Shown: in pieces, positions 1-64,000 of the stretch
Position numbering within the stretch: position 1 is the stretch's first letter
Layout of the letters: each line of letters starts with the position of its first letter
DNA from: an uncultured Rickettsiales bacterium
GTDB taxonomy: Bacteria > Pseudomonadota > Alphaproteobacteria > Rickettsiales > SXRF01
Direction of reading: 5' to 3'
Assembly (NCBI GenBank): GCA_964645205.1
Contig: CAZYBO010000006.1
Location: 892 to 64,891 of the forward strand
Length of the DNA stretch: 64,000 nt
Translations under genes and position numbers: made by a program
The notes under the pieces: generated by a model
The model's database searches: none
The model's input: only the letters and a program-made list of their open reading frames with translations
Told to the model about the DNA's origin: nothing

Positions 1-3000
1 TAGGCGTGGTCTATGGCGCATCTTCCGCTTTCAGTGATGCGTACAAAGGCAGCAACTATTACGCCAATAAAACCTTCTTTATCGGCGGCAAGCATGGCTG
101 CCCTGATATACTGACGCCCAACACGTATGACCCCGATGCGCGTCCGCTTGATCCCACCACGGTTCCCCTGCGCGCGGATTTCCGGCGCAAACAGGCGGAG
201 AATTGCTACGATTATTTTATCCTCAACCGCAGCACCAACCCGTGGCAGAACATCGAAATCCCCGGCGGCGGCACCGACGACCCGCTTTCCAATATCGACC
301 CATGGGCGGCGTTCCTCGACAGTTGCCAGCCGCTGGTGCGCGGGGATGAAGCTGAAAATATAAAATTTGCCGGCTGGATGAAAGACCCCAACGTCTCGCA
401 GATCGAAAAACGTGCAGGCTTTTCCCCCGTGTGGAAATCATGGCGGCCGGATGAGAACGAAGCGGAATACCTGATCAGCTCCTACCTGCACTCTGCATGG
501 TACGTGAATTTTATCGCCAACCCCCTGCTGAAACCGGAAGCAGAACGTCCGCCCATACCGGACAATCCGTATGCAACATTCGCGGTCAGCCTGCCCTGCA
601 TCGAAGAAACCAACAGCCCGTTCCCGGCAGGCGGCGGCGGCTTCAGGCCACCACGCTGGCTCCCGCCAGATCCAACATCGCCCGTATGCAACCCAGCGAC
701 GCCATACCCATCGCCGTCACCTTCGCCTTGCGGCCCGCCGTATTTCGCCTTGCCGCCAGATGATTGGGGAAACCCGCCGGCACTCAAGCAGGATTACTGC
801 CCTAACGTCGAAAAAATCGTCGAGCCGAGAAGTCCGTTCACGCCGCGCTGGGATATTCAGAACCTTGCAAGGCCTGGCTACCTGATCGATCGCGCTTACT
901 CGAACGAAACCAGCCGGTGCATTCCGGAAGATTTATGCGAACCGGAATCACCGCAGCATCGCGGCTATACGACATATGTCGGCGGCGGCGTGCCGACCTT
1001 CTGTCATAATGATCCGTGGGGCGCAGAAGGCACGCCGATCACGACCTCACCTTACTACGATCCCAGCACGGGAGGAGCCCACCAGACCAATAATATTCTC
1101 TTCCCGCCGGTGATCTGCGCCGTGGTGCCTGTTGACATATTGTCGTTCCGTTCGCGCGCGTTCGATAGCTGTATCATGCAGCGCATCAACCATAATTATA
1201 ACGACTGGATATTAAACGGGTTCCTAGACCCCTATGAAATGTCTGAAGATCCGGGCGGCTGGTGGGTCGCTCCCTGCTCAACGCGCTTCTACGAAAATGA
1301 CTCCGGCGTATGCCCGACGCGCATGAGCATCCAGCAATGCTGCCGTATTCTGGTCAAGGATCTTGTACCGGCCAACTTCCTCAAAATGCGCATCGAGGAA
1401 GGGCTGGTTGAAACGCGCAAACTTTACTATGAATTCGGCTTCTTCGTCGACGATAACGCGCTCTTCGCCGACATCTTCGGTACATACGACGCGCTGGTAA
1501 ATATTACCGACGACAGTTATTTCTGGATCGATGAAGACGCCTACCGCTGGGCGATCAAAGACAACATGACCCTCAACCAGCTACGCGGCGACAACACCGA
1601 ACCTGCGGAATACCATTTCACCTACTGGGGTGTGCAGGGTTATTCCGCGCCAGACCTGTACGATTGCGACCCCACCGGCTTGTTCTGTCCGATGAAATTC
1701 GTCGGCTACCATATGCCCTACATGCGTTGGTGGGATACCGGCGTATCCGCAGGCAATCCGCGTCATGGCGGTAGCTTCCTGAACACGCTGGGTGCGTACG
1801 ACACCATCATCGGCGTAGGCCGCGAAGAGCGCGATTTCTATGATAGCCGCGTGGAATGGATGCAGGCAAGGGATTGGGCGGAATTGCTCGACGATTTCAG
1901 CATGGATTCATCGGAGGCGTGGAATGCTTACTCCGAGTTGCACAATATTCAGAAGAGCCAGATGGGTCGCATCGGCGGCTGGGCGGAGTTGAAAGCGCAC
2001 CAGATGTGGTCGATCCGCCGCTCCAACCTTTTCTGTGTCGGGCGCTATGAAAAACTGTTCAAGGCCACCGGCCCCGAGGATCTCGTGCTTTCAAAAGCGG
2101 GCGCGAGCTACAACAAGGTTGCCGGCGGTTCCAATCCCTGGAACCTAGGCTGGCGCGGCTATATCAGCGATTCAAGGGGTAGAAATCAGTTCGTCCAGAA
2201 CGTGTTCGACGAAACCACTGATTACGGCTTCTACGGACTCGATAACGCGTTGCCGGGCGATATCATCATCTACTCCGTCGGCCCCTACGATCCGATGCCG
2301 CGCATCGCCTATGTCACCGCCGCATCGTCAAGCGATCCGCGCATGGCGACCGCACGCTGGGATTACACGCTGAACAAGAACGTAGCCGCCGACGGCACCG
2401 TGCTCACGCCCGATTACGTGAATATCGTCACCTTCGATCAGGGTAAGTTTCCCACCGCCACCGGCATGTCGATTGCATCGGGTATGGGACCGCAACGCAC
2501 CATTTACAAGATGTTCGTGCCCGACACGTACCGCGACGAAATCTGTATCGATAAGGCGTTGCGCGCCATCACCGACACACGGCCGGGAGAGCGTGGCTGC
2601 CGCGAACCGTTCCCGCCGAATCTCTGCACCGTCATGGGTTCGGACGGCAAAGGCTGCCAGCCTTCGTGCGAAGATCCGAGCTATAAATTCTGCGTACTGG
2701 AGCCCAAAGACGGCGCGATTAAATTCCTGCCCGGCGGCGGCACAACCGTAGGCAAGCTGGGCTGGGAAGCTGTGCAGATTTACCGCCCGAGCAGGGATGT
2801 GCGCCGCTGTCCGTTCGGGGTGGTGCCTGCAACCGATCCGGCCTTCGGTACGTTCCACCTGCCCACCACCTACGACTGGACGGGCTGGACAGGGAATCCA
2901 GATGTACTGCCCAACAGAACCGTTTCCGGCTTTGTGCCGGACAATGGCGCGGGACATCCGGCATCCGACATCGACTATGTCGTGTTCCAGGATAAGACGG

Positions 3001-3209
3001 AATGGATATGGAGCAACATCTGGGCAACCTGCGTGAATTTCGGTTTCGACCCGCCGATCCACTTCAACAAGGAATATTCCGGCTCGCAGACCGGCGCCGT
3101 CACCGACCTGACCCACTGCGGCCCGGCATGGGCGGAATGCAGCTCCGCATCGGGAGCGGTAGACCGCATCTTCGCACCCAATACGCTTATGCAGGGCGTT
3201 CCGAGGTAA
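1..3209 (+). CDS. Large hypothetical protein, N-terminus outside the window (>=1067 aa). Cys/Trp/Pro/Asp-rich, probably exported or surface-located
   Basis: Frame is open from the window edge to TAA at 3207-3209. Overlapping antisense ORFs are Arg-rich shadows. Has a proline-rich tract (PYPSPSPSPCGPPYFALPPDDWGNPP) and many Cys/Trp. No family recognised by eye. Confidence 0.6.
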   Translation, partial: GVVYGASSAFSDAYKGSNYYANKTFFIGGKHGCPDILTPNTYDPDARPLDPTTVPLRADFRRKQAENCYDYFILNRSTNPWQNIEIPGGGTDDPLSNIDPWAAFLDSCQPLVRGDEAENIKFAGWMKDPNVSQIEKRAGFSPVWKSWRPDENEAEYLISSYLHSAWYVNFIANPLLKPEAERPPIPDNPYATFAVSLPCIEETNSPFPAGGGGFRPPRWLPPDPTSPVCNPATPYPSPSPSPCGPPYFALPPDDWGNPPALKQDYCPNVEKIVEPRSPFTPRWDIQNLARPGYLIDRAYSNETSRCIPEDLCEPESPQHRGYTTYVGGGVPTFCHNDPWGAEGTPITTSPYYDPSTGGAHQTNNILFPPVICAVVPVDILSFRSRAFDSCIMQRINHNYNDWILNGFLDPYEMSEDPGGWWVAPCSTRFYENDSGVCPTRMSIQQCCRILVKDLVPANFLKMRIEEGLVETRKLYYEFGFFVDDNALFADIFGTYDALVNITDDSYFWIDEDAYRWAIKDNMTLNQLRGDNTEPAEYHFTYWGVQGYSAPDLYDCDPTGLFCPMKFVGYHMPYMRWWDTGVSAGNPRHGGSFLNTLGAYDTIIGVGREERDFYDSRVEWMQARDWAELLDDFSMDSSEAWNAYSELHNIQKSQMGRIGGWAELKAHQMWSIRRSNLFCVGRYEKLFKATGPEDLVLSKAGASYNKVAGGSNPWNLGWRGYISDSRGRNQFVQNVFDETTDYGFYGLDNALPGDIIIYSVGPYDPMPRIAYVTAASSSDPRMATARWDYTLNKNVAADGTVLTPDYVNIVTFDQGKFPTATGMSIASGMGPQRTIYKMFVPDTYRDEICIDKALRAITDTRPGERGCREPFPPNLCTVMGSDGKGCQPSCEDPSYKFCVLEPKDGAIKFLPGGGTTVGKLGWEAVQIYRPSRDVRRCPFGVVPATDPAFGTFHLPTTYDWTGWTGNPDVLPNRTVSGFVPDNGAGHPASDIDYVVFQDKTEWIWSNIWATCVNFGFDPPIHFNKEYSGSQTGAVTDLTHCGPAWAECSSASGAVDRIFAPNTLMQGVPR

Positions 3210-3213
3210 CCAA

Positions 3214-3930
3214 TCAGCGGGCTGCGAAGAACGCTTCGGCTTTTTTCAGCCCGTCGGGATCGCCCACATGTAGCCACGCCCCGTCATGTACGACTGCGCC
3301 TATCCGCGCCAACGTGCCGTCGTTGCCGATATTTCGGTCGTACAGCAGGTTCATAGAAAAAGCGCCCGCAGGCGCGGTGGCGAACATACGCGGATGCAGC
3401 AACTGCACGCCCGTGAACACATAAGGCGCCGAAGGATGTTTCGCCCGGCGGCGCAACGTGCCGCCGGCTTCAAAGAAAAAATCCCCCACCCCGTCATAGC
3501 CGATCGCACGCTCCACCGGATAGACCAGCAATAATGCGTCCAGCGCGGCATCGTCCCACTTCGCGCGCAGGCTTTCCAGCGCGGGTGTGTGCGTATCGAC
3601 GCAAATCGAATCGCTGTTGACCACCACGAAAGGCTCCGCCCCCAGCAACGGTAGCGCATAAAAAATCCCGCCGCCCGTTTCCAGCAACTGCGCCTCGCGC
3701 GAAATGGAAATGACGGGCTGCGCGCGTGTTGCCAAATGCGCCTCCAGCATGTCGGCCTTGTAATGCGTGTTGACCACGGCCTCACGCACGCCGGACGCAT
3801 GCAGCCAATCCAGCGTATGGTCAACCAGCTTCCTTCCCGCCACCGGCACCAGCGGCTTAGGCATCATGTCGGTCAGCGGCCGCATGCGTTTGCCAAGACC
3901 CGCCGCAAGCACCATCGCCTTGTTCGTCAT
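3214..3930 (-). CDS. murU: Nucleotidyltransferase, N-acetylmuramate-1-phosphate uridylyltransferase-like (MurU)
   Basis: N-terminal sugar-nucleotidyltransferase motif MVLAAGLGKRMRPLT. Start chosen at MTNKAMV, where ATGA overlaps the upstream kinase stop. The tsaE-amgK-murU order is typical of alphaproteobacteria. Confidence 0.75.
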   Translation of the reverse strand: MTNKAMVLAAGLGKRMRPLTDMMPKPLVPVAGRKLVDHTLDWLHASGVREAVVNTHYKADMLEAHLATRAQPVISISREAQLLETGGGIFYALPLLGAEPFVVVNSDSICVDTHTPALESLRAKWDDAALDALLLVYPVERAIGYDGVGDFFFEAGGTLRRRAKHPSAPYVFTGVQLLHPRMFATAPAGAFSMNLLYDRNIGNDGTLARIGAVVHDGAWLHVGDPDGLKKAEAFFAAR

Positions 3931-4994
3931 GCGGAAAGCGCCAGATCGCGCGCGGTGTATTTCACTTCCACGCTGCCGCGCCAGTCTCGGGCGATATGCC
4001 TGTCCATCCATTGTTTCACCGGCGCCAGCGCAGGATGTGTACAGTCACGCTCCAGATGCCGCCACACGCGCGGCAAAAGATGCGTGTAATGATGCTTGTT
4101 GTCGCGCGCGGCAAGGCGCACGAAAATGCCCACGATCTTGCTGTTGCGCTGCGCACCCAGTATGGCGTAGGCAGCCATGAACCGCTCGCGTTCAAGCCCG
4201 GTAGCGGCGAGGAAACGTGCGATCATCGCGTCCACCAGCGCAGGCGGCACGTCGCGGCGCGCATCTTCCAGCAGCGACACTAAATCATACGCCGCATCGC
4301 CATACACGCCGTCTTGGAAATCGAGAAGCCCCACGCGCTGCACGCCCGCACGCTGCGGCAACCACATCAAATTGTCGGCGTGAAAATCGCGATGCACCCA
4401 GCAATCGGTGGCAAGCGGCGCGTTTTTTAGAATACCCTCCCACAGCCCGGCATATTCCGCGCCAAGCGCCGCGGCGTCTTTCATGCCCACCGCCTGCGGC
4501 AGGTACCAGTCCGAAAAGAGCCGCACCTCTTTCATCAACAGCGCGTGGCTATAGCTTTGCAACGGCAGCAACGCAGCGTCCGCTAGCGACCGGCGCTCAT
4601 TATGCCATTTCACCAGCAGGTCGATCGCCGCTGCATACAGCTCGAACTCCAGCGCATCGCGCGTGGCGACGCCTGCATGTTTCAGCAGCAACGTAAACGA
4701 ATCGTCGCCCAGATCCTCCAGCAGCAGGAAACCCTGCGCGTCATCGCTCGCCAGCACTGCGGGCACGCTATAGCCCCGGTCATAAAAATAACGCGCGACC
4801 GCGAGATACGGGCGCACATCTTCTTTTTCCGGCGGGGCATCCATCAGCATCGCCACCTGCGTCCCGTTGCGCACGCGGATATAACGCCGGAACGACGCAT
4901 CCCCGGTCAACGGTTCCAGTGCAGCATCGGCAAATGCCGTACGCCCGAGAAAATCCTTGATCTGCTTCTGCCGTGGCAATTCCGTAGCGTTCAT
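3927..4994 (-). CDS. amgK: Aminoglycoside-phosphotransferase-fold kinase, anomeric MurNAc/GlcNAc kinase-like (AmgK)
   Basis: Kinase catalytic loop WVHRDFHADNLMW and LLDFQD motif. Coupled to murU downstream and tsaE upstream. Confidence 0.7.
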   Translation of the reverse strand: MNATELPRQKQIKDFLGRTAFADAALEPLTGDASFRRYIRVRNGTQVAMLMDAPPEKEDVRPYLAVARYFYDRGYSVPAVLASDDAQGFLLLEDLGDDSFTLLLKHAGVATRDALEFELYAAAIDLLVKWHNERRSLADAALLPLQSYSHALLMKEVRLFSDWYLPQAVGMKDAAALGAEYAGLWEGILKNAPLATDCWVHRDFHADNLMWLPQRAGVQRVGLLDFQDGVYGDAAYDLVSLLEDARRDVPPALVDAMIARFLAATGLERERFMAAYAILGAQRNSKIVGIFVRLAARDNKHHYTHLLPRVWRHLERDCTHPALAPVKQWMDRHIARDWRGSVEVKYTARDLALSA

Positions 4995-5476
4995 TCCTTA
5001 TGCTCCTGCAATGCGTCAAGCCGCTCGCGCCACAAGCCGGGCGCACCGCTTACGTTAAAGATTCTCTGCCCCGGATGCGCGCCATAGTCAATGGCGATGT
5101 CCAGCGACGCATCGGGCAACATACCTTCGGCACGCTGCGGCCATTCGATGAGGGAAAGCCCGTCGGACAGCGCCTCCTCCAGCCCAAGCTCGCATATGTC
5201 CTGCCTATGCTCCAGCCGGTATAAATCGAAATGCCATAGCGCGCCGCCGGAGCGCATCGGATAGGTCTGCACCAGCGTAAAGGTAGGGCTTACCACCTCT
5301 TCGGCATCGTCGCACAAGGCGCCGACAAACCCTCGCGCAAATGCGGTTTTGCCCGCACCCAGATCGCCGCGCAGCAGAATACAGTCCCCCACTCGGCATC
5401 GCGCAGCCAGCGCTGCGGCGAAGCGGCCGGTATGTTCAGGGCTTTCGGTGGTGGTGGAAAAAAGCGGTTCTTTCAC
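4991..5476 (-). CDS. tsaE: tRNA t6A37 threonylcarbamoyltransferase complex ATPase subunit TsaE
   Basis: P-loop LRGDLGAGKTAFARGF. About 160 aa, the typical size. Confidence 0.85.
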   Translation of the reverse strand: MKEPLFSTTTESPEHTGRFAAALAARCRVGDCILLRGDLGAGKTAFARGFVGALCDDAEEVVSPTFTLVQTYPMRSGGALWHFDLYRLEHRQDICELGLEEALSDGLSLIEWPQRAEGMLPDASLDIAIDYGAHPGQRIFNVSGAPGLWRERLDALQEHKE

Positions 5477-5560
5477 TGCGTAATCCGTGGGTTGATTAAC
5501 GGCAATTTACCACACCTGTTGGCCGAAACAATCGCGAAGCCTGTTGAAACCGCACAAAAA

Positions 5561-6619
5561 ATGAGGCATCCTGCCCCCATGAAAATTGGCAAGTTCCTCA
5601 TATTGGCGATCGCGGCGACTGCGGGTGTTATTTATTACAACCGCTTCAGCGCGTTATCGAATATCACCGACGGGTTCAGCGGCGGTAGCAGCACCGGCGG
5701 CATGGAATATTCCAATAGCGAAAATAGCGGGCGCAACACCATGCTCGGCGCGGTCGGCGGCATACAGGGCGGCGACGGCTCCAGCGGCGGCGCGTTGATG
5801 GATATGCTGAACAACAAGCCTTCATCCCCGTCAAAAACCGTCGATAGTGAAGCGATAAGGCATGGCGTGGCGCTGCTTAAAGCCTCTGCCAAAGGCGACC
5901 TCAAAGAGGTGGAAACCCTTCTCGGCGGAAAAGTCAAAATCGACATGCGCGACAATGAAAAGCGTACGCCTCTGATCTACGCGAGTTGGAACGGCTACAA
6001 CGATATTTGCGCGAAGCTGCTCTCGGCCGGTGCGAATATTCGCCTGCTGGATAAGAACGGTTTTTCCGCCTACGATTACGCCGCCGGGCGCGGATTGGCG
6101 GAAACGGTCGCGCTACTGCTCAAGCGCACGCAGGGTAGCGACGACAAGCACTACCAGCAATATGCAAAGCTGATGCAGGCAGCGTTGACGAGCGATATAT
6201 CACGCCTGCCGCAGGAAAAAGGGCTGCTCGCCAGTATCAACCGTATCAGCCCAGAGGGGCAATCTCCCCTGCACCTTGCGGCGTCCAGCGGCTATATCGC
6301 GCTGGCGGAAGCGTTGGTAACTCACGGCGCGAACGTCAACCTTGAAAATCTCCAACGGCAGACGCCGCTGCACTGGGCGGCATGGAGCAACCAGGCGGCG
6401 ATCATCGCATGGTTCGGCAGCAAGGGCGCCGACAGTTCATTGCGCGACGTAGCGGGGAACACTGCCCTGATGCTGGCTGCGGAGAATAACAGCACCGACG
6501 CCGCAAAAGCGCTGCTGCAATTGGGCGCGAAAAAAACCGCCACCAACAAACAAGGAAAAACCGCCGAGATTATCGCCGAAGATAAAGGCCACAAGGAACT
6601 GGCGGAACTGCTGCGCTAG
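5561..6619 (+). CDS. Ankyrin-repeat protein with N-terminal signal/TM segment
   Basis: Hydrophobic N-terminus MKIGKFLILAIAATAGVIYY (alternative start 5579). Several ANK repeats, e.g. RTPLIYASWNGYNDICAKLLSAGANI, QSPLHLAASSGYIALAEALVTHGANVN, QTPLHWAAWSNQAAII and NTALMLAAENNSTDAAKALLQLGA. The track ORF start at 5432 overlaps tsaE and was trimmed. Confidence 0.75.
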   Translation: MRHPAPMKIGKFLILAIAATAGVIYYNRFSALSNITDGFSGGSSTGGMEYSNSENSGRNTMLGAVGGIQGGDGSSGGALMDMLNNKPSSPSKTVDSEAIRHGVALLKASAKGDLKEVETLLGGKVKIDMRDNEKRTPLIYASWNGYNDICAKLLSAGANIRLLDKNGFSAYDYAAGRGLAETVALLLKRTQGSDDKHYQQYAKLMQAALTSDISRLPQEKGLLASINRISPEGQSPLHLAASSGYIALAEALVTHGANVNLENLQRQTPLHWAAWSNQAAIIAWFGSKGADSSLRDVAGNTALMLAAENNSTDAAKALLQLGAKKTATNKQGKTAEIIAEDKGHKELAELLR

Positions 6620-9600
6620 GGCTTGGCTGTAGCGGCGGGCACAGGCTCGATGCCTGCGCTTTTGATTTCCGCCTGATAAGTGGTGATAAAGGTTTTGGTG
6701 TCGGCAAAGTATTTCAACAAGTCGTCGAAATTCGTCGTTGTCAGCCTTATATCGCCGCTAGTGATGAAATTGAACACAGACTTGTTGGGATTATTCACCA
6801 TCAAGGGGTCGAAATAATCATGCAGATATTGTAACTGTACGGTGTCGTCCTGAAAAATATAAGCGAGCGCCAACTTGAGCAGGTACTCACTTTCGTCAAT
6901 GGTGATGGGAGCCGCAACATCCTCGCGCTCCTTAAGCAGCGCTTCGATGCTTGCGGTAAGTTTCGCCCAGTCTTTTTCCGCCCAGTATACACTGATGCGA
7001 ATACGCTCAGCCTCAGGGCTGGTATCCTGCCCAAGCGTTTCCAATGCCTTGTCCGATTGCCCTTGCACGACCATGGCCTCGGCGGTGATCCGGTTGCGTT
7101 GCAGGCGCAGCAACAGCGAGTTCTCGCCATACACCGAATCCTGCAGCGCCTGCAGCGCCTTGGCGGGCTGGTGATTCATGAGGTAGATGGAAGCGAGCTT
7201 GGCGCCGATCTCGCTGCGATGTTCTTTTTCCGCCTGCGAGCGCATCTGGCGGTCGAGTAGCACGATCGCCTGTTCCAGAAGGTCGAGCGACACCAGCTTG
7301 TCCGCCAGCCTGCTTACGATTTCATCGCCCGCGATGCCCGGCGGCGCGTAGTTGCGGTAATCGTTATAGATCGCGAGCGCATCCATGGTCGAAAGATTGC
7401 TGTCGCTGTTGAACAGCGTGATAAAGGCTTCCTGCATCCGCCGCGACATTTCCTGCGCGTAGGACGTATTGGGAAAACCGGTGACGATGCCGTGCCAAAT
7501 GCGCATGGCGTTGATGTAATCTTTCTGCTCGACATACAGATCGCCCAGCAGTGTGGCGATATTCAATTCAAGGCTGTCGCCGTGCCACGCCAGCCGCAAG
7601 CGCTCGAAATTCTCGATCGCTTGCTCCTTGGTAATATTGCCCTTGTTCATGTTCCAGACGGTACGTGAAAATTCCGCACGTGAGCGCACGAACGGATGGT
7701 CATAATCCTCCGCCAGCTTGTCCCACATTTCGAGCGCCTCTTTCTCCTGCCCGGTTTCCAGCGAGATTTTCGCCAGCAGAAAATTGATGTAGGCGTGGAT
7801 CGGATCGAGCTGGTTGCCGGATTCCATCGTGTCAAAAATCTTAAGCGCCGTGTTGTATTCCTTGGCGGCAATGCTGCGGTCAGCCGACACGATCGCAAGG
7901 CGCTGCCGCAACACGGGCGGGTATTTGCTGATGTAGTCTTGGTTGAGCGCGAGGTAATCGTAGATCTGGTCAGCGCTGCCGAGCAGGTCGGAAAGCATGC
8001 TGCGCCAGTAATCAATTTCCTTGTTATTGTTCAACTCGGCGGCCGCGAAATCGCGCGCGGCGTCGGGGAAACGGTACATGAGGAAATTGGCAGCGCCGCG
8101 CATGGCGCTGACCTTATTGCTGCGGTAGAAGGAAGGATTGGTGCGGTTGATGCCGTCGATATAGGCGAGCGCTTCCACCGCCATGCCTTCGCTGAGATAA
8201 AGCTGCGCCATGCGCAGGCGAGCTTCGTTGGATTCCTGAGAAGTCTCCGCGCCCACGATGCGCTGGAACAAATCGCTGACCTGCGCGGACATTTTTTTCG
8301 GATCTTCCGCCTTCCACTGCTCATGAGGAAACAATGTTACGATGCTCTGCGACGCACCCGCCTGTGTTTCCAGCTCCGCCTTGGGAAGGCCGGGCGTTAG
8401 CGTCGCGCCGTTCGGAAGCGAAATGCGCAGGCCGTTGCGCAGTTGCACCACCGACACATCGTCGGATTTTTTATTTACCGCCACGCCCTGCGCCGTCGCC
8501 AGCAGCGAAAACTCTACGAATTCGCGCGTCTGCGCGATACCCTCGCCGACGTTAAACAGCGGCGTCACGACCATCTCATCGCCGATAAGCGGGTCGGTAA
8601 TGATCACAGGATCGGCAATCTCAAGGCTCGGTATGAACACATGCGGCGGCACGGGGGGATCGGTATTCACTGCCGCCACCAGCGCGTTGGCCAGCGGGCG
8701 CTTCTGCGGTGTGAGCAGCACCGCCCAGTCGTAGCTTTCTTCTTCCTTGGCCGTGCTGATGAACACCGTATCTTCCATCTGCATGCGCAGGATCGTGTGG
8801 GTTTTCGACGCCACCACTTCCGGCTTGCCGATAACCGTGCGCGGCATTGGTTCAAAATCCACGAGATCGACCGGCAGCGGACGGTTGAACACGATCCACA
8901 GCGTATGCGAACGCGCGAATACCGCCATCGCCGTGCGTTCGGCAAACGGGAAACGCAGCACCGCATTGTCGTTCCCGGCGGAAAGATTCACTCTGAGCTT
9001 GCCGGATTTATCAACGGTCGCTTCCTGCTGCGGCGCGCCTATGGCCTGACCGTCACCCACTTCCGCCGTGGCGGGTGGAAGTGTTATCTTAGGTTCCGCA
9101 GGCGCTTCCGCCTTTGCAGGCGCGGGGGCAGGAGTAACGGCGGGTTTTTCGACAGGTTTTTCCACTGCCGCTTCCGCAGGAGCCACCGGTATGGCGGGAG
9201 CAAGCGATTTTTCCAGCGGCGGCGTCACCACTTGCGGCACGGTGGCTTCTGCGGGTTCGGCGGGTTTTTCCGGCGCAGGTTCGGCAGGCGGCGTGCCCAC
9301 GCTCAGCGTCTCCTGCTTTGCCTCCACGGGTTCTCCAGCCGCAGGCGCAAGCGCGGCGAATCGTTTCGCCTCCGCAACCATGGCGTCCTTAGGTTTCGCC
9401 GCGGGTTTGCCGTCAACCTTGAGCAAGTCGATACCGTTGATCGTATCGCTGACGAAGGTGCGGATGCGGTAGGCCTTATTGAGCGTCAACACAACGGTTT
9501 TACCGTCCGGCTTGCGCTCGGCACTGATAACATAGGGCGAAAGCTGTTGCAGCAATTGCTTGAAATCCGGCCTCGCCTTACGATCAAACGTAATAGAAAC

Positions 9601-9792
9601 CTGCTTGCCGTTAGCCTTCACGGTGAAAAATACCGGCACCGGCCATTCAAACGTAATGCGCGCATGGTCGCGCATCATCGAGCCGTGCACCACCGGCACG
9701 TTGGATACCTGCGCGGACGGCGCCGCCACCGGCAGGCCGGGCGCAACCAGCGCGGCCGAAACCACGGAAAAACCTATCAGCTTGAACTTCAT
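6616..9792 (-). CDS. Very large (1058 aa) exported protein: signal peptide, AMIN-like beta domain, Pro/Ala/Glu-rich linker, C-terminal TPR-like helical repeats
   Basis: Signal-like N-terminus MKFKLIGFSVVSAALVAPGLPVAA. Low-complexity tract PAEPAPEKPAEPAEATVPQV. The long C-terminal half has TPR-like A/L/Y periodicity. Antisense ORFs are Arg-rich shadows. Confidence 0.7.
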   Translation of the reverse strand: MKFKLIGFSVVSAALVAPGLPVAAPSAQVSNVPVVHGSMMRDHARITFEWPVPVFFTVKANGKQVSITFDRKARPDFKQLLQQLSPYVISAERKPDGKTVVLTLNKAYRIRTFVSDTINGIDLLKVDGKPAAKPKDAMVAEAKRFAALAPAAGEPVEAKQETLSVGTPPAEPAPEKPAEPAEATVPQVVTPPLEKSLAPAIPVAPAEAAVEKPVEKPAVTPAPAPAKAEAPAEPKITLPPATAEVGDGQAIGAPQQEATVDKSGKLRVNLSAGNDNAVLRFPFAERTAMAVFARSHTLWIVFNRPLPVDLVDFEPMPRTVIGKPEVVASKTHTILRMQMEDTVFISTAKEEESYDWAVLLTPQKRPLANALVAAVNTDPPVPPHVFIPSLEIADPVIITDPLIGDEMVVTPLFNVGEGIAQTREFVEFSLLATAQGVAVNKKSDDVSVVQLRNGLRISLPNGATLTPGLPKAELETQAGASQSIVTLFPHEQWKAEDPKKMSAQVSDLFQRIVGAETSQESNEARLRMAQLYLSEGMAVEALAYIDGINRTNPSFYRSNKVSAMRGAANFLMYRFPDAARDFAAAELNNNKEIDYWRSMLSDLLGSADQIYDYLALNQDYISKYPPVLRQRLAIVSADRSIAAKEYNTALKIFDTMESGNQLDPIHAYINFLLAKISLETGQEKEALEMWDKLAEDYDHPFVRSRAEFSRTVWNMNKGNITKEQAIENFERLRLAWHGDSLELNIATLLGDLYVEQKDYINAMRIWHGIVTGFPNTSYAQEMSRRMQEAFITLFNSDSNLSTMDALAIYNDYRNYAPPGIAGDEIVSRLADKLVSLDLLEQAIVLLDRQMRSQAEKEHRSEIGAKLASIYLMNHQPAKALQALQDSVYGENSLLLRLQRNRITAEAMVVQGQSDKALETLGQDTSPEAERIRISVYWAEKDWAKLTASIEALLKEREDVAAPITIDESEYLLKLALAYIFQDDTVQLQYLHDYFDPLMVNNPNKSVFNFITSGDIRLTTTNFDDLLKYFADTKTFITTYQAEIKSAGIEPVPAATAKP

Positions 9793-9888
9793 ACGGCGTA
9801 CGACCTGCGCTTACATAACGCGCATTGTACGACCTAAGCCGTCGAAAGGCAAAAAAAACTATGGAGAAAAAAGCGGGTGTTTACGCGG

Positions 9889-10542
9889 CTATTTCTTGCC
9901 GCCGATGCTGGCGAACAACGCGTCGATATCTTCCTGCGAAGATGCCTGCGCAGCCAGTTGGGGGCCGTTTAGCAGCGATGCGTCGTCCTCTACGGATACC
10001 AGCTTGGGCGCAGGAATCCCGGCGCCTTCGACCCCGAACAGGTCGTTGAGCTTGGTAATGCGCTCCTCAAGGTTAGTCAGCAGTTTGATGACTTTGGTGA
10101 TGCGCTGGCCGGTTACGTCCTGGAAATTGCAGGCCTCGTAGATGCGCATGCTGGCATCCATGATCTGCTGTTCCTTTTCCCCGCCCACGCCGCCTGCTGC
10201 GGCCTGTATCTGGTCGGCGGCGTCCATGATCGTATTGGTGGCCGCTTCCGTCGATTTGATAACTTCGTCGAGATGCAGCGAAGCGTCGCTGATCGCCTGT
10301 TCCGACTGGTCGGTGGTGGAGATGGCGAAAATTTCTTTTTTTGCGCCTTCGATATAGGCGACCATGCGCGCGATCTCATCGTGCACCACGCGGTCGATGG
10401 CGGATTCCCTCGGGCTAAGCGTGGAAGCCAGTTGTATGAACATGGCGCCGACATCCTCCAGCGACATATCGCCTTTTTGCTGGCGCAATTCGCCGAGGCT
10501 CTTCAGCAGGGCATGGCCAAGTTTCGCTTGCATGTCGCTCAT
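9889..10542 (-). CDS. cheZ: CheY-P phosphatase CheZ-like protein
   Basis: Active-site helix motif ACNFQDVTGQRITKVI matches the E. coli CheZ FQDLTGQ (D143/Q147) region. Acidic C-terminal tail EDIDALFASIGG resembles a CheY-binding peptide. Lies immediately downstream of cheY. Confidence 0.75.
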   Translation of the reverse strand: MSDMQAKLGHALLKSLGELRQQKGDMSLEDVGAMFIQLASTLSPRESAIDRVVHDEIARMVAYIEGAKKEIFAISTTDQSEQAISDASLHLDEVIKSTEAATNTIMDAADQIQAAAGGVGGEKEQQIMDASMRIYEACNFQDVTGQRITKVIKLLTNLEERITKLNDLFGVEGAGIPAPKLVSVEDDASLLNGPQLAAQASSQEDIDALFASIGGKK

Positions 10543-10572
10543 AGCGGACTCCGGGTTATGGTGTGGAGATGG

Positions 10573-10959
10573 TTAGAAATCGCCGATAACGCTGGTCAGC
10601 TTGCCCTTCAGCGTTTCCGCGTTGAACGGCTTGACCACGTAATTGCTCACGCCCGCCTGCTTTGCGGCGATCACGTTTTCCGGCTTGCTCTCGGCCGTCA
10701 CCATGATGAACGGCATGTCTTTCAGTTTGGCGTCGGCGCGTACTTGCTTCAGCAACTCCATGCCGGTCATGGGTTCCATGTTCCAGTCGGAGATGATGAG
10801 GCCGTAGGATTTCTCCTGCATTTTCTTGAATGCTTCCCCACCGTCGGCGGCTTCGTCGACATTGTCGAATCCGAGTTGCTTCAGGAGATTCCTGATGATC
10901 CGGCGCATGGTGTTGTAATCGTCCACCACCAGAATCTGCATTGCTTTATCGACGGCCAT
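10573..10959 (-). CDS. cheY: Single-domain chemotaxis response regulator CheY
   Basis: 128-aa receiver with ILVVDD, phospho-acceptor context [14 protein letters not shown] in MVTAE and K in VVKPF. Confidence 0.9.
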
Positions 10960-11003
10960 AAAAATCCTCTCAACGTTATGCCCCTTACTGTAAAACAGAG
11001 TTT

Positions 11004-11050
11004 TTAAGGTAGCGTTAAAGCGGATACGGTGTTTTTTAAGCTCTCGTTAA
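11004..11050 (-). promoter_or_regulatory. Two TTAA-N7-TTAA (CtrA-box-like) motifs upstream of cheY
   Basis: TTAAggtagcgTTAA at 11004-11018 and TTAAgctctcgTTAA at 11036-11050, which is 45-90 nt upstream of the cheY start. Confidence 0.4.
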
Positions 11051-11057
11051 GGCTTAA

Positions 11058-11756
11058 CTAGGATAAATCGAAGAAAATCAACGTACTTGCTACTGAGGCG
11101 TGTACATTTAAGACATCTCCCGCATTGCTGAATGCCACCCCGTCGCCCTGCCGGAGCCGTGAGGTGCCGAGCGTCACCTCGCCCGACGCCACCTGCAGCC
11201 AACCATGGCGCGAAGGTGAAAACGGCAGCGGCAGCAGCGCGCCTTCATCCATCACCGCTACATACATCTTCGCATCCTGATGAATGCGGATGCTACCCTC
11301 CTCGCCCGTTTCGCTGGCAACCAGCGCCCATCCTTGCTTTTCGCGTCCGTCGGGTATCCATTCGCCATAGCTGGGCGTTACGTCCTTAGTGTGCGGCATG
11401 ATCCATATCTGCAGCAGGTGCACCGGCGTATCCTGCGTGGCGTTGAACTCGCTATGCGTGATGCCCGTGCCCGCGCTCATGCCCTGCACTTCGCCAGCGC
11501 GGATTACACGGCCGTTGCCCATGCTGTCGCGATGCGCAAGCTCGCCCGACAATACGTAGGTGAGAATTTCCATGTCGTTATGCGGGTGCGTGCCGAAACC
11601 CTGGCCGGGCGCGACCGTATCTTCGTTGATCACGCGCAACGCGCGGAAATGCACATGTTCCGGGTCGCGGTATGTGGCGAAGGAAAAAGTGTGGTAGGTA
11701 TCGAGCCAGCCGTGGTTGGCGTGCCCGCGTTCGTCGCTGCGCCGGATGGTTAACAT
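11058..11756 (-). CDS. Pirin family protein (cupin)
   Basis: Motifs HANHGWLDTYHTFSF and GFGTHPHNDMEILTYVLSGELAHRDSMGN. Start trimmed to MLTIRRSDERG. Confidence 0.85.
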   Translation of the reverse strand: MLTIRRSDERGHANHGWLDTYHTFSFATYRDPEHVHFRALRVINEDTVAPGQGFGTHPHNDMEILTYVLSGELAHRDSMGNGRVIRAGEVQGMSAGTGITHSEFNATQDTPVHLLQIWIMPHTKDVTPSYGEWIPDGREKQGWALVASETGEEGSIRIHQDAKMYVAVMDEGALLPLPFSPSRHGWLQVASGEVTLGTSRLRQGDGVAFSNAGDVLNVHASVASTLIFFDLS

Positions 11757-11978
11757 AACATGCTCCTTTTCGTCCCGAAGTGATGCAAGCGTATGTAGGC
11801 GTTTTGTATGAAAAAACAAGGCGTCAACCGCTAAAGTTATCACAAAAAAAATAAAAGCCTTGACCCGTATTTCACATTGAACCTTCGGTCAAGGTTTTTT
11901 ATAATCGGAAGCTGTGGGAAGGTCCCACACCATCCAGTAGGTTCAGAGGTTTTTGGAAAAGGAAGGATTAGTCCGCTT

Positions 11979-12173
11979 ATGTCTATTCAGGCTCATATCG
12001 ACTCTCTCGCCGCAAAACGCGCACATATCAAAGATCGTATTACTGAGGAATCCAGCCGTCCCTCCCCCGATTTCGTAGTAATCACCGACCTGAAAAAACA
12101 AAATCTCGTACTCAAGCAGGAAATGCAGCGCTACCTGATCGCTCTCAGACAACCCGTAAACGCGACCTCGTAG
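11979..12173 (+). CDS. Small DUF465/YdcH-like protein
   Basis: 64-aa product MSIQAHIDSLAAKRAHIKDRITEESSRPSPDFVVITDLKKQNLVLKQEM, the characteristic pattern of this family. GGAAGGA RBS at 11961-11967. Confidence 0.6.
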   Translation: MSIQAHIDSLAAKRAHIKDRITEESSRPSPDFVVITDLKKQNLVLKQEMQRYLIALRQPVNATS

Positions 12174-12198
12174 ACACCTTATAACCTCCATCGGTTAG

Positions 12199-12235
12199 AA
12201 AAAACCCCCGTGCCTCACCGCCCGGGGGTTTTTCT
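12199..12235 (+). terminator. Rho-independent terminator after the DUF465 gene
   Basis: aaaaACCCCCGtgcctcaccgcCCGGGGGTTTTTc: G/C stem followed by a T-run. Confidence 0.6.
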
Positions 12236-12287
12236 TCACTTGTTTTCCGGCGTATAACATTATAATACCAGTGCCGTTGGCCGATGT

Positions 12288-12363
<76 letters not shown>

Positions 12364-12407
12364 CGCTTCGCCTTTGGTTACGCGTAGCGCGGCCGTGATG
12401 AAACGGT

Positions 12408-14366
12408 TTATCCTTTTTCCTCCAGCGTCTTCAGATTCCACCCGTCCACCAGTTGCCGCCACATGGCGAGGTCGCTTTGCGTTACGCCGATTTTAGGAAT
12501 GAGGAACAGCGCGGTGACGAACGGCTCCTCATACAGCACCGTGACATGCCAGCCGCGCGGGTGCTTGTGTTTGGTGAGCCACAGGCCTTTTTGCGCCACC
12601 TGCACCGCGCCGCGCCTGCTGTCCGTGTCGGAGGCGGCGAGGAAAGCAGGGTTTTCCTGCATGGGACACTGCACGATACCGGCGGGGAAGCGGCGTGCGA
12701 ATTCTTCAAACAACGCCTGCTTACCTTGTATTTCGCCGGGCGGCGTGCGGTGCAGGAACGCGCTGCGCGCGCGCGCATAGGCATCACGCCCGTTCTCGCC
12801 CGTCACGCTGTCTATCGCCGTCACATAGCCGAACCCGTGCAACGCCATGCGCGCATCGGGCGTATGGTCGCCCGCCACCAGCACCTGCATACCGTCCACG
12901 CAGGCGCTGCCTGAAGTCGCCGCAAGCGCGTAGGCCGCGTCGAAACGCGCCGCCGATTGTGCCGACGGGTGAAACGCCAGCCGCGTGATGACGGTCGCGC
13001 ACGTACGGCGGCGTACCTTTGCCGCCCATGGAAAATACGATACGACCGCATCACCCGCCGCGTGCCACGGCTGCGCCAGCAACCGCCAACCGAGCCACGC
13101 GCACAGCAGCAACGGCGCGGGCAACGCAATGCACAACGGCGCCATTTTCATCAGCAGCCACAGCAGCGCATAATGCAGCGCACACAACAACGCCGTCGCA
13201 CGGTAGCGCCTGCGCGAAAACAGGCTCACCAGCACGAAGCCGAGCGCAGGACTTGCGAGCATGGTGACAACCACCAGCGCCACATCCGCAGGCGCCGTGG
13301 GCGTGAACATTAGCAGGCACAGCGCCGCCAGCGCCGCAAACAGCAGCGCAAGCGCCATGGAAAAACGCAGGCCTTCACGTTCCATCATGTGCCGGAAACC
13401 GGCAAAAATATCCATGTGCGTGCGCGACAGGTCGAAATACATCGCCTGCGCCCACCCCATGCCCGCGCGTATCAGTGGCATCACCATATACATCGCGAAC
13501 ACCAGCTCCTGCGCGGCGGCAAGCTGCAACAAAAACACCACCAGCATATCGTGCATGCGGATACCGAGCGACGCCGCTGCAGGCAGCAGCAACGCGCGCG
13601 CGCGGTGATGCCGGAACACGCGCCGCACCATGCGCAGATCGTAGAGTTTCGCAGGCGTAACGCGCAGGTAATCCGTTACCCTGCGCACCGCGCGGAAACT
13701 GATCGACGCCACCACCGCGCTCGACGCGAGAATGCACAGCGGCACCGTCCATTCGCCGAGTTGCGCGTGCAACAGCATGCCTAGCATGAACACCGCGATT
13801 TCCGGGCCGAGTATATATTCCATCGGCAGGAACACGCGCTGGAGCGCGAACGCGCCGGAATGGTACGTTCGGCTGACGATCCGCACCGACGCCTGCACAC
13901 CCATCGCCGCCACCAGCGCGGCAAACGGCAGCGACTGCGCGGCCACCATCCATGCCAGCAGCAACGCGCACAGCAAAAGCGCCGAGGAAACCAGCGCGGA
14001 GAGCGTTACCCAGCCCGCGATTTCCTGTTGGATGGCAGGCAGGTTCCGCTGCGCGCGCAGCAGGCGTATACGGTGGCGCATCGCATCGGTCGCGCCCCAC
14101 CAGCTTCCTTCCAGCGCCAGCATGAGCAGGCGCAGCAGCATCGCATGGTACGCCACCGTGGGAAACGCCGCCAGCAACAGCATGAATTCCACGATATGCA
14201 GCGTGGCGCGCAGCAACGCCTGCACGACCACCGGTCGCGCACGGTGCAGGAAATAGGGCAGCGTATCGCCGGTAAATACGAGATCGGAAAGCGGCGCATG
14301 GCGCAGCGCACGCCGCCGCTGCCGCGCGAACCAGTTTTCCAGCTCCGGGTTAGCGGTTGCGTGCAT
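12408..14366 (-). CDS. Polytopic membrane protein (about 10-12 hydrophobic helices) with ~200-aa soluble C-terminal domain. Unknown family. Partner of the reverse transcriptase
   Basis: 652-aa ORF. Its ATG at 14364-14366 lies 17 nt inside the upstream RT ORF. Repeated long hydrophobic stretches, e.g. FMLLLAAFPTVAYHAMLLRLLMLAL and LALLFAALAALCLLMF. Overlapping ORFs in other frames are Arg/Ala shadows. Confidence 0.7.
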   Translation of the reverse strand: MHATANPELENWFARQRRRALRHAPLSDLVFTGDTLPYFLHRARPVVVQALLRATLHIVEFMLLLAAFPTVAYHAMLLRLLMLALEGSWWGATDAMRHRIRLLRAQRNLPAIQQEIAGWVTLSALVSSALLLCALLLAWMVAAQSLPFAALVAAMGVQASVRIVSRTYHSGAFALQRVFLPMEYILGPEIAVFMLGMLLHAQLGEWTVPLCILASSAVVASISFRAVRRVTDYLRVTPAKLYDLRMVRRVFRHHRARALLLPAAASLGIRMHDMLVVFLLQLAAAQELVFAMYMVMPLIRAGMGWAQAMYFDLSRTHMDIFAGFRHMMEREGLRFSMALALLFAALAALCLLMFTPTAPADVALVVVTMLASPALGFVLVSLFSRRRYRATALLCALHYALLWLLMKMAPLCIALPAPLLLCAWLGWRLLAQPWHAAGDAVVSYFPWAAKVRRRTCATVITRLAFHPSAQSAARFDAAYALAATSGSACVDGMQVLVAGDHTPDARMALHGFGYVTAIDSVTGENGRDAYARARSAFLHRTPPGEIQGKQALFEEFARRFPAGIVQCPMQENPAFLAASDTDSRRGAVQVAQKGLWLTKHKHPRGWHVTVLYEEPFVTALFLIPKIGVTQSDLAMWRQLVDGWNLKTLEEKG

Positions 14367-15735
14367 AGGTCAACGAACGTAGGCGCCAGCGCGCGCGTAT
14401 GGTGCGGTAGGGTATGCGTCGGAACCCTTTGACGCTACTGTCGTGCAGCATCACACGCAGCACCAACCGCGCCAGCCAGTAATCGAGGCGCTTCAATTGC
14501 GCGCGGTCGTTCACCAGATAATTGAGCAGCCCGGCGTAAGGATGCGCATGCGGCGCGTGCGGATCGATCGCGTTACTGAGTAAGCGGCAGAGCGCCTTCC
14601 CGCGTTCCTCGAACGGCAACGTCTGCATCGCTTTCGCACTGGCATGGGCGCGAGTGGAAAGGTCGCGCATCAGCAGCTTCAGCTTGTCCTGCTTGAGCGA
14701 GATCGCGCCGCGAAAATCCATGCTACAGCCGAGATAATCTATGCGCGTCGTGCCCGCAAATCCGCCTGCGTCCCTGCCCGCTCCGTTGAAAAACAGCGTT
14801 TTCGTTTTCTGCGCATTGCGCGTAAGCGAGAGCGCGGCAAGCACGTCGTCCACCGCCGCCACTGCGTTTTTAAAGCGCTGTGCATCCGGATGCGCGAATA
14901 GGATGTCGTCACCGTAGCGCGCATAAAATCCGCCTTCGGTTTCGCCCAGCAGCCTGTCGAGCGGCAACGCATAAAGGTTGAGCAGCAGCGCCGAGATGGG
15001 CGCGCCGTCGGGGATGCCGCGCAGCAACTGGTATTCCCCGCCGTCGGGATGCATGATAACCGGGCGGATCAGCTGCTCCAGCAACACACGCTCCTCAGGC
15101 GCCGGAGCGCACAACGCATCGAGCTGCGCCCAAAGCGGCGAACACGGCGCCACCGGGATCGACTCGCCATACGCCCTGATGTCGCAGCGCAGTACATACA
15201 GCCCGCGCGCTTTCGGATCCGCATATACCGCACGGTGGCGGCGAGCGAACGCGGCGAAGTCCTGCATCGCCTGCAAGCGATTGCGCCCCTTGACATAGGC
15301 GTAGAGCGTGCGCGGCAATTGCGGCAGCACATGCTCCGCCAGCATCCTGTAGACCGCGCCGTGCACGATGCGATCCATCAACGAAAAGCGGAACACCACG
15401 CGCTGCTTATCCAACAGGATCGTTCTGAGCGCGGCGGGCGAAAAGCGGTACGCGCTCCCCGCCACCGCTTTCGCCAGTATGCGCGAAAGCCTGCGTTGGT
15501 CGAAGAATGCCTGCGTGAAGCTGTAGCCTTCCGGCTGCGTCTGGTGCAGCGACGTCTGGAATTGGGTGGAGAATTTGTGGTGCAGATCGGCGATCGCCGC
15601 GCGGTAATAGCCCGCCTCAGCCGCCTGCCGTATCAGCGGCGCGGGCAACGACTCAGATGCCCAGCTCCGCCGAGAAGCTGCATATCTGGTTGCTGCTGTT
15701 GGAATATTGACCTCCGGGGGTGAAGCAGTCCGCAT
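14350..15735 (-). CDS. Reverse transcriptase (RNA-directed DNA polymerase), unclassified lineage, YGDD catalytic box
   Basis: Ordered RT motifs: RVVFRFSLMDRIVHGAVYRML, YVLRCDIRAYGESI, LLRGIPDGAPISALLLNLYALPLD, YARYGDDILFA, LSLTRNAQKTKTLFF, IDYLGCSMD. Start uncertain: ATG at 15735 overlaps the pilin-like gene by 83 nt, and the alternative TTG at 15646-15648 lies 4 nt after that gene's stop. Confidence 0.8.
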   Translation of the reverse strand: MRTASPPEVNIPTAATRYAASRRSWASESLPAPLIRQAAEAGYYRAAIADLHHKFSTQFQTSLHQTQPEGYSFTQAFFDQRRLSRILAKAVAGSAYRFSPAALRTILLDKQRVVFRFSLMDRIVHGAVYRMLAEHVLPQLPRTLYAYVKGRNRLQAMQDFAAFARRHRAVYADPKARGLYVLRCDIRAYGESIPVAPCSPLWAQLDALCAPAPEERVLLEQLIRPVIMHPDGGEYQLLRGIPDGAPISALLLNLYALPLDRLLGETEGGFYARYGDDILFAHPDAQRFKNAVAAVDDVLAALSLTRNAQKTKTLFFNGAGRDAGGFAGTTRIDYLGCSMDFRGAISLKQDKLKLLMRDLSTRAHASAKAMQTLPFEERGKALCRLLSNAIDPHAPHAHPYAGLLNYLVNDRAQLKRLDYWLARLVLRVMLHDSSVKGFRRIPYRTIRARWRLRSLTYARNR

Positions 15736-16339
15736 AACCTGTCTGGTTTCTGGCTCTTACCGTACCGCTGTCGGGAAGGCCGTCATCCATTTTTTCGTCG
15801 ATATAGCGGGTTTCCAGCGCTGAAATCGCAGGCAAGGTGGCGATGGAATTGCCATCAAACCCGCCGAAGAAAAGCACGTTGATATTCGTGCCGCGGAATA
15901 CGCCAACCGTCCATCCCGCGTTGGGCAGCGAGGTCGATGCGGGGATGTTGACCGTAGGCTGGGCGATGCAGCTCGCAGCGCAGCCGGTGATGTTGAATGG
16001 GCCGGAGCTGATAAACCCGGAAAGCTCCATTTCCTTCCACGCGCTCGGCCCTTCGGTGCGCCACAGGATCACGCTGTTGCCGTTACCTGCCAGCAGCGGC
16101 GGCGTGTTGGCCAGCCAGTAGGTTCCCGGGTTGCGCAGGTCGCCGGGAAGCTGATCGTATTTCAGGCGGAACTGGCCGAATCCCTGTTTGTATGCTTCGA
16201 TTTCCTTGATGATATTGCGGTCGCGCGCGCTGATGTAAATATCACGGCCGATGAAAATACCGCCTACCGTCAGCGCGACGATCAACAGCACGACGGATAT
16301 TTCCACGAGCGTGAAGCCCTTTTTCCAGCCGTCTTTCAC
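15653..16339 (-). CDS. Prepilin-type N-terminal cleavage/methylation domain protein (type IV pilin / T2SS pseudopilin-like)
   Basis: GTG start. N-terminus MKDGWKKGFTLVEISVVLLIVALTVGGIF is the class III signal (G/FTLxE plus hydrophobic helix). The C-terminal globular part contains Cys residues. Confidence 0.75.
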   Translation of the reverse strand: MKDGWKKGFTLVEISVVLLIVALTVGGIFIGRDIYISARDRNIIKEIEAYKQGFGQFRLKYDQLPGDLRNPGTYWLANTPPLLAGNGNSVILWRTEGPSAWKEMELSGFISSGPFNITGCAASCIAQPTVNIPASTSLPNAGWTVGVFRGTNINVLFFGGFDGNSIATLPAISALETRYIDEKMDDGLPDSGTVRARNQTGYADCFTPGGQYSNSSNQICSFSAELGI

Positions 16340-16513
16340 AAGGCGCGTCCTTTCATACGGGGGAGCGGGATGGTAACTGTGTCTCTTTTTGGTTATCCGC
16401 CAAGACCGCGATCTCTGGCAGGATAGAAAGGCTGGCTTGCGCCAGTGCCGCTCCCCCGGCGCTAGTTATAAGATCGCGCCGGAGCGATTACAAGCGGAAA
16501 CAAAAACGGGAGG

Positions 16514-17956
16514 TTAGAGTCGCGGCGATTGCTGCGGCGACGTATCGGCGGCCAGCGCTTTCGCCTGCCAGACGGGGGCGTCTTTTTGCAGCGGTGGCGT
16601 GGCAGCAGCCGCAAGCTGACGTGGCCGCGCCTGCGTCGCGCCCATCCACGGGTTGCTGCGCAGCGCGGCTACTTCCGTGCGCAGGCGCTCTTTCACTTCG
16701 CCGTCTTTCATCGCCAGCACGTCCGGGCGTCCCAGAAATACGGATAGGTATTCTATCAGATGCGGCTGGTATCGTTCGGGCTGTTTCACGATCAGGTCGG
16801 CAGCCAGCGCGATCACGCTTTTATCCACGCTCTCATCGCTCTTTACGCCTTCGCCATGTCCTTTGGACGACATCATGATCAGCATTTCCGCCGCGAGGTT
16901 AGTGGCCACGAACCATGCGCGATTCTTGATGGAATCAACCTTGTCAGGCAGGTTGAGCCGCTTATAGAGCCGGTATTCGATCACGCTGCTGACGGCGTGG
17001 CACAAGGTGCTGAGCATGAGCCCGGCTCCTGCGATCGCCAGCGGTTTTTCCTGCACCCATTCCAGAACGGCTTTTGCGCCCTCGGATTTCGGCTTGTCGG
17101 GATCGGCTACTTTTTCTTTCACCAGCCCGCCGATAGCGGTAGACGCCATAGTCAGCGTGCCGAGGCCGACATCGAGGAACCCGGCGTTTTTATAGATTTG
17201 CCTGTCACGCACCGTCACCTGCCCAGCCTTGAGGAAATCGGGCACGTTGATAACTTTGTGCCTGACCGCGGCGGCGGCAATACACGCGCCTGCCAGCCCC
17301 GTGAACAGGTTGAACATTTCCGACGGATAACGGCGGAACACGCCGTCCACTTTACCCAGCATGGATTGCGGCCCATGATCCGACTCATGCACCTGCAGGC
17401 AATCCGGCGGCAGTTTTTTTACTTCCCGGATAAGATGCTGCGTGATGCGTTTAGAAAGGTCTTTGACCTGAATATCGGATTGATCGTTACGCCCATATCC
17501 CACCAGCGACACGGTGCCGCCCGCATACATGATGCCCGCCATCATGTCTTCCCATGACGCGCCTTTCCTGCCGTAGGTGAAGAAATTATAGTCGCCGACG
17601 GCATAAAAAAGCCCGCTGGCCTGCAGCGTGCGCTTTTTCACCTTGTCCTTGAAACTGATTTTTTCGCTGGCAAGCGTGGTGACTTTCGGCTGCCCCTGCA
17701 CCGCGCCGTCCTGCACGAGGCAAGCGAGCACTTCCACATCGCGCTTGAACCCGCGTACTTCCAGCGCCGGTTTTCCGGCATGCATGCAGGGAATACACTG
17801 GAACCCGGTTTTCTGCAGTCTGCAGGTAAGGTCGTGCAATTTCTGGACATCGGCCTGCGCGGTAGCGTGCAGATACGCGCGATGGGCGCCCTTCTCGGAC
17901 GTCTCGAACATCGCTTGTTCAATCAGCTTGGCTTCCGGGTAGTGGTACGTACTCAT
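16514..17956 (-). CDS. Hypothetical membrane protein (480 aa). Soluble N-terminal ~100 aa, several Gly/Ala-rich TM segments, Pro/Gln/Ala-rich tail
   Basis: Long ORF with coding-like composition. Hydrophobic segments include FNLFTGLAGACIAAAAV and PLAIAGAGLMLSTLCHAV. No family recognised. Confidence 0.6.
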   Translation of the reverse strand: MSTYHYPEAKLIEQAMFETSEKGAHRAYLHATAQADVQKLHDLTCRLQKTGFQCIPCMHAGKPALEVRGFKRDVEVLACLVQDGAVQGQPKVTTLASEKISFKDKVKKRTLQASGLFYAVGDYNFFTYGRKGASWEDMMAGIMYAGGTVSLVGYGRNDQSDIQVKDLSKRITQHLIREVKKLPPDCLQVHESDHGPQSMLGKVDGVFRRYPSEMFNLFTGLAGACIAAAAVRHKVINVPDFLKAGQVTVRDRQIYKNAGFLDVGLGTLTMASTAIGGLVKEKVADPDKPKSEGAKAVLEWVQEKPLAIAGAGLMLSTLCHAVSSVIEYRLYKRLNLPDKVDSIKNRAWFVATNLAAEMLIMMSSKGHGEGVKSDESVDKSVIALAADLIVKQPERYQPHLIEYLSVFLGRPDVLAMKDGEVKERLRTEVAALRSNPWMGATQARPRQLAAAATPPLQKDAPVWQAKALAADTSPQQSPRL

Positions 17957-18046
17957 GTGTTTTGTATAGGTAAAAGCAACATTTATCCACTTTCATGGTA
18001 CTGACTTTACAGCACAAATTATATAGGAAAAATGTTACAATTACGC

Positions 18047-18083
18047 GTCAGCCGCCTGCCCCGGCTAGGGCTAGGCGGCTGAC
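18047..18083 (-). terminator. Hairpin downstream of the amino-acid permease gene
   Basis: Perfect 11-bp stem GTCAGCCGCCT/AGGCGGCTGAC with a 15-nt loop, followed on the minus strand by an AT-rich stretch. No tight T-run. Confidence 0.5.
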
Positions 18084-18105
18084 AGCGCATTGATGTTTAA
18101 TACTT

Positions 18106-19551
18106 TTATTTCTGCAGCTTGCTATGGAAGCGGCTGTATCCGAAGTAAATTAACAGTCCGCAGATGAGGTAAGCGACGTAAAACTTCACCGTAACCGGGT
18201 TCGACAGCAGCCCGGAAATCAGGTAGCCGCAGAACAGGATGCCAAGGATCGGGAAATACGGCGAGAACGGCACGCGGAACGGGCGCGGCAGGTTCGGCTC
18301 CTTATGGCGCAGGTACAGCACACTGAAGCAGATGATGGCAAACGCGCAGAGCGTGCCCAGGCTCACCAAATCGCCAAGGATATCGATCGGCGTGGTCGCG
18401 GCAATCAGACCGATAACCGAGCCGACGATGAGTGTGTTGATCCACGGCGTCTGGAATTTAGGATGCACCTTGGAAAACACCGAAGGCATCAGCCCGTCGC
18501 GCGACATGGTGTAGAAGATGCGCGTCTGGCCATAGAGCAGCACCATCATCACCGAGGTAAGCCCGGCAATCGCACCGATTTTCACCACGAAGGTCAGCCA
18601 CGGCAGACCAATCACATCCACCGCCTTGGCAATGGGATCGGGCACGCTGAGGGTAGAGTACGGAACCAATCCGGTCAGCACCAGCGACACGAGGATATAC
18701 AGCACCGTGCACACGAACAGCGAACCGATAATCCCGATGGGAATGTCCCTCTGCGGGTTGCGCGCCTCTTGCGCCGCAGTCGATACCGCCTCGAACCCTA
18801 CATAGGCGAAGAACACGATGCCTGCGCCGCGCAATATGCCATCCCATCCGTACTGCCCGGGAACGCCGGTGGGTTCGGGGATGAACGGGCTCCAGTTTTC
18901 AGGATTGACGTAAAACGCGCCGATACCGATGAACAGCAGCACCACGGTTACCTTGATCGCCACGATGATATTGTTCACGTTCACCGATTCCTTCACGCCG
19001 AGCACGAGCAGCAGGGTCATCATGCCGATACCCACCAGCGCGGGTAGGTTGAAACCACCGCTGGCCACCAATACGCCCGCCGCATGGTCCATATGCACGG
19101 TAGGCGTCGTCAGCTCGATAGGAATCACGATGCCGAAATTCTTGAGAAAACTCACGACATAGCCCGACCAGCCGACCGCAACCGTCGATGCCGCCACACC
19201 ATATTCAAGCAGCAGCAGCCAGCCCATCGTCCACGCGAAAATCTCACCGAGCGAAGCATAGGAATAGGAATATGCGCTGCCCGAAACCGGCAGCATCGAA
19301 GCAAGTTCCGCATAGCACAGCGCGGCGAACGCACAGCACAGCCCGGCCAAAATAAAGGAGATGATAATCGCAGGCCCGGCATAATCCGCCGCCGCCTTGC
19401 CGGTCATCACGAAAATCCCCGCGCCGATGATACAGCCGATACCGAGGCTCACAAGGTTGGCTGCCGACAGCGTGCGCTTCAATTCGCCACCTTCTGATTC
19501 CTTCTGGATAACGCTGATAGGTTTTTTGACCAGTAACTTGGAGAGATTCAT
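18106..19551 (-). CDS. APC-family amino acid permease (cationic amino acid transporter-like)
   Basis: About 12 TM. N-terminal signature LSAANLVSLGIGCIIGAGIFVMTG. Confidence 0.85.
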   Translation of the reverse strand: MNLSKLLVKKPISVIQKESEGGELKRTLSAANLVSLGIGCIIGAGIFVMTGKAAADYAGPAIIISFILAGLCCAFAALCYAELASMLPVSGSAYSYSYASLGEIFAWTMGWLLLLEYGVAASTVAVGWSGYVVSFLKNFGIVIPIELTTPTVHMDHAAGVLVASGGFNLPALVGIGMMTLLLVLGVKESVNVNNIIVAIKVTVVLLFIGIGAFYVNPENWSPFIPEPTGVPGQYGWDGILRGAGIVFFAYVGFEAVSTAAQEARNPQRDIPIGIIGSLFVCTVLYILVSLVLTGLVPYSTLSVPDPIAKAVDVIGLPWLTFVVKIGAIAGLTSVMMVLLYGQTRIFYTMSRDGLMPSVFSKVHPKFQTPWINTLIVGSVIGLIAATTPIDILGDLVSLGTLCAFAIICFSVLYLRHKEPNLPRPFRVPFSPYFPILGILFCGYLISGLLSNPVTVKFYVAYLICGLLIYFGYSRFHSKLQK

Positions 19552-19631
19552 GCAGCCTCCTGTGCTAAAAATAATAACCGGCTATTTCTATACGGTTATG
19601 CGTTATTTGCAAGGCGGTTGTATAAGTCCGA

Positions 19632-20552
19632 CTAACGCGCTAAACATTGCTCAAAACCCGCCGCCAGCCCTTCCAGCAGATCAAAATAGAGCGCGGCACC
19701 CGGCGCAAGCAGCGCGCCTTCGGGGTCGAGCACGGAGGCCTTCGCGCCGGTTTCCTCCACCAGCGCGTCCACCGCCCTGCGGTCGAACGACGGTTCCGCG
19801 AACACGCAGCGCGCACCGGTTTTGCGGATTCGGGCGCGTATCTCCTGCACATGCTTCACGCCCGGCGACTGCTCGGGATGGAGTGTGATCGCACCCAGCG
19901 CGCTCAATCCGAAATCTTTTTCAAAATACTGATATGCGTCATGGAACACCACGAAAGTTTTTCCTGAAAGCGCTTTCATGCGCGGCTTCAATGCAGCCTC
20001 CAGTGCATCCAGCTTCTTCTCCAGCGCCTTCGCATTGTCGGCATAACGCGCGGCATGTTCGGGATAGGTGGCAGACAGCGAGGCGGCAACCTGCCGCACC
20101 ATCGCCTTGGCATTCGCAGGCGACAGCCAGAGATGCAGATCGTTCGCCTTCTCTCCTTCACGCTCATGATCGTGATCGTGCTCATGTTCGTGCGTTTCCC
20201 ACATCGCAGTGTCGCGCACGGGATGGAGCCGCACCTGCGGCGCCTTATCCATCGCCTGCCACACGCCGGTAGAACCGCTTTTGCGGATTTTTTCGAGAAA
20301 CAGCTCGAAGCCGTCGCCCATATAGAACACAAGATCGGCCTTCTCGATCGCCCGCATTTGCGATGGCAGCAGCGCGAACGTATGCACAGAGGCTTTGCCG
20401 TCCACCAGCAGCGACGGTTGCTGCGCGTCGCCTTCCATCACGGCGGCCACCAGCGAATGCAGCGGCTTGATCGTAACCACCACCCCGCCCGCATAGGCGG
20501 GCAGCGCGAAACATAGCGCGGCCAGCAAGGGAAAAAATGCACGAAACTTCAT
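19632..20552 (-). CDS. znuA: Zinc ABC transporter substrate-binding protein ZnuA
   Basis: Signal peptide MKFRAFFPLLAALCFALPAYA (track start 20564 is also possible). His/Asp/Glu-rich loop HEHEHDHDHEREGE. Also LHLWLSP and VFHDAYQYF motifs. Confidence 0.8.
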   Translation of the reverse strand: MKFRAFFPLLAALCFALPAYAGGVVVTIKPLHSLVAAVMEGDAQQPSLLVDGKASVHTFALLPSQMRAIEKADLVFYMGDGFELFLEKIRKSGSTGVWQAMDKAPQVRLHPVRDTAMWETHEHEHDHDHEREGEKANDLHLWLSPANAKAMVRQVAASLSATYPEHAARYADNAKALEKKLDALEAALKPRMKALSGKTFVVFHDAYQYFEKDFGLSALGAITLHPEQSPGVKHVQEIRARIRKTGARCVFAEPSFDRRAVDALVEETGAKASVLDPEGALLAPGAALYFDLLEGLAAGFEQCLAR

Positions 20553-22327
20553 ACCGGCTTGCATCGTTCATGGAGCCATGCGGCGGGCGCGTCATCCAGC
20601 AGCGGACGAAGCTGCGATTCCACCCATGCGTGGTAGGCGTTGAGCCACTGCTCCTCTTCCACCGTCAGCATCGACGCTTCCACCAGCCGCGTGTCGATCG
20701 GCACGCAGGTCAACGTGTCGAAGCCGAAATAGGCCTTGCCGTTTTCGCCTTTGCGACGCGGCGACACTGCCACCAGATTTTCGATACGTATGCCGTATTC
20801 CCCGCTCTTGTAATAGCCCGGCTCGTTGGATACCACCATGCCTACCGCAAGCTGCGCGTCGCCCCCGCGCTTGCTGATGCGCTGCGGGCCTTCATGCACG
20901 TTGAGAAAACAGCCGACGCCGTGGCCGGTGCCGTGATCGTAGTCCAGCCCCGCCTGCCATAAATACTGCCGCGCCAGCGCATCGATCTGCGAACCGCACG
21001 TACCTTCAGGGAACTGCGCGGCTGCAATAGCGATATGGCCTTTGAGCACGCGTGTGAAGCGATCCCTGTGCTCCTCCCCTGGTATGCCGATAGGCACCGT
21101 GCGCGTAATATCGGTCGTGCCTTCGGGATATTGCCCGCCGGAATCGAGCAGGAACAACTCACCCTTGCGCAGGATACGGTTGGTTGCATCCGTGGCGCGG
21201 TAATGCACGATCGCGCCATTGCCGCCGCTTCCGGAAATCGTGGAGAAGCTCGGCGAATGAAATTGTGAATCTTGCGCGCGGAACCGATGCAGCGCCTCGC
21301 ACACCTCCAGTTCCGAAACATCGCGCCTGCTTGTTTCCGTATCAAGCCAGTGCAGCAGTTTCACCACCGCCGCACCGTCACGCGTATGCGCCGCTTCCAT
21401 GCCCGCCAGCTCGGTAGCGTTCTTGATCGCCTTGGGCAGCACGCACGGGTCGGGCGCATTGACAAGTTTCGCGCCCGCCTTGGTCAGCGCTTCAGTATAG
21501 GCGATGGAGGTGGCGCGCTGGTCGCACAGCACCGCCGCTTTTTCTTTTCCCAACGCTGCAAGCGCAGCCTCCAGCGAAGCCGGATCGCACACCGTCACCT
21601 CATTACCCAGATGCCGCAGCACCTCCGCACCGCAACGCGAAGGCGACACGAAAAGCTGCGCGCGCCCGTTTGCGTCCAGCAGCGCCGCAGACAGCGCCAG
21701 TGGGGAATGCTCCGTGTCGTTGCCGCGTATGTTCAGCAGCCAGTTCACCGAATCGGGCGCCGTGATGAGCGCCGCCTGCGCGCCCGCTTTCCCGATAGTT
21801 TCCGCCACGCGCCTGCGTTTGCTCTCCGACGTTTCACCGCAATAGGCAATGGTATGAACGATAAGCGGGGAAGCGCAGGGTGCAGGCCTGTCGTGCCACA
21901 GCTCGTCTACAAAGTTTGGGCACGCTACCAGCGCAATGTTTGCATTATCGAGCGCCTGCTGCATCCGGCGTATGGTGTCCGGCGTGTAGAGCCGCGCATC
22001 GTACCCGATATGCGAGCGCGTGCCCGCATGCGCGGCAAGCCACGCTTCCGGCGTCAGCTCGCCGTTGTTATGCACGGAGAAAATCTGCGCATCGAGTTCC
22101 GCGGCGGCCTGCAGCGTATAGCGGCCGTCGGTAAAAAACGCGCACTTGTCCTCAAGCACCGCTACCGTCCCGGCCGATCCGGTGAAGCCCGTAAGCCATT
22201 CCAGCCTGCGGTTGCAGGCGGGGGGATATTCGTTCATGAATTCATCGTTGGCCGGCTGCAAAAATCCCTGAATGCCATGTTTATTAAGCATTTTTTGGAT
22301 TTGCAGCACTCGCTCGCGCACATCCAT
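20549..22327 (-). CDS. pepP: M24-family Xaa-Pro aminopeptidase (aminopeptidase P)
   Basis: C-terminal pita-bread motifs DYDHGTGHGVG, VSNEPGYY and GIRIENL. N-terminal creatinase-like domains. Confidence 0.85.
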   Translation of the reverse strand: MDVRERVLQIQKMLNKHGIQGFLQPANDEFMNEYPPACNRRLEWLTGFTGSAGTVAVLEDKCAFFTDGRYTLQAAAELDAQIFSVHNNGELTPEAWLAAHAGTRSHIGYDARLYTPDTIRRMQQALDNANIALVACPNFVDELWHDRPAPCASPLIVHTIAYCGETSESKRRRVAETIGKAGAQAALITAPDSVNWLLNIRGNDTEHSPLALSAALLDANGRAQLFVSPSRCGAEVLRHLGNEVTVCDPASLEAALAALGKEKAAVLCDQRATSIAYTEALTKAGAKLVNAPDPCVLPKAIKNATELAGMEAAHTRDGAAVVKLLHWLDTETSRRDVSELEVCEALHRFRAQDSQFHSPSFSTISGSGGNGAIVHYRATDATNRILRKGELFLLDSGGQYPEGTTDITRTVPIGIPGEEHRDRFTRVLKGHIAIAAAQFPEGTCGSQIDALARQYLWQAGLDYDHGTGHGVGCFLNVHEGPQRISKRGGDAQLAVGMVVSNEPGYYKSGEYGIRIENLVAVSPRRKGENGKAYFGFDTLTCVPIDTRLVEASMLTVEEEQWLNAYHAWVESQLRPLLDDAPAAWLHERCKPV

Positions 22328-22412
22328 CGCGACCCGTCTTTCTTTAAGGATATTTAATTGGTTACCTGTATGCTATCGGTAGTCGTGCGGTTGCTAACAT
22401 AGGTTTAGTGTA

Positions 22413-23384
22413 ATGCGCTTACAACCATCCGCATTCTTATGCATTGTAACATGGTTTGCAACTGCTTCCGTGGCCTTCGCCGCGTCATGGAATTTCCGGG
22501 ACGATACGCGCAAGCCGGTTGCCGTCATTTACTTCAAATCGGAAGAAACGCGCGGCGGCAAATCGCTTAACACCGTGCGCCACATGATCGACCAGTCGAA
22601 AAGTGATTTCGCGCTTACCATCGAAGCCATCGAACTCGGCAACGAGTCCGACCTCGAATCACGCATTGAGCGCCTTGCGGAGGAACCGCCCGGCCTCATC
22701 GTTGTCATCTCCCCGCGCGACATGGAGCGGCTCACCAAAATCCCGAGCCTCTATCCCGACATACGTTTTTCTTTCGTCGACGTCCTCAAGCCGGTCTATC
22801 TCGCCAACACGCGCTCCGTGGTTTTCAAGGAACTGGAAGGTGCGTTCCTCATCGGCGCGCTGGCCGCCCTGCACTCCCCGCAGCAACGCATCGCATTTGT
22901 CAGCGCGAAAGACACGCCGCGCGCGCGCAATCTCGCCTATGGCTTCATGCAGGGCGCGAAATATATCAGCCCCGACATTGAAATCCCGCACCATATGGCG
23001 CAGAAAGCCATGCCCTACGACGACGTCACCGATATTTTCTTCCTGCTCGACAATGCGCTGCTGCCATCCGCCCTGCACCACGCGCGCCCCAAGGGACAGA
23101 AGCTCATCACCTATGACGACGACATGCGCGGCGGCGCGCCGGACACCATCCTCACCAGCCTGGTGAAGCGCCGCGACCTCGCATTATACGAAACGCTGAA
23201 AGCCTACCGGCAGGATTTATGGGCGCCGGGGAATATCGCCGTCGGCGTAAACGGCGGCTATCTCGATTATTCGCTGAATCCGCGTAATCCAGCGCAGCTA
23301 TCGAAAGCCACCATCGACAAAGCGGAAACGATCAAAGACCTGATCTCGCAGCGCATCATCGAAGTGCTGCCCGCGACCCCCTGA
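22413..23384 (+). CDS. BMP-family (PnrA/Med-like) periplasmic substrate-binding protein
   Basis: Signal-like N-terminus. Motifs FKELEGAFLIGALAAL, RIAFVSA, GFMQGAKYISPDIEI and ILTSLVKRRDLALYETLKA resemble the basic-membrane-protein family. Confidence 0.55.
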   Translation: MRLQPSAFLCIVTWFATASVAFAASWNFRDDTRKPVAVIYFKSEETRGGKSLNTVRHMIDQSKSDFALTIEAIELGNESDLESRIERLAEEPPGLIVVISPRDMERLTKIPSLYPDIRFSFVDVLKPVYLANTRSVVFKELEGAFLIGALAALHSPQQRIAFVSAKDTPRARNLAYGFMQGAKYISPDIEIPHHMAQKAMPYDDVTDIFFLLDNALLPSALHHARPKGQKLITYDDDMRGGAPDTILTSLVKRRDLALYETLKAYRQDLWAPGNIAVGVNGGYLDYSLNPRNPAQLSKATIDKAETIKDLISQRIIEVLPATP

Positions 23385-23421
23385 CATATGCTCCCTCGCC
23401 CCTTGCGTGAGAGGGAGAAAA

Positions 23422-28057
<4,636 letters not shown>

Positions 28058-28065
28058 GGCATTCC

Positions 28066-28872
28066 CTATGGAATAATCGCGTCCCACCAGGAGTTGGACG
28101 ATGCGCCCTTGGCAGGGGTGGATTCATTGCCCATCATGGCGTAGCTGTCCCGGTACCACGCGCTGGACGGATAGTTGTGGCCGAGTACGGCGGCGTAGCG
28201 ACGCGCTTCTTCCGTCACCCCGAGCTTGAGGTAGCATTCGACAAGGCGGTGCAGCGCCTCGGGCACGTGCGTGGTGGTCTGGTAATTTTCGACGACAATG
28301 CGGAAACGGTTGATGGCGGCGAGGTAATCCTCGCGCGTCTGGTAGTAACGCCCGACCTGCATTTCCTTACCCGCGAGATGGTCAATCGTCAGATCGAGTT
28401 TGATTTTCGCATCGCGCGCATATTCGCTTTCAGGGAAACGGCGCACGACTTCGCGCAGCGCCTGCATCGCTTCCTCGGTGATTTTCTGGTCGCGCCCTAC
28501 GTCGGAAATCTGGCCGTAATAGCACAGCGCGATAAGGTAGTACGCATAGGGCGTCGATTCATTGTCGGGATACAGTTTTACATAACGCTGGAGCGTGGCC
28601 ACGGCTGCGTCGTAATCCTCCGCCTTGTAGCTGGCGTAACCGGACATGACTTCCGCATGCGGAGCCCACTGCGAATAGGGATGCTGGCGCTCGACTTCCT
28701 CGAAGGCTTTTACGGCGTCCTTGTAATCCTTTTCATCCACCAGCGCGCGCGCATCGCCATAGAGTTTTTCGGCGCTGTCGGGGGCTTTGACGGCGGGTTC
28801 GGAATCGCTGTCGCCGCAGGCGGAAAGCAGCAACAGTACAGCGGCGAGCGCGTAAGGGATACGTGTGATCAT
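28066..28872 (-). CDS. bamD: Outer membrane protein assembly factor BamD
   Basis: Lipobox LLLSACG. TPR-like repeats with the YPxSxxAxxA pattern (QHPYSQWAPHAEV, RFPESEYARDA, NYPSSAWYRDS). Confidence 0.85.
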   Translation of the reverse strand: MITRIPYALAAVLLLLSACGDSDSEPAVKAPDSAEKLYGDARALVDEKDYKDAVKAFEEVERQHPYSQWAPHAEVMSGYASYKAEDYDAAVATLQRYVKLYPDNESTPYAYYLIALCYYGQISDVGRDQKITEEAMQALREVVRRFPESEYARDAKIKLDLTIDHLAGKEMQVGRYYQTREDYLAAINRFRIVVENYQTTTHVPEALHRLVECYLKLGVTEEARRYAAVLGHNYPSSAWYRDSYAMMGNESTPAKGASSNSWWDAIIP

Positions 28873-28922
28873 GCCTGATATATATCAGGCAAAATCAGGC
28901 CTGTACAACGGGAAAATGCAGC

Positions 28923-29852
28923 TTAGGCGTAAGCCGGTACAATGCCGCTGGCGGCAGGAAACGCGGCAGGTTGCGCCACATCCGCACGGGTGATGACGTA
29001 AGCCGACTCATCAGCCATCAGCGCGCGCAGCAGGGCGTTGTTGATCGCGTGGCCGGGGCGCAGGAAGGTGAAGTGCCCATCGATGCGGCAACCGGCGAGG
29101 AACAGATCGCCGACGCAATCAAGCGCCTTGTGGCGCACGAATTCATCGTCATAGCGAAGGCCGTCGGTGTTGAGAATCTTATCCTTGCCCACGACGATCG
29201 CGTTGTCGAGCGAGCCGCCGAGCGCAAGCCCCATCGAACGCATGGCGGTGACTTCGTGCTCGAACCCGAAGGTACGCGCGCGGGATAACGACTGTTTGAA
29301 GGTGGTTTCACGGAAGTCGTAATGCGAGGATTGGCGATCCACCACCGCGTTATTGTACTGAATTTCGATGCTGATGACGCAGCCTTCATCGCCTTCACGG
29401 TTCGGTTCGACGCGCGCAATGCAATTACCTTCGCGCACTTCCACGGGCTTGAGCACACGCAGGATGCGGCGCGCAGCGGCGGTTTCCACGATACCAGCGC
29501 AATCGATCATGAACATGAACGGCTCCGAGCTGCCGTCCATAATCGGCACTTCCGGCCCGTCGAGTTCGACCACAGCATTATCCACGCCCGCGCCCCACAG
29601 CGCAGCCATGAGATGCTCGATAGTGGCGACTGTCACGCCGAAGCGGTTACGGATGGTGGTGCCGAGGCGGGTTTCGCACACCGCGTCGAAACGCGCGGGC
29701 ACCCATGCATGGTCGGCCGCCACGTCGAGGCGTTTGAACACGATGCCGCTGTCAGCTTCGGCGGGGTAAAGGCTGAGCTTCACCTGGCTGCCACTATGCA
29801 GGCCGATGCCTGAGCAGGAGACGGGATTGCGAAGCGTGGTCTGGCGGTTCAT
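28923..29852 (-). CDS. lpxC: UDP-3-O-acyl-N-acetylglucosamine deacetylase
   Basis: Motifs GIGLHSG, TIEHLMAAL, FGFEHEV and FVRHKALDCVGDL. Start trimmed to MNRQTTLRNP. Confidence 0.9.
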   Translation of the reverse strand: MNRQTTLRNPVSCSGIGLHSGSQVKLSLYPAEADSGIVFKRLDVAADHAWVPARFDAVCETRLGTTIRNRFGVTVATIEHLMAALWGAGVDNAVVELDGPEVPIMDGSSEPFMFMIDCAGIVETAAARRILRVLKPVEVREGNCIARVEPNREGDEGCVISIEIQYNNAVVDRQSSHYDFRETTFKQSLSRARTFGFEHEVTAMRSMGLALGGSLDNAIVVGKDKILNTDGLRYDDEFVRHKALDCVGDLFLAGCRIDGHFTFLRPGHAINNALLRALMADESAYVITRADVAQPAAFPAASGIVPAYA

Positions 29853-30039
29853 CGTAGGTATTTCCTTGGGTTTTTGATTCGAGCCAAGGGTACGTGGCAG
29901 GGACGCGCTTTTCAAATCACTGTTTGTTACAGTTTGTTGCAAGCCCTTGTTGGTAATGGTTTCTTAGGGATTGGAACGTGCCCCGATGCGGTTTCCAGCC
30001 TAGAAACACAAGCCTATGCATGCCATATCACGTATATAT

Positions 30040-30095
30040 AAAACAAAAACAATAAGATAAACGAAAAATCGTGCCCCGATCCGCGCGATTTTTCG
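30040..30095 (-). terminator. Putative terminator after ftsZ
   Basis: Hairpin CGAAAAATCGtGC...GCgCGATTTTTCG at 30062-30095. On the minus strand a T-rich run follows (cgtttatcttattgttttt). Confidence 0.45.
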
Positions 30096-30129
30096 TCCGT
30101 TACGATATTTTTAACTAGTGCGGCGGGCG

Positions 30130-31773
30130 CTAGTTAGCCTGCCTACGCAGAAATGCGGGAATGTCGAGATACTGATCCTCGCTTTGCCCCCTCGCAGGTT
30201 TTTCGGATGTATCGGCGGCGGCGGGCGCTTTCTGCACGACATGCACACGCTCCATCACTTCCGTGCGCTGCGCTACACCTTCATTACGCGACGACAACGC
30301 GCGGCCCACATCGGCCATACGCTGGAAGAAGCCGCGGCCGTTATTTTCATCGCGCATCGGCTCACGATATTCGCGCCGAGGCGAGATCGCCGCGCCCATG
30401 ACGGCACGTTCCTCTTCTTCATACGGCACCGCGGCCGAAGCGGGATCGCGGTGCACATGCAACGATTCCTGCTGCGGCGCCATGCGAATTTCGGGTTCCT
30501 GCGCATAGTCGGCGCGTGCGTGCGATACAGGCGCTTCCTGCATTTGAGGCATGCGCGATTCGGTTTCTACCGGGCGTTCGATGCGCACGGCGCCACCTGC
30601 ACGTTGCTCTACAGGCGCACGCTGCGCGGGGGCAGGCTGCTGCGCTTCCTGCGGGGCATACGGGCGCGGCGCATCGTAAGTCGGCACGACACGGGCTGCG
30701 GGAGCGGCTTTCGGGGCTTCCTGCTTAGGCGTGGCGGATGCGAACGTATAGGGTTTTTTCGGTTCGGCGGCGGTGAATTTCTGGCCGCCGGAATTGGCCA
30801 TCGCTTGCGCTTCGATACCGGTGGCGACCACCGATACGCGCATGCGGCCTTCCATGCCGTCGTTGAAGGTGGAGCCGAAAATGATATTAGCTTCAGGATC
30901 GACTTCCTCGCGCACGCGGTTGGCGGCTTCATCCACTTCAAACAATGTCATGTCGGGACCGCCGGTGATATTGATAAGCAACGCGCGCGCGCCTTTGAGC
31001 GACACGTCATCGAGGAGCGGGTTGGAAATCGCGGCTTCTGCGGCTTCGATGGCGCGACGATCGCCGGTGGCTTCGCCGGTTCCCATCATCGCTTTGCCCA
31101 TCTCGCGCATGACGGTGCGGATGTCGGCGAAATCGAGGTTGATAAGGCCGGGCTTCACCATCAGGTCGGTCACGCCGCGCACGCCGGAATGCAGTACTTC
31201 ATCAGCCATTTTGAACGCGTCGGCAAAGGTCGTGCGCTCGTTAGCGATACGGAACAAGTTCTGGTTGGGGATCATGATCAGCGTATCGACATAGTCCTGT
31301 AATTCTTTCAGGCCGTTTTCCGCAAGGCGCATGCGGTGCGAGCCTTCAAACTGGAACGGCTTGGTGACGACCGCCACCGTGAGCACGCCCATATCCTTGG
31401 CGATGCGCGCCACGACGGACGCCGCACCGGTGCCGGTGCCGCCGCCCATGCCGGCGGTGATGAACACCATGTTGCTGCCTTCGATATAGGCAGCGATCTC
31501 ATCGCGCGCTTCTTCGGCTGCGGCGCGTCCTACTTCCGGGTTCGCACCCGCGCCGAGGCCTTTGGTAATGCCTGCGCCGAGCTGGATGGTGCGTTCGGTG
31601 AGCGAGTGGTCGAGCGCCTGCGCGTCCGTGTTCGCCACCACGAAGTTCACGCCTTCGAGATTAGAGGCAATCATGTTGTTGACGGCGTTGCCGCCTGCGC
31701 CGCCGACGCCAACGACCGTGATGGTGGGACGAAGCTGCTCGTTCTTCACCGGAATATGCAAATTGATTGTCAT
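30130..31773 (-). CDS. ftsZ: Cell division GTPase FtsZ with long Pro/Ala/Gln-rich linker
   Basis: [12 protein letters not shown] and tubulin signature [12 protein letters not shown]-terminal conserved peptide [15 protein letters not shown]. Start trimmed to MTINLHIP. Confidence 0.95.
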
Positions 31774-31882
31774 GAAAACCCCCTGCCCGTTTATGACGAC
31801 TGTCACATATTGAACTATTTAATTACTTTTACCACTAGATTTTGTGGTTTGCATGTAAAAAATACTACGCGGGATAGGGAAA

Positions 31883-32473
31883 TTATCGGCGGGGATGCAG
31901 CAGCGTCGAAGACGATTGCAGTGTTTGTGCCATCACCTCTGCTTCACGAAACGCTGCATCCGCCTTCGCTATAGAGGAAAGCGGCATGCTCGCTCGCCCT
32001 TCGGGTATCTCTTTAACGGCGATTGTCACGAGCTTCAGCAATTGTTGCGCATCTTCTACGGTGCCGGGGAGCGACTCAACGCTGTGGCGTGCAAGCGGCA
32101 GATCCACCGCCAACTCCGGCTCTCCCTTGTAATCTCCGCGCAGGAACGCTTCGATATCCTGCGGGATACGCGGTATCGGCCGCGTTTTGGCACGGGAATT
32201 CTGCGCGAGGTCGTCGAATGTCGCTCTAAGTTCGGTAGAGCTTTGCAAAAGGCGCTGAAATTCTTCCTTCAATCCCCCAAGCGACAAGAGGGTTGCAATC
32301 GCCTGCCCTTCGCGGCATGCAGACTCCATCGCGGAAAAACCCACCTGCATCTCCACCGTCATTTTCGCATGGTGTTCCCGTGCAGGATTTACGCGCCTGT
32401 CGGCTTCCGCTTCCGCATGAGATTCGGGTTTGGCGTCGGTGGGCTTTAATTTGAGGAACTGGAAAAAATTCAT
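31883..32473 (-). CDS. Hypothetical 196-aa soluble protein located between ftsA and ftsZ
   Basis: ORF with coding-like codon pattern. The opposite-strand ORF (31895-32449) is Arg/Cys-rich junk. Only a weak RBS is visible and no family was recognised. Confidence 0.55.
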   Translation of the reverse strand: MNFFQFLKLKPTDAKPESHAEAEADRRVNPAREHHAKMTVEMQVGFSAMESACREGQAIATLLSLGGLKEEFQRLLQSSTELRATFDDLAQNSRAKTRPIPRIPQDIEAFLRGDYKGEPELAVDLPLARHSVESLPGTVEDAQQLLKLVTIAVKEIPEGRASMPLSSIAKADAAFREAEVMAQTLQSSSTLLHPRR

Positions 32474-32536
32474 GAACCCAAGCCTAGCACGGAATTATGA
32501 CAATCGCGTGACAAGCATACCGATTTTCAGGGAATT

Positions 32537-33808
32537 TTAGAAATTTTCCTTGAACCAGTTCACCACTTTTTCAAAGCCGGTGGTGAGCCCCCCGCGGTGG
32601 CGGTAATCGTCAAACATCTGTTCTTCCATGGGTTTCTTGACGATATATTCCAGCATCCCCAGCGCCGTGGAGAAGGCCGGGCCGCTGACGGACTCCGCCA
32701 GCCCCTGAAGCGGGCGCGGGCGGCCGATGCGCACCTGCTTGCCCAGGATATTCGACGCCATTTCGCGCACGCCGAGCAATTGGCTCGCGCCGCCGGTCAG
32801 CACCACACGCTTGCCCGCATAGGCGGATGCGCCGTTAATTTCGATTTTGCTGCGGATCATTTCAAAAATTTCCTCGATGCGCGGACGGATCACGCCGACC
32901 AGCATGGAGCGTGGCAAGGTATTGCTTTCGTCGGCATCCTCCTCTTCACCCAACGGCGGAACCTCGACCATCACCTGATCGTCACGCGCTGTGGCGATTG
33001 CACTACCATGCAGGGTTTTCAGGCGCTCGGCATGCGCAAGGCTGGTGGAAAGCCCGCGTGCGATGTCGTTGGTTACATGCGTGCCGCCGATAGGAATCGC
33101 GTCGGTGTACAGGTTGCGCCCGCCGCCGAAAATCGAGAAGCTCGTCACCCCGCCGCCCATATCGATCAGCGTGACGCCGAGTTGTTTTTCATCTTCTTCA
33201 AGGCAGCTTACGCCCGACGCATAGGGCGACGCGACATATTCTTCGACGTTCAGGTGGCAGCGGCCGACGCAATGCGACAGGTTGCGCGTCACGCTCGGCA
33301 GGCCGGTGATGATATGTAAATCGGCGCCGAGTTTCTTGCCGAACATTTTGCGCGGATCAACGATGCCGCGGGCGCCGTCGAGATAATACGACACGGGGAT
33401 ACAGTGGATGATGTCGCTTTCCTGATGCGTGATGGAAGCGCGTCCCTGCTCGATGATGTCCATAATGTCGCGGTCGGTGACTTCCTCGCCCAGCAGCGTC
33501 ATTTCCACGGTGACGTTACGCGATACCAGATTGCCCCCCGACAGGCTCACCATCACGTTTTCCACCGTTTCGCCCGCCATCTGTTCTGCGGCATGCACGG
33601 CAGCGACGATCGACGCTTCCGCCTCCGCGAAATCGGTGATGATGCCGGAGCGTATACCCTTGGAAAGCTGGTGGCCGATGCCCACGATTTTTATTTCGCC
33701 CGCCGAGTCGATATGCGCGATGAAGCAGGCGATCTTGGTCGTGCCCACGTCGAGTACGGCGATGCTCGGGGTGTTGTTTTTAGTAGGGGTCTTGGGGCGC
33801 TTGATCAT
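32537..33808 (-). CDS. ftsA: Cell division protein FtsA
   Basis: Actin-fold motifs VLDVGTTKIA, LIDMGGGVTSFSIF and VVLTGGASQL. C-terminal amphipathic tail KVVNWFKENF. Confidence 0.95.
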   Translation of the reverse strand: MIKRPKTPTKNNTPSIAVLDVGTTKIACFIAHIDSAGEIKIVGIGHQLSKGIRSGIITDFAEAEASIVAAVHAAEQMAGETVENVMVSLSGGNLVSRNVTVEMTLLGEEVTDRDIMDIIEQGRASITHQESDIIHCIPVSYYLDGARGIVDPRKMFGKKLGADLHIITGLPSVTRNLSHCVGRCHLNVEEYVASPYASGVSCLEEDEKQLGVTLIDMGGGVTSFSIFGGGRNLYTDAIPIGGTHVTNDIARGLSTSLAHAERLKTLHGSAIATARDDQVMVEVPPLGEEEDADESNTLPRSMLVGVIRPRIEEIFEMIRSKIEINGASAYAGKRVVLTGGASQLLGVREMASNILGKQVRIGRPRPLQGLAESVSGPAFSTALGMLEYIVKKPMEEQMFDDYRHRGGLTTGFEKVVNWFKENF

Positions 33809-33814
33809 GTAACG

Positions 33815-34684
33815 TTATGTGTCCCTGGCGTTGGCGGATTTGCCCGGCATGTCTTCCGGCTCTATCTTAATAAACAACCTGCCCTCTATACGCAAGTCAA
33901 TCACTTTCACGTCGCGGTCGAGCAGCTTTTCCTTCGCCTGCAGCCCGGCCAGCGAACGCCATGCCGCCAGCGGGTCGCGCTCGGGCAGTTTTACTTCCAC
34001 GCCGTCACTGAGGCGGATATTCCAACGGCGCTCGCCCACGCGCACGGCGGCGGCGAAATGCCCGGCCAACTCAGGCTCGGAAGCAAGTATGGTCATCAAC
34101 TCCGCCACATGCTTGGGCGCATCCTCGCCGACGATCAGCGGCAAATGGCGGTAGGCCTTGCTGTCGATGTCGCTCATCATCACGCCGTTATCGTCCACCA
34201 GCACCGTTTTGCCCTGATGCTGCCACAATGCCACCGGCTCACGCTCGACCACGCGCACATACAACGTATCCGGCAACGCGCGCTCCACGGCGGCCATGCG
34301 CACGCTCTCAATCTTCTCCAACCGCTGCCGCGCTTCATCGAGGCTGATACGCAGGATGGGGTCGCCTTTTTTGATGCCCAGCGCAGCGTCTATATCCTTC
34401 ATCGCGGTGCGGCTGCGCCCTTCGAGATAGAGCGTGCGCACGGTAAAGCCCGCCTTGGCCGTCGTCCCGTACACGCTGTCGGATATGGCCTGCGCGAAGC
34501 GGCTCGGCGCCTGCGTTTTCCACATCCAGAACCCTGCCCCCACGACCGTGAGCGCGCCCACAGCGATGCAGGCGAACTGCGCCTTTCGCCACATATCCTT
34601 GCGTTTCTTGCGCGCTGCCTTTTCGCGCATGATGCGTTGCGACTGGCGCTGGCGGGGCGTCATCGAGTCGCTTTTCTTACCCAT
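33815..34684 (-). CDS. ftsQ: Cell division protein FtsQ
   Basis: Basic N-terminus, single TM (FACIAVGALTVVGAGFWMW), and POTRA-like plus FtsQ domains. Start at MGKKSD overlaps the ddl stop by 8 nt. Confidence 0.8.
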   Translation of the reverse strand: MGKKSDSMTPRQRQSQRIMREKAARKKRKDMWRKAQFACIAVGALTVVGAGFWMWKTQAPSRFAQAISDSVYGTTAKAGFTVRTLYLEGRSRTAMKDIDAALGIKKGDPILRISLDEARQRLEKIESVRMAAVERALPDTLYVRVVEREPVALWQHQGKTVLVDDNGVMMSDIDSKAYRHLPLIVGEDAPKHVAELMTILASEPELAGHFAAAVRVGERRWNIRLSDGVEVKLPERDPLAAWRSLAGLQAKEKLLDRDVKVIDLRIEGRLFIKIEPEDMPGKSANARDT

Positions 34685-35588
34685 AGCCCGCCCCCTCGAC
34701 CAGTTGCCTGACCAGCTCGTTGAAACCAATCCCCGCATGCGCCGCGATTTCCGGCGACAGCGACAGCGCCGTCATCCCCGGCTGCGTGTTGATCTCCAGC
34801 AAGTAAAACGTTTCGATCCCGGAACGGTCGTCGTAGCGGAAGTCGGAGCGCGACAGGCCGCGGCAGCCAAGCGCACGGTGCGCAGCTAGCGCCATCGCCA
34901 TGACTTCGTCGTATTTGTTTCTGGGTAGCGGCGCGGGGCAAATATGTGTGCTGCCGCCGTCGGTATATTTGTTCGCGTAGTCGTAAAACCCGCTCTTGGG
35001 GCGGATTTCCGTGCAGCCGAGGGGCTTGTCGTTCAGCACCGCCACCGTGACTTCGCGGCCTTGTATGTATTCTTCCACAAGGTAGCGCGTGTCCTTGTCC
35101 GTATCGCTCATAATCAGCGAAAGCGGGCGGTTATCCTCGGCGGTGACGATATGCACGCCGACGCTGGAGCCTTCGCTCGCGGGCTTTACGACATAGGGGC
35201 GCTTCATCGGCTCGCCCTTCATCAACTCGTCACGGCTCATAGTAAGCCCCTTTGGGCAGCGAAGCCCTGCCTGCGCAAATACCTGCTTGGCCATCGGCTT
35301 ATCCATCGCGACCGCCGACGCCAGCACCCCGGAATGGGTGTAGGGAATCTTCATAAGCTCCAGCAGCCCCTGCACGCAGCCATCCTCGCCATACTGCCCG
35401 TGCAGCGCGTTGAACACCACATCGGGCTTTACGCGCGCCAGCACCTCGGCGATGTCGCGCTGCATGTCGATCTCCGTGACCTGATAGCCCAGCTCGCGCA
35501 ACGCCTTCGCGCACGCCGCGCCGCTATTGAGCGACACTTCCCGCTCTGCCGACTGGCCGCCTTTGAGAACCGCCACATGCTTCGTCAT
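34677..35588 (-). CDS. ddl: D-alanine--D-alanine ligase
   Basis: Motifs VLKGGQSAEREVSLNSG, ALHGQYGEDGCVQGLLE and an ATP-grasp C-terminus LLEINTQPGMT. ATGA overlap with murB. Confidence 0.9.
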   Translation of the reverse strand: MTKHVAVLKGGQSAEREVSLNSGAACAKALRELGYQVTEIDMQRDIAEVLARVKPDVVFNALHGQYGEDGCVQGLLELMKIPYTHSGVLASAVAMDKPMAKQVFAQAGLRCPKGLTMSRDELMKGEPMKRPYVVKPASEGSSVGVHIVTAEDNRPLSLIMSDTDKDTRYLVEEYIQGREVTVAVLNDKPLGCTEIRPKSGFYDYANKYTDGGSTHICPAPLPRNKYDEVMAMALAAHRALGCRGLSRSDFRYDDRSGIETFYLLEINTQPGMTALSLSPEIAAHAGIGFNELVRQLVEGAGYG

Positions 35589-36496
35589 GACGGCCTCCTT
35601 CCTATCCGCTTGATTTCCCACTCCAGCGTGATGCCGGTTTTTTCTTTTACGCGCCGGATGACTTCGTCGCCGAGATTTTCGATGTCTGAAGCCGTTGCGT
35701 TACCGGAATTGATGAGGAAATTACAGTGTTTTTCGGATACTATCGCGCCGCCTATCGACAACCCGCGGCAACCGGCCTGATCGATCAACTCCCATGCCTT
35801 GTGGCCTGCGGGATTCTTGAACGTGCTGCCGCCCGTGCGCGTGCGCACGGGTTGCGTATCCTCGCGCGCGGCCTGTATCTCGGCGATACGGCGGGCGATT
35901 TCCGCGCGGTCGCCCGGCTGGGCGCGAAACACTGCGCGCGTGACCACCGCGCCTTCAGGCACGCCGCTGTTGCGGTAAGTAAAGGCGAGCTCCTTGTTGC
36001 TGAGCGTGCGAATATTTCCGTTGCGCTCGACGATCTCCGCTTCCACCAGCACCTGCGACACGTCGCTGCCATATGCGCCTGCGTTCATGCGCACCGCGCC
36101 GCCGATAGTACCGGGAATACCGCTTAAAAATTCCAGCCCGGCAATGCCGCGGTCGCAGGCGAATTGTGCGACATTGAGGTCGAGACAGGCAGCGCCCGCC
36201 GCCAACTTTCCACCAGAACTGGCCATATCCACAAACCCACGTCCGAGTTTGATCACCACGCCTTCGATACCGCCGTCGCGCACGATGATGTTAGAGCCGA
36301 CACCCAGCACCGTCACCGGCGAGGAAAGCGGCCACTGCGCGAGAAAATCCGATAAATCCTGCGTATTTTCCGGCTTAAACAGATATTCCGCACAGCCGCC
36401 GACGCGGAACCAGTTGGTTTTGGAAAGATCAACATCGCGGCGCAGGCGACTGCTGTAATCCGTATCGGGTGCGGCTATACGGGCGGCAGCCATCAT
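35585..36496 (-). CDS. murB: UDP-N-acetylenolpyruvoylglucosamine reductase
   Basis: FAD-binding domain ([23 protein letters not shown]) and C-terminal GGSTFKNP motif. Confidence 0.9.
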
Positions 36497-37956
36497 GAAG
36501 ATGCTTTCTTCTTGCCGAGTTTCTGCAACTCACCGGGGAGCGCATACGCCCATTTGCTGATCGAGCCGGCGCCGAGGCAAACGATCATGTCGCCTTCCTG
36601 CCCGACGCCCGCGACGGTTTCCGCCAGCGCTTCGGAAGATTCCAGACGCACGACATGGCGGTGGCCTGCGCTGCGCAAGCCGTCGGCCAGCGCGTCGGCG
36701 GTGATGCCGTCGATGGGCTCTTCGCCCGCGTTGTAGATGTCGGCGACGATGACCGTGTCGGCGTCGTTGAAACAGGTGCAGAAATCGCTGAACAGGTCGC
36801 GCACGCGCGTGTAGCGATGCGGCTGCACCACGGCGACGACACGCCCGCCGGATTCCTGCTGCGCGGCGCGCGCGGCTTTCAGCGTGGCGGCGATCTCCAC
36901 GGGATGGTGGCCGTAATCGTCGATGATCGTCATGCCGAGCGCGCTGCCGGTTTTAGTGAAGCGGCGTTTCACGCCTTCAAACCCGCGCAATCCTTCGATG
37001 ATGGTCTGGTCGGAGAGTTTCAACTCCTGCGCGACGGCGATCGCGGCCAGCGCGTTGCGCACGTTGTGCTCGCCATGCATAGGCAGCATCACGCCCGCTA
37101 CCGTGCGCGCATCGCCTGCGAAACGGCCGGAGATTTCGAGGTCAAAACGCTGGCCGTCGGCGGACGCGCGGATGTTCGTGGCGCGCACGTCGGCTTGCGG
37201 GTTCGTGCCGTAGGTGATGATACGACGGTCGGAAATGCGCGCCGCCAGCGCCTGCACTTCCGGATGGTCGATGCACAGCACCGCGAAGCCGTAAAACGGC
37301 AGGTTGGTGAGGAAGGTATGATACGCGCTTTTCGCCTGCTCGAACGTGCCGTAATGGTCGAGATGTTCAGGGTCGATATTGGTGACCACCGCGATGGTGG
37401 CGGGCAGTTTCGTAAAGCTACCGTCGGATTCGTCGGCCTCCACCACCATCCACTCGCCCGCGCCGAGATAGGCGTTGGTGCCGCGCGCGTTGATGATACC
37501 GCCGTTGATGACGGTAGGCTGGAGCCGCGCCGCTTCGAGCATGGCGGCGGTGAGCGCCGTCGTCGTGGTTTTTCCGTGCGTACCGGCAACCGCGATGGCG
37601 ATTTTAAGCCGCATGAGTTCAGCAAGCATTTCCGCGCGCTTGACCACGGGAAGGCGAGCCGCGCGCGCGGCCAGCAATTCGGGATTGTCGGCACGGATGG
37701 CCGACGACACCACGACGACCGACGCATTTTCAACATGCGCCGCTTCGTGGCCGATAAAAATGCCGATGCCGCACTCACGCAGACGCTGCGTGTTGTAGCT
37801 GTCCGATGCATCGGAACCTTGCACCTTGTAGCCGAGATTATGCAGCACTTCCGCGATGCCGCTCATGCCGATGCCGCCGATGCCGATAAAATGCAACGTG
37901 CCGACATCCAGCGACATGCGGTGCGAGAGCGGGAGGATTTTGTTGGATGCGGTCAT
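36493..37956 (-). CDS. murC: UDP-N-acetylmuramate--L-alanine ligase
   Basis: Motifs [17 protein letters not shown] and GTHGKTTTT. True start MTASNKIL at 37954-37956 (ATGA overlap with the murG stop). The 167-codon upstream extension in the track overlaps murG and is rejected. Confidence 0.9.
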
Positions 37957-39146
37957 GCGGCGACTTCCTTGATAGCGGTGGGCTGTGGACGGTGGACAGT
38001 GGGCAAGGGTTGCTGCGTGTCCACTGTCCACCGTCCACCGTCCACACTTTTTAAAACCAGCGCCGCCAATTTTTCCGCGGCATCGGCAACACCGAGCTTC
38101 CTCGCGTTCTGCGCGGCTTTCGAGAGAACGTCCGGTGCGGTGAGAAACGCTTCGAGGCGCGCCGACAGCGAGGCGGATGTGAACCCGTCCTGCGCCATCA
38201 CCCAGCCGCCGCCGACTTCTTCGAGCGCGTTGGCATTGTGGTATTGATGATTGTCCATCGCATGCGGCAGCGGCACCAAAATCGCAGGGCGCCCCGCCAC
38301 GGCAAGCTCCGAAACGGTGGACGCGCCCGACCGTCCGATCACCAGATGGCATGACGCGAGCCGCGCAGGTAAATCGGCGAAGAAACTCGACAAATCGGCA
38401 TTGATGCCCATGCGCTCGTACATCGCGCGCGCGGCGGGCAAATCCGCCTCGCGGCACTGCTGGTCGAGCCGCACGCGCGAGCGCAGGCTCATCGGCAGCG
38501 CGGCGATCGCCTCGGGCACGACATGGCTGAATACCGATGCGCCCTGACTGCCGCCGGTGACTAAAATGCGCATTTTCGCGTCCGACGTCATGGACGAATA
38601 GGGCACATCGCGCAGCGCGCGCACGCTGGCGCGCACGGGGTTGCCGGTCATCGTCACTTTCGCCGCGTCGCGTTCGGACAGCATCAGCGTGACGGGAAAC
38701 GAGGTGGCGATTTTATCGACGCGCCCGGCTAGCAGACGGTTCGCACGTCCCAGCACGGAATTCTGCTCGTGAATGACGGTAGGAATGCCCATCCCCGCCG
38801 CCGCGAATACGGTCGGGAACGAAGGGTAGCCGCCGAAGCCGACCACCGCCTTGGGCGAAAGCTCGCCAAGCACGCCGCGTGCCTGCACAATGCCCAGCAG
38901 CAACCCGGCCGCACCAATGATTTTCTTATGCAGCGCGCCCGCCACCGTTCCGGCGCGGATAGTGCGTTTTTCCACCTGTGACAGCACACCGCTCTGGTAA
39001 TGAGCGAAGCGCGGATCGGTGACCAGCACCACGCGCTCGCCAAGAGCGATCAGCGCTTCAGCCAGCGCTTCGGCGGGGAAAATATGCCCGCCCGTGCCGC
39101 CTGCGGCGAGCACGATGGGAGCGCGCGTATCTTGCTTTTCGTTCAT
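37953..39146 (-). CDS. murG: Undecaprenyldiphospho-muramoylpentapeptide beta-N-acetylglucosaminyltransferase, with a ~30-aa C-terminal extension encoded by a repeat element
   Basis: Motifs [12 protein letters not shown] and [22 protein letters not shown]. The tail [31 protein letters not shown] is encoded by the heptamer palindrome. Confidence 0.9.
37978..38045. repeat. Inverted tandem-heptamer hairpin element inside the murG 3' end
   Basis: Four copies of GTGGRCN (GTGGGCT GTGGACG GTGGACA GTGGGCA, 37978-38005), a 12-nt spacer, then four copies of YGTCCAC (38018-38045). Arms are 25/28 complementary, with a perfect 18-bp core at 37985-38002 / 38021-38038. Confidence 0.8.
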
Positions 39147-39412
39147 GGCTGTGCGTCACCCCGGCGCGTTTTCAGGTACTTCCATATGCCGTATATACTA
39201 ATCAATGCCCACGCTGCTTCAAGCATAAAAGCGGCAAAATTCCAATGCCAGAGCAATGAGATGCCGATCAATATCGCGCCGATCAGGTTCGTCAGCGGGT
39301 AGGCGAGTTGCTCTACGCGCAAGCGCCCGGTCTGCAACAGGAAATAGGCGGCGAGGAAACAGATCGCGCCAAACGTGCCGATAATATCGAAAAAAAGCCC
39401 GGCGGTTATCAT
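39143..39412 (-). CDS. Small (89 aa) three-helix membrane protein between ftsW and murG
   Basis: Product MITAGLFFDIIGTFGAICFLAAYFLLQ...LIGAILIGISLLWHWNFAAFMLEAAWALISIYGIWKYLK. ATGA overlap with the ftsW stop at 39409-39412 and ATGA overlap with the murG start at 39143-39146. Confidence 0.6.
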   Translation of the reverse strand: MITAGLFFDIIGTFGAICFLAAYFLLQTGRLRVEQLAYPLTNLIGAILIGISLLWHWNFAAFMLEAAWALISIYGIWKYLKTRRGDAQP

Positions 39413-40533
39413 CGCCGTGAGTCCGCCTTGCCGAAGCGCCTGCGTGTGAGCGCCAGCATCATGCCCATAGCGACTGCCATCGCCACCACCGACGAGCCGC
39501 CGTAACTGAGGAATGGCAGCGTCATGCCCTTGGCGGGCAGCAGGTTCACGGCCACGCCCATGTTGATGATCGACTGCACGCCGAATTCCGTGAGAAGCCC
39601 GGCCACCGCCAGCACCATGAACAAGTCGGTTTCCTTCCACACGCGTGACAGGCCGCGCAACACAATGAACGCGAATAGCCCGATAATCATCGTGCACACG
39701 ATGATCCCGAACTCCTCGCCCGCGACGGAAAAAATAAAATCGGTATGCGAATCCGGCAGCGACTGCTTCACCTCGCCCTCACCCGGCCCACGCCCTAGAA
39801 GCCCGCCGTTGCGGAAGGCTTCCAGCGAGCGCGCCACCTGATAATTATCGCCCGCCGCCGGATCGAGGAATCCGTCGATGCGCGCCGCCACGTGCGGGAA
39901 AAAATGGTACGCGCCGAAAAGCCCGGCCACTACGAGCGCACCGATAACCATCACCAGCACCATCGGCAACCCGGCAAGGAAAAGTTGGATGCCCCACATG
40001 GCGGTCACCGTCAGCGTCATGCCGATGTCGGGCTGAATCGCCAGCAGAAACGCCACTAGCAGATACAGGCCGATCGCCAGCCGGTACCCGGGAAATCCCA
40101 CACGGCGCTGGCTTTCCGCGCATATCCACGCGATCACCACCGCGAAGCACGGCTTCATGAATTCCGACGGCTGGATGGAAATACCCATCAAATCGATCCA
40201 GCGATGCGCGCCCTTAGTTTGCGCGCCGATGAATGGCACCAGCATCAGCAGCACGATACTCGCACAAAACCCGATCACCGCGAGGCGGCGTATCGCCACC
40301 GGCGGCAACATCGACACGAAGAGCATCGCCGCGATGCCGATGATCAGGAAAACCTGGTGGCGGTGCACAAAGTAAAACGCAGGCAAATCGAGCCGCTTAG
40401 CAACCGGCGGGCTGCCCGCCGTCACAAGGATCGAGCCGATGGCGATCAGCAGCAGCAGCGCACCGAGATTCAGCCGATCCACCGTCCACCACCAGCGCCC
40501 GAAAACGGTTTTATTCGTACGGTCAAGACGCAT
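39409..40533 (-). CDS. ftsW: SEDS peptidoglycan polymerase / cell division protein FtsW
   Basis: About 10 TM. Motifs DFIFSVAGEEFG, NLLPAKGMTLPFLSYGGSS. Confidence 0.9.
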   Translation of the reverse strand: MRLDRTNKTVFGRWWWTVDRLNLGALLLLIAIGSILVTAGSPPVAKRLDLPAFYFVHRHQVFLIIGIAAMLFVSMLPPVAIRRLAVIGFCASIVLLMLVPFIGAQTKGAHRWIDLMGISIQPSEFMKPCFAVVIAWICAESQRRVGFPGYRLAIGLYLLVAFLLAIQPDIGMTLTVTAMWGIQLFLAGLPMVLVMVIGALVVAGLFGAYHFFPHVAARIDGFLDPAAGDNYQVARSLEAFRNGGLLGRGPGEGEVKQSLPDSHTDFIFSVAGEEFGIIVCTMIIGLFAFIVLRGLSRVWKETDLFMVLAVAGLLTEFGVQSIINMGVAVNLLPAKGMTLPFLSYGGSSVVAMAVAMGMMLALTRRRFGKADSRR

Positions 40534-41222
40534 TATTGCACCAATCCTTCCCTAGCCGACAACGCATATGATTTCAGTTCCACCGGAATGGATGGGTTCC
40601 GCCGCAGGAAGACATCGATAATGGAGCATACACGTTCAGGATGGTAGGCATGCCAATGCCCAAGCCCATGCAACGCCGATTCGCGGCATGCAAGCGAATC
40701 GAGCTGTAACGTTTTATCCATCACATCAAGGCACAGCGCATCCGCTTTCGCATTATCCGGCATACCGGAAACACCACCCAGCGGCGCGGCATCCCACCAC
40801 ATGTAACAGACGCCGTTCAGCGGATTTTCATGTGCGTCCTTCGTCGCTGCCGATCTGTATTCCGCGCAGCGCTTTGCAAAACAATGCTCGAACAAAGGAA
40901 CCATGGACAAGATCAGGCGCTCTTTTTCAGGCCACTCAACCGATATTTTCTTCCACGGCGTATCCCATAAAAAAAGATACCCTGAAGCAGTTCCCGAAAT
41001 ATAGCTCAGCCCTTCCGCTGCCTGCGCATCGGAAAAACGGCCAAGAAGCGTACCGGCATTTTCAAAGAGCCGCGCGACATATTCAAATTTTACGGGCGCC
41101 TGCAATTGCGCCTCTATTTCCTCCACGCGCGCGGTCTGTTCATCATCCCAGTAAGGCGCATTCCCTACCGCCTGATGCTCGAAAATCGCAGATACCCATG
41201 CGTCGAACGAAGAGCCGGTCAT
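40533..41222 (-). CDS. Hypothetical 229-aa soluble protein between murD and ftsW
   Basis: Start MTGSSFDAW at 41220-41222 forms an ATGA overlap with the murD stop. Its TAA shares one nucleotide with the ftsW ATG (TAATG at 40531-40535). Trp/His/Cys-containing globular sequence (CYMWWDAAPLGG, HGLGHWHAYHPERV). No family recognised. Confidence 0.6.
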   Translation of the reverse strand: MTGSSFDAWVSAIFEHQAVGNAPYWDDEQTARVEEIEAQLQAPVKFEYVARLFENAGTLLGRFSDAQAAEGLSYISGTASGYLFLWDTPWKKISVEWPEKERLILSMVPLFEHCFAKRCAEYRSAATKDAHENPLNGVCYMWWDAAPLGGVSGMPDNAKADALCLDVMDKTLQLDSLACRESALHGLGHWHAYHPERVCSIIDVFLRRNPSIPVELKSYALSAREGLVQ

Positions 41223-42577
41223 GCCGCTTTTTCCTTCGCCAGTATTTCCACCTGCGCACAGAACGCGTCGCCGCGCTCTTCGAAATTTTTCCACTGGTCG
41301 AACGACGCGCAGGCCGGCGACAGCAGCACGACTGCATCCTTTTTACCTTGCGCGAACGCCATCTGCGCGGCTTTTTCCACGGCGGTTTTCAGCGTGCCGC
41401 AGCGTGTATAGGGAACCTTGCCTTCGAGCGTGCGCGCAAATTCCTCTTCCGCCGCGCCGATTAAAAACGCATGCGCGATTTTCGGGAAATATTCCGCAAG
41501 CGGAACGATTCCGCCTTCTTTTTGTTTTCCGCCTGCGATCCAGTAAATGTTTTCATACGGCGTCAGCGCGTTGGCGGTAGCGTCGGCGTTGGTGGCCTTG
41601 CTGTCGTTGATGAAACGCACGCCATTGACGGTGGCGACCAGTTGCAGGCGGTGGCGCAGGCCTGCAAAACTTTGCATCGCCTTATAAATCGCTTCCGGCG
41701 CAAGCCCGATGGCGCGCGCGCAGCCATAGGCGATCGCGGCATTCTGCCAGTTATGACGACCGGGCAAGGTGGCGATGGTATTGAGGTCGAAACGCTTCCC
41801 GCCATCATGCAGCACGCCGTCTTTCACGAACACATCCGCCTGCGATTGCGCGGAGATTGTCACCGCATTACCAAGCCCTGACGCAACTTTGTACGAATAC
41901 GTATCGTCAATCGCAACCACCGCGACATCGCCATCCTGCTGCCGCTCGAAAATATGTTTTTTCGCGGCGATATAACCTTCTATGTCGCCGTGACGATCAA
42001 TATGATCGGGCGTGATATTGAGCCAAGCCGCAACATTGAAGCGCGTGGTTTTCACCAGATCGAGCTGGTACGATGAAAGCTCCAGCACATACACACCGCC
42101 CTTCCCCAGCGGCGCGAGCGACAATGCGGGCGTACCGAGATTACCGCCAATTTCGCAAGTAACGCCGCAGTTTTTCAGTATGTGTCCAATGAGCGTCGTC
42201 GTGGTCGATTTGCCGTTGGTACCGGTGATGGCGATGTATTTCGCCTCCGGGCAGGCGCGGTATAATAATTCAATATCGCCGATTACGGGGCAATTGTTTT
42301 GGTGCACGAGTGCGACAACCGGGTGCGGCACGGGATGCGTAAGCGGCACGCCTGGGCTGAGGATAAGCGCTTTCAGCGTAGACCACGGCCAATCCGCAAA
42401 CGGCGCGAGTTTCACGGCGGGATATTTTGCGGCGACCGACGCACGCCCCGATTCGCCGTCATCCCACGCATACACTTCCGCACCACCTGCGAGTAGTGCA
42501 GCGATCGTAGATTCCCCGGCTTTGCCGAGACCGAACACGCCGACGCGCTGGCCTTTATATTCCGTAACGCTAATCAT
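41219..42577 (-). CDS. murD: UDP-N-acetylmuramoylalanine--D-glutamate ligase
   Basis: Motifs [10 protein letters not shown] and [11 protein letters not shown]. Start trimmed to MISVTEY, ATGA overlap with mraY. Confidence 0.9.
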
Positions 42578-43662
42578 CTCAGTTTCAGCGTGGAAAGACC
42601 GAGCAGCGCGAAGATGCACGCGATGATCCAGAAGCGGATCACGATCGTCGCCTCCTGCCAGCCGAGTTTTTCAAAATGATGGTGGATCGGCGCCATGCGG
42701 AACACGCGCTTGCCGGTGAGCTTGAACGATGCCACCTGAATAATGACCGATACAGCCTCCAGCACGAATAGACCGCCGATCACCGCGAGTGCGAATTCAT
42801 GCTTGGCGATAACGGAAATCGCGCCCAGCGAGCCGCCGAACGCGAGGCTGCCGGTATCGCCCATGAATACTTTTGCAGGCGGCGCGTTGAACCATAAAAA
42901 CCCAAGGCTTGCGCCCACCAGTGCAGCGCAGAACACCGCCAGCTCGCCAGCGCCGGGCACGAAATGCAGTTGCAGATAATTGGCGAACACCGCGTTGCCC
43001 ACGAGATAGGTGATGAGCGCAAAACATCCGGCGACGATCATGATCGGCACGATGGCAAGCCCGTCCAGCCCGTCGGTCAGGTTCACCGCGTTGGACGCGC
43101 CGACCATCACCACCAGCACGAAAGCGATATAGATCATGCCTGCGTCGAGCAAAATGTCCTTAAAGAACGGCACGGCGATATGGCTTGCAAGCGACGGCGG
43201 CGCGAACGCCTGAATCGCGAACGCGGCGACCAGCGAAATGACGATCTGTCCCAGCATTTTTTTGCGGCTGGAAAGGCCGCGCGAATTGCGCTTGGTGAGC
43301 TTCAGATAATCGTCCACGAACCCAATCGCACCGAAGCCGAGCGTCACCAGCAGCACAATCCACACATATGGATTGCTTAAATCCGCCCATAGCAGCGTAG
43401 ACACGCTCACCGCCAGCAGGATCATCACCCCGCCCATGGTCGGCGTGCCTTTTTTGGTGACGAGGTGCGATTGCGGCCCGTCGAGACGGATAGGCTGGCC
43501 TTCCGCCTGCTTGGATTTTAGCCAGCGTATGATGCGCGGCCCGAAATAGAAGCTGATGAACAGCGCCGTGAACACCGCCGCGCCACTGCGGAACGTGAGA
43601 TAGCGAAACAGGTTCAGCGGCGTGAAATACGGCACCAGCAGGATAGCGAGGTTATACAGCAT
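42574..43662 (-). CDS. mraY: Phospho-N-acetylmuramoyl-pentapeptide transferase
   Basis: Motifs [34 protein letters not shown] and MAPIHHHFE. Confidence 0.95.
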
Positions 43663-45049
43663 TTTTTTTCTCCGTGGCGGGAAGCGTTTGGGCGAGTTCG
43701 TACATGCGGCTGCCGTGCGAGCCTTTGAGCAGCAGCACGTCGCCGTCGCGTAAATCCTTGCGCAGCAGCGGCAGCAGGTCGTATGCGGTTTTCACGTGGG
43801 CGGCACGCTGCGATTGCGGCAGAGCATCGTGCAGCGCCTGCATGTGGCTGCCTGCGGTATAGATCGCGGTGAAGGCGCGCATGTCGTCGGCAAGCGACGC
43901 ATGCATCGCGGGCGCCTGCGCGCCAAGCTCCAGCATGTCGCCGAGCGCAGCGAGTAGCCTGCCCTTTTTCCCCAGCGTTTCCCATACTTCGACAGCCTTG
44001 GCGAAAGCGGCGCGCATGGAGGCGGGGCTGGCATTGTAGCTGTCGTCGATCAACGCGGCCACACCGCCGTTTACAGGAATAGGCACGGTGCGCCCGCGCC
44101 CTTCGGGTTCGCGGAAGCCTGCAAGTGCGCCGGCGCTTTTTTTAATGTCGAGTCCGAACGCGTGCGCGCACGCCAGCGCAAACAGGCTGGTGGTCGCCCA
44201 GTGCTGGCCGATGGCGGAGAGCGTGTAATGCAGCTCCTGCCCGCCGATATTCGCCTCAACCGCGCAACCCGACGCCGAAGGATGGTAGCCGAGCAGCAGG
44301 CAGCTATTGCCCGCGTTCGCTCCGCAGGTCACGATATGCGCGATGCCCAGACGCGACGCCTTGATTTTCAGCAATTCCCAATAGGCGTTGTCGCCGCCGA
44401 TTATCGCCGTACCGCCGGCAGGCACGCCTTCAAAGATTTCCGCCTTGGCCGCGGCGATAGCCTCCACCGAATCGAAAAATTCTAGATGCACGGCTTCCAC
44501 GCGCGTGACGATCGCCACGTGCGGCCTCACCATGCGCGTCAAATGCGCAATTTCGCCCGCATGGTTCATGCCCATCTCGAACACCGCGAACGGCGCATCC
44601 GGCGGCAGGTTTGCGAGCATCAGCGGCGTGCCGATATGGTTGTTGTAATTCCCCGCCGTGGCAAAAGCCGCCCCGTGCGCTGAAAGCGCAAGCCGCACCA
44701 TTTCCTTCGTACTGGTCTTACCCACGCTGCCGGTGACGCCGACGATCTTCGCCAGCGAACGCGCGCGCCCATAATGCGCGAGCGCTTCCAGCCCTTTTTG
44801 CGTATCAGGCACCACGACGCAGTTTTTTCCTGCACATGATTTACTGACCAGCGCGGCGACCGCACCTTTGGCGAACGCTGCATCAAGAAAATCGTGCCCA
44901 TCGAAACGGTCGCCCTTGAGCGCGACGAAGAGATCGCCCGGCTGCACGCGGCGGCTGTCGATTTCCACGCGCATGGCCTGCCACGCTTCGCCTTCGCAGG
45001 TGCCGCCCGTCGCTTCGCGCGCCGTTTTATCCGTCCATAATGCCATCAT
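43652..45049 (-). CDS. murF: UDP-N-acetylmuramoyl-tripeptide--D-alanyl-D-alanine ligase
   Basis: Motifs [14 protein letters not shown] and DDSYNASP. Confidence 0.9.
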
Positions 45050-46524
45050 GTCGCCAACCGCAATTCTTTCACCGCATCACGTATCACCGCCGCATCGTCG
45101 AACGGGAAAATCTTATCGCCGACGATCTGCGTCTTTTCATGCCCCTTGCCCGCCACCACCAGTATGTCGCCCGCGCCAAGCCCGCGCAGCGCAACATAGA
45201 TAGCTTCCTTGCGGTCCGCAACTTCTTTGCCGCGCGCGCAGGCCGCCATGATCGCAGTACGTATAACCGCGGGATTCTCGCTGCGCGGATTATCGTCGGT
45301 GACAATAGCGGCATCGGCGAGGCGGTCGGCTTCGCGCCCCATTTCCGGGCGTTTCCCGGCGTCGCGGTCGCCGCCGCAGCCGAATACGACATGCAGCTTC
45401 GCCTGCGTATGCGGGCGCAGCGTGGCGAGGATATTGGCCAACGCCATCGGCGTATGCGCGTAATCGATAAACACGGCAGCGCCGTTGCCAAGCGTCGCCA
45501 CATGCTCCAACCTGCCAGGCACGCCGGTAAAATGCGCCACCGCCGAAAGCGCTTGCTCCAACCCGCCGCCGCTTGCCTCCACAAGTCCGAGCGCGGCCAG
45601 AATATTCATCACCTGAAACGCGCCGACCAGCGGCACGTCAAGTTCATAAGGCCTGCCGCGCAACTCCAGCTTTACATGCTGGCCGTGCGTGTTGGGCATG
45701 CTTTGCATAAGCCGGAAATCCCCGCCGCTTTTGCCGTAGCCGACGACGCGGATATGGCGTTTTTCGCACAGGTCGCGCAATGCGGAAAAGCTGCGGTCAT
45801 CCTGATTGAGCACGGCGGTTTTACCTTCCGGCAGCAGCGTGGCGAACAGGCGCGCCTTGGCCGCGAAATAGGCTTCGTCGGTGATGTGGTAATCGAGATG
45901 GTCGCGCGTGAGGTTGGTAAACGCCGCGGCTTCCAGCCTCACACCGTCGAGCCGGTGCTGGTCGAGCCCGTGGCTGGATGCTTCCATGGCGACATGGGTG
46001 ATGTGCTTTGCCGCCATATCCGCGAGCATGCGGTGCAATTCTACTGCATCAGGCGTGGTATGCGTGCCGGGATAAAGCACCGCGCCGCCGCCTGCAAGCA
46101 CACCGAGCGTGCCGATGGAGGCGGAAGATGTGTTCATGCGATGCCAGAACTGGCGGTAAAAATCAGCGGTGGAGGTTTTACCGTCCGTCCCTGTGACGGC
46201 TACGATATGCGCAGGTTGTGCGCCGTAAAACGCCGCCGCCATATGCGCCAGCGCAAGGCGCGGGTTGCGCGCGCGCAGCACCGCCATGCCGGACGCTTCC
46301 ACCTGCGTATCGTAATCGCACAGCACGGCAACCGCGCCTTGCTTGTGCGCCTGCACGATATAGGCCGCGCCATCGCCCTTTACGCCTTTGAGCGCGACGA
46401 ATAGCGCACCGGGTATGACGGCGCGGGAATCGGAGGTGATGGCGGTGATGGGGAGGGAAGCGGAGTCGGGGGTACAACCGGTAGGTTCTGGAATAGTGCG
46501 GATCAGCTCAGTAAGTGGCAGCAT
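45046..46524 (-). CDS. murE: UDP-N-acetylmuramoyl-L-alanyl-D-glutamate--2,6-diaminopimelate ligase
   Basis: Motifs VAVTGTDGKTST, IDYAHTP and DNPR (TDDNPRSE, the mDAP-type motif). Start trimmed to MLPLTELIR, overlapping the ftsI end by 17 nt. Confidence 0.9.
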   Translation of the reverse strand: MLPLTELIRTIPEPTGCTPDSASLPITAITSDSRAVIPGALFVALKGVKGDGAAYIVQAHKQGAVAVLCDYDTQVEASGMAVLRARNPRLALAHMAAAFYGAQPAHIVAVTGTDGKTSTADFYRQFWHRMNTSSASIGTLGVLAGGGAVLYPGTHTTPDAVELHRMLADMAAKHITHVAMEASSHGLDQHRLDGVRLEAAAFTNLTRDHLDYHITDEAYFAAKARLFATLLPEGKTAVLNQDDRSFSALRDLCEKRHIRVVGYGKSGGDFRLMQSMPNTHGQHVKLELRGRPYELDVPLVGAFQVMNILAALGLVEASGGGLEQALSAVAHFTGVPGRLEHVATLGNGAAVFIDYAHTPMALANILATLRPHTQAKLHVVFGCGGDRDAGKRPEMGREADRLADAAIVTDDNPRSENPAVIRTAIMAACARGKEVADRKEAIYVALRGLGAGDILVVAGKGHEKTQIVGDKIFPFDDAAVIRDAVKELRLAT

Positions 46525-48304
46525 GAAGGTATGGCTTCTCGTACGTGCGCCCTGCGGCGGGTTGTGGCTGGGGCTGGGGTCGTGCTTTCGGCTTGTCGTT
46601 TTCGACCCAGAATTTCTCCGCGTCGTCGCCGGGCGCATCATACACAGGTTTAATGCCAAGCAAAGGACCCATGCGCGTGATTACCGACCCTACCACCGGC
46701 GCGGAAATCCAGCCGCCCGTGGCATAGCCGAACGTCGCCTTGGTGCCTTTGGGCTCATCGACCATGGCGAGCACGACATAGCGGGGATTATCCACCGGGA
46801 ATACGCCGATAAACGAGGCGAGCTTGGCGTTATCGTCATAGACGCCGCCCGCGCGCACTTTTTCCGCGGTGCCGGTTTTGCCACCGACGCGGTAGCCGGG
46901 CACATCCGCCTTGCTGCCCGTGCCGTGATCGACCACCAGCCGCATCAGGCGACGCACATGCTGCGAGGTTTGCTCCGAAATGACACGCTCGCCTTCGGCG
47001 CGCTCTTTATTCCCGTCCTTAAGCAGAGTGAGGCGTTCCATGCGCCCGCCCGCCACCAGCGTAGCGATACCGCGCACCAGGTGCAGCGGCGACACCGACA
47101 TGCCGTGCCCGTAGGAAATCGTAACCGTGTTCAGCTCCTTCCAGTCGGAAGGGAAAAGCGGATAGGCTTTTTCCGGCAGCTCGATCTCCACCGGTTTGGT
47201 CATGCCGAGTTTTTCGAGAAAGGCTTTCTGCTTTTTTGCGCCCACGTCGAGCGCGATCTTGGCGGTGCCGATATTCGAGGAATAGGCGTAGATTTCCGGC
47301 ACGGTAAGCCGTCCCGGTTTAGGATGCGTATCCTGAATGGTGAAGGTAGATATTTTCAGCGGATGACTGACATCGTAGCCGCTTTTCATGTTCACCACGC
47401 CGTATTCCAGCGCCATCGCCATGGTGAAGCTCTTGAAGGTGGAGCCCATCTCGTAACTGCCCTGCACGGCGCGGTTGAAGCGCGCGGCGTCCTCGCCTTT
47501 TGACGGTTTATGCGGGTCGAAATCCGGCAGCGACACCATCGATAGCAACTCACCGGTTTGTAAATCCATGATCACGCCCGTGCCGCCGATGGCGCGGTAT
47601 TCCTCCATCGCTTTTTTCAGTTCCTCGCGCATGATCGCCTGCAGGCGCACGTCCACAGACAACGCGAACGACTCGCGGTTAAGCGCGGTGTCGCGCAGGC
47701 GACGGTCGAATTGTTTTTCGATACCTGCCAGCCCTTTGTTATCCACCCCCACATAGCCCACCGCATGCGAGAGCAAATTGCCATACGGATAGACGCGGCG
47801 CTCTTCCGGCAGGAAATAAATGCCGGGAATGCCCAGGCTATTGGCGGCCTGCTGTTCTTTCGGGCTCAGGTTGCGCTTGAGCCACACGAAACTCTTGCCG
47901 TTCTTGAAGCGCGCGAGCAGTTGCTTGGCGTCAAGGTGCAGCGCCTTTTCCAGCTTGGCGGCGACTTCCTCGTGGTTACGCACTTCCTGTGGGTTGGCAA
48001 AGATGGAGGCCGTCATCAGGCTGGTAGCCAGCAGCACGCCGTTGCGATCTACGATATTGCCGCGCTGGAGCGTAGGCTCGCTGGATTGGATCGATACCTG
48101 CTCGCCGCCGCCGTTATCAGGATCGCTTACCGTGATGGTGGTCGCGCGCTTGTTGAAAACCACTACTTCTACCATGCGGGCGCACACGCTGCCGAAACAC
48201 AGCGTGAAGAACAGCCCGACGCACAGCAGGCGCACGCGGCTCTGCTCGATAAGCCGCTGGCCGGTGCTCTGCTTAACGATGACCTTGCGCTGGTTACGGC
48301 TCAT
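46508..48304 (-). CDS. ftsI: Peptidoglycan D,D-transpeptidase FtsI (PBP3)
   Basis: N-terminal TM anchor. SxxK (GSTFKSF), SxN (YSSNIG) and KTG (GGKTGTAEK) motifs. Confidence 0.9.
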   Translation of the reverse strand: MSRNQRKVIVKQSTGQRLIEQSRVRLLCVGLFFTLCFGSVCARMVEVVVFNKRATTITVSDPDNGGGEQVSIQSSEPTLQRGNIVDRNGVLLATSLMTASIFANPQEVRNHEEVAAKLEKALHLDAKQLLARFKNGKSFVWLKRNLSPKEQQAANSLGIPGIYFLPEERRVYPYGNLLSHAVGYVGVDNKGLAGIEKQFDRRLRDTALNRESFALSVDVRLQAIMREELKKAMEEYRAIGGTGVIMDLQTGELLSMVSLPDFDPHKPSKGEDAARFNRAVQGSYEMGSTFKSFTMAMALEYGVVNMKSGYDVSHPLKISTFTIQDTHPKPGRLTVPEIYAYSSNIGTAKIALDVGAKKQKAFLEKLGMTKPVEIELPEKAYPLFPSDWKELNTVTISYGHGMSVSPLHLVRGIATLVAGGRMERLTLLKDGNKERAEGERVISEQTSQHVRRLMRLVVDHGTGSKADVPGYRVGGKTGTAEKVRAGGVYDDNAKLASFIGVFPVDNPRYVVLAMVDEPKGTKATFGYATGGWISAPVVGSVITRMGPLLGIKPVYDAPGDDAEKFWVENDKPKARPQPQPQPAAGRTYEKPYLHAATY

Positions 48305-48657
48305 CGCGCGGCTCCGGCGCGGCGCGCCTGTAGGGAAACGGGACGTACGCCTTCTTCAGTATCGAGATGCGCCTGCGACTGCTTGGGGAAAGGGATGGCT
48401 TCAATCTCCGCGATCTGGCTGACGGTTACGCCCGCCGCCGAAAGATATTTGCTCGACAATGCCTGCAACCGTTCAGGCCGGTTGAGATACGCCCATTCCG
48501 CAGCCACCACGTGCAAAGTTTGCTTACGCGTTTCCAGTTCGCGCGAGGTTTCGGCGATCTGCGTGCGCAGCGATTGCACCTCGTATTTCACGCGGTACAG
48601 CATGAAGGACGCAATGACGAACACCAGCATCCATATCACCAGCGATACTTTCCTCAT
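48301..48657 (-). CDS. ftsL: Cell division protein FtsL (alphaproteobacterial type)
   Basis: Bitopic protein: TM VIWMLVFVIASFMLY followed by a coiled coil. Positioned between rsmH and ftsI with 4-nt overlaps. Confidence 0.7.
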   Translation of the reverse strand: MRKVSLVIWMLVFVIASFMLYRVKYEVQSLRTQIAETSRELETRKQTLHVVAAEWAYLNRPERLQALSSKYLSAAGVTVSQIAEIEAIPFPKQSQAHLDTEEGVRPVSLQARRAGAAR

Positions 48658-49577
48658 AGGCGCGCCATCATGCGCATGGTGGCCGAGCGGGAACGCGGAT
48701 TAGCCGCGCATTCCGCCTCGCTAGCCACGCGTTTATCGGGGCGGGGCAGGAAAAAGCGGGGAGCATCGCGCTCGTCCTGACGCTCAGGCATATGGCGCGA
48801 CTGCTCCCCCAGTCTCCCGCAACGGGAACTCATAAAACGTTTGACGATTCGATCTTCCAGCGAATGGAAGCTCACCACCACCAGCCTGCCGCCGGGCGCG
48901 AGCAGCGATTCGGCGGCCTTCAACCCGCCTTCGATGGCTTCGAATTCCTGATTCACATGAATGCGCAATGCCTGAAAGCTGCGCGTGGCGGGGTCGGATT
49001 TCTGCGCCTTGCCGCCGATGGCGGCGCGAATGATTTCGGCAAGTTGGCGCGTGCGCGTAATCGGTGCGATGGCGCGGGCGGTGACGATGGCTTTGGCGAT
49101 GCGGCGCGAGGCTTTTTCCTCGCCGTAATAATATAAAATATCGGCCAGCTCGCGCTCGGACGCTTCGTTGACCACGGTGGCGGCGTCGATGCCTTCGCTG
49201 GACATGCGCATATCGAGTACGCCGTCATGACGGAAGGCGAACCCGCGGTCGGGCTGGTCGAGCTGCATCGACGACATGCCGAGATCGAGCGCCACGCCGT
49301 CTACCGCGCTGACACCATGCGCGGCGACGAGCGCGCACATATCGGCGAAATTGCCGAGCAGCCACACAAAGCGGCCGGGAAACTGCTGTTCGAGATTGTT
49401 GGCGAAACTCCGGGTGGATGGGTCACGGTCGATGGCGAACACGCGGCAATCGGCGGCCTGCAATATCGCGCGGGAATAGCCGCCTGCGCCGAACGTGCCG
49501 TCGATATACACGCCGTCATTTTTCGGCGCGAGCCATTCGAGCATTTCCGGCAGCATCACGGGGATATGCGCGCTCAT
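48654..49577 (-). CDS. rsmH: 16S rRNA m4C1402 methyltransferase
   Basis: Motifs HIPVMLPEML, DGTFGAGGYS and DLGMSSMQLD. Confidence 0.95.
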   Translation of the reverse strand: MSAHIPVMLPEMLEWLAPKNDGVYIDGTFGAGGYSRAILQAADCRVFAIDRDPSTRSFANNLEQQFPGRFVWLLGNFADMCALVAAHGVSAVDGVALDLGMSSMQLDQPDRGFAFRHDGVLDMRMSSEGIDAATVVNEASERELADILYYYGEEKASRRIAKAIVTARAIAPITRTRQLAEIIRAAIGGKAQKSDPATRSFQALRIHVNQEFEAIEGGLKAAESLLAPGGRLVVVSFHSLEDRIVKRFMSSRCGRLGEQSRHMPERQDERDAPRFFLPRPDKRVASEAECAANPRSRSATMRMMARL

Positions 49578-50020
49578 GCATCCCCTTTCAGTTGGAAGCG
49601 TTTTTCGCGCACCAGCTCGCGCGCGCGTTTTGCATGCGCATCGAACGCTTTCGGCTGCCAGATTTCAAACGTTTCGCCCTTGCCGACGATGGTGGCTTCG
49701 TCGGACAGTTTCGCCGCAGCAACCAGCGATTCAGGCAGCATGATGCGCCCTTCCGTGTCGAAGGAAAGCTGCACGCTTTCGCCGAACAGCGTGGTGGCGA
49801 ACGCGTCGCGCTCTTCGGAATACGGGTCGAAGCGCTCCATGCGCTGGTTCATTTTCAGGATGCGGTTCATGCCGCACGCCTCGATGCACGGATGCAGCGG
49901 CGACACGGTGGCGACGACGCCGGGAAATTCCTGCAGCGCGAGCACGGCGCGAAACTGCGCGGGCACGGACAGGCGTCCCTTTTTGTCGATTTTGTTATGA
50001 TAGGTCGAAAGAAACAACAT
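49574..50020 (-). CDS. mraZ: Transcriptional regulator MraZ
   Basis: Two DxxxR repeats (IDKKGRLSVP and DTEGRIMLP). First gene of the dcw cluster. Confidence 0.95.
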   Translation of the reverse strand: MLFLSTYHNKIDKKGRLSVPAQFRAVLALQEFPGVVATVSPLHPCIEACGMNRILKMNQRMERFDPYSEERDAFATTLFGESVQLSFDTEGRIMLPESLVAAAKLSDEATIVGKGETFEIWQPKAFDAHAKRARELVREKRFQLKGDA

Positions 50021-50043
50021 CGCCGCGCCACGGTTGCTTGTTA

Positions 50044-50088
50044 TGGGATTTTATGGGTATTCTTGGGAAATTATTGCTATTCCATGGG
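50044..50088. promoter_or_regulatory. Putative MraZ operator: phased TGGG repeats upstream of mraZ
   Basis: TGGG at 50044, 50054 and 50064, with exact 10-nt phasing (tTGGGAttttaTGGGTattctTGGGAaa). A fourth TGGG lies at 50085. All are 24-68 nt upstream of the mraZ ATG. Confidence 0.45.
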
Positions 50089-50162
50089 TAAGTCAAGCAT
50101 AAACAGGGGAAATTCCCCACCCGTCACTTGCGCCAATAAATTGAAAAATTTGATTTTTATGC

Positions 50163-50199
50163 AACAAAAAACCGGCGCTCTTTCGAGGCCGGTTTTTTG
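50163..50199 (-). terminator. Rho-independent terminator after rpsD
   Basis: aaaaaACCGGCgctctttcgagGCCGGTttttttg: hairpin flanked by A- and T-runs. On the minus strand it is followed by TTTTTT. Confidence 0.6.
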
Positions 50200-50229
50200 T
50201 TTCCCCCTCGTTGCGAGGAAGGGTGCGCC

Positions 50230-50847
50230 TTAGCGCGAGTAATATTCGATGACGAAGTTCGGCTGCATCACGACCGGATACGGCACTTCCGCGAGCTTCG
50301 GCACGCGCACGAACTTGGCTTTCATCGCGGCGTTGTCGAACTCGATATATTCGGGAACGCTGCGTTCGGGGTTCTGGATCATTTCCAGCACCACCGTCAT
50401 CTGCTTCGATTTTTCCTTCACTTCAATCACGTCGCCTTCGCTGACCTGATAGCTCGGCACGTTGACCTTGCGGCCGTTGACGCGCACGTGGCCGTGGCTT
50501 ACGAACTGGCGCGACGCGAACGGCGTGGGCACCACGCCCATGCGGTAAACGACGGTGTCCAGACGGCTTTCCAGAATGCCGATCAGGTTTTCACCCGTGT
50601 CACCTTTGCGGCGCGACGCTTCCTGATAGATGCGGCGGAACTGGCGCTCGGTGATGTTGCCGTAATAGCCGCGCAGCTTCTGTTTTTCGCGCAGCTGCGT
50701 GCCGTAATCCGAGGTTTTCTTGCGCTTGGCCTGACCGTGCTGGCCGGGAGCGTATCCGCGCTTGTTGAACGGATCCTTGGAATTACCCCACAGGCTGAGC
50801 CCGAGGCGGCGGCTGATTTTATATTTGCAGTCAATACGTTTGGTCAC
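50230..50847 (-). CDS. rpsD: 30S ribosomal protein S4
   Basis: 205 aa. Motifs [10 protein letters not shown] and [18 protein letters not shown], plus an S4 RNA-binding domain. Confidence 0.95.
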
Positions 50848-50942
50848 GTCGTTTTCCTAATGGCAAAAAATTATAGGGATGTGGACTATACCGATAAAAA
50901 TACGGCTGTCAAAGGATAAGTGATGGCTGCGGAAAACCGCTT

Positions 50943-51413
50943 TTAGCGGACGCTTCCGAGGTTCTGCACCGTGTTCTCCGGCACAACGTTCATCGCCGGG
51001 TTGACGTTCGCCCCGGCAGCGGGAGCCTGCCCGCGGGAAGCCAAAACCTGCTGGCGCCATGCGTTTTCAGCACGACCATCCGCCGGGCCGTCTACGGCCG
51101 GAAGAGCGGCCATTACAGCCTGTTCGCGCTGCGCCGCATCTTCCTGCGCCTGATCCGCCTTGCGCGATTTGCGCACTCTGGATGCGACATAGGCAACCCC
51201 ACCCAGCACCGCTGCGGCGCCTGCGGCGATACCCAGCGCCATCATCGGGCCTGTGCGACCCAGCGCATAACCCACTTTTTCAGCCGTATACCCCAGCGCA
51301 CTGCCGGCTTTTTCACCTACCGCGGCACGTGCCGCCTGCAACCCTTGACGACCTGAACCGTAACCGGTTGCCAGCCTGCTGCCTACGTTGCTAATTCCAG
51401 TAAAAATACCCAT
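50943..51413 (-). CDS. Hypothetical Gly/Ala-rich single-TM protein (cluster member A)
   Basis: 156 aa. TM segment MMALGIAAGAAAVLGGVAYVAS followed by a charged Q/A/E-rich tail. Confidence 0.5.
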   Translation of the reverse strand: MGIFTGISNVGSRLATGYGSGRQGLQAARAAVGEKAGSALGYTAEKVGYALGRTGPMMALGIAAGAAAVLGGVAYVASRVRKSRKADQAQEDAAQREQAVMAALPAVDGPADGRAENAWRQQVLASRGQAPAAGANVNPAMNVVPENTVQNLGSVR

Positions 51414-51439
51414 AGTGCTATCCTTGCCTTACTAAAAAA

Positions 51440-52021
51440 TTACCCAACCTGCGGGCCGTTTGCAGCCTGCGCCTGGCGCTGTTTTGCAAGCGTTTCCACT
51501 TTAGAATCGCATTTCGTGCATTTGGCCGCGTGCGAACCGGCATTCTGCGCCATCTGCGCCTGCTGGATCTGGCCTACGATATCCATCTGGCCTTCCTGAA
51601 AACCCAGCGCGTAACCCTGCTGCATGCCCGCTTCGGCAATTGCGCGCTGCTGCAAAAGCGCCGTTTGGTTTTCGTGCGCCGCCTTATTCTCATAGGCGCG
51701 GTTTTCCGCACCGACGCGGCTCCTGCCCTTTACAAACCCCATGATCACGCCGAGCGCGCCACCTACCGTACCGCCGCCGACCAGGGACGCCGCGCCGCCG
51801 AGAACACCCGCCGCGCTGCCTAATACCACCGCCGGAACCACTGCCGCTGCCGCCGCGCCGAAAATCGCCGCTACGCCTACAATCGCACCGCCGACAAGCA
51901 AAGCGCTCGCGGCAGCACCGATCAAGCCCACGGCCAGTGCGCCGAGTATACCGCCCTTGGCGGTTTCCAGCCCGGTCGTAGCCAGTGACGTTGTTACGGA
52001 ATGTTTGATCGCTTCAGCCAT
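51440..52021 (-). CDS. Hypothetical glycine-zipper-like membrane protein with Gln-rich C-terminal helix (cluster member B)
   Basis: 193 aa. About 80 aa of almost pure G/A/V/L/I (GGILGALAVGLIGAAASALLVGGAIVGVAAIFGAAAAAVVPAVVLGSAAGVLGG...), then ENRAYENKAAHENQTALLQQRAIAEAGMQQ. Confidence 0.55.
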   Translation of the reverse strand: MAEAIKHSVTTSLATTGLETAKGGILGALAVGLIGAAASALLVGGAIVGVAAIFGAAAAAVVPAVVLGSAAGVLGGAASLVGGGTVGGALGVIMGFVKGRSRVGAENRAYENKAAHENQTALLQQRAIAEAGMQQGYALGFQEGQMDIVGQIQQAQMAQNAGSHAAKCTKCDSKVETLAKQRQAQAANGPQVG

Positions 52022-52025
52022 ATGC

Positions 52026-52532
52026 CTACCCTATCGATTTACCTGCGTTACCTGGATTCCTGCCGGCGAACATGCCAGGCCCCATACCTACCTGCTGCGC
52101 TCTTTGCGCCAGCGCGATGCTCTGCTGCGCGCGCTGCATTTCCAGCGCGGCAAGGCGTTCATCGAGCACCTGACGACGCCCGTACTTCGAGATACGGTCT
52201 TCTTCTTCCTGTTCAACCGCCGCACCCGCGCCGGACATACCCTTGGCAAGACCGAAAGCTGCGCCCAAACCGCCGCCCACTAAAGCGCCGGGAAGCAGGA
52301 AGCTGGATACGACATTCGTCAGCAAGCCCGCGCCTGCCTTGGCTGAAAACATACTCAGCACGCCGGAAGGAATCACGGCGGCTACCGCAGGCACGAACGC
52401 CACGGCCGCGCCGACGATCAGCGCGCCCCACGCGGCGGACTTAATCACGCTCGCGGCGACATGCTTTATCGACTTCCACGTAGGGCTGAAGCCTTTAAGC
52501 GCCGGATGTTCTATGTTGTCGTCTTGTAACAT
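52026..52532 (-). CDS. Hypothetical glycine-zipper-like membrane protein with Gln/Glu-rich C-terminal helix (cluster member C)
   Basis: 168 aa. Stop lies 4 nt from the start of member B. Gly/Ala-rich hydrophobic core, then EQEEEDRISKYGRRQVLDERLAALEMQRAQQSIALAQRAQQ. The KG-x-S-x-x-GA junction resembles member B. Confidence 0.55.
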   Translation of the reverse strand: MLQDDNIEHPALKGFSPTWKSIKHVAASVIKSAAWGALIVGAAVAFVPAVAAVIPSGVLSMFSAKAGAGLLTNVVSSFLLPGALVGGGLGAAFGLAKGMSGAGAAVEQEEEDRISKYGRRQVLDERLAALEMQRAQQSIALAQRAQQVGMGPGMFAGRNPGNAGKSIG

Positions 52533-52668
52533 TCGCTGACCTTATTATTTCACCTTCTCAGTATGTCATATATTTCATGCAATTGGCAAATTAAGCTTTT
52601 GTGACGAAAACGGCAACGGGAATGGGGTTGTCACAAAAGCGTCACAACCAAATCAACTTATTGATTTA

Positions 52669-60544: not shown

Positions 60545-62767
60545 ATGCATAATACCGCCGCCGCGAAAAAACCTGCCATCACCCCTGAAATCGTTGCCGA
60601 ACACGGCCTGACGCCTGACGAATATCAGCGCGTGCTGAAAGTGATGGGGCGCGAACCGAACCTTGTCGAGCTGGGGATTTTCTCAGTGATGTGGAGCGAG
60701 CATTGCTCCTATAAAACTACGCGCAAACATCTGCGCGGATTGCCCACCGAAGCGCCGCACGTTATCTGCGGCCCCGGCGAAAATGCGGGCGTCATCGACA
60801 TCGGCGACGGACAGGCGGCGATTTTCAAAATGGAATCGCACAACCACCCCTCTTTTATCGAACCGTTTCAGGGCGCGGCCACCGGCGTGGGCGGCATTTT
60901 GCGCGACGTGTTCACCATGGGCGCGCGCCCGATCGCCAACATGAACGCGCTGCGCTTCGGCTCGCCCGATCATCCGAAAACGAAATATCTGGTGTCGGGC
61001 GTCGTCGCAGGCATCGGCTCATACGGCAATTGCGTGGGCGTGCCCACCGTCGGCGGCGAATGCACGTTCCATCCGTCTTACAACGGCAATATTCTCGTCA
61101 ACGCCATGACGGTGGGCATCGCCAACACCGACAAGATTTTTTATTCCGCCGCGGCAGGCATCGGCAACCCGGTGATCTATGTCGGCAGCAAAACCGGACG
61201 CGACGGTATTCACGGCGCGACGATGGCATCGGCGGAATTCGGCGAGGATTCGGAAGAAAAACGCCCCACCGTGCAGGTCGGCGACCCGTTCACCGAAAAA
61301 CTGCTAATCGAAGCGTGCTTAGAATTGATGGCTACCGACGCGATCATCGCGATTCAGGATATGGGCGCGGCAGGCCTCACCAGCTCTTCGCTGGAGATGG
61401 CGGGCAAAGGCAATTGCGGCATCGAAATGCATCTCGACAAAGTGCCCATGCGCGAGGAAGGCATGACGCCGTACGAAATCATGCTCTCCGAATCGCAGGA
61501 GCGCATGCTCATGGTCATCAAGCCTGAAAAAGAAGCGCTCGCGCGCAGTATTTTCGAGAAGTGGGAACTCGCGTTCGCCACTATCGGCACCATTACCGAT
61601 ACCGGCCATATCGTGCTGAAGATGCACGGTGAAACAGTGGCCGATATGCCCATCGCGCCGGTTTCCACGGATGCGCCGGTCTATGACAGACCGTATGAGA
61701 TTAAGCGGTCAGCGGTCATCGGTCAGCGGTCAGAAGAAGAGTTGCGCGACCTGATACTTGCTGAACGCCGACCGCTGACCGCTTCTCTCCTTACCCTCAT
61801 CTCCTGCCCCGACCTCGCCTCTAAACGCTGGATCTGGGAACAGTACGATCACATGGTCGGTAACGACACCGTGGCGCGTCCCGGCGGTGATGCGGCGGTA
61901 GTGCGCGTACACGGCACGAACAAGGCGCTGGCGATCACCACTGACTGCACACCGCGCTATTGCTACGCCGACCCCATCGAAGGCGGAAAGCAGGCGGTAG
62001 CGGAGACATGGCGAAATTTGACGGCCGTGGGCGCGACGCCGCTTGCGATCACCAATTGCCTCAATTTCGGAAACCCCGAAAAACCGGAGATCATGGGACA
62101 GATCGTGGGCTGCTTGCAGGGCATGGGCGAAGCGTGCCGCGCGCTCGAATACCCGATCATCTCCGGCAACGTGTCGTTGTATAATGAAACCGGCGGCAAA
62201 GGTATCCTGCCTACTCCTGCCATCGGCGGCGTGGGTATATTGCGCGATCTGAGCAAGCGCGTGGGCAACAGCTTTGCCGCAAACGGCGAAACCATCCTGC
62301 TCATCGGCGAAACCAAAGGGCATCTCAGTTGCTCGCTCTACGCACGTGAAATTCTAGGCCGCGAAGACGGCGCACCACCACCGGTCGATCTCACCGCCGA
62401 AAAGAAAAACGGCGACTTCGTACGCGGATTGATCGAAAGCGGAATGATCACCGCCTGCCACGATATTTCCGACGGCGGGCTGCTCGTCGCACTCGCAGAA
62501 ATGACGTATAAAAATGGCACAGGTGCGACACTGAGCGCAGAAGGCGATGCGGGATTCTGGTTCGGCGAAGATCAGGCGCGTTACATTGTAACCGCTTCCG
62601 CTTCGCAGGCAGATGCCATTTGCAAGCAAGCAAAAAACAAAGCGATTAGCGTAATCACGCTGGGCACCACCGGCGGAAATCAACTGCAGATAGCAAACAA
62701 TACGACTATTGCTACCAGCGATTTGCATCGCGTGCATGAATCGTGGTTACCTGCTTACATGGCGTGA
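60545..62767 (+). CDS. purL: Phosphoribosylformylglycinamidine synthase subunit PurL (FGAM synthase II)
   Basis: Motifs [33 protein letters not shown] and [11 protein letters not shown]. Confidence 0.95.
61704..61783. repeat. Inverted tandem-heptamer hairpin element inside the purL linker
   Basis: AGCGGTC AGCGGTC ATCGGTC AGCGGTC (61704-61731), a 31-nt spacer, then GAACGCC GACCGCT GACCGCT (61763-61783). Encodes [28 protein letters not shown]. Confidence 0.7.
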
Positions 62768-62850
62768 TGTCATTCACATTTCTTTAATGCATATGGGCTA
62801 ACGCTATATTCAAAGGCCGTTGTCATCACCTTTAATATAGGAATATTTCC

Positions 62851-64000
62851 GTGAATCTTACTCTTGCAAAAAAGATCCCCCTCGCCATCACAGCTACTGC
62901 GCTTATTACCAGCGGCATACTTGCTGCAATCTCAAATCGTGCGATGGAAAACGAAACGAAGCACGAAATCGCCTTAATGATGCAAGACGGCAGCGTTCAA
63001 AGAAAAAGAATGCTTGAGTTATATTTTGAGTCGATCGTAGGTGACTTGCATACGATTGCGGATAATCCGCTCGTTATCAATGCTGCCAAGGAATTCTCCA
63101 ACGCCTACGCAGAAATCGGACCGAACGCCACGAGCTACCTGCAAAACGCATACATCGCAAAAAACCCTAACCCGACAGGTAAAAAGCATTTGCTCGACGC
63201 CGCCGATGACGGCAGCAAATATAGCGCGCTTCATGCAAAGTATCACCCGTATTTACGCGAATTCCTCGAAGAGCATAATTACTACGATGTCTTTATCGTG
63301 GATGCGCAGGGCGATGTCGTATACACCGTATTCAAAGAGCTCGACTACGCCACCAACCTGAAAAACGGGCAATGGAAAGATACCGATCTCGCTAAGGTTT
63401 ATACCGCAATTATGGCGCAAAAAGATGCTGAAGAAATCTCGTATGTCGATTTCAAGCCTTACGCTCCCAGCGCCGATGTTCCCGCAAGTTTCATCGGCCG
63501 CCCGATCGAAGCTGAAGATGGAAAGTTTGTAGGCGCGCTGATCTACCAGATGCCTGTGGCTAAGGTGGACGCCATGCTTTCCGATACCAACGGCCTCGGG
63601 GAAACGGGCAAAATGATCGTCGTGGGCGAGGATTACCTTGCGCGCAATAACATTCGCTTCGCCAAGGAACCTACCCTGCTGAAGCTCAAGCTGGACAACA
63701 ATGCCGTAAAAGAAGCGCTTGCAGGAAAAAGCGGCGTAGATATGGATGCCCGTAACGAAGTCGGCACCCCCGTTATTTATGCCTATTCCGCCCTTGAATT
63801 CAAGGGAGCTAAATTCGCTTTCATTATGGAAAAAGCACAGGAAGAAGTATTCGCTGCCGCAAATGCAGCGCGCAACGAGTTGCTCATCTATATTGCCGGA
63901 GTTGTCGTTATTTTAAGCGCGGGCGGTATTCTGTTCGCGCGTAGCATAAGCTCCCCGATTACCAGGCTTACCTCTGCAATGCGTAAAGTCGCTGACGGTG
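62851..64000 (+). CDS. Methyl-accepting chemotaxis protein, 3'-truncated by the window edge (TM1, Cache-like periplasmic domain, TM2, start of HAMP)
   Basis: GTG start after AGGAA (62839-62843), with an in-frame TAA at 62833. Frame is open to the window end and is absent from the ORF track because it has no stop. TM1 is IPLAITATALITSGILAAI. Cache-like motif YYDVFIVDAQGDVVYTVFKELDYATNL. TM2 is LLIYIAGVVVILSAGGILFA, followed by RSISSPITRLTSAMRKVADG. Confidence 0.8.
   Translation, partial: MNLTLAKKIPLAITATALITSGILAAISNRAMENETKHEIALMMQDGSVQRKRMLELYFESIVGDLHTIADNPLVINAAKEFSNAYAEIGPNATSYLQNAYIAKNPNPTGKKHLLDAADDGSKYSALHAKYHPYLREFLEEHNYYDVFIVDAQGDVVYTVFKELDYATNLKNGQWKDTDLAKVYTAIMAQKDAEEISYVDFKPYAPSADVPASFIGRPIEAEDGKFVGALIYQMPVAKVDAMLSDTNGLGETGKMIVVGEDYLARNNIRFAKEPTLLKLKLDNNAVKEALAGKSGVDMDARNEVGTPVIYAYSALEFKGAKFAFIMEKAQEEVFAAANAARNELLIYIAGVVVILSAGGILFARSISSPITRLTSAMRKVADG

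What the first reader, a model, noticed from the sequence alone, without database searches (positions are those of the whole stretch)
12408..15735. Orphan reverse transcriptase (YGDD) overlapping a ~12-TM, 652-aa membrane protein next to tRNA-Thr: candidate undescribed RT-based system
The 461-aa ORF carries the whole RT palm series in the correct order. These are RVVFRFSLMDRIVHGAVYRML (RT1/2), YVLRCDIRAYGESI (motif A Asp), LLRGIPDGAPISALLLNLYALPLD (motif B), YARYGDDILFA (motif C, with Gly where YADD/YVDD is usual), LSLTRNAQKTKTLFF and IDYLGCSMD.

Its TAA (14350-14352) lies 17 nt inside the next ORF. That ORF is a polytopic membrane protein with a ~200-aa soluble C-terminal domain that I cannot assign to a family. 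Its stop is 45 nt from the 3' end of tRNA-Thr(CGU), the classic insertion side for accessory islands.

Gene overlaps on both sides leave no room for intron ribozyme domains. There is no cas gene, no obvious template/variable repeat pair and no non-coding gap directly upstream of the RT. RT plus membrane effector follows the logic of abortive-infection systems (retrons with TM effectors, Abi/UG-class DRTs). This partner architecture is not one I recognise, and the locus has host-like GC.
Basis: partly seen in the sequence, partly recalled or inferred. Interest (0 to 1): 0.88.

Follow-up and report, generated by a model that had tools for sequence, protein, structure and literature searches.

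The report
Unclassified RT, RNA and membrane-protein module
The orphan reverse transcriptase is real and belongs to a rare but widespread, so far undescribed three-part unit: a structured non-coding RNA, the reverse transcriptase, and a large membrane protein that is almost always encoded beside it. Its function is untested.

Summary
An intact RT gene (14350-15735, minus strand) overlaps a 652-aa polytopic membrane gene (MEM, 12408-14366) by 17 nt.

Comparative data extend the finding in three ways:

- **The RT-MEM pair is close to obligate.** MEM lies beside the RT in all 73 non-redundant RT-anchored loci, which span about 10 phyla. A family RT was found in 50 of 52 MEM-anchored metagenome loci.
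A roughly 100-nt structured RNA (16358-16458, minus strand) lies upstream of the pilin-like gene that precedes the RT. Its invariant hairpin (GAGAY-YGCG-GUCUU) covaries strongly and is closed by a long helix whose sequence differs between lineages. A covariance model finds it next to the RT/MEM genes in 52 genome loci and 31 independent metagenome loci, and nowhere else in the window.
- **The RT fits no described class.** The best PADLOC hit is Drt9 at 82 bits. Retron, group II and DRT NCBIfam models all score far below their cut-offs. Its nearest relatives in sequence and fold are DRT9, DRT2 and group II RTs. MEM has no Pfam, PADLOC, NCBIfam or PDB relative.

The tRNA-island idea fails: a relative with only 50% RT identity keeps the same flanking genes, including tRNA-Thr.

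The most likely mechanism is RNA-templated cDNA synthesis that controls, or is passed to, the membrane partner. This is probably abortive-infection defence, but the housekeeping gene contexts and fusions to HlyD domains keep an export role open.

The parts
16358..16458 (-). Structured non-coding RNA (or 5' leader) of the module, 101 nt. P1 closing helix: 16458-16448 with 16368-16358. P2 hairpin: 16445-16441 with 16436-16432, GCAA loop. P3 hairpin: 16425-16411 with 16406-16394, invariant core AGAGAU-CGCG-GUCUU, loop 16410-16407. A/C-rich single strand at 16393-16369, a candidate template.
   Evidence: The core motif matches exactly. The MFE fold equals the comparative structure, -46.6 kcal/mol, z = -4.0. 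This is the only hit of the P3 covariance model R1 in the 64-kb window: 33.6 bits, E = 3.4e-7. P3 covariation: 85% of cells paired against 40-53% in slid controls, 0 of 500 shuffles reach the observed value. The P1 closing helix is supported against 660 random control positions, p = 1e-22. No Rfam match.
16465..16493 (-). Promoter-like hexamers TTGTAA (16493-16488), a 17-nt spacer, and TATAAC (16470-16465). These would start transcription close to the 5' end of P1.
   Evidence: Read by eye. The site did NOT pass the tool's sigma-70 criteria, so it is only a suggestion. Acidobacteriota relatives show TTGACA-N17-GACAAT at the equivalent place.
15653..16339 (-). Pilin-like gene, 228 aa, with a prepilin-type N-terminus (KKG|FTLVEISVVLLIV). 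It lies between the RNA and the RT. Its stop is 4 nt before the TTG start of the RT, or it overlaps the ATG start by 83 nt. It is a clade-specific accessory.
   Evidence: Pfam N_methyl E = 3e-4. NCBIfam IV_pilin_GFxxxE scores 22.4 bits against a cut-off of 16.3. Homologues occupy the same position only in the alphaproteobacterial loci L002, L004, L005 and L068.
14350..15735 (-). Reverse transcriptase, 461 aa from the ATG at 15735 or 432 aa from the TTG at 15648. It has fingers, palm and thumb plus a conserved C-terminal helical region, with intact catalytic Asp residues.
12408..14366 (-). MEM, a 652-aa polytopic inner-membrane protein. The N-terminus is cytoplasmic, about 10 helices follow, and the roughly 200-aa C-terminal alpha/beta domain is cytoplasmic. 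It is the near-obligate partner of the RT. Conserved residues include W89-W90-G91, R97, R177, P297 and Y310-F311-D312.
   Evidence: No known family.
12288..12363 (+). tRNA-Thr(CGU), a convergent neighbour. It is conserved synteny and is not shown to be part of the module.
   Evidence: The same tRNA follows MEM in L004. It is absent from L001, L002, L005 and L068.

Best explanation
The locus encodes a previously unclassified RT module with three core parts: a structured RNA of about 100-200 nt, a stand-alone RT, and a roughly 650-aa inner-membrane protein with about 10 helices (MEM) whose gene is translationally coupled to the RT gene. The RT is nearest to DRT9, DRT2 and group II-like enzymes.

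Lineage-specific extras are an exported protein (here a pilin-like protein), cNMP-binding domains, or a HlyD-type adaptor.

**Proposed mechanism, inferred by analogy with DRT2, DRT9 and DRT10:**
1. The RT binds the invariant P3 hairpin and junction of the RNA.
2. It copies part of the adjacent A/C-rich single-stranded segment into cDNA.
3. The cDNA or the ribonucleoprotein engages the cytoplasmic C-terminal domain of MEM and controls its membrane domain.

The most likely biological role is abortive-infection-type phage defence, with MEM as the effector.

**Shown here:** the existence, conservation and linkage of the three parts; the RNA structure; the intact RT active site.

**Inferred:** RNA binding, templated cDNA synthesis, the MEM effector role, and defence.
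For: **Linkage.**
- MEM lies next to the RT in all 73 non-redundant RT-anchored loci L001-L075. These come from Alphaproteobacteria/Rickettsiales, Legionella, Coxiellaceae, Waddlia, Myxococcota, Bdellovibrionota, Verrucomicrobiota, Acidobacteriota/Aminicenantes, Actinomycetota, Chloroflexota and an anammox planctomycete.
- A family RT is present in 50 of 52 MEM-anchored metagenome loci.
- RT and MEM pairwise-identity matrices correlate at r = 0.90, Mantel p = 0.001.
- The stop and start codons overlap by 17 nt in the window.

**RNA.**
- The core motif and hairpin are conserved with compensatory changes: AU to GC in 8 sequences and AU to UA in 2 at one pair; 95 double-change cells against 39 expected.
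- G.U pairs outnumber A.C by 46 to 15, which places the structure on the RT-strand transcript.
- The P1 closing helices are 10-17 bp long, differ in sequence between lineages, and score far above random controls.
- Independent single-sequence folds give the same architecture in five lineages, z = -3.8 to -5.7.
- Model R1 finds the hairpin on the RT strand in 52 genome loci and 31 unseen metagenome loci.
- The RNA stays with the genes when its position changes. It lies upstream of the RT in most loci, upstream of an inserted gene in the window, L002, L004, L005 and L162, and downstream of MEM in Chloroflexota, L049 and L074.

**RT relatives.**
- The best PDB fold matches are DRT9 (E = 8.5e-18) and then GsI-IIC, G2L4, DGR and DRT2 RTs.
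- Profile hits point to the same enzymes.
- Class 2 DRTs use adjacent ncRNAs as templates, and DRT10 is an ncRNA + membrane protein + RT system (PMC12483538, PMC12632851).

**MEM as a regulated membrane effector.**
- The C-terminal domain is cytoplasmic.
- cNMP-binding domains are fused to MEM in P0129 and P0154, and one is encoded between RT and MEM in Legionella.
Against: - No experiment exists. No cDNA, RNA-binding or phage data are available.
- The neighbourhoods are housekeeping genes without integrases, transposases or recognisable defence genes.
- Synteny is retained between genomes whose RTs are only 50% identical. That is atypical for defence systems.
- The family occurs in obligate or facultative intracellular lineages (Rickettsiales MAGs, Coxiellaceae, Waddlia, Legionella), where phage pressure is thought to be low (my own background knowledge).
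- It was not found on viral contigs.
- HlyD fusions and adjacent MacB/ABC/adaptor/OEP genes point to transport rather than killing.
- One RT locus (L161) lacks both MEM and the hairpin within 10 kb.
- The hairpin model does not detect Legionella, Waddlia and several other loci.
- No template could be pinpointed. A telomerase-like A-B-A repeat is not enriched.
Confidence: 0.45

Rival explanations
1. A non-defence, envelope-directed function. MEM is an inner-membrane translocase that works with periplasmic adaptor and outer-membrane partners. The RT-RNA product, or an RT-linked nucleoprotein, is exported or is used to build or modify a surface structure. The variable exported partner (pilin-like, Cys-rich lipoprotein, T9SS-tagged protein) belongs to that extracytoplasmic function.
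For: - At least seven MEM representatives carry a C-terminal extra helix plus a HlyD membrane-fusion domain.
- In L001, L007, L002 and L003 a MacB/FtsX + ABC + adaptor + OEP operon adjoins the pair in two different arrangements.
- The gene upstream of the RT or RNA encodes a protein with a signal peptide, lipobox or prepilin leader in Gram-negative lineages. This was judged by eye; the c0 family occupies this position in 27 loci.
- Contexts are housekeeping and syntenic, and the family is absent from viral contigs.
- The weak top fold hits of the poor MEM model are MOP-superfamily exporters.
Against: - HlyD fusion or adjacency occurs in only 5 of 75 genome loci.
- The MOP resemblance is not significant: E >= 0.07, TM about 0.2, model pLDDT 59.
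- No precedent is known to me for RT-coupled export.
- Gram-positive-type lineages (Actinomycetota, Chloroflexota) have the RNA-RT-MEM core without any such partners.
Confidence: 0.25
2. The conserved RNA is only a cis-regulatory leader of the operon (riboswitch, attenuator or protein-binding leader). It is not an RT substrate, and the RT acts without a dedicated RNA, for example by protein-primed untemplated synthesis as in AbiK or DRT1.
For: - In most loci the element lies in the 5' untranslated region, 50-300 nt before the first gene of the unit.
- In L004 the 3' strand of P1 is followed by a U-run.
- Class 1 UG/Abi RTs work without a template (abstracts listed).
Against: - The element lies downstream of MEM in Chloroflexota, L049, L074, L085, L091, L094, L117 and L131.
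- It is duplicated or triplicated in L007 and L035.
- The RT's closest relatives are the ncRNA-templated class 2 enzymes, not AbiK (33 bits).
- There is no Rfam leader or riboswitch match.
Confidence: 0.12
3. One reading: a recently acquired accessory or defence island inserted at the 3' side of tRNA-Thr.
For: MEM ends 45 nt from the 3' end of tRNA-Thr.
Against: - The same tRNA-Thr(cgt) and the same flanking genes are present in L004, whose RT is only 50% identical.
- No integrase, no direct repeat of the tRNA end, and host-like GC.
- Other family loci have no tRNA nearby.
Confidence: 0.04
4. A decayed remnant of a known retroelement (group II intron, retron or DGR) with no present function.
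For: Distant RT similarity to group II RTs: 75 bits to GsI-IIC, and 58 bits to TIGR04416.
Against: - The ORFs are intact and the catalytic residues invariant across about 150 loci and many phyla.
- No intron or retron RNA family reaches threshold.
- No TR/VR repeat pair.
- Retron RT models score only 23-36 bits.
Confidence: 0.02

Closest known systems
DRT10 (UG17): ncRNA + SLATT membrane protein + RT (PMC12632851)
   Same: Both are tripartite: a structured ncRNA of about 100-140 nt at the 5' end, a membrane protein, and a stand-alone RT on one strand. RT and membrane partner co-evolve tightly. In DRT10 the cDNA is proposed to control the membrane effector.
   Different: - The RT_UG17 model scores only 48 bits.
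- The partner here is a 650-aa protein with about 10 helices and a cytoplasmic domain, not a 2-3-helix SLATT protein, and it has no PADLOC or Pfam hit.
- Gene order here is RT then membrane protein.
- The RNA has a different conserved core.
- There is no defence-island context.
- The telomerase-like A-B-A template signature was not detected.
DRT9 (UG28): RT + upstream ncRNA, protein-primed poly-dA synthesis (PMC12483538)
   Same: It is the best structural match (9vma, 9nlv; E about 1e-17, TM 0.65) and the best PADLOC model (82 bits). The similarity extends into the thumb and C-terminal region. Both have an adjacent structured ncRNA, and some DRT9 loci have membrane (SLATT) partners.
   Different: - The score is far below family level and identity is 16-18%.
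- Motif C is Y/F-[GSC]-DD rather than YADD.
- The RNA has no conserved U-tract; its single-stranded part is A/C-rich.
- The large membrane partner is near-obligate here.
Retrons with transmembrane effectors (for example Retron-Eco6/Ec48)
   Same: RT + ncRNA + effector logic. The ncRNA is closed by a long terminal helix, analogous to the a1/a2 inverted repeats of a retron.
   Different: Retron RT models score only 23-36 bits. No retron RNA family matches. The RT is about 440 aa with a long N-terminal and C-terminal part. The effector family is unrelated.
UG4 RTs associated with fimbrial genes (Mestre 2022, PMC9226505; myRT, PMC8934634)
   Same: A UG-type RT is linked to surface-appendage genes and is not enriched in defence islands. 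RT_UG4 is among the better hits at 66 bits.
   Different: UG4 RTs are about 300 aa, mostly plasmid-borne, and sit next to chaperone-usher fimbrial genes (FimA/C/D). Here there is one type IV pilin-like gene, present only in one clade. The score is not at family level.
Group II-like (G2L) domesticated RTs
   Same: Stand-alone chromosomal RTs without an intron RNA. Their fingers and palm are closest in sequence to group II and CRISPR-associated RTs.
   Different: No G2L models were available, so membership is untested. Described G2L4 enzymes use YIDD and act in DNA repair without a membrane partner (my own background knowledge).

Membership tests
DRT9 / UG28 | RT matches the family profile at family-level score | tested here: not met
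   PADLOC Drt9 scores 82 bits over part of the profile. The best among 23 members is E = 1e-28. Identity to solved DRT9 is 16-18%.
DRT9 / UG28 | Upstream ncRNA with a universally conserved U-rich template loop | tested here: not met
   A structured RNA is present, but its single-stranded segment is A/C-rich (A 29%, C 34%, U 19%) with no conserved U-tract.
DRT10 / UG17 | UG17-type RT | tested here: not met
   RT_UG17 scores 48 bits. The best among members is E = 3e-19.
DRT10 / UG17 | SLATT-domain membrane partner | tested here: not met
   MEM has no PADLOC, Pfam or NCBIfam hit. It is 650 aa with about 10 helices.
DRT10 / UG17 | Tripartite ncRNA + membrane protein + RT operon | tested here: met
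   This is a resemblance in architecture only.
Retron | Retron-clade RT | tested here: not met
   NCBIfam retron_St85_RT scores 27 bits against a cut-off of 235. PADLOC retron models score <= 36 bits. Solved retron RTs score about 23 bits.
Retron | msr/msd RNA with a branching G and an RT-DNA product | not testable with these tools
   A terminal closing helix exists. Branching and msDNA need experiments. No Rfam retron family matches.
Group II intron | RT/maturase at family score plus intron ribozyme domains | tested here: not met
   TIGR04416 scores 58 bits against a cut-off of 300. No intron RNA in the window. Flanking genes abut the RT.
Diversity-generating retroelement | TR/VR repeat pair and an Avd-like accessory gene | tested here: not met
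   No repeat pair in 9000-20000 beyond one chance 45-nt match at 71% identity. No Avd hit among neighbours.
CRISPR-associated RT | Adjacent or fused Cas1/Cas6 and a CRISPR array | tested here: not met
   No cas domains in called neighbours of the window contig or of relatives. The hit to the Cas1_IIIb model covers its RT part only.
UG4 | UG4-type RT of about 300 aa with chaperone-usher fimbrial neighbours | tested here: not met
   RT_UG4 scores 66 bits over 31-244 of 307 profile positions. The neighbour is a prepilin-type protein, not FimA/C/D.
UG/Abi superfamily, class 2 (ncRNA-templated) | Placement inside the UG/Abi clade in a reference RT phylogeny | not testable with these tools
   The best profile hits are mostly groups treated in the Class 2 section of PMC9226505 (UG28, UG26, UG4, UG2, UG17, UG39), but all are weak. 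No reference tree could be built.
G2L (group II-like) RTs | Placement in the G2L clades of Toro et al. 2019 | not tested
   No G2L profiles are in the available libraries. Solved G2L4 scores 36 bits.
Anti-phage defence system (generic) | Enrichment next to known defence genes, or a demonstrated phage-resistance phenotype | tested here: inconclusive
   No defence or mobile-element genes appeared in about 10 annotated contexts or in the neighbour clustering of 75 loci. No formal enrichment score and no experiment.

The most novel reading that the evidence does not exclude
The module is not an immune system. It is a reverse-transcription-coupled envelope machine. The RT-RNA complex makes a nucleic-acid or protein-linked nucleic-acid product that a dedicated translocase with about 10 helices (MEM) passes across the envelope, sometimes through a fused HlyD adaptor and an outer-membrane factor. 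There it works with a pilin-like or secreted partner. It would be a vertically inherited function used by predatory and host-associated bacteria (Myxococcota, Bdellovibrionota, Legionella, Coxiellaceae, Rickettsiales, Chlamydiae).
Probability: 0.13. Interest if true: 0.95.

Novelty: new variant of a known kind. Interest (0 to 1): 0.8.

Why it matters
The recently solved DRT mechanisms (DRT2, DRT3, DRT9, DRT10) differ markedly in how cDNA is made and used.

This module adds three things:
- an RT lineage outside the modelled groups;
- a new structured RNA absent from Rfam;
- a large, entirely unannotated membrane-protein family of about 500 clusters at 50% identity.

All three are linked almost without exception across about 10 phyla.

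The module is chromosomal, syntenic and present in intracellular and predatory bacteria. It may therefore be a domesticated, non-defence use of reverse transcription, or evidence that nucleic-acid control of membrane effectors extends well beyond SLATT proteins.

It is directly testable. Cultured carriers exist: Legionella longbeachae (CBJ13858.1), L. sainthelensi and L. gratiana. The RNA coordinates and a covariance model are now defined.

Tried and rejected
1. **Telomerase-like or DRT10-like A-B-A direct repeat in the RNA's 3' single strand.** Not enriched: 40% of elements against 40% of shuffles.
2. **The module or its RNA on phages.** No family RT in viral contigs. The 48 exact core-motif matches there have no RT or MEM and only core-level model scores, so they are chance matches.
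3. **Naming MEM.** No hit in Pfam, PADLOC or NCBIfam, on one sequence or on 30. No hit by PDB profile search. Foldseek on the AlphaFold model found nothing significant; the model is poor (pLDDT 59) because only 4 sequences were allowed in the alignment.
4. **Widening the MEM alignment with the word-indexed search.** It returned only the same 4 proteins.
5. **Equating the Legionella member with the 'unclassified RT' CBJ12261.1 of the myRT paper.** The look-up gives CBJ13858.1, a different protein, so no link is claimed.
6. **Column-based covariation test of P1.** MAFFT could not put the closing helix in register (A4, A6). I used a best-helix score against 660 random positions instead.
7. **P3 as a double-stranded DNA palindrome or operator.** Rejected by the G.U over A.C asymmetry (46 to 15, p = 9e-5) and by the long-range P1 helix.
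8. **HlyD or MacB linkage as a general feature.** Present in only 5 of 75 loci.
9. **tRNA-island, DGR, group II intron and CRISPR-RT readings.** All rejected.
10. **A bioRxiv preprint on coevolutionary mining of ncRNAs (10.64898/2026.09.22.753630).** It could not be opened. Term counts show no mention of 'transmembrane' or 'membrane protein'.

Full report
**1. Observation**

The six-frame ORF list shows a 461-aa ORF at 14350..15735 (-) and a 652-aa ORF at 12408..14366 (-). They overlap by 17 nt. tRNA-Thr(cgt) lies at 12288-12363 (+), 45 nt from the stop codon of the second ORF.

Pfam RVT_1 is significant: 49.8 bits against a cut-off of 29.6. GC content is host-like.

Two details need adjusting. 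The public gene call for this exact protein starts at the TTG at 15648 (432 aa), 4 nt after the stop of the upstream gene.

**2. The RT is real but unclassified**

- PADLOC's RT models give only weak, partial hits: Drt9 82 bits, generic RT 74, UG4 66, UG26 63, Drt2 63, UG17 48, retron models <= 36.
- NCBIfam equivalogs are far below their cut-offs: Drt2 62 against 390, group II RT/maturase 58 against 300, Drt3a 53 against 200, retron St85 27 against 235.
- When all 23 aligned family members are scanned, none reaches better than about 1e-28 to any model.
- The family alignment (A1) has an invariant motif A Asp and invariant Y..R..DD in motif C. The residue before DD varies among G, S and C, so 'YGDD' is not diagnostic.
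- An AlphaFold model built on A1 is confident, with pLDDT 93.
- Its best PDB matches are DRT9 (E = 8.5e-18, TM 0.65), followed by the GsI-IIC group II RT, G2L4, DGR RT and DRT2, all at 15-20% identity.
- A profile search of PDB sequences gives the same picture. Retron RTs (about 23 bits) and AbiK (33 bits) are much further away.

The enzyme therefore sits near the class 2 UG/DRT and group II-like RTs without belonging to a modelled family. I could not build a reference phylogeny, so its exact placement, including the G2L clades, remains untested.

**3. RT and the membrane protein are a near-obligate pair**

The scan of one genome per species returned 74 family loci (L005-L078), and four further loci came from contig look-ups. 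Local jackhmmer on six-frame ORFs finds a MEM homologue in every one of L001-L075, which is 73 non-redundant loci. It is almost always immediately downstream of the RT and overlapping or abutting it.

The exceptions are informative rearrangements:
- Legionella has one gene between RT and MEM.
- Waddlia (L075) has MEM immediately upstream of the RT, and L037 has it about 2 kb upstream.

The taxa span Alphaproteobacteria/Rickettsiales MAGs, Legionella gratiana and L. longbeachae, Coxiellaceae, Waddlia chondrophila, many Myxococcota, Bdellovibrionota/Oligoflexia, Verrucomicrobiota, Acidobacteriota/Aminicenantes, Gaiellales and other Actinomycetota, Chloroflexota and an anammox planctomycete.

The reverse test anchored on MEM in metagenome contigs. 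It gave 73 loci, of which 52 have at least 600 nt upstream of MEM. Fifty of those carry a family RT, 49 of them directly upstream on the same strand. The two exceptions are cut off just after MEM.

Pairwise identities of RT and MEM correlate at r = 0.90 over 59 loci, Mantel p = 0.001. One RT locus (L161, 48% identical to the window RT) lacks MEM within 10 kb.

**4. What MEM is**

An exhaustive HMMER search finds about 500 representatives at the 50%-identity level (416 at E <= 1e-10). Nearly all are full-length matches of 650-720 aa.

No member has a Pfam, PADLOC or NCBIfam family or a PDB relative. The 30-sequence alignment shows conserved W-W-G, several Arg residues, P297 and a Y-F-D motif.

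Only four sequences could be used for structure prediction, so the model is weak (pLDDT 59). It shows about 11 long helices followed by an alpha/beta domain. Foldseek finds nothing significant; the top hits are MOP-superfamily exporters at E >= 0.07 and TM about 0.2.

Topology can be inferred from variants. At least seven representatives of 960-1090 aa append one extra hydrophobic helix and a HlyD membrane-fusion domain. HlyD domains are periplasmic, so the roughly 200-aa C-terminal domain of MEM must be cytoplasmic and the number of helices even. Two other representatives end in a cNMP-binding domain. In Legionella the gene inserted between RT and MEM encodes a cNMP-binding domain fused to an Rce1-like CAAX protease.

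**5. The missed component: a structured RNA**

Comparing the 500 nt upstream of the RT across loci revealed blocks conserved between phyla. These share the core (A)GAGAYYGCGGUCUU.

The window has one exact copy at 16403-16416 on the minus strand. It lies in the 175-nt gap upstream of the pilin-like gene.

The 41-nt region around the core aligns without gaps in 39 loci (A5). It forms a hairpin (P3) with a 5-bp inner stem, a YGCG loop, a bulged A and a variable outer stem.
- 85.3% of cells are paired, against 40-53% when partners are slid by 1-3 columns.
- 95 cells have changes on both sides, against 39.4 +- 4.7 in shuffles.
- The covariation score is 0.569 against 0.221, and 0 of 500 shuffles reach it.
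- Inner-stem pairs switch from AU to GC or UA in Chloroflexota, Actinomycetota, Rickettsiales and other lineages.
- G.U pairs outnumber A.C by 46 to 15 (p = 9e-5). The structure therefore belongs to the transcript of the RT strand and not to a DNA palindrome.

Around P3, every locus has a long closing helix (P1) of 10-17 bp. Its outer part differs completely between lineages, for example GCUACCCUGGUGA/UCGCCAGGGUAGC, GGAGAAGGAGGCA/UGCCUCCUUCUCC and, in the window, CGGGGGAGCGG/CCGCUCCCCCG. The best-helix score has a median of 32 against 23 at 660 random control positions, Mann-Whitney p = 1e-22.

Single-sequence folding reproduces the same layout: P1, a P2 hairpin, P3, sometimes a P4, and a 3' single-stranded stretch (25 nt in the window).
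- Window: -46.6 kcal/mol, z = -4.0.
- L024, L014, L049 and the Coxiellaceae locus L056: z = -3.8 to -5.7. L056 shows this layout even though the hairpin model does not detect it.

Element length is 84-106 nt in Alphaproteobacteria, about 130-145 nt in Myxococcota, 140-170 nt in Actinomycetota and 170-200 nt in Acidobacteriota.

The covariance model of P3 (R1) was searched over 1.42 Mb of loci plus the window. It hits the RT strand beside the module in 52 loci and once in the 64-kb window. In the independent MEM-anchored set it hits 31 loci, all on the module strand.

The element's position varies:
- just upstream of the RT in most loci;
- upstream of an inserted first gene in the window, L002, L004, L005 and L162;
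- just downstream of MEM in Chloroflexota, L049, L074 and several metagenome loci.

It is duplicated in L007 and triplicated in L035. No Rfam family matches any version.

**6. Accessory genes and context**

The pilin-like gene occurs only in the alphaproteobacterial clade. In 27 loci, mainly Myxococcota and Bdellovibrionota, a different family ('c0') precedes the RNA and RT. It is a lipoprotein with Cys-rich MopE/Stig1-like repeats and a conserved C-terminal domain.

Other Gram-negative loci have unrelated proteins with signal peptides at that position, judged by eye. One has a T9SS-type C-terminal domain and one a cytochrome P460-like domain.

MacB/FtsX + ABC + adaptor + OEP operons adjoin the pair in the Rickettsiales-type loci, in two arrangements.

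Elsewhere the neighbours are ordinary metabolic, regulatory and transport genes. No integrases, transposases or recognisable defence genes were seen in the annotated contexts or in the neighbour clustering.

The window and L004 share gene order on both sides of the module, including tRNA-Thr(cgt), although their RTs are only 50% identical. The tRNA adjacency is therefore inherited synteny and not an insertion scar.

**7. Mechanism**

What is shown:
- an intact RT;
- a covarying RNA that travels with it;
- a co-evolving membrane protein with a cytoplasmic domain;
- translational coupling between the RT and MEM genes.

What is inferred from the nearest characterised enzymes: DRT2, DRT9 and DRT10 each bind an adjacent structured ncRNA and copy a short template in it repetitively. 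For DRT10, and for SLATT-linked DRT9, the product is proposed to regulate a membrane effector (PMC12483538, PMC12632851).

I therefore propose that the RT recognises the invariant P3 hairpin and junction, copies part of the A/C-rich single strand (16393-16369), and that the product acts on the cytoplasmic domain of MEM. The recurrent cNMP-binding domains fit a ligand-gated membrane effector.

I rate defence by abortive infection as the most likely role (about 0.45). Three observations argue against it: the housekeeping, syntenic context; the presence in intracellular lineages; and the absence from viral contigs. Together with the HlyD fusions and exported partners, they keep an export or envelope function alive (about 0.25).

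A purely cis-regulatory role for the RNA (about 0.12) is disfavoured by its relocation downstream of MEM and by its duplication.

**8. Comparison and novelty**

The module works like DRT10 or a retron with a transmembrane effector: RNA + RT + membrane protein. It fails the membership tests for DRT9, DRT10, retrons, group II introns, DGRs, CRISPR-RTs and UG4 (see the membership table).

I found no paper describing it. Searches for RT classes with membrane partners, for DRT11 and later names, and for Legionella RTs returned nothing matching.

I classify it as a new variant of a known kind. It has a new RT lineage, a new RNA and a new partner family within the RT-ncRNA-effector theme, and there is a real chance that the biology is different.

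**9. Limits**

- All functional statements are inferences.
- The hairpin model misses Legionella, Waddlia and about 15 other loci.
- P1 could not be tested column by column.
- The MEM structure is unreliable.
- The RT's phylogenetic placement and a formal defence-association score were not computed.

Noticed in passing
L017:9530-9774: Inside the RNA element of this locus, between P3 and the putative 3' strand of P1, there are 8.7 tandem copies of a 28-nt unit (GCGTCTCGGTCTTGGCGGCGCGGTATCG). The unit contains a copy of the 3' half of P3 (GGTCTTG). This is also the only genome locus where MEM is fused to a HlyD domain. It could be replication slippage or a trace of repetitive RT products.
   Followed up: partly
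L035:9124-9775 and L007:9635-9911: The P3 hairpin, and probably the whole RNA, is present in three tandem copies 305 nt apart upstream of the RT in L035, and in two copies 236 nt apart in L007.
   Followed up: no
window 16514-17956 (-): A 480-aa ORF with no Pfam, PADLOC or NCBIfam match lies directly upstream of the RNA element. A homologue sits at the same place in L004 only. It is not part of the core module.
   Followed up: partly
L070:11334-12461 (Legionella longbeachae); also L064: A gene encoding a cNMP-binding domain fused to an Rce1-like CAAX protease is inserted between RT and MEM. A GGDEF-EAL protein lies upstream and a weak 2H-phosphoesterase hit lies downstream.
   Followed up: partly
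L161:10001-11332: An intact family RT (48% identical to the window RT) has no MEM and no P3 hairpin within 10 kb. It is flanked by TetR and by MarR and cytochrome bd genes. It is the only orphan case seen.
   Followed up: partly
L001:11336-15935; L002:1503-6904: A MacB/FtsX permease, ABC ATPase, RND/HlyD-type adaptor and OEP outer-membrane factor operon adjoins the RT-MEM pair. It is convergent in L001 and L007 and divergent in L002 and L003.
   Followed up: partly
window 6616-9792 (-) and 9889-11843 (-): Neighbours on the tRNA side are a 1058-aa Ala/Pro-rich protein with TPR-like C-terminal repeats (L004 has a 1038-aa counterpart carrying only a faint Pfam TPR_19 mark), a 217-aa ORF (not scanned), a 128-aa ORF resembling a CheY-type response regulator and a 261-aa ORF resembling a pirin. 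The last two names are my reading of the translations; none of these window ORFs was scanned against a library. They look like ordinary chromosomal genes.
   Followed up: no
alignment A6 (27 RNA elements): The innermost P1 pairs and junction nucleotides are conserved in sequence: 5' ...CGG-CUC, and 3' a YCAAY-type motif followed by CCCG. The outer part of P1 covaries. These may be the RT contact or initiation site.
   Followed up: no
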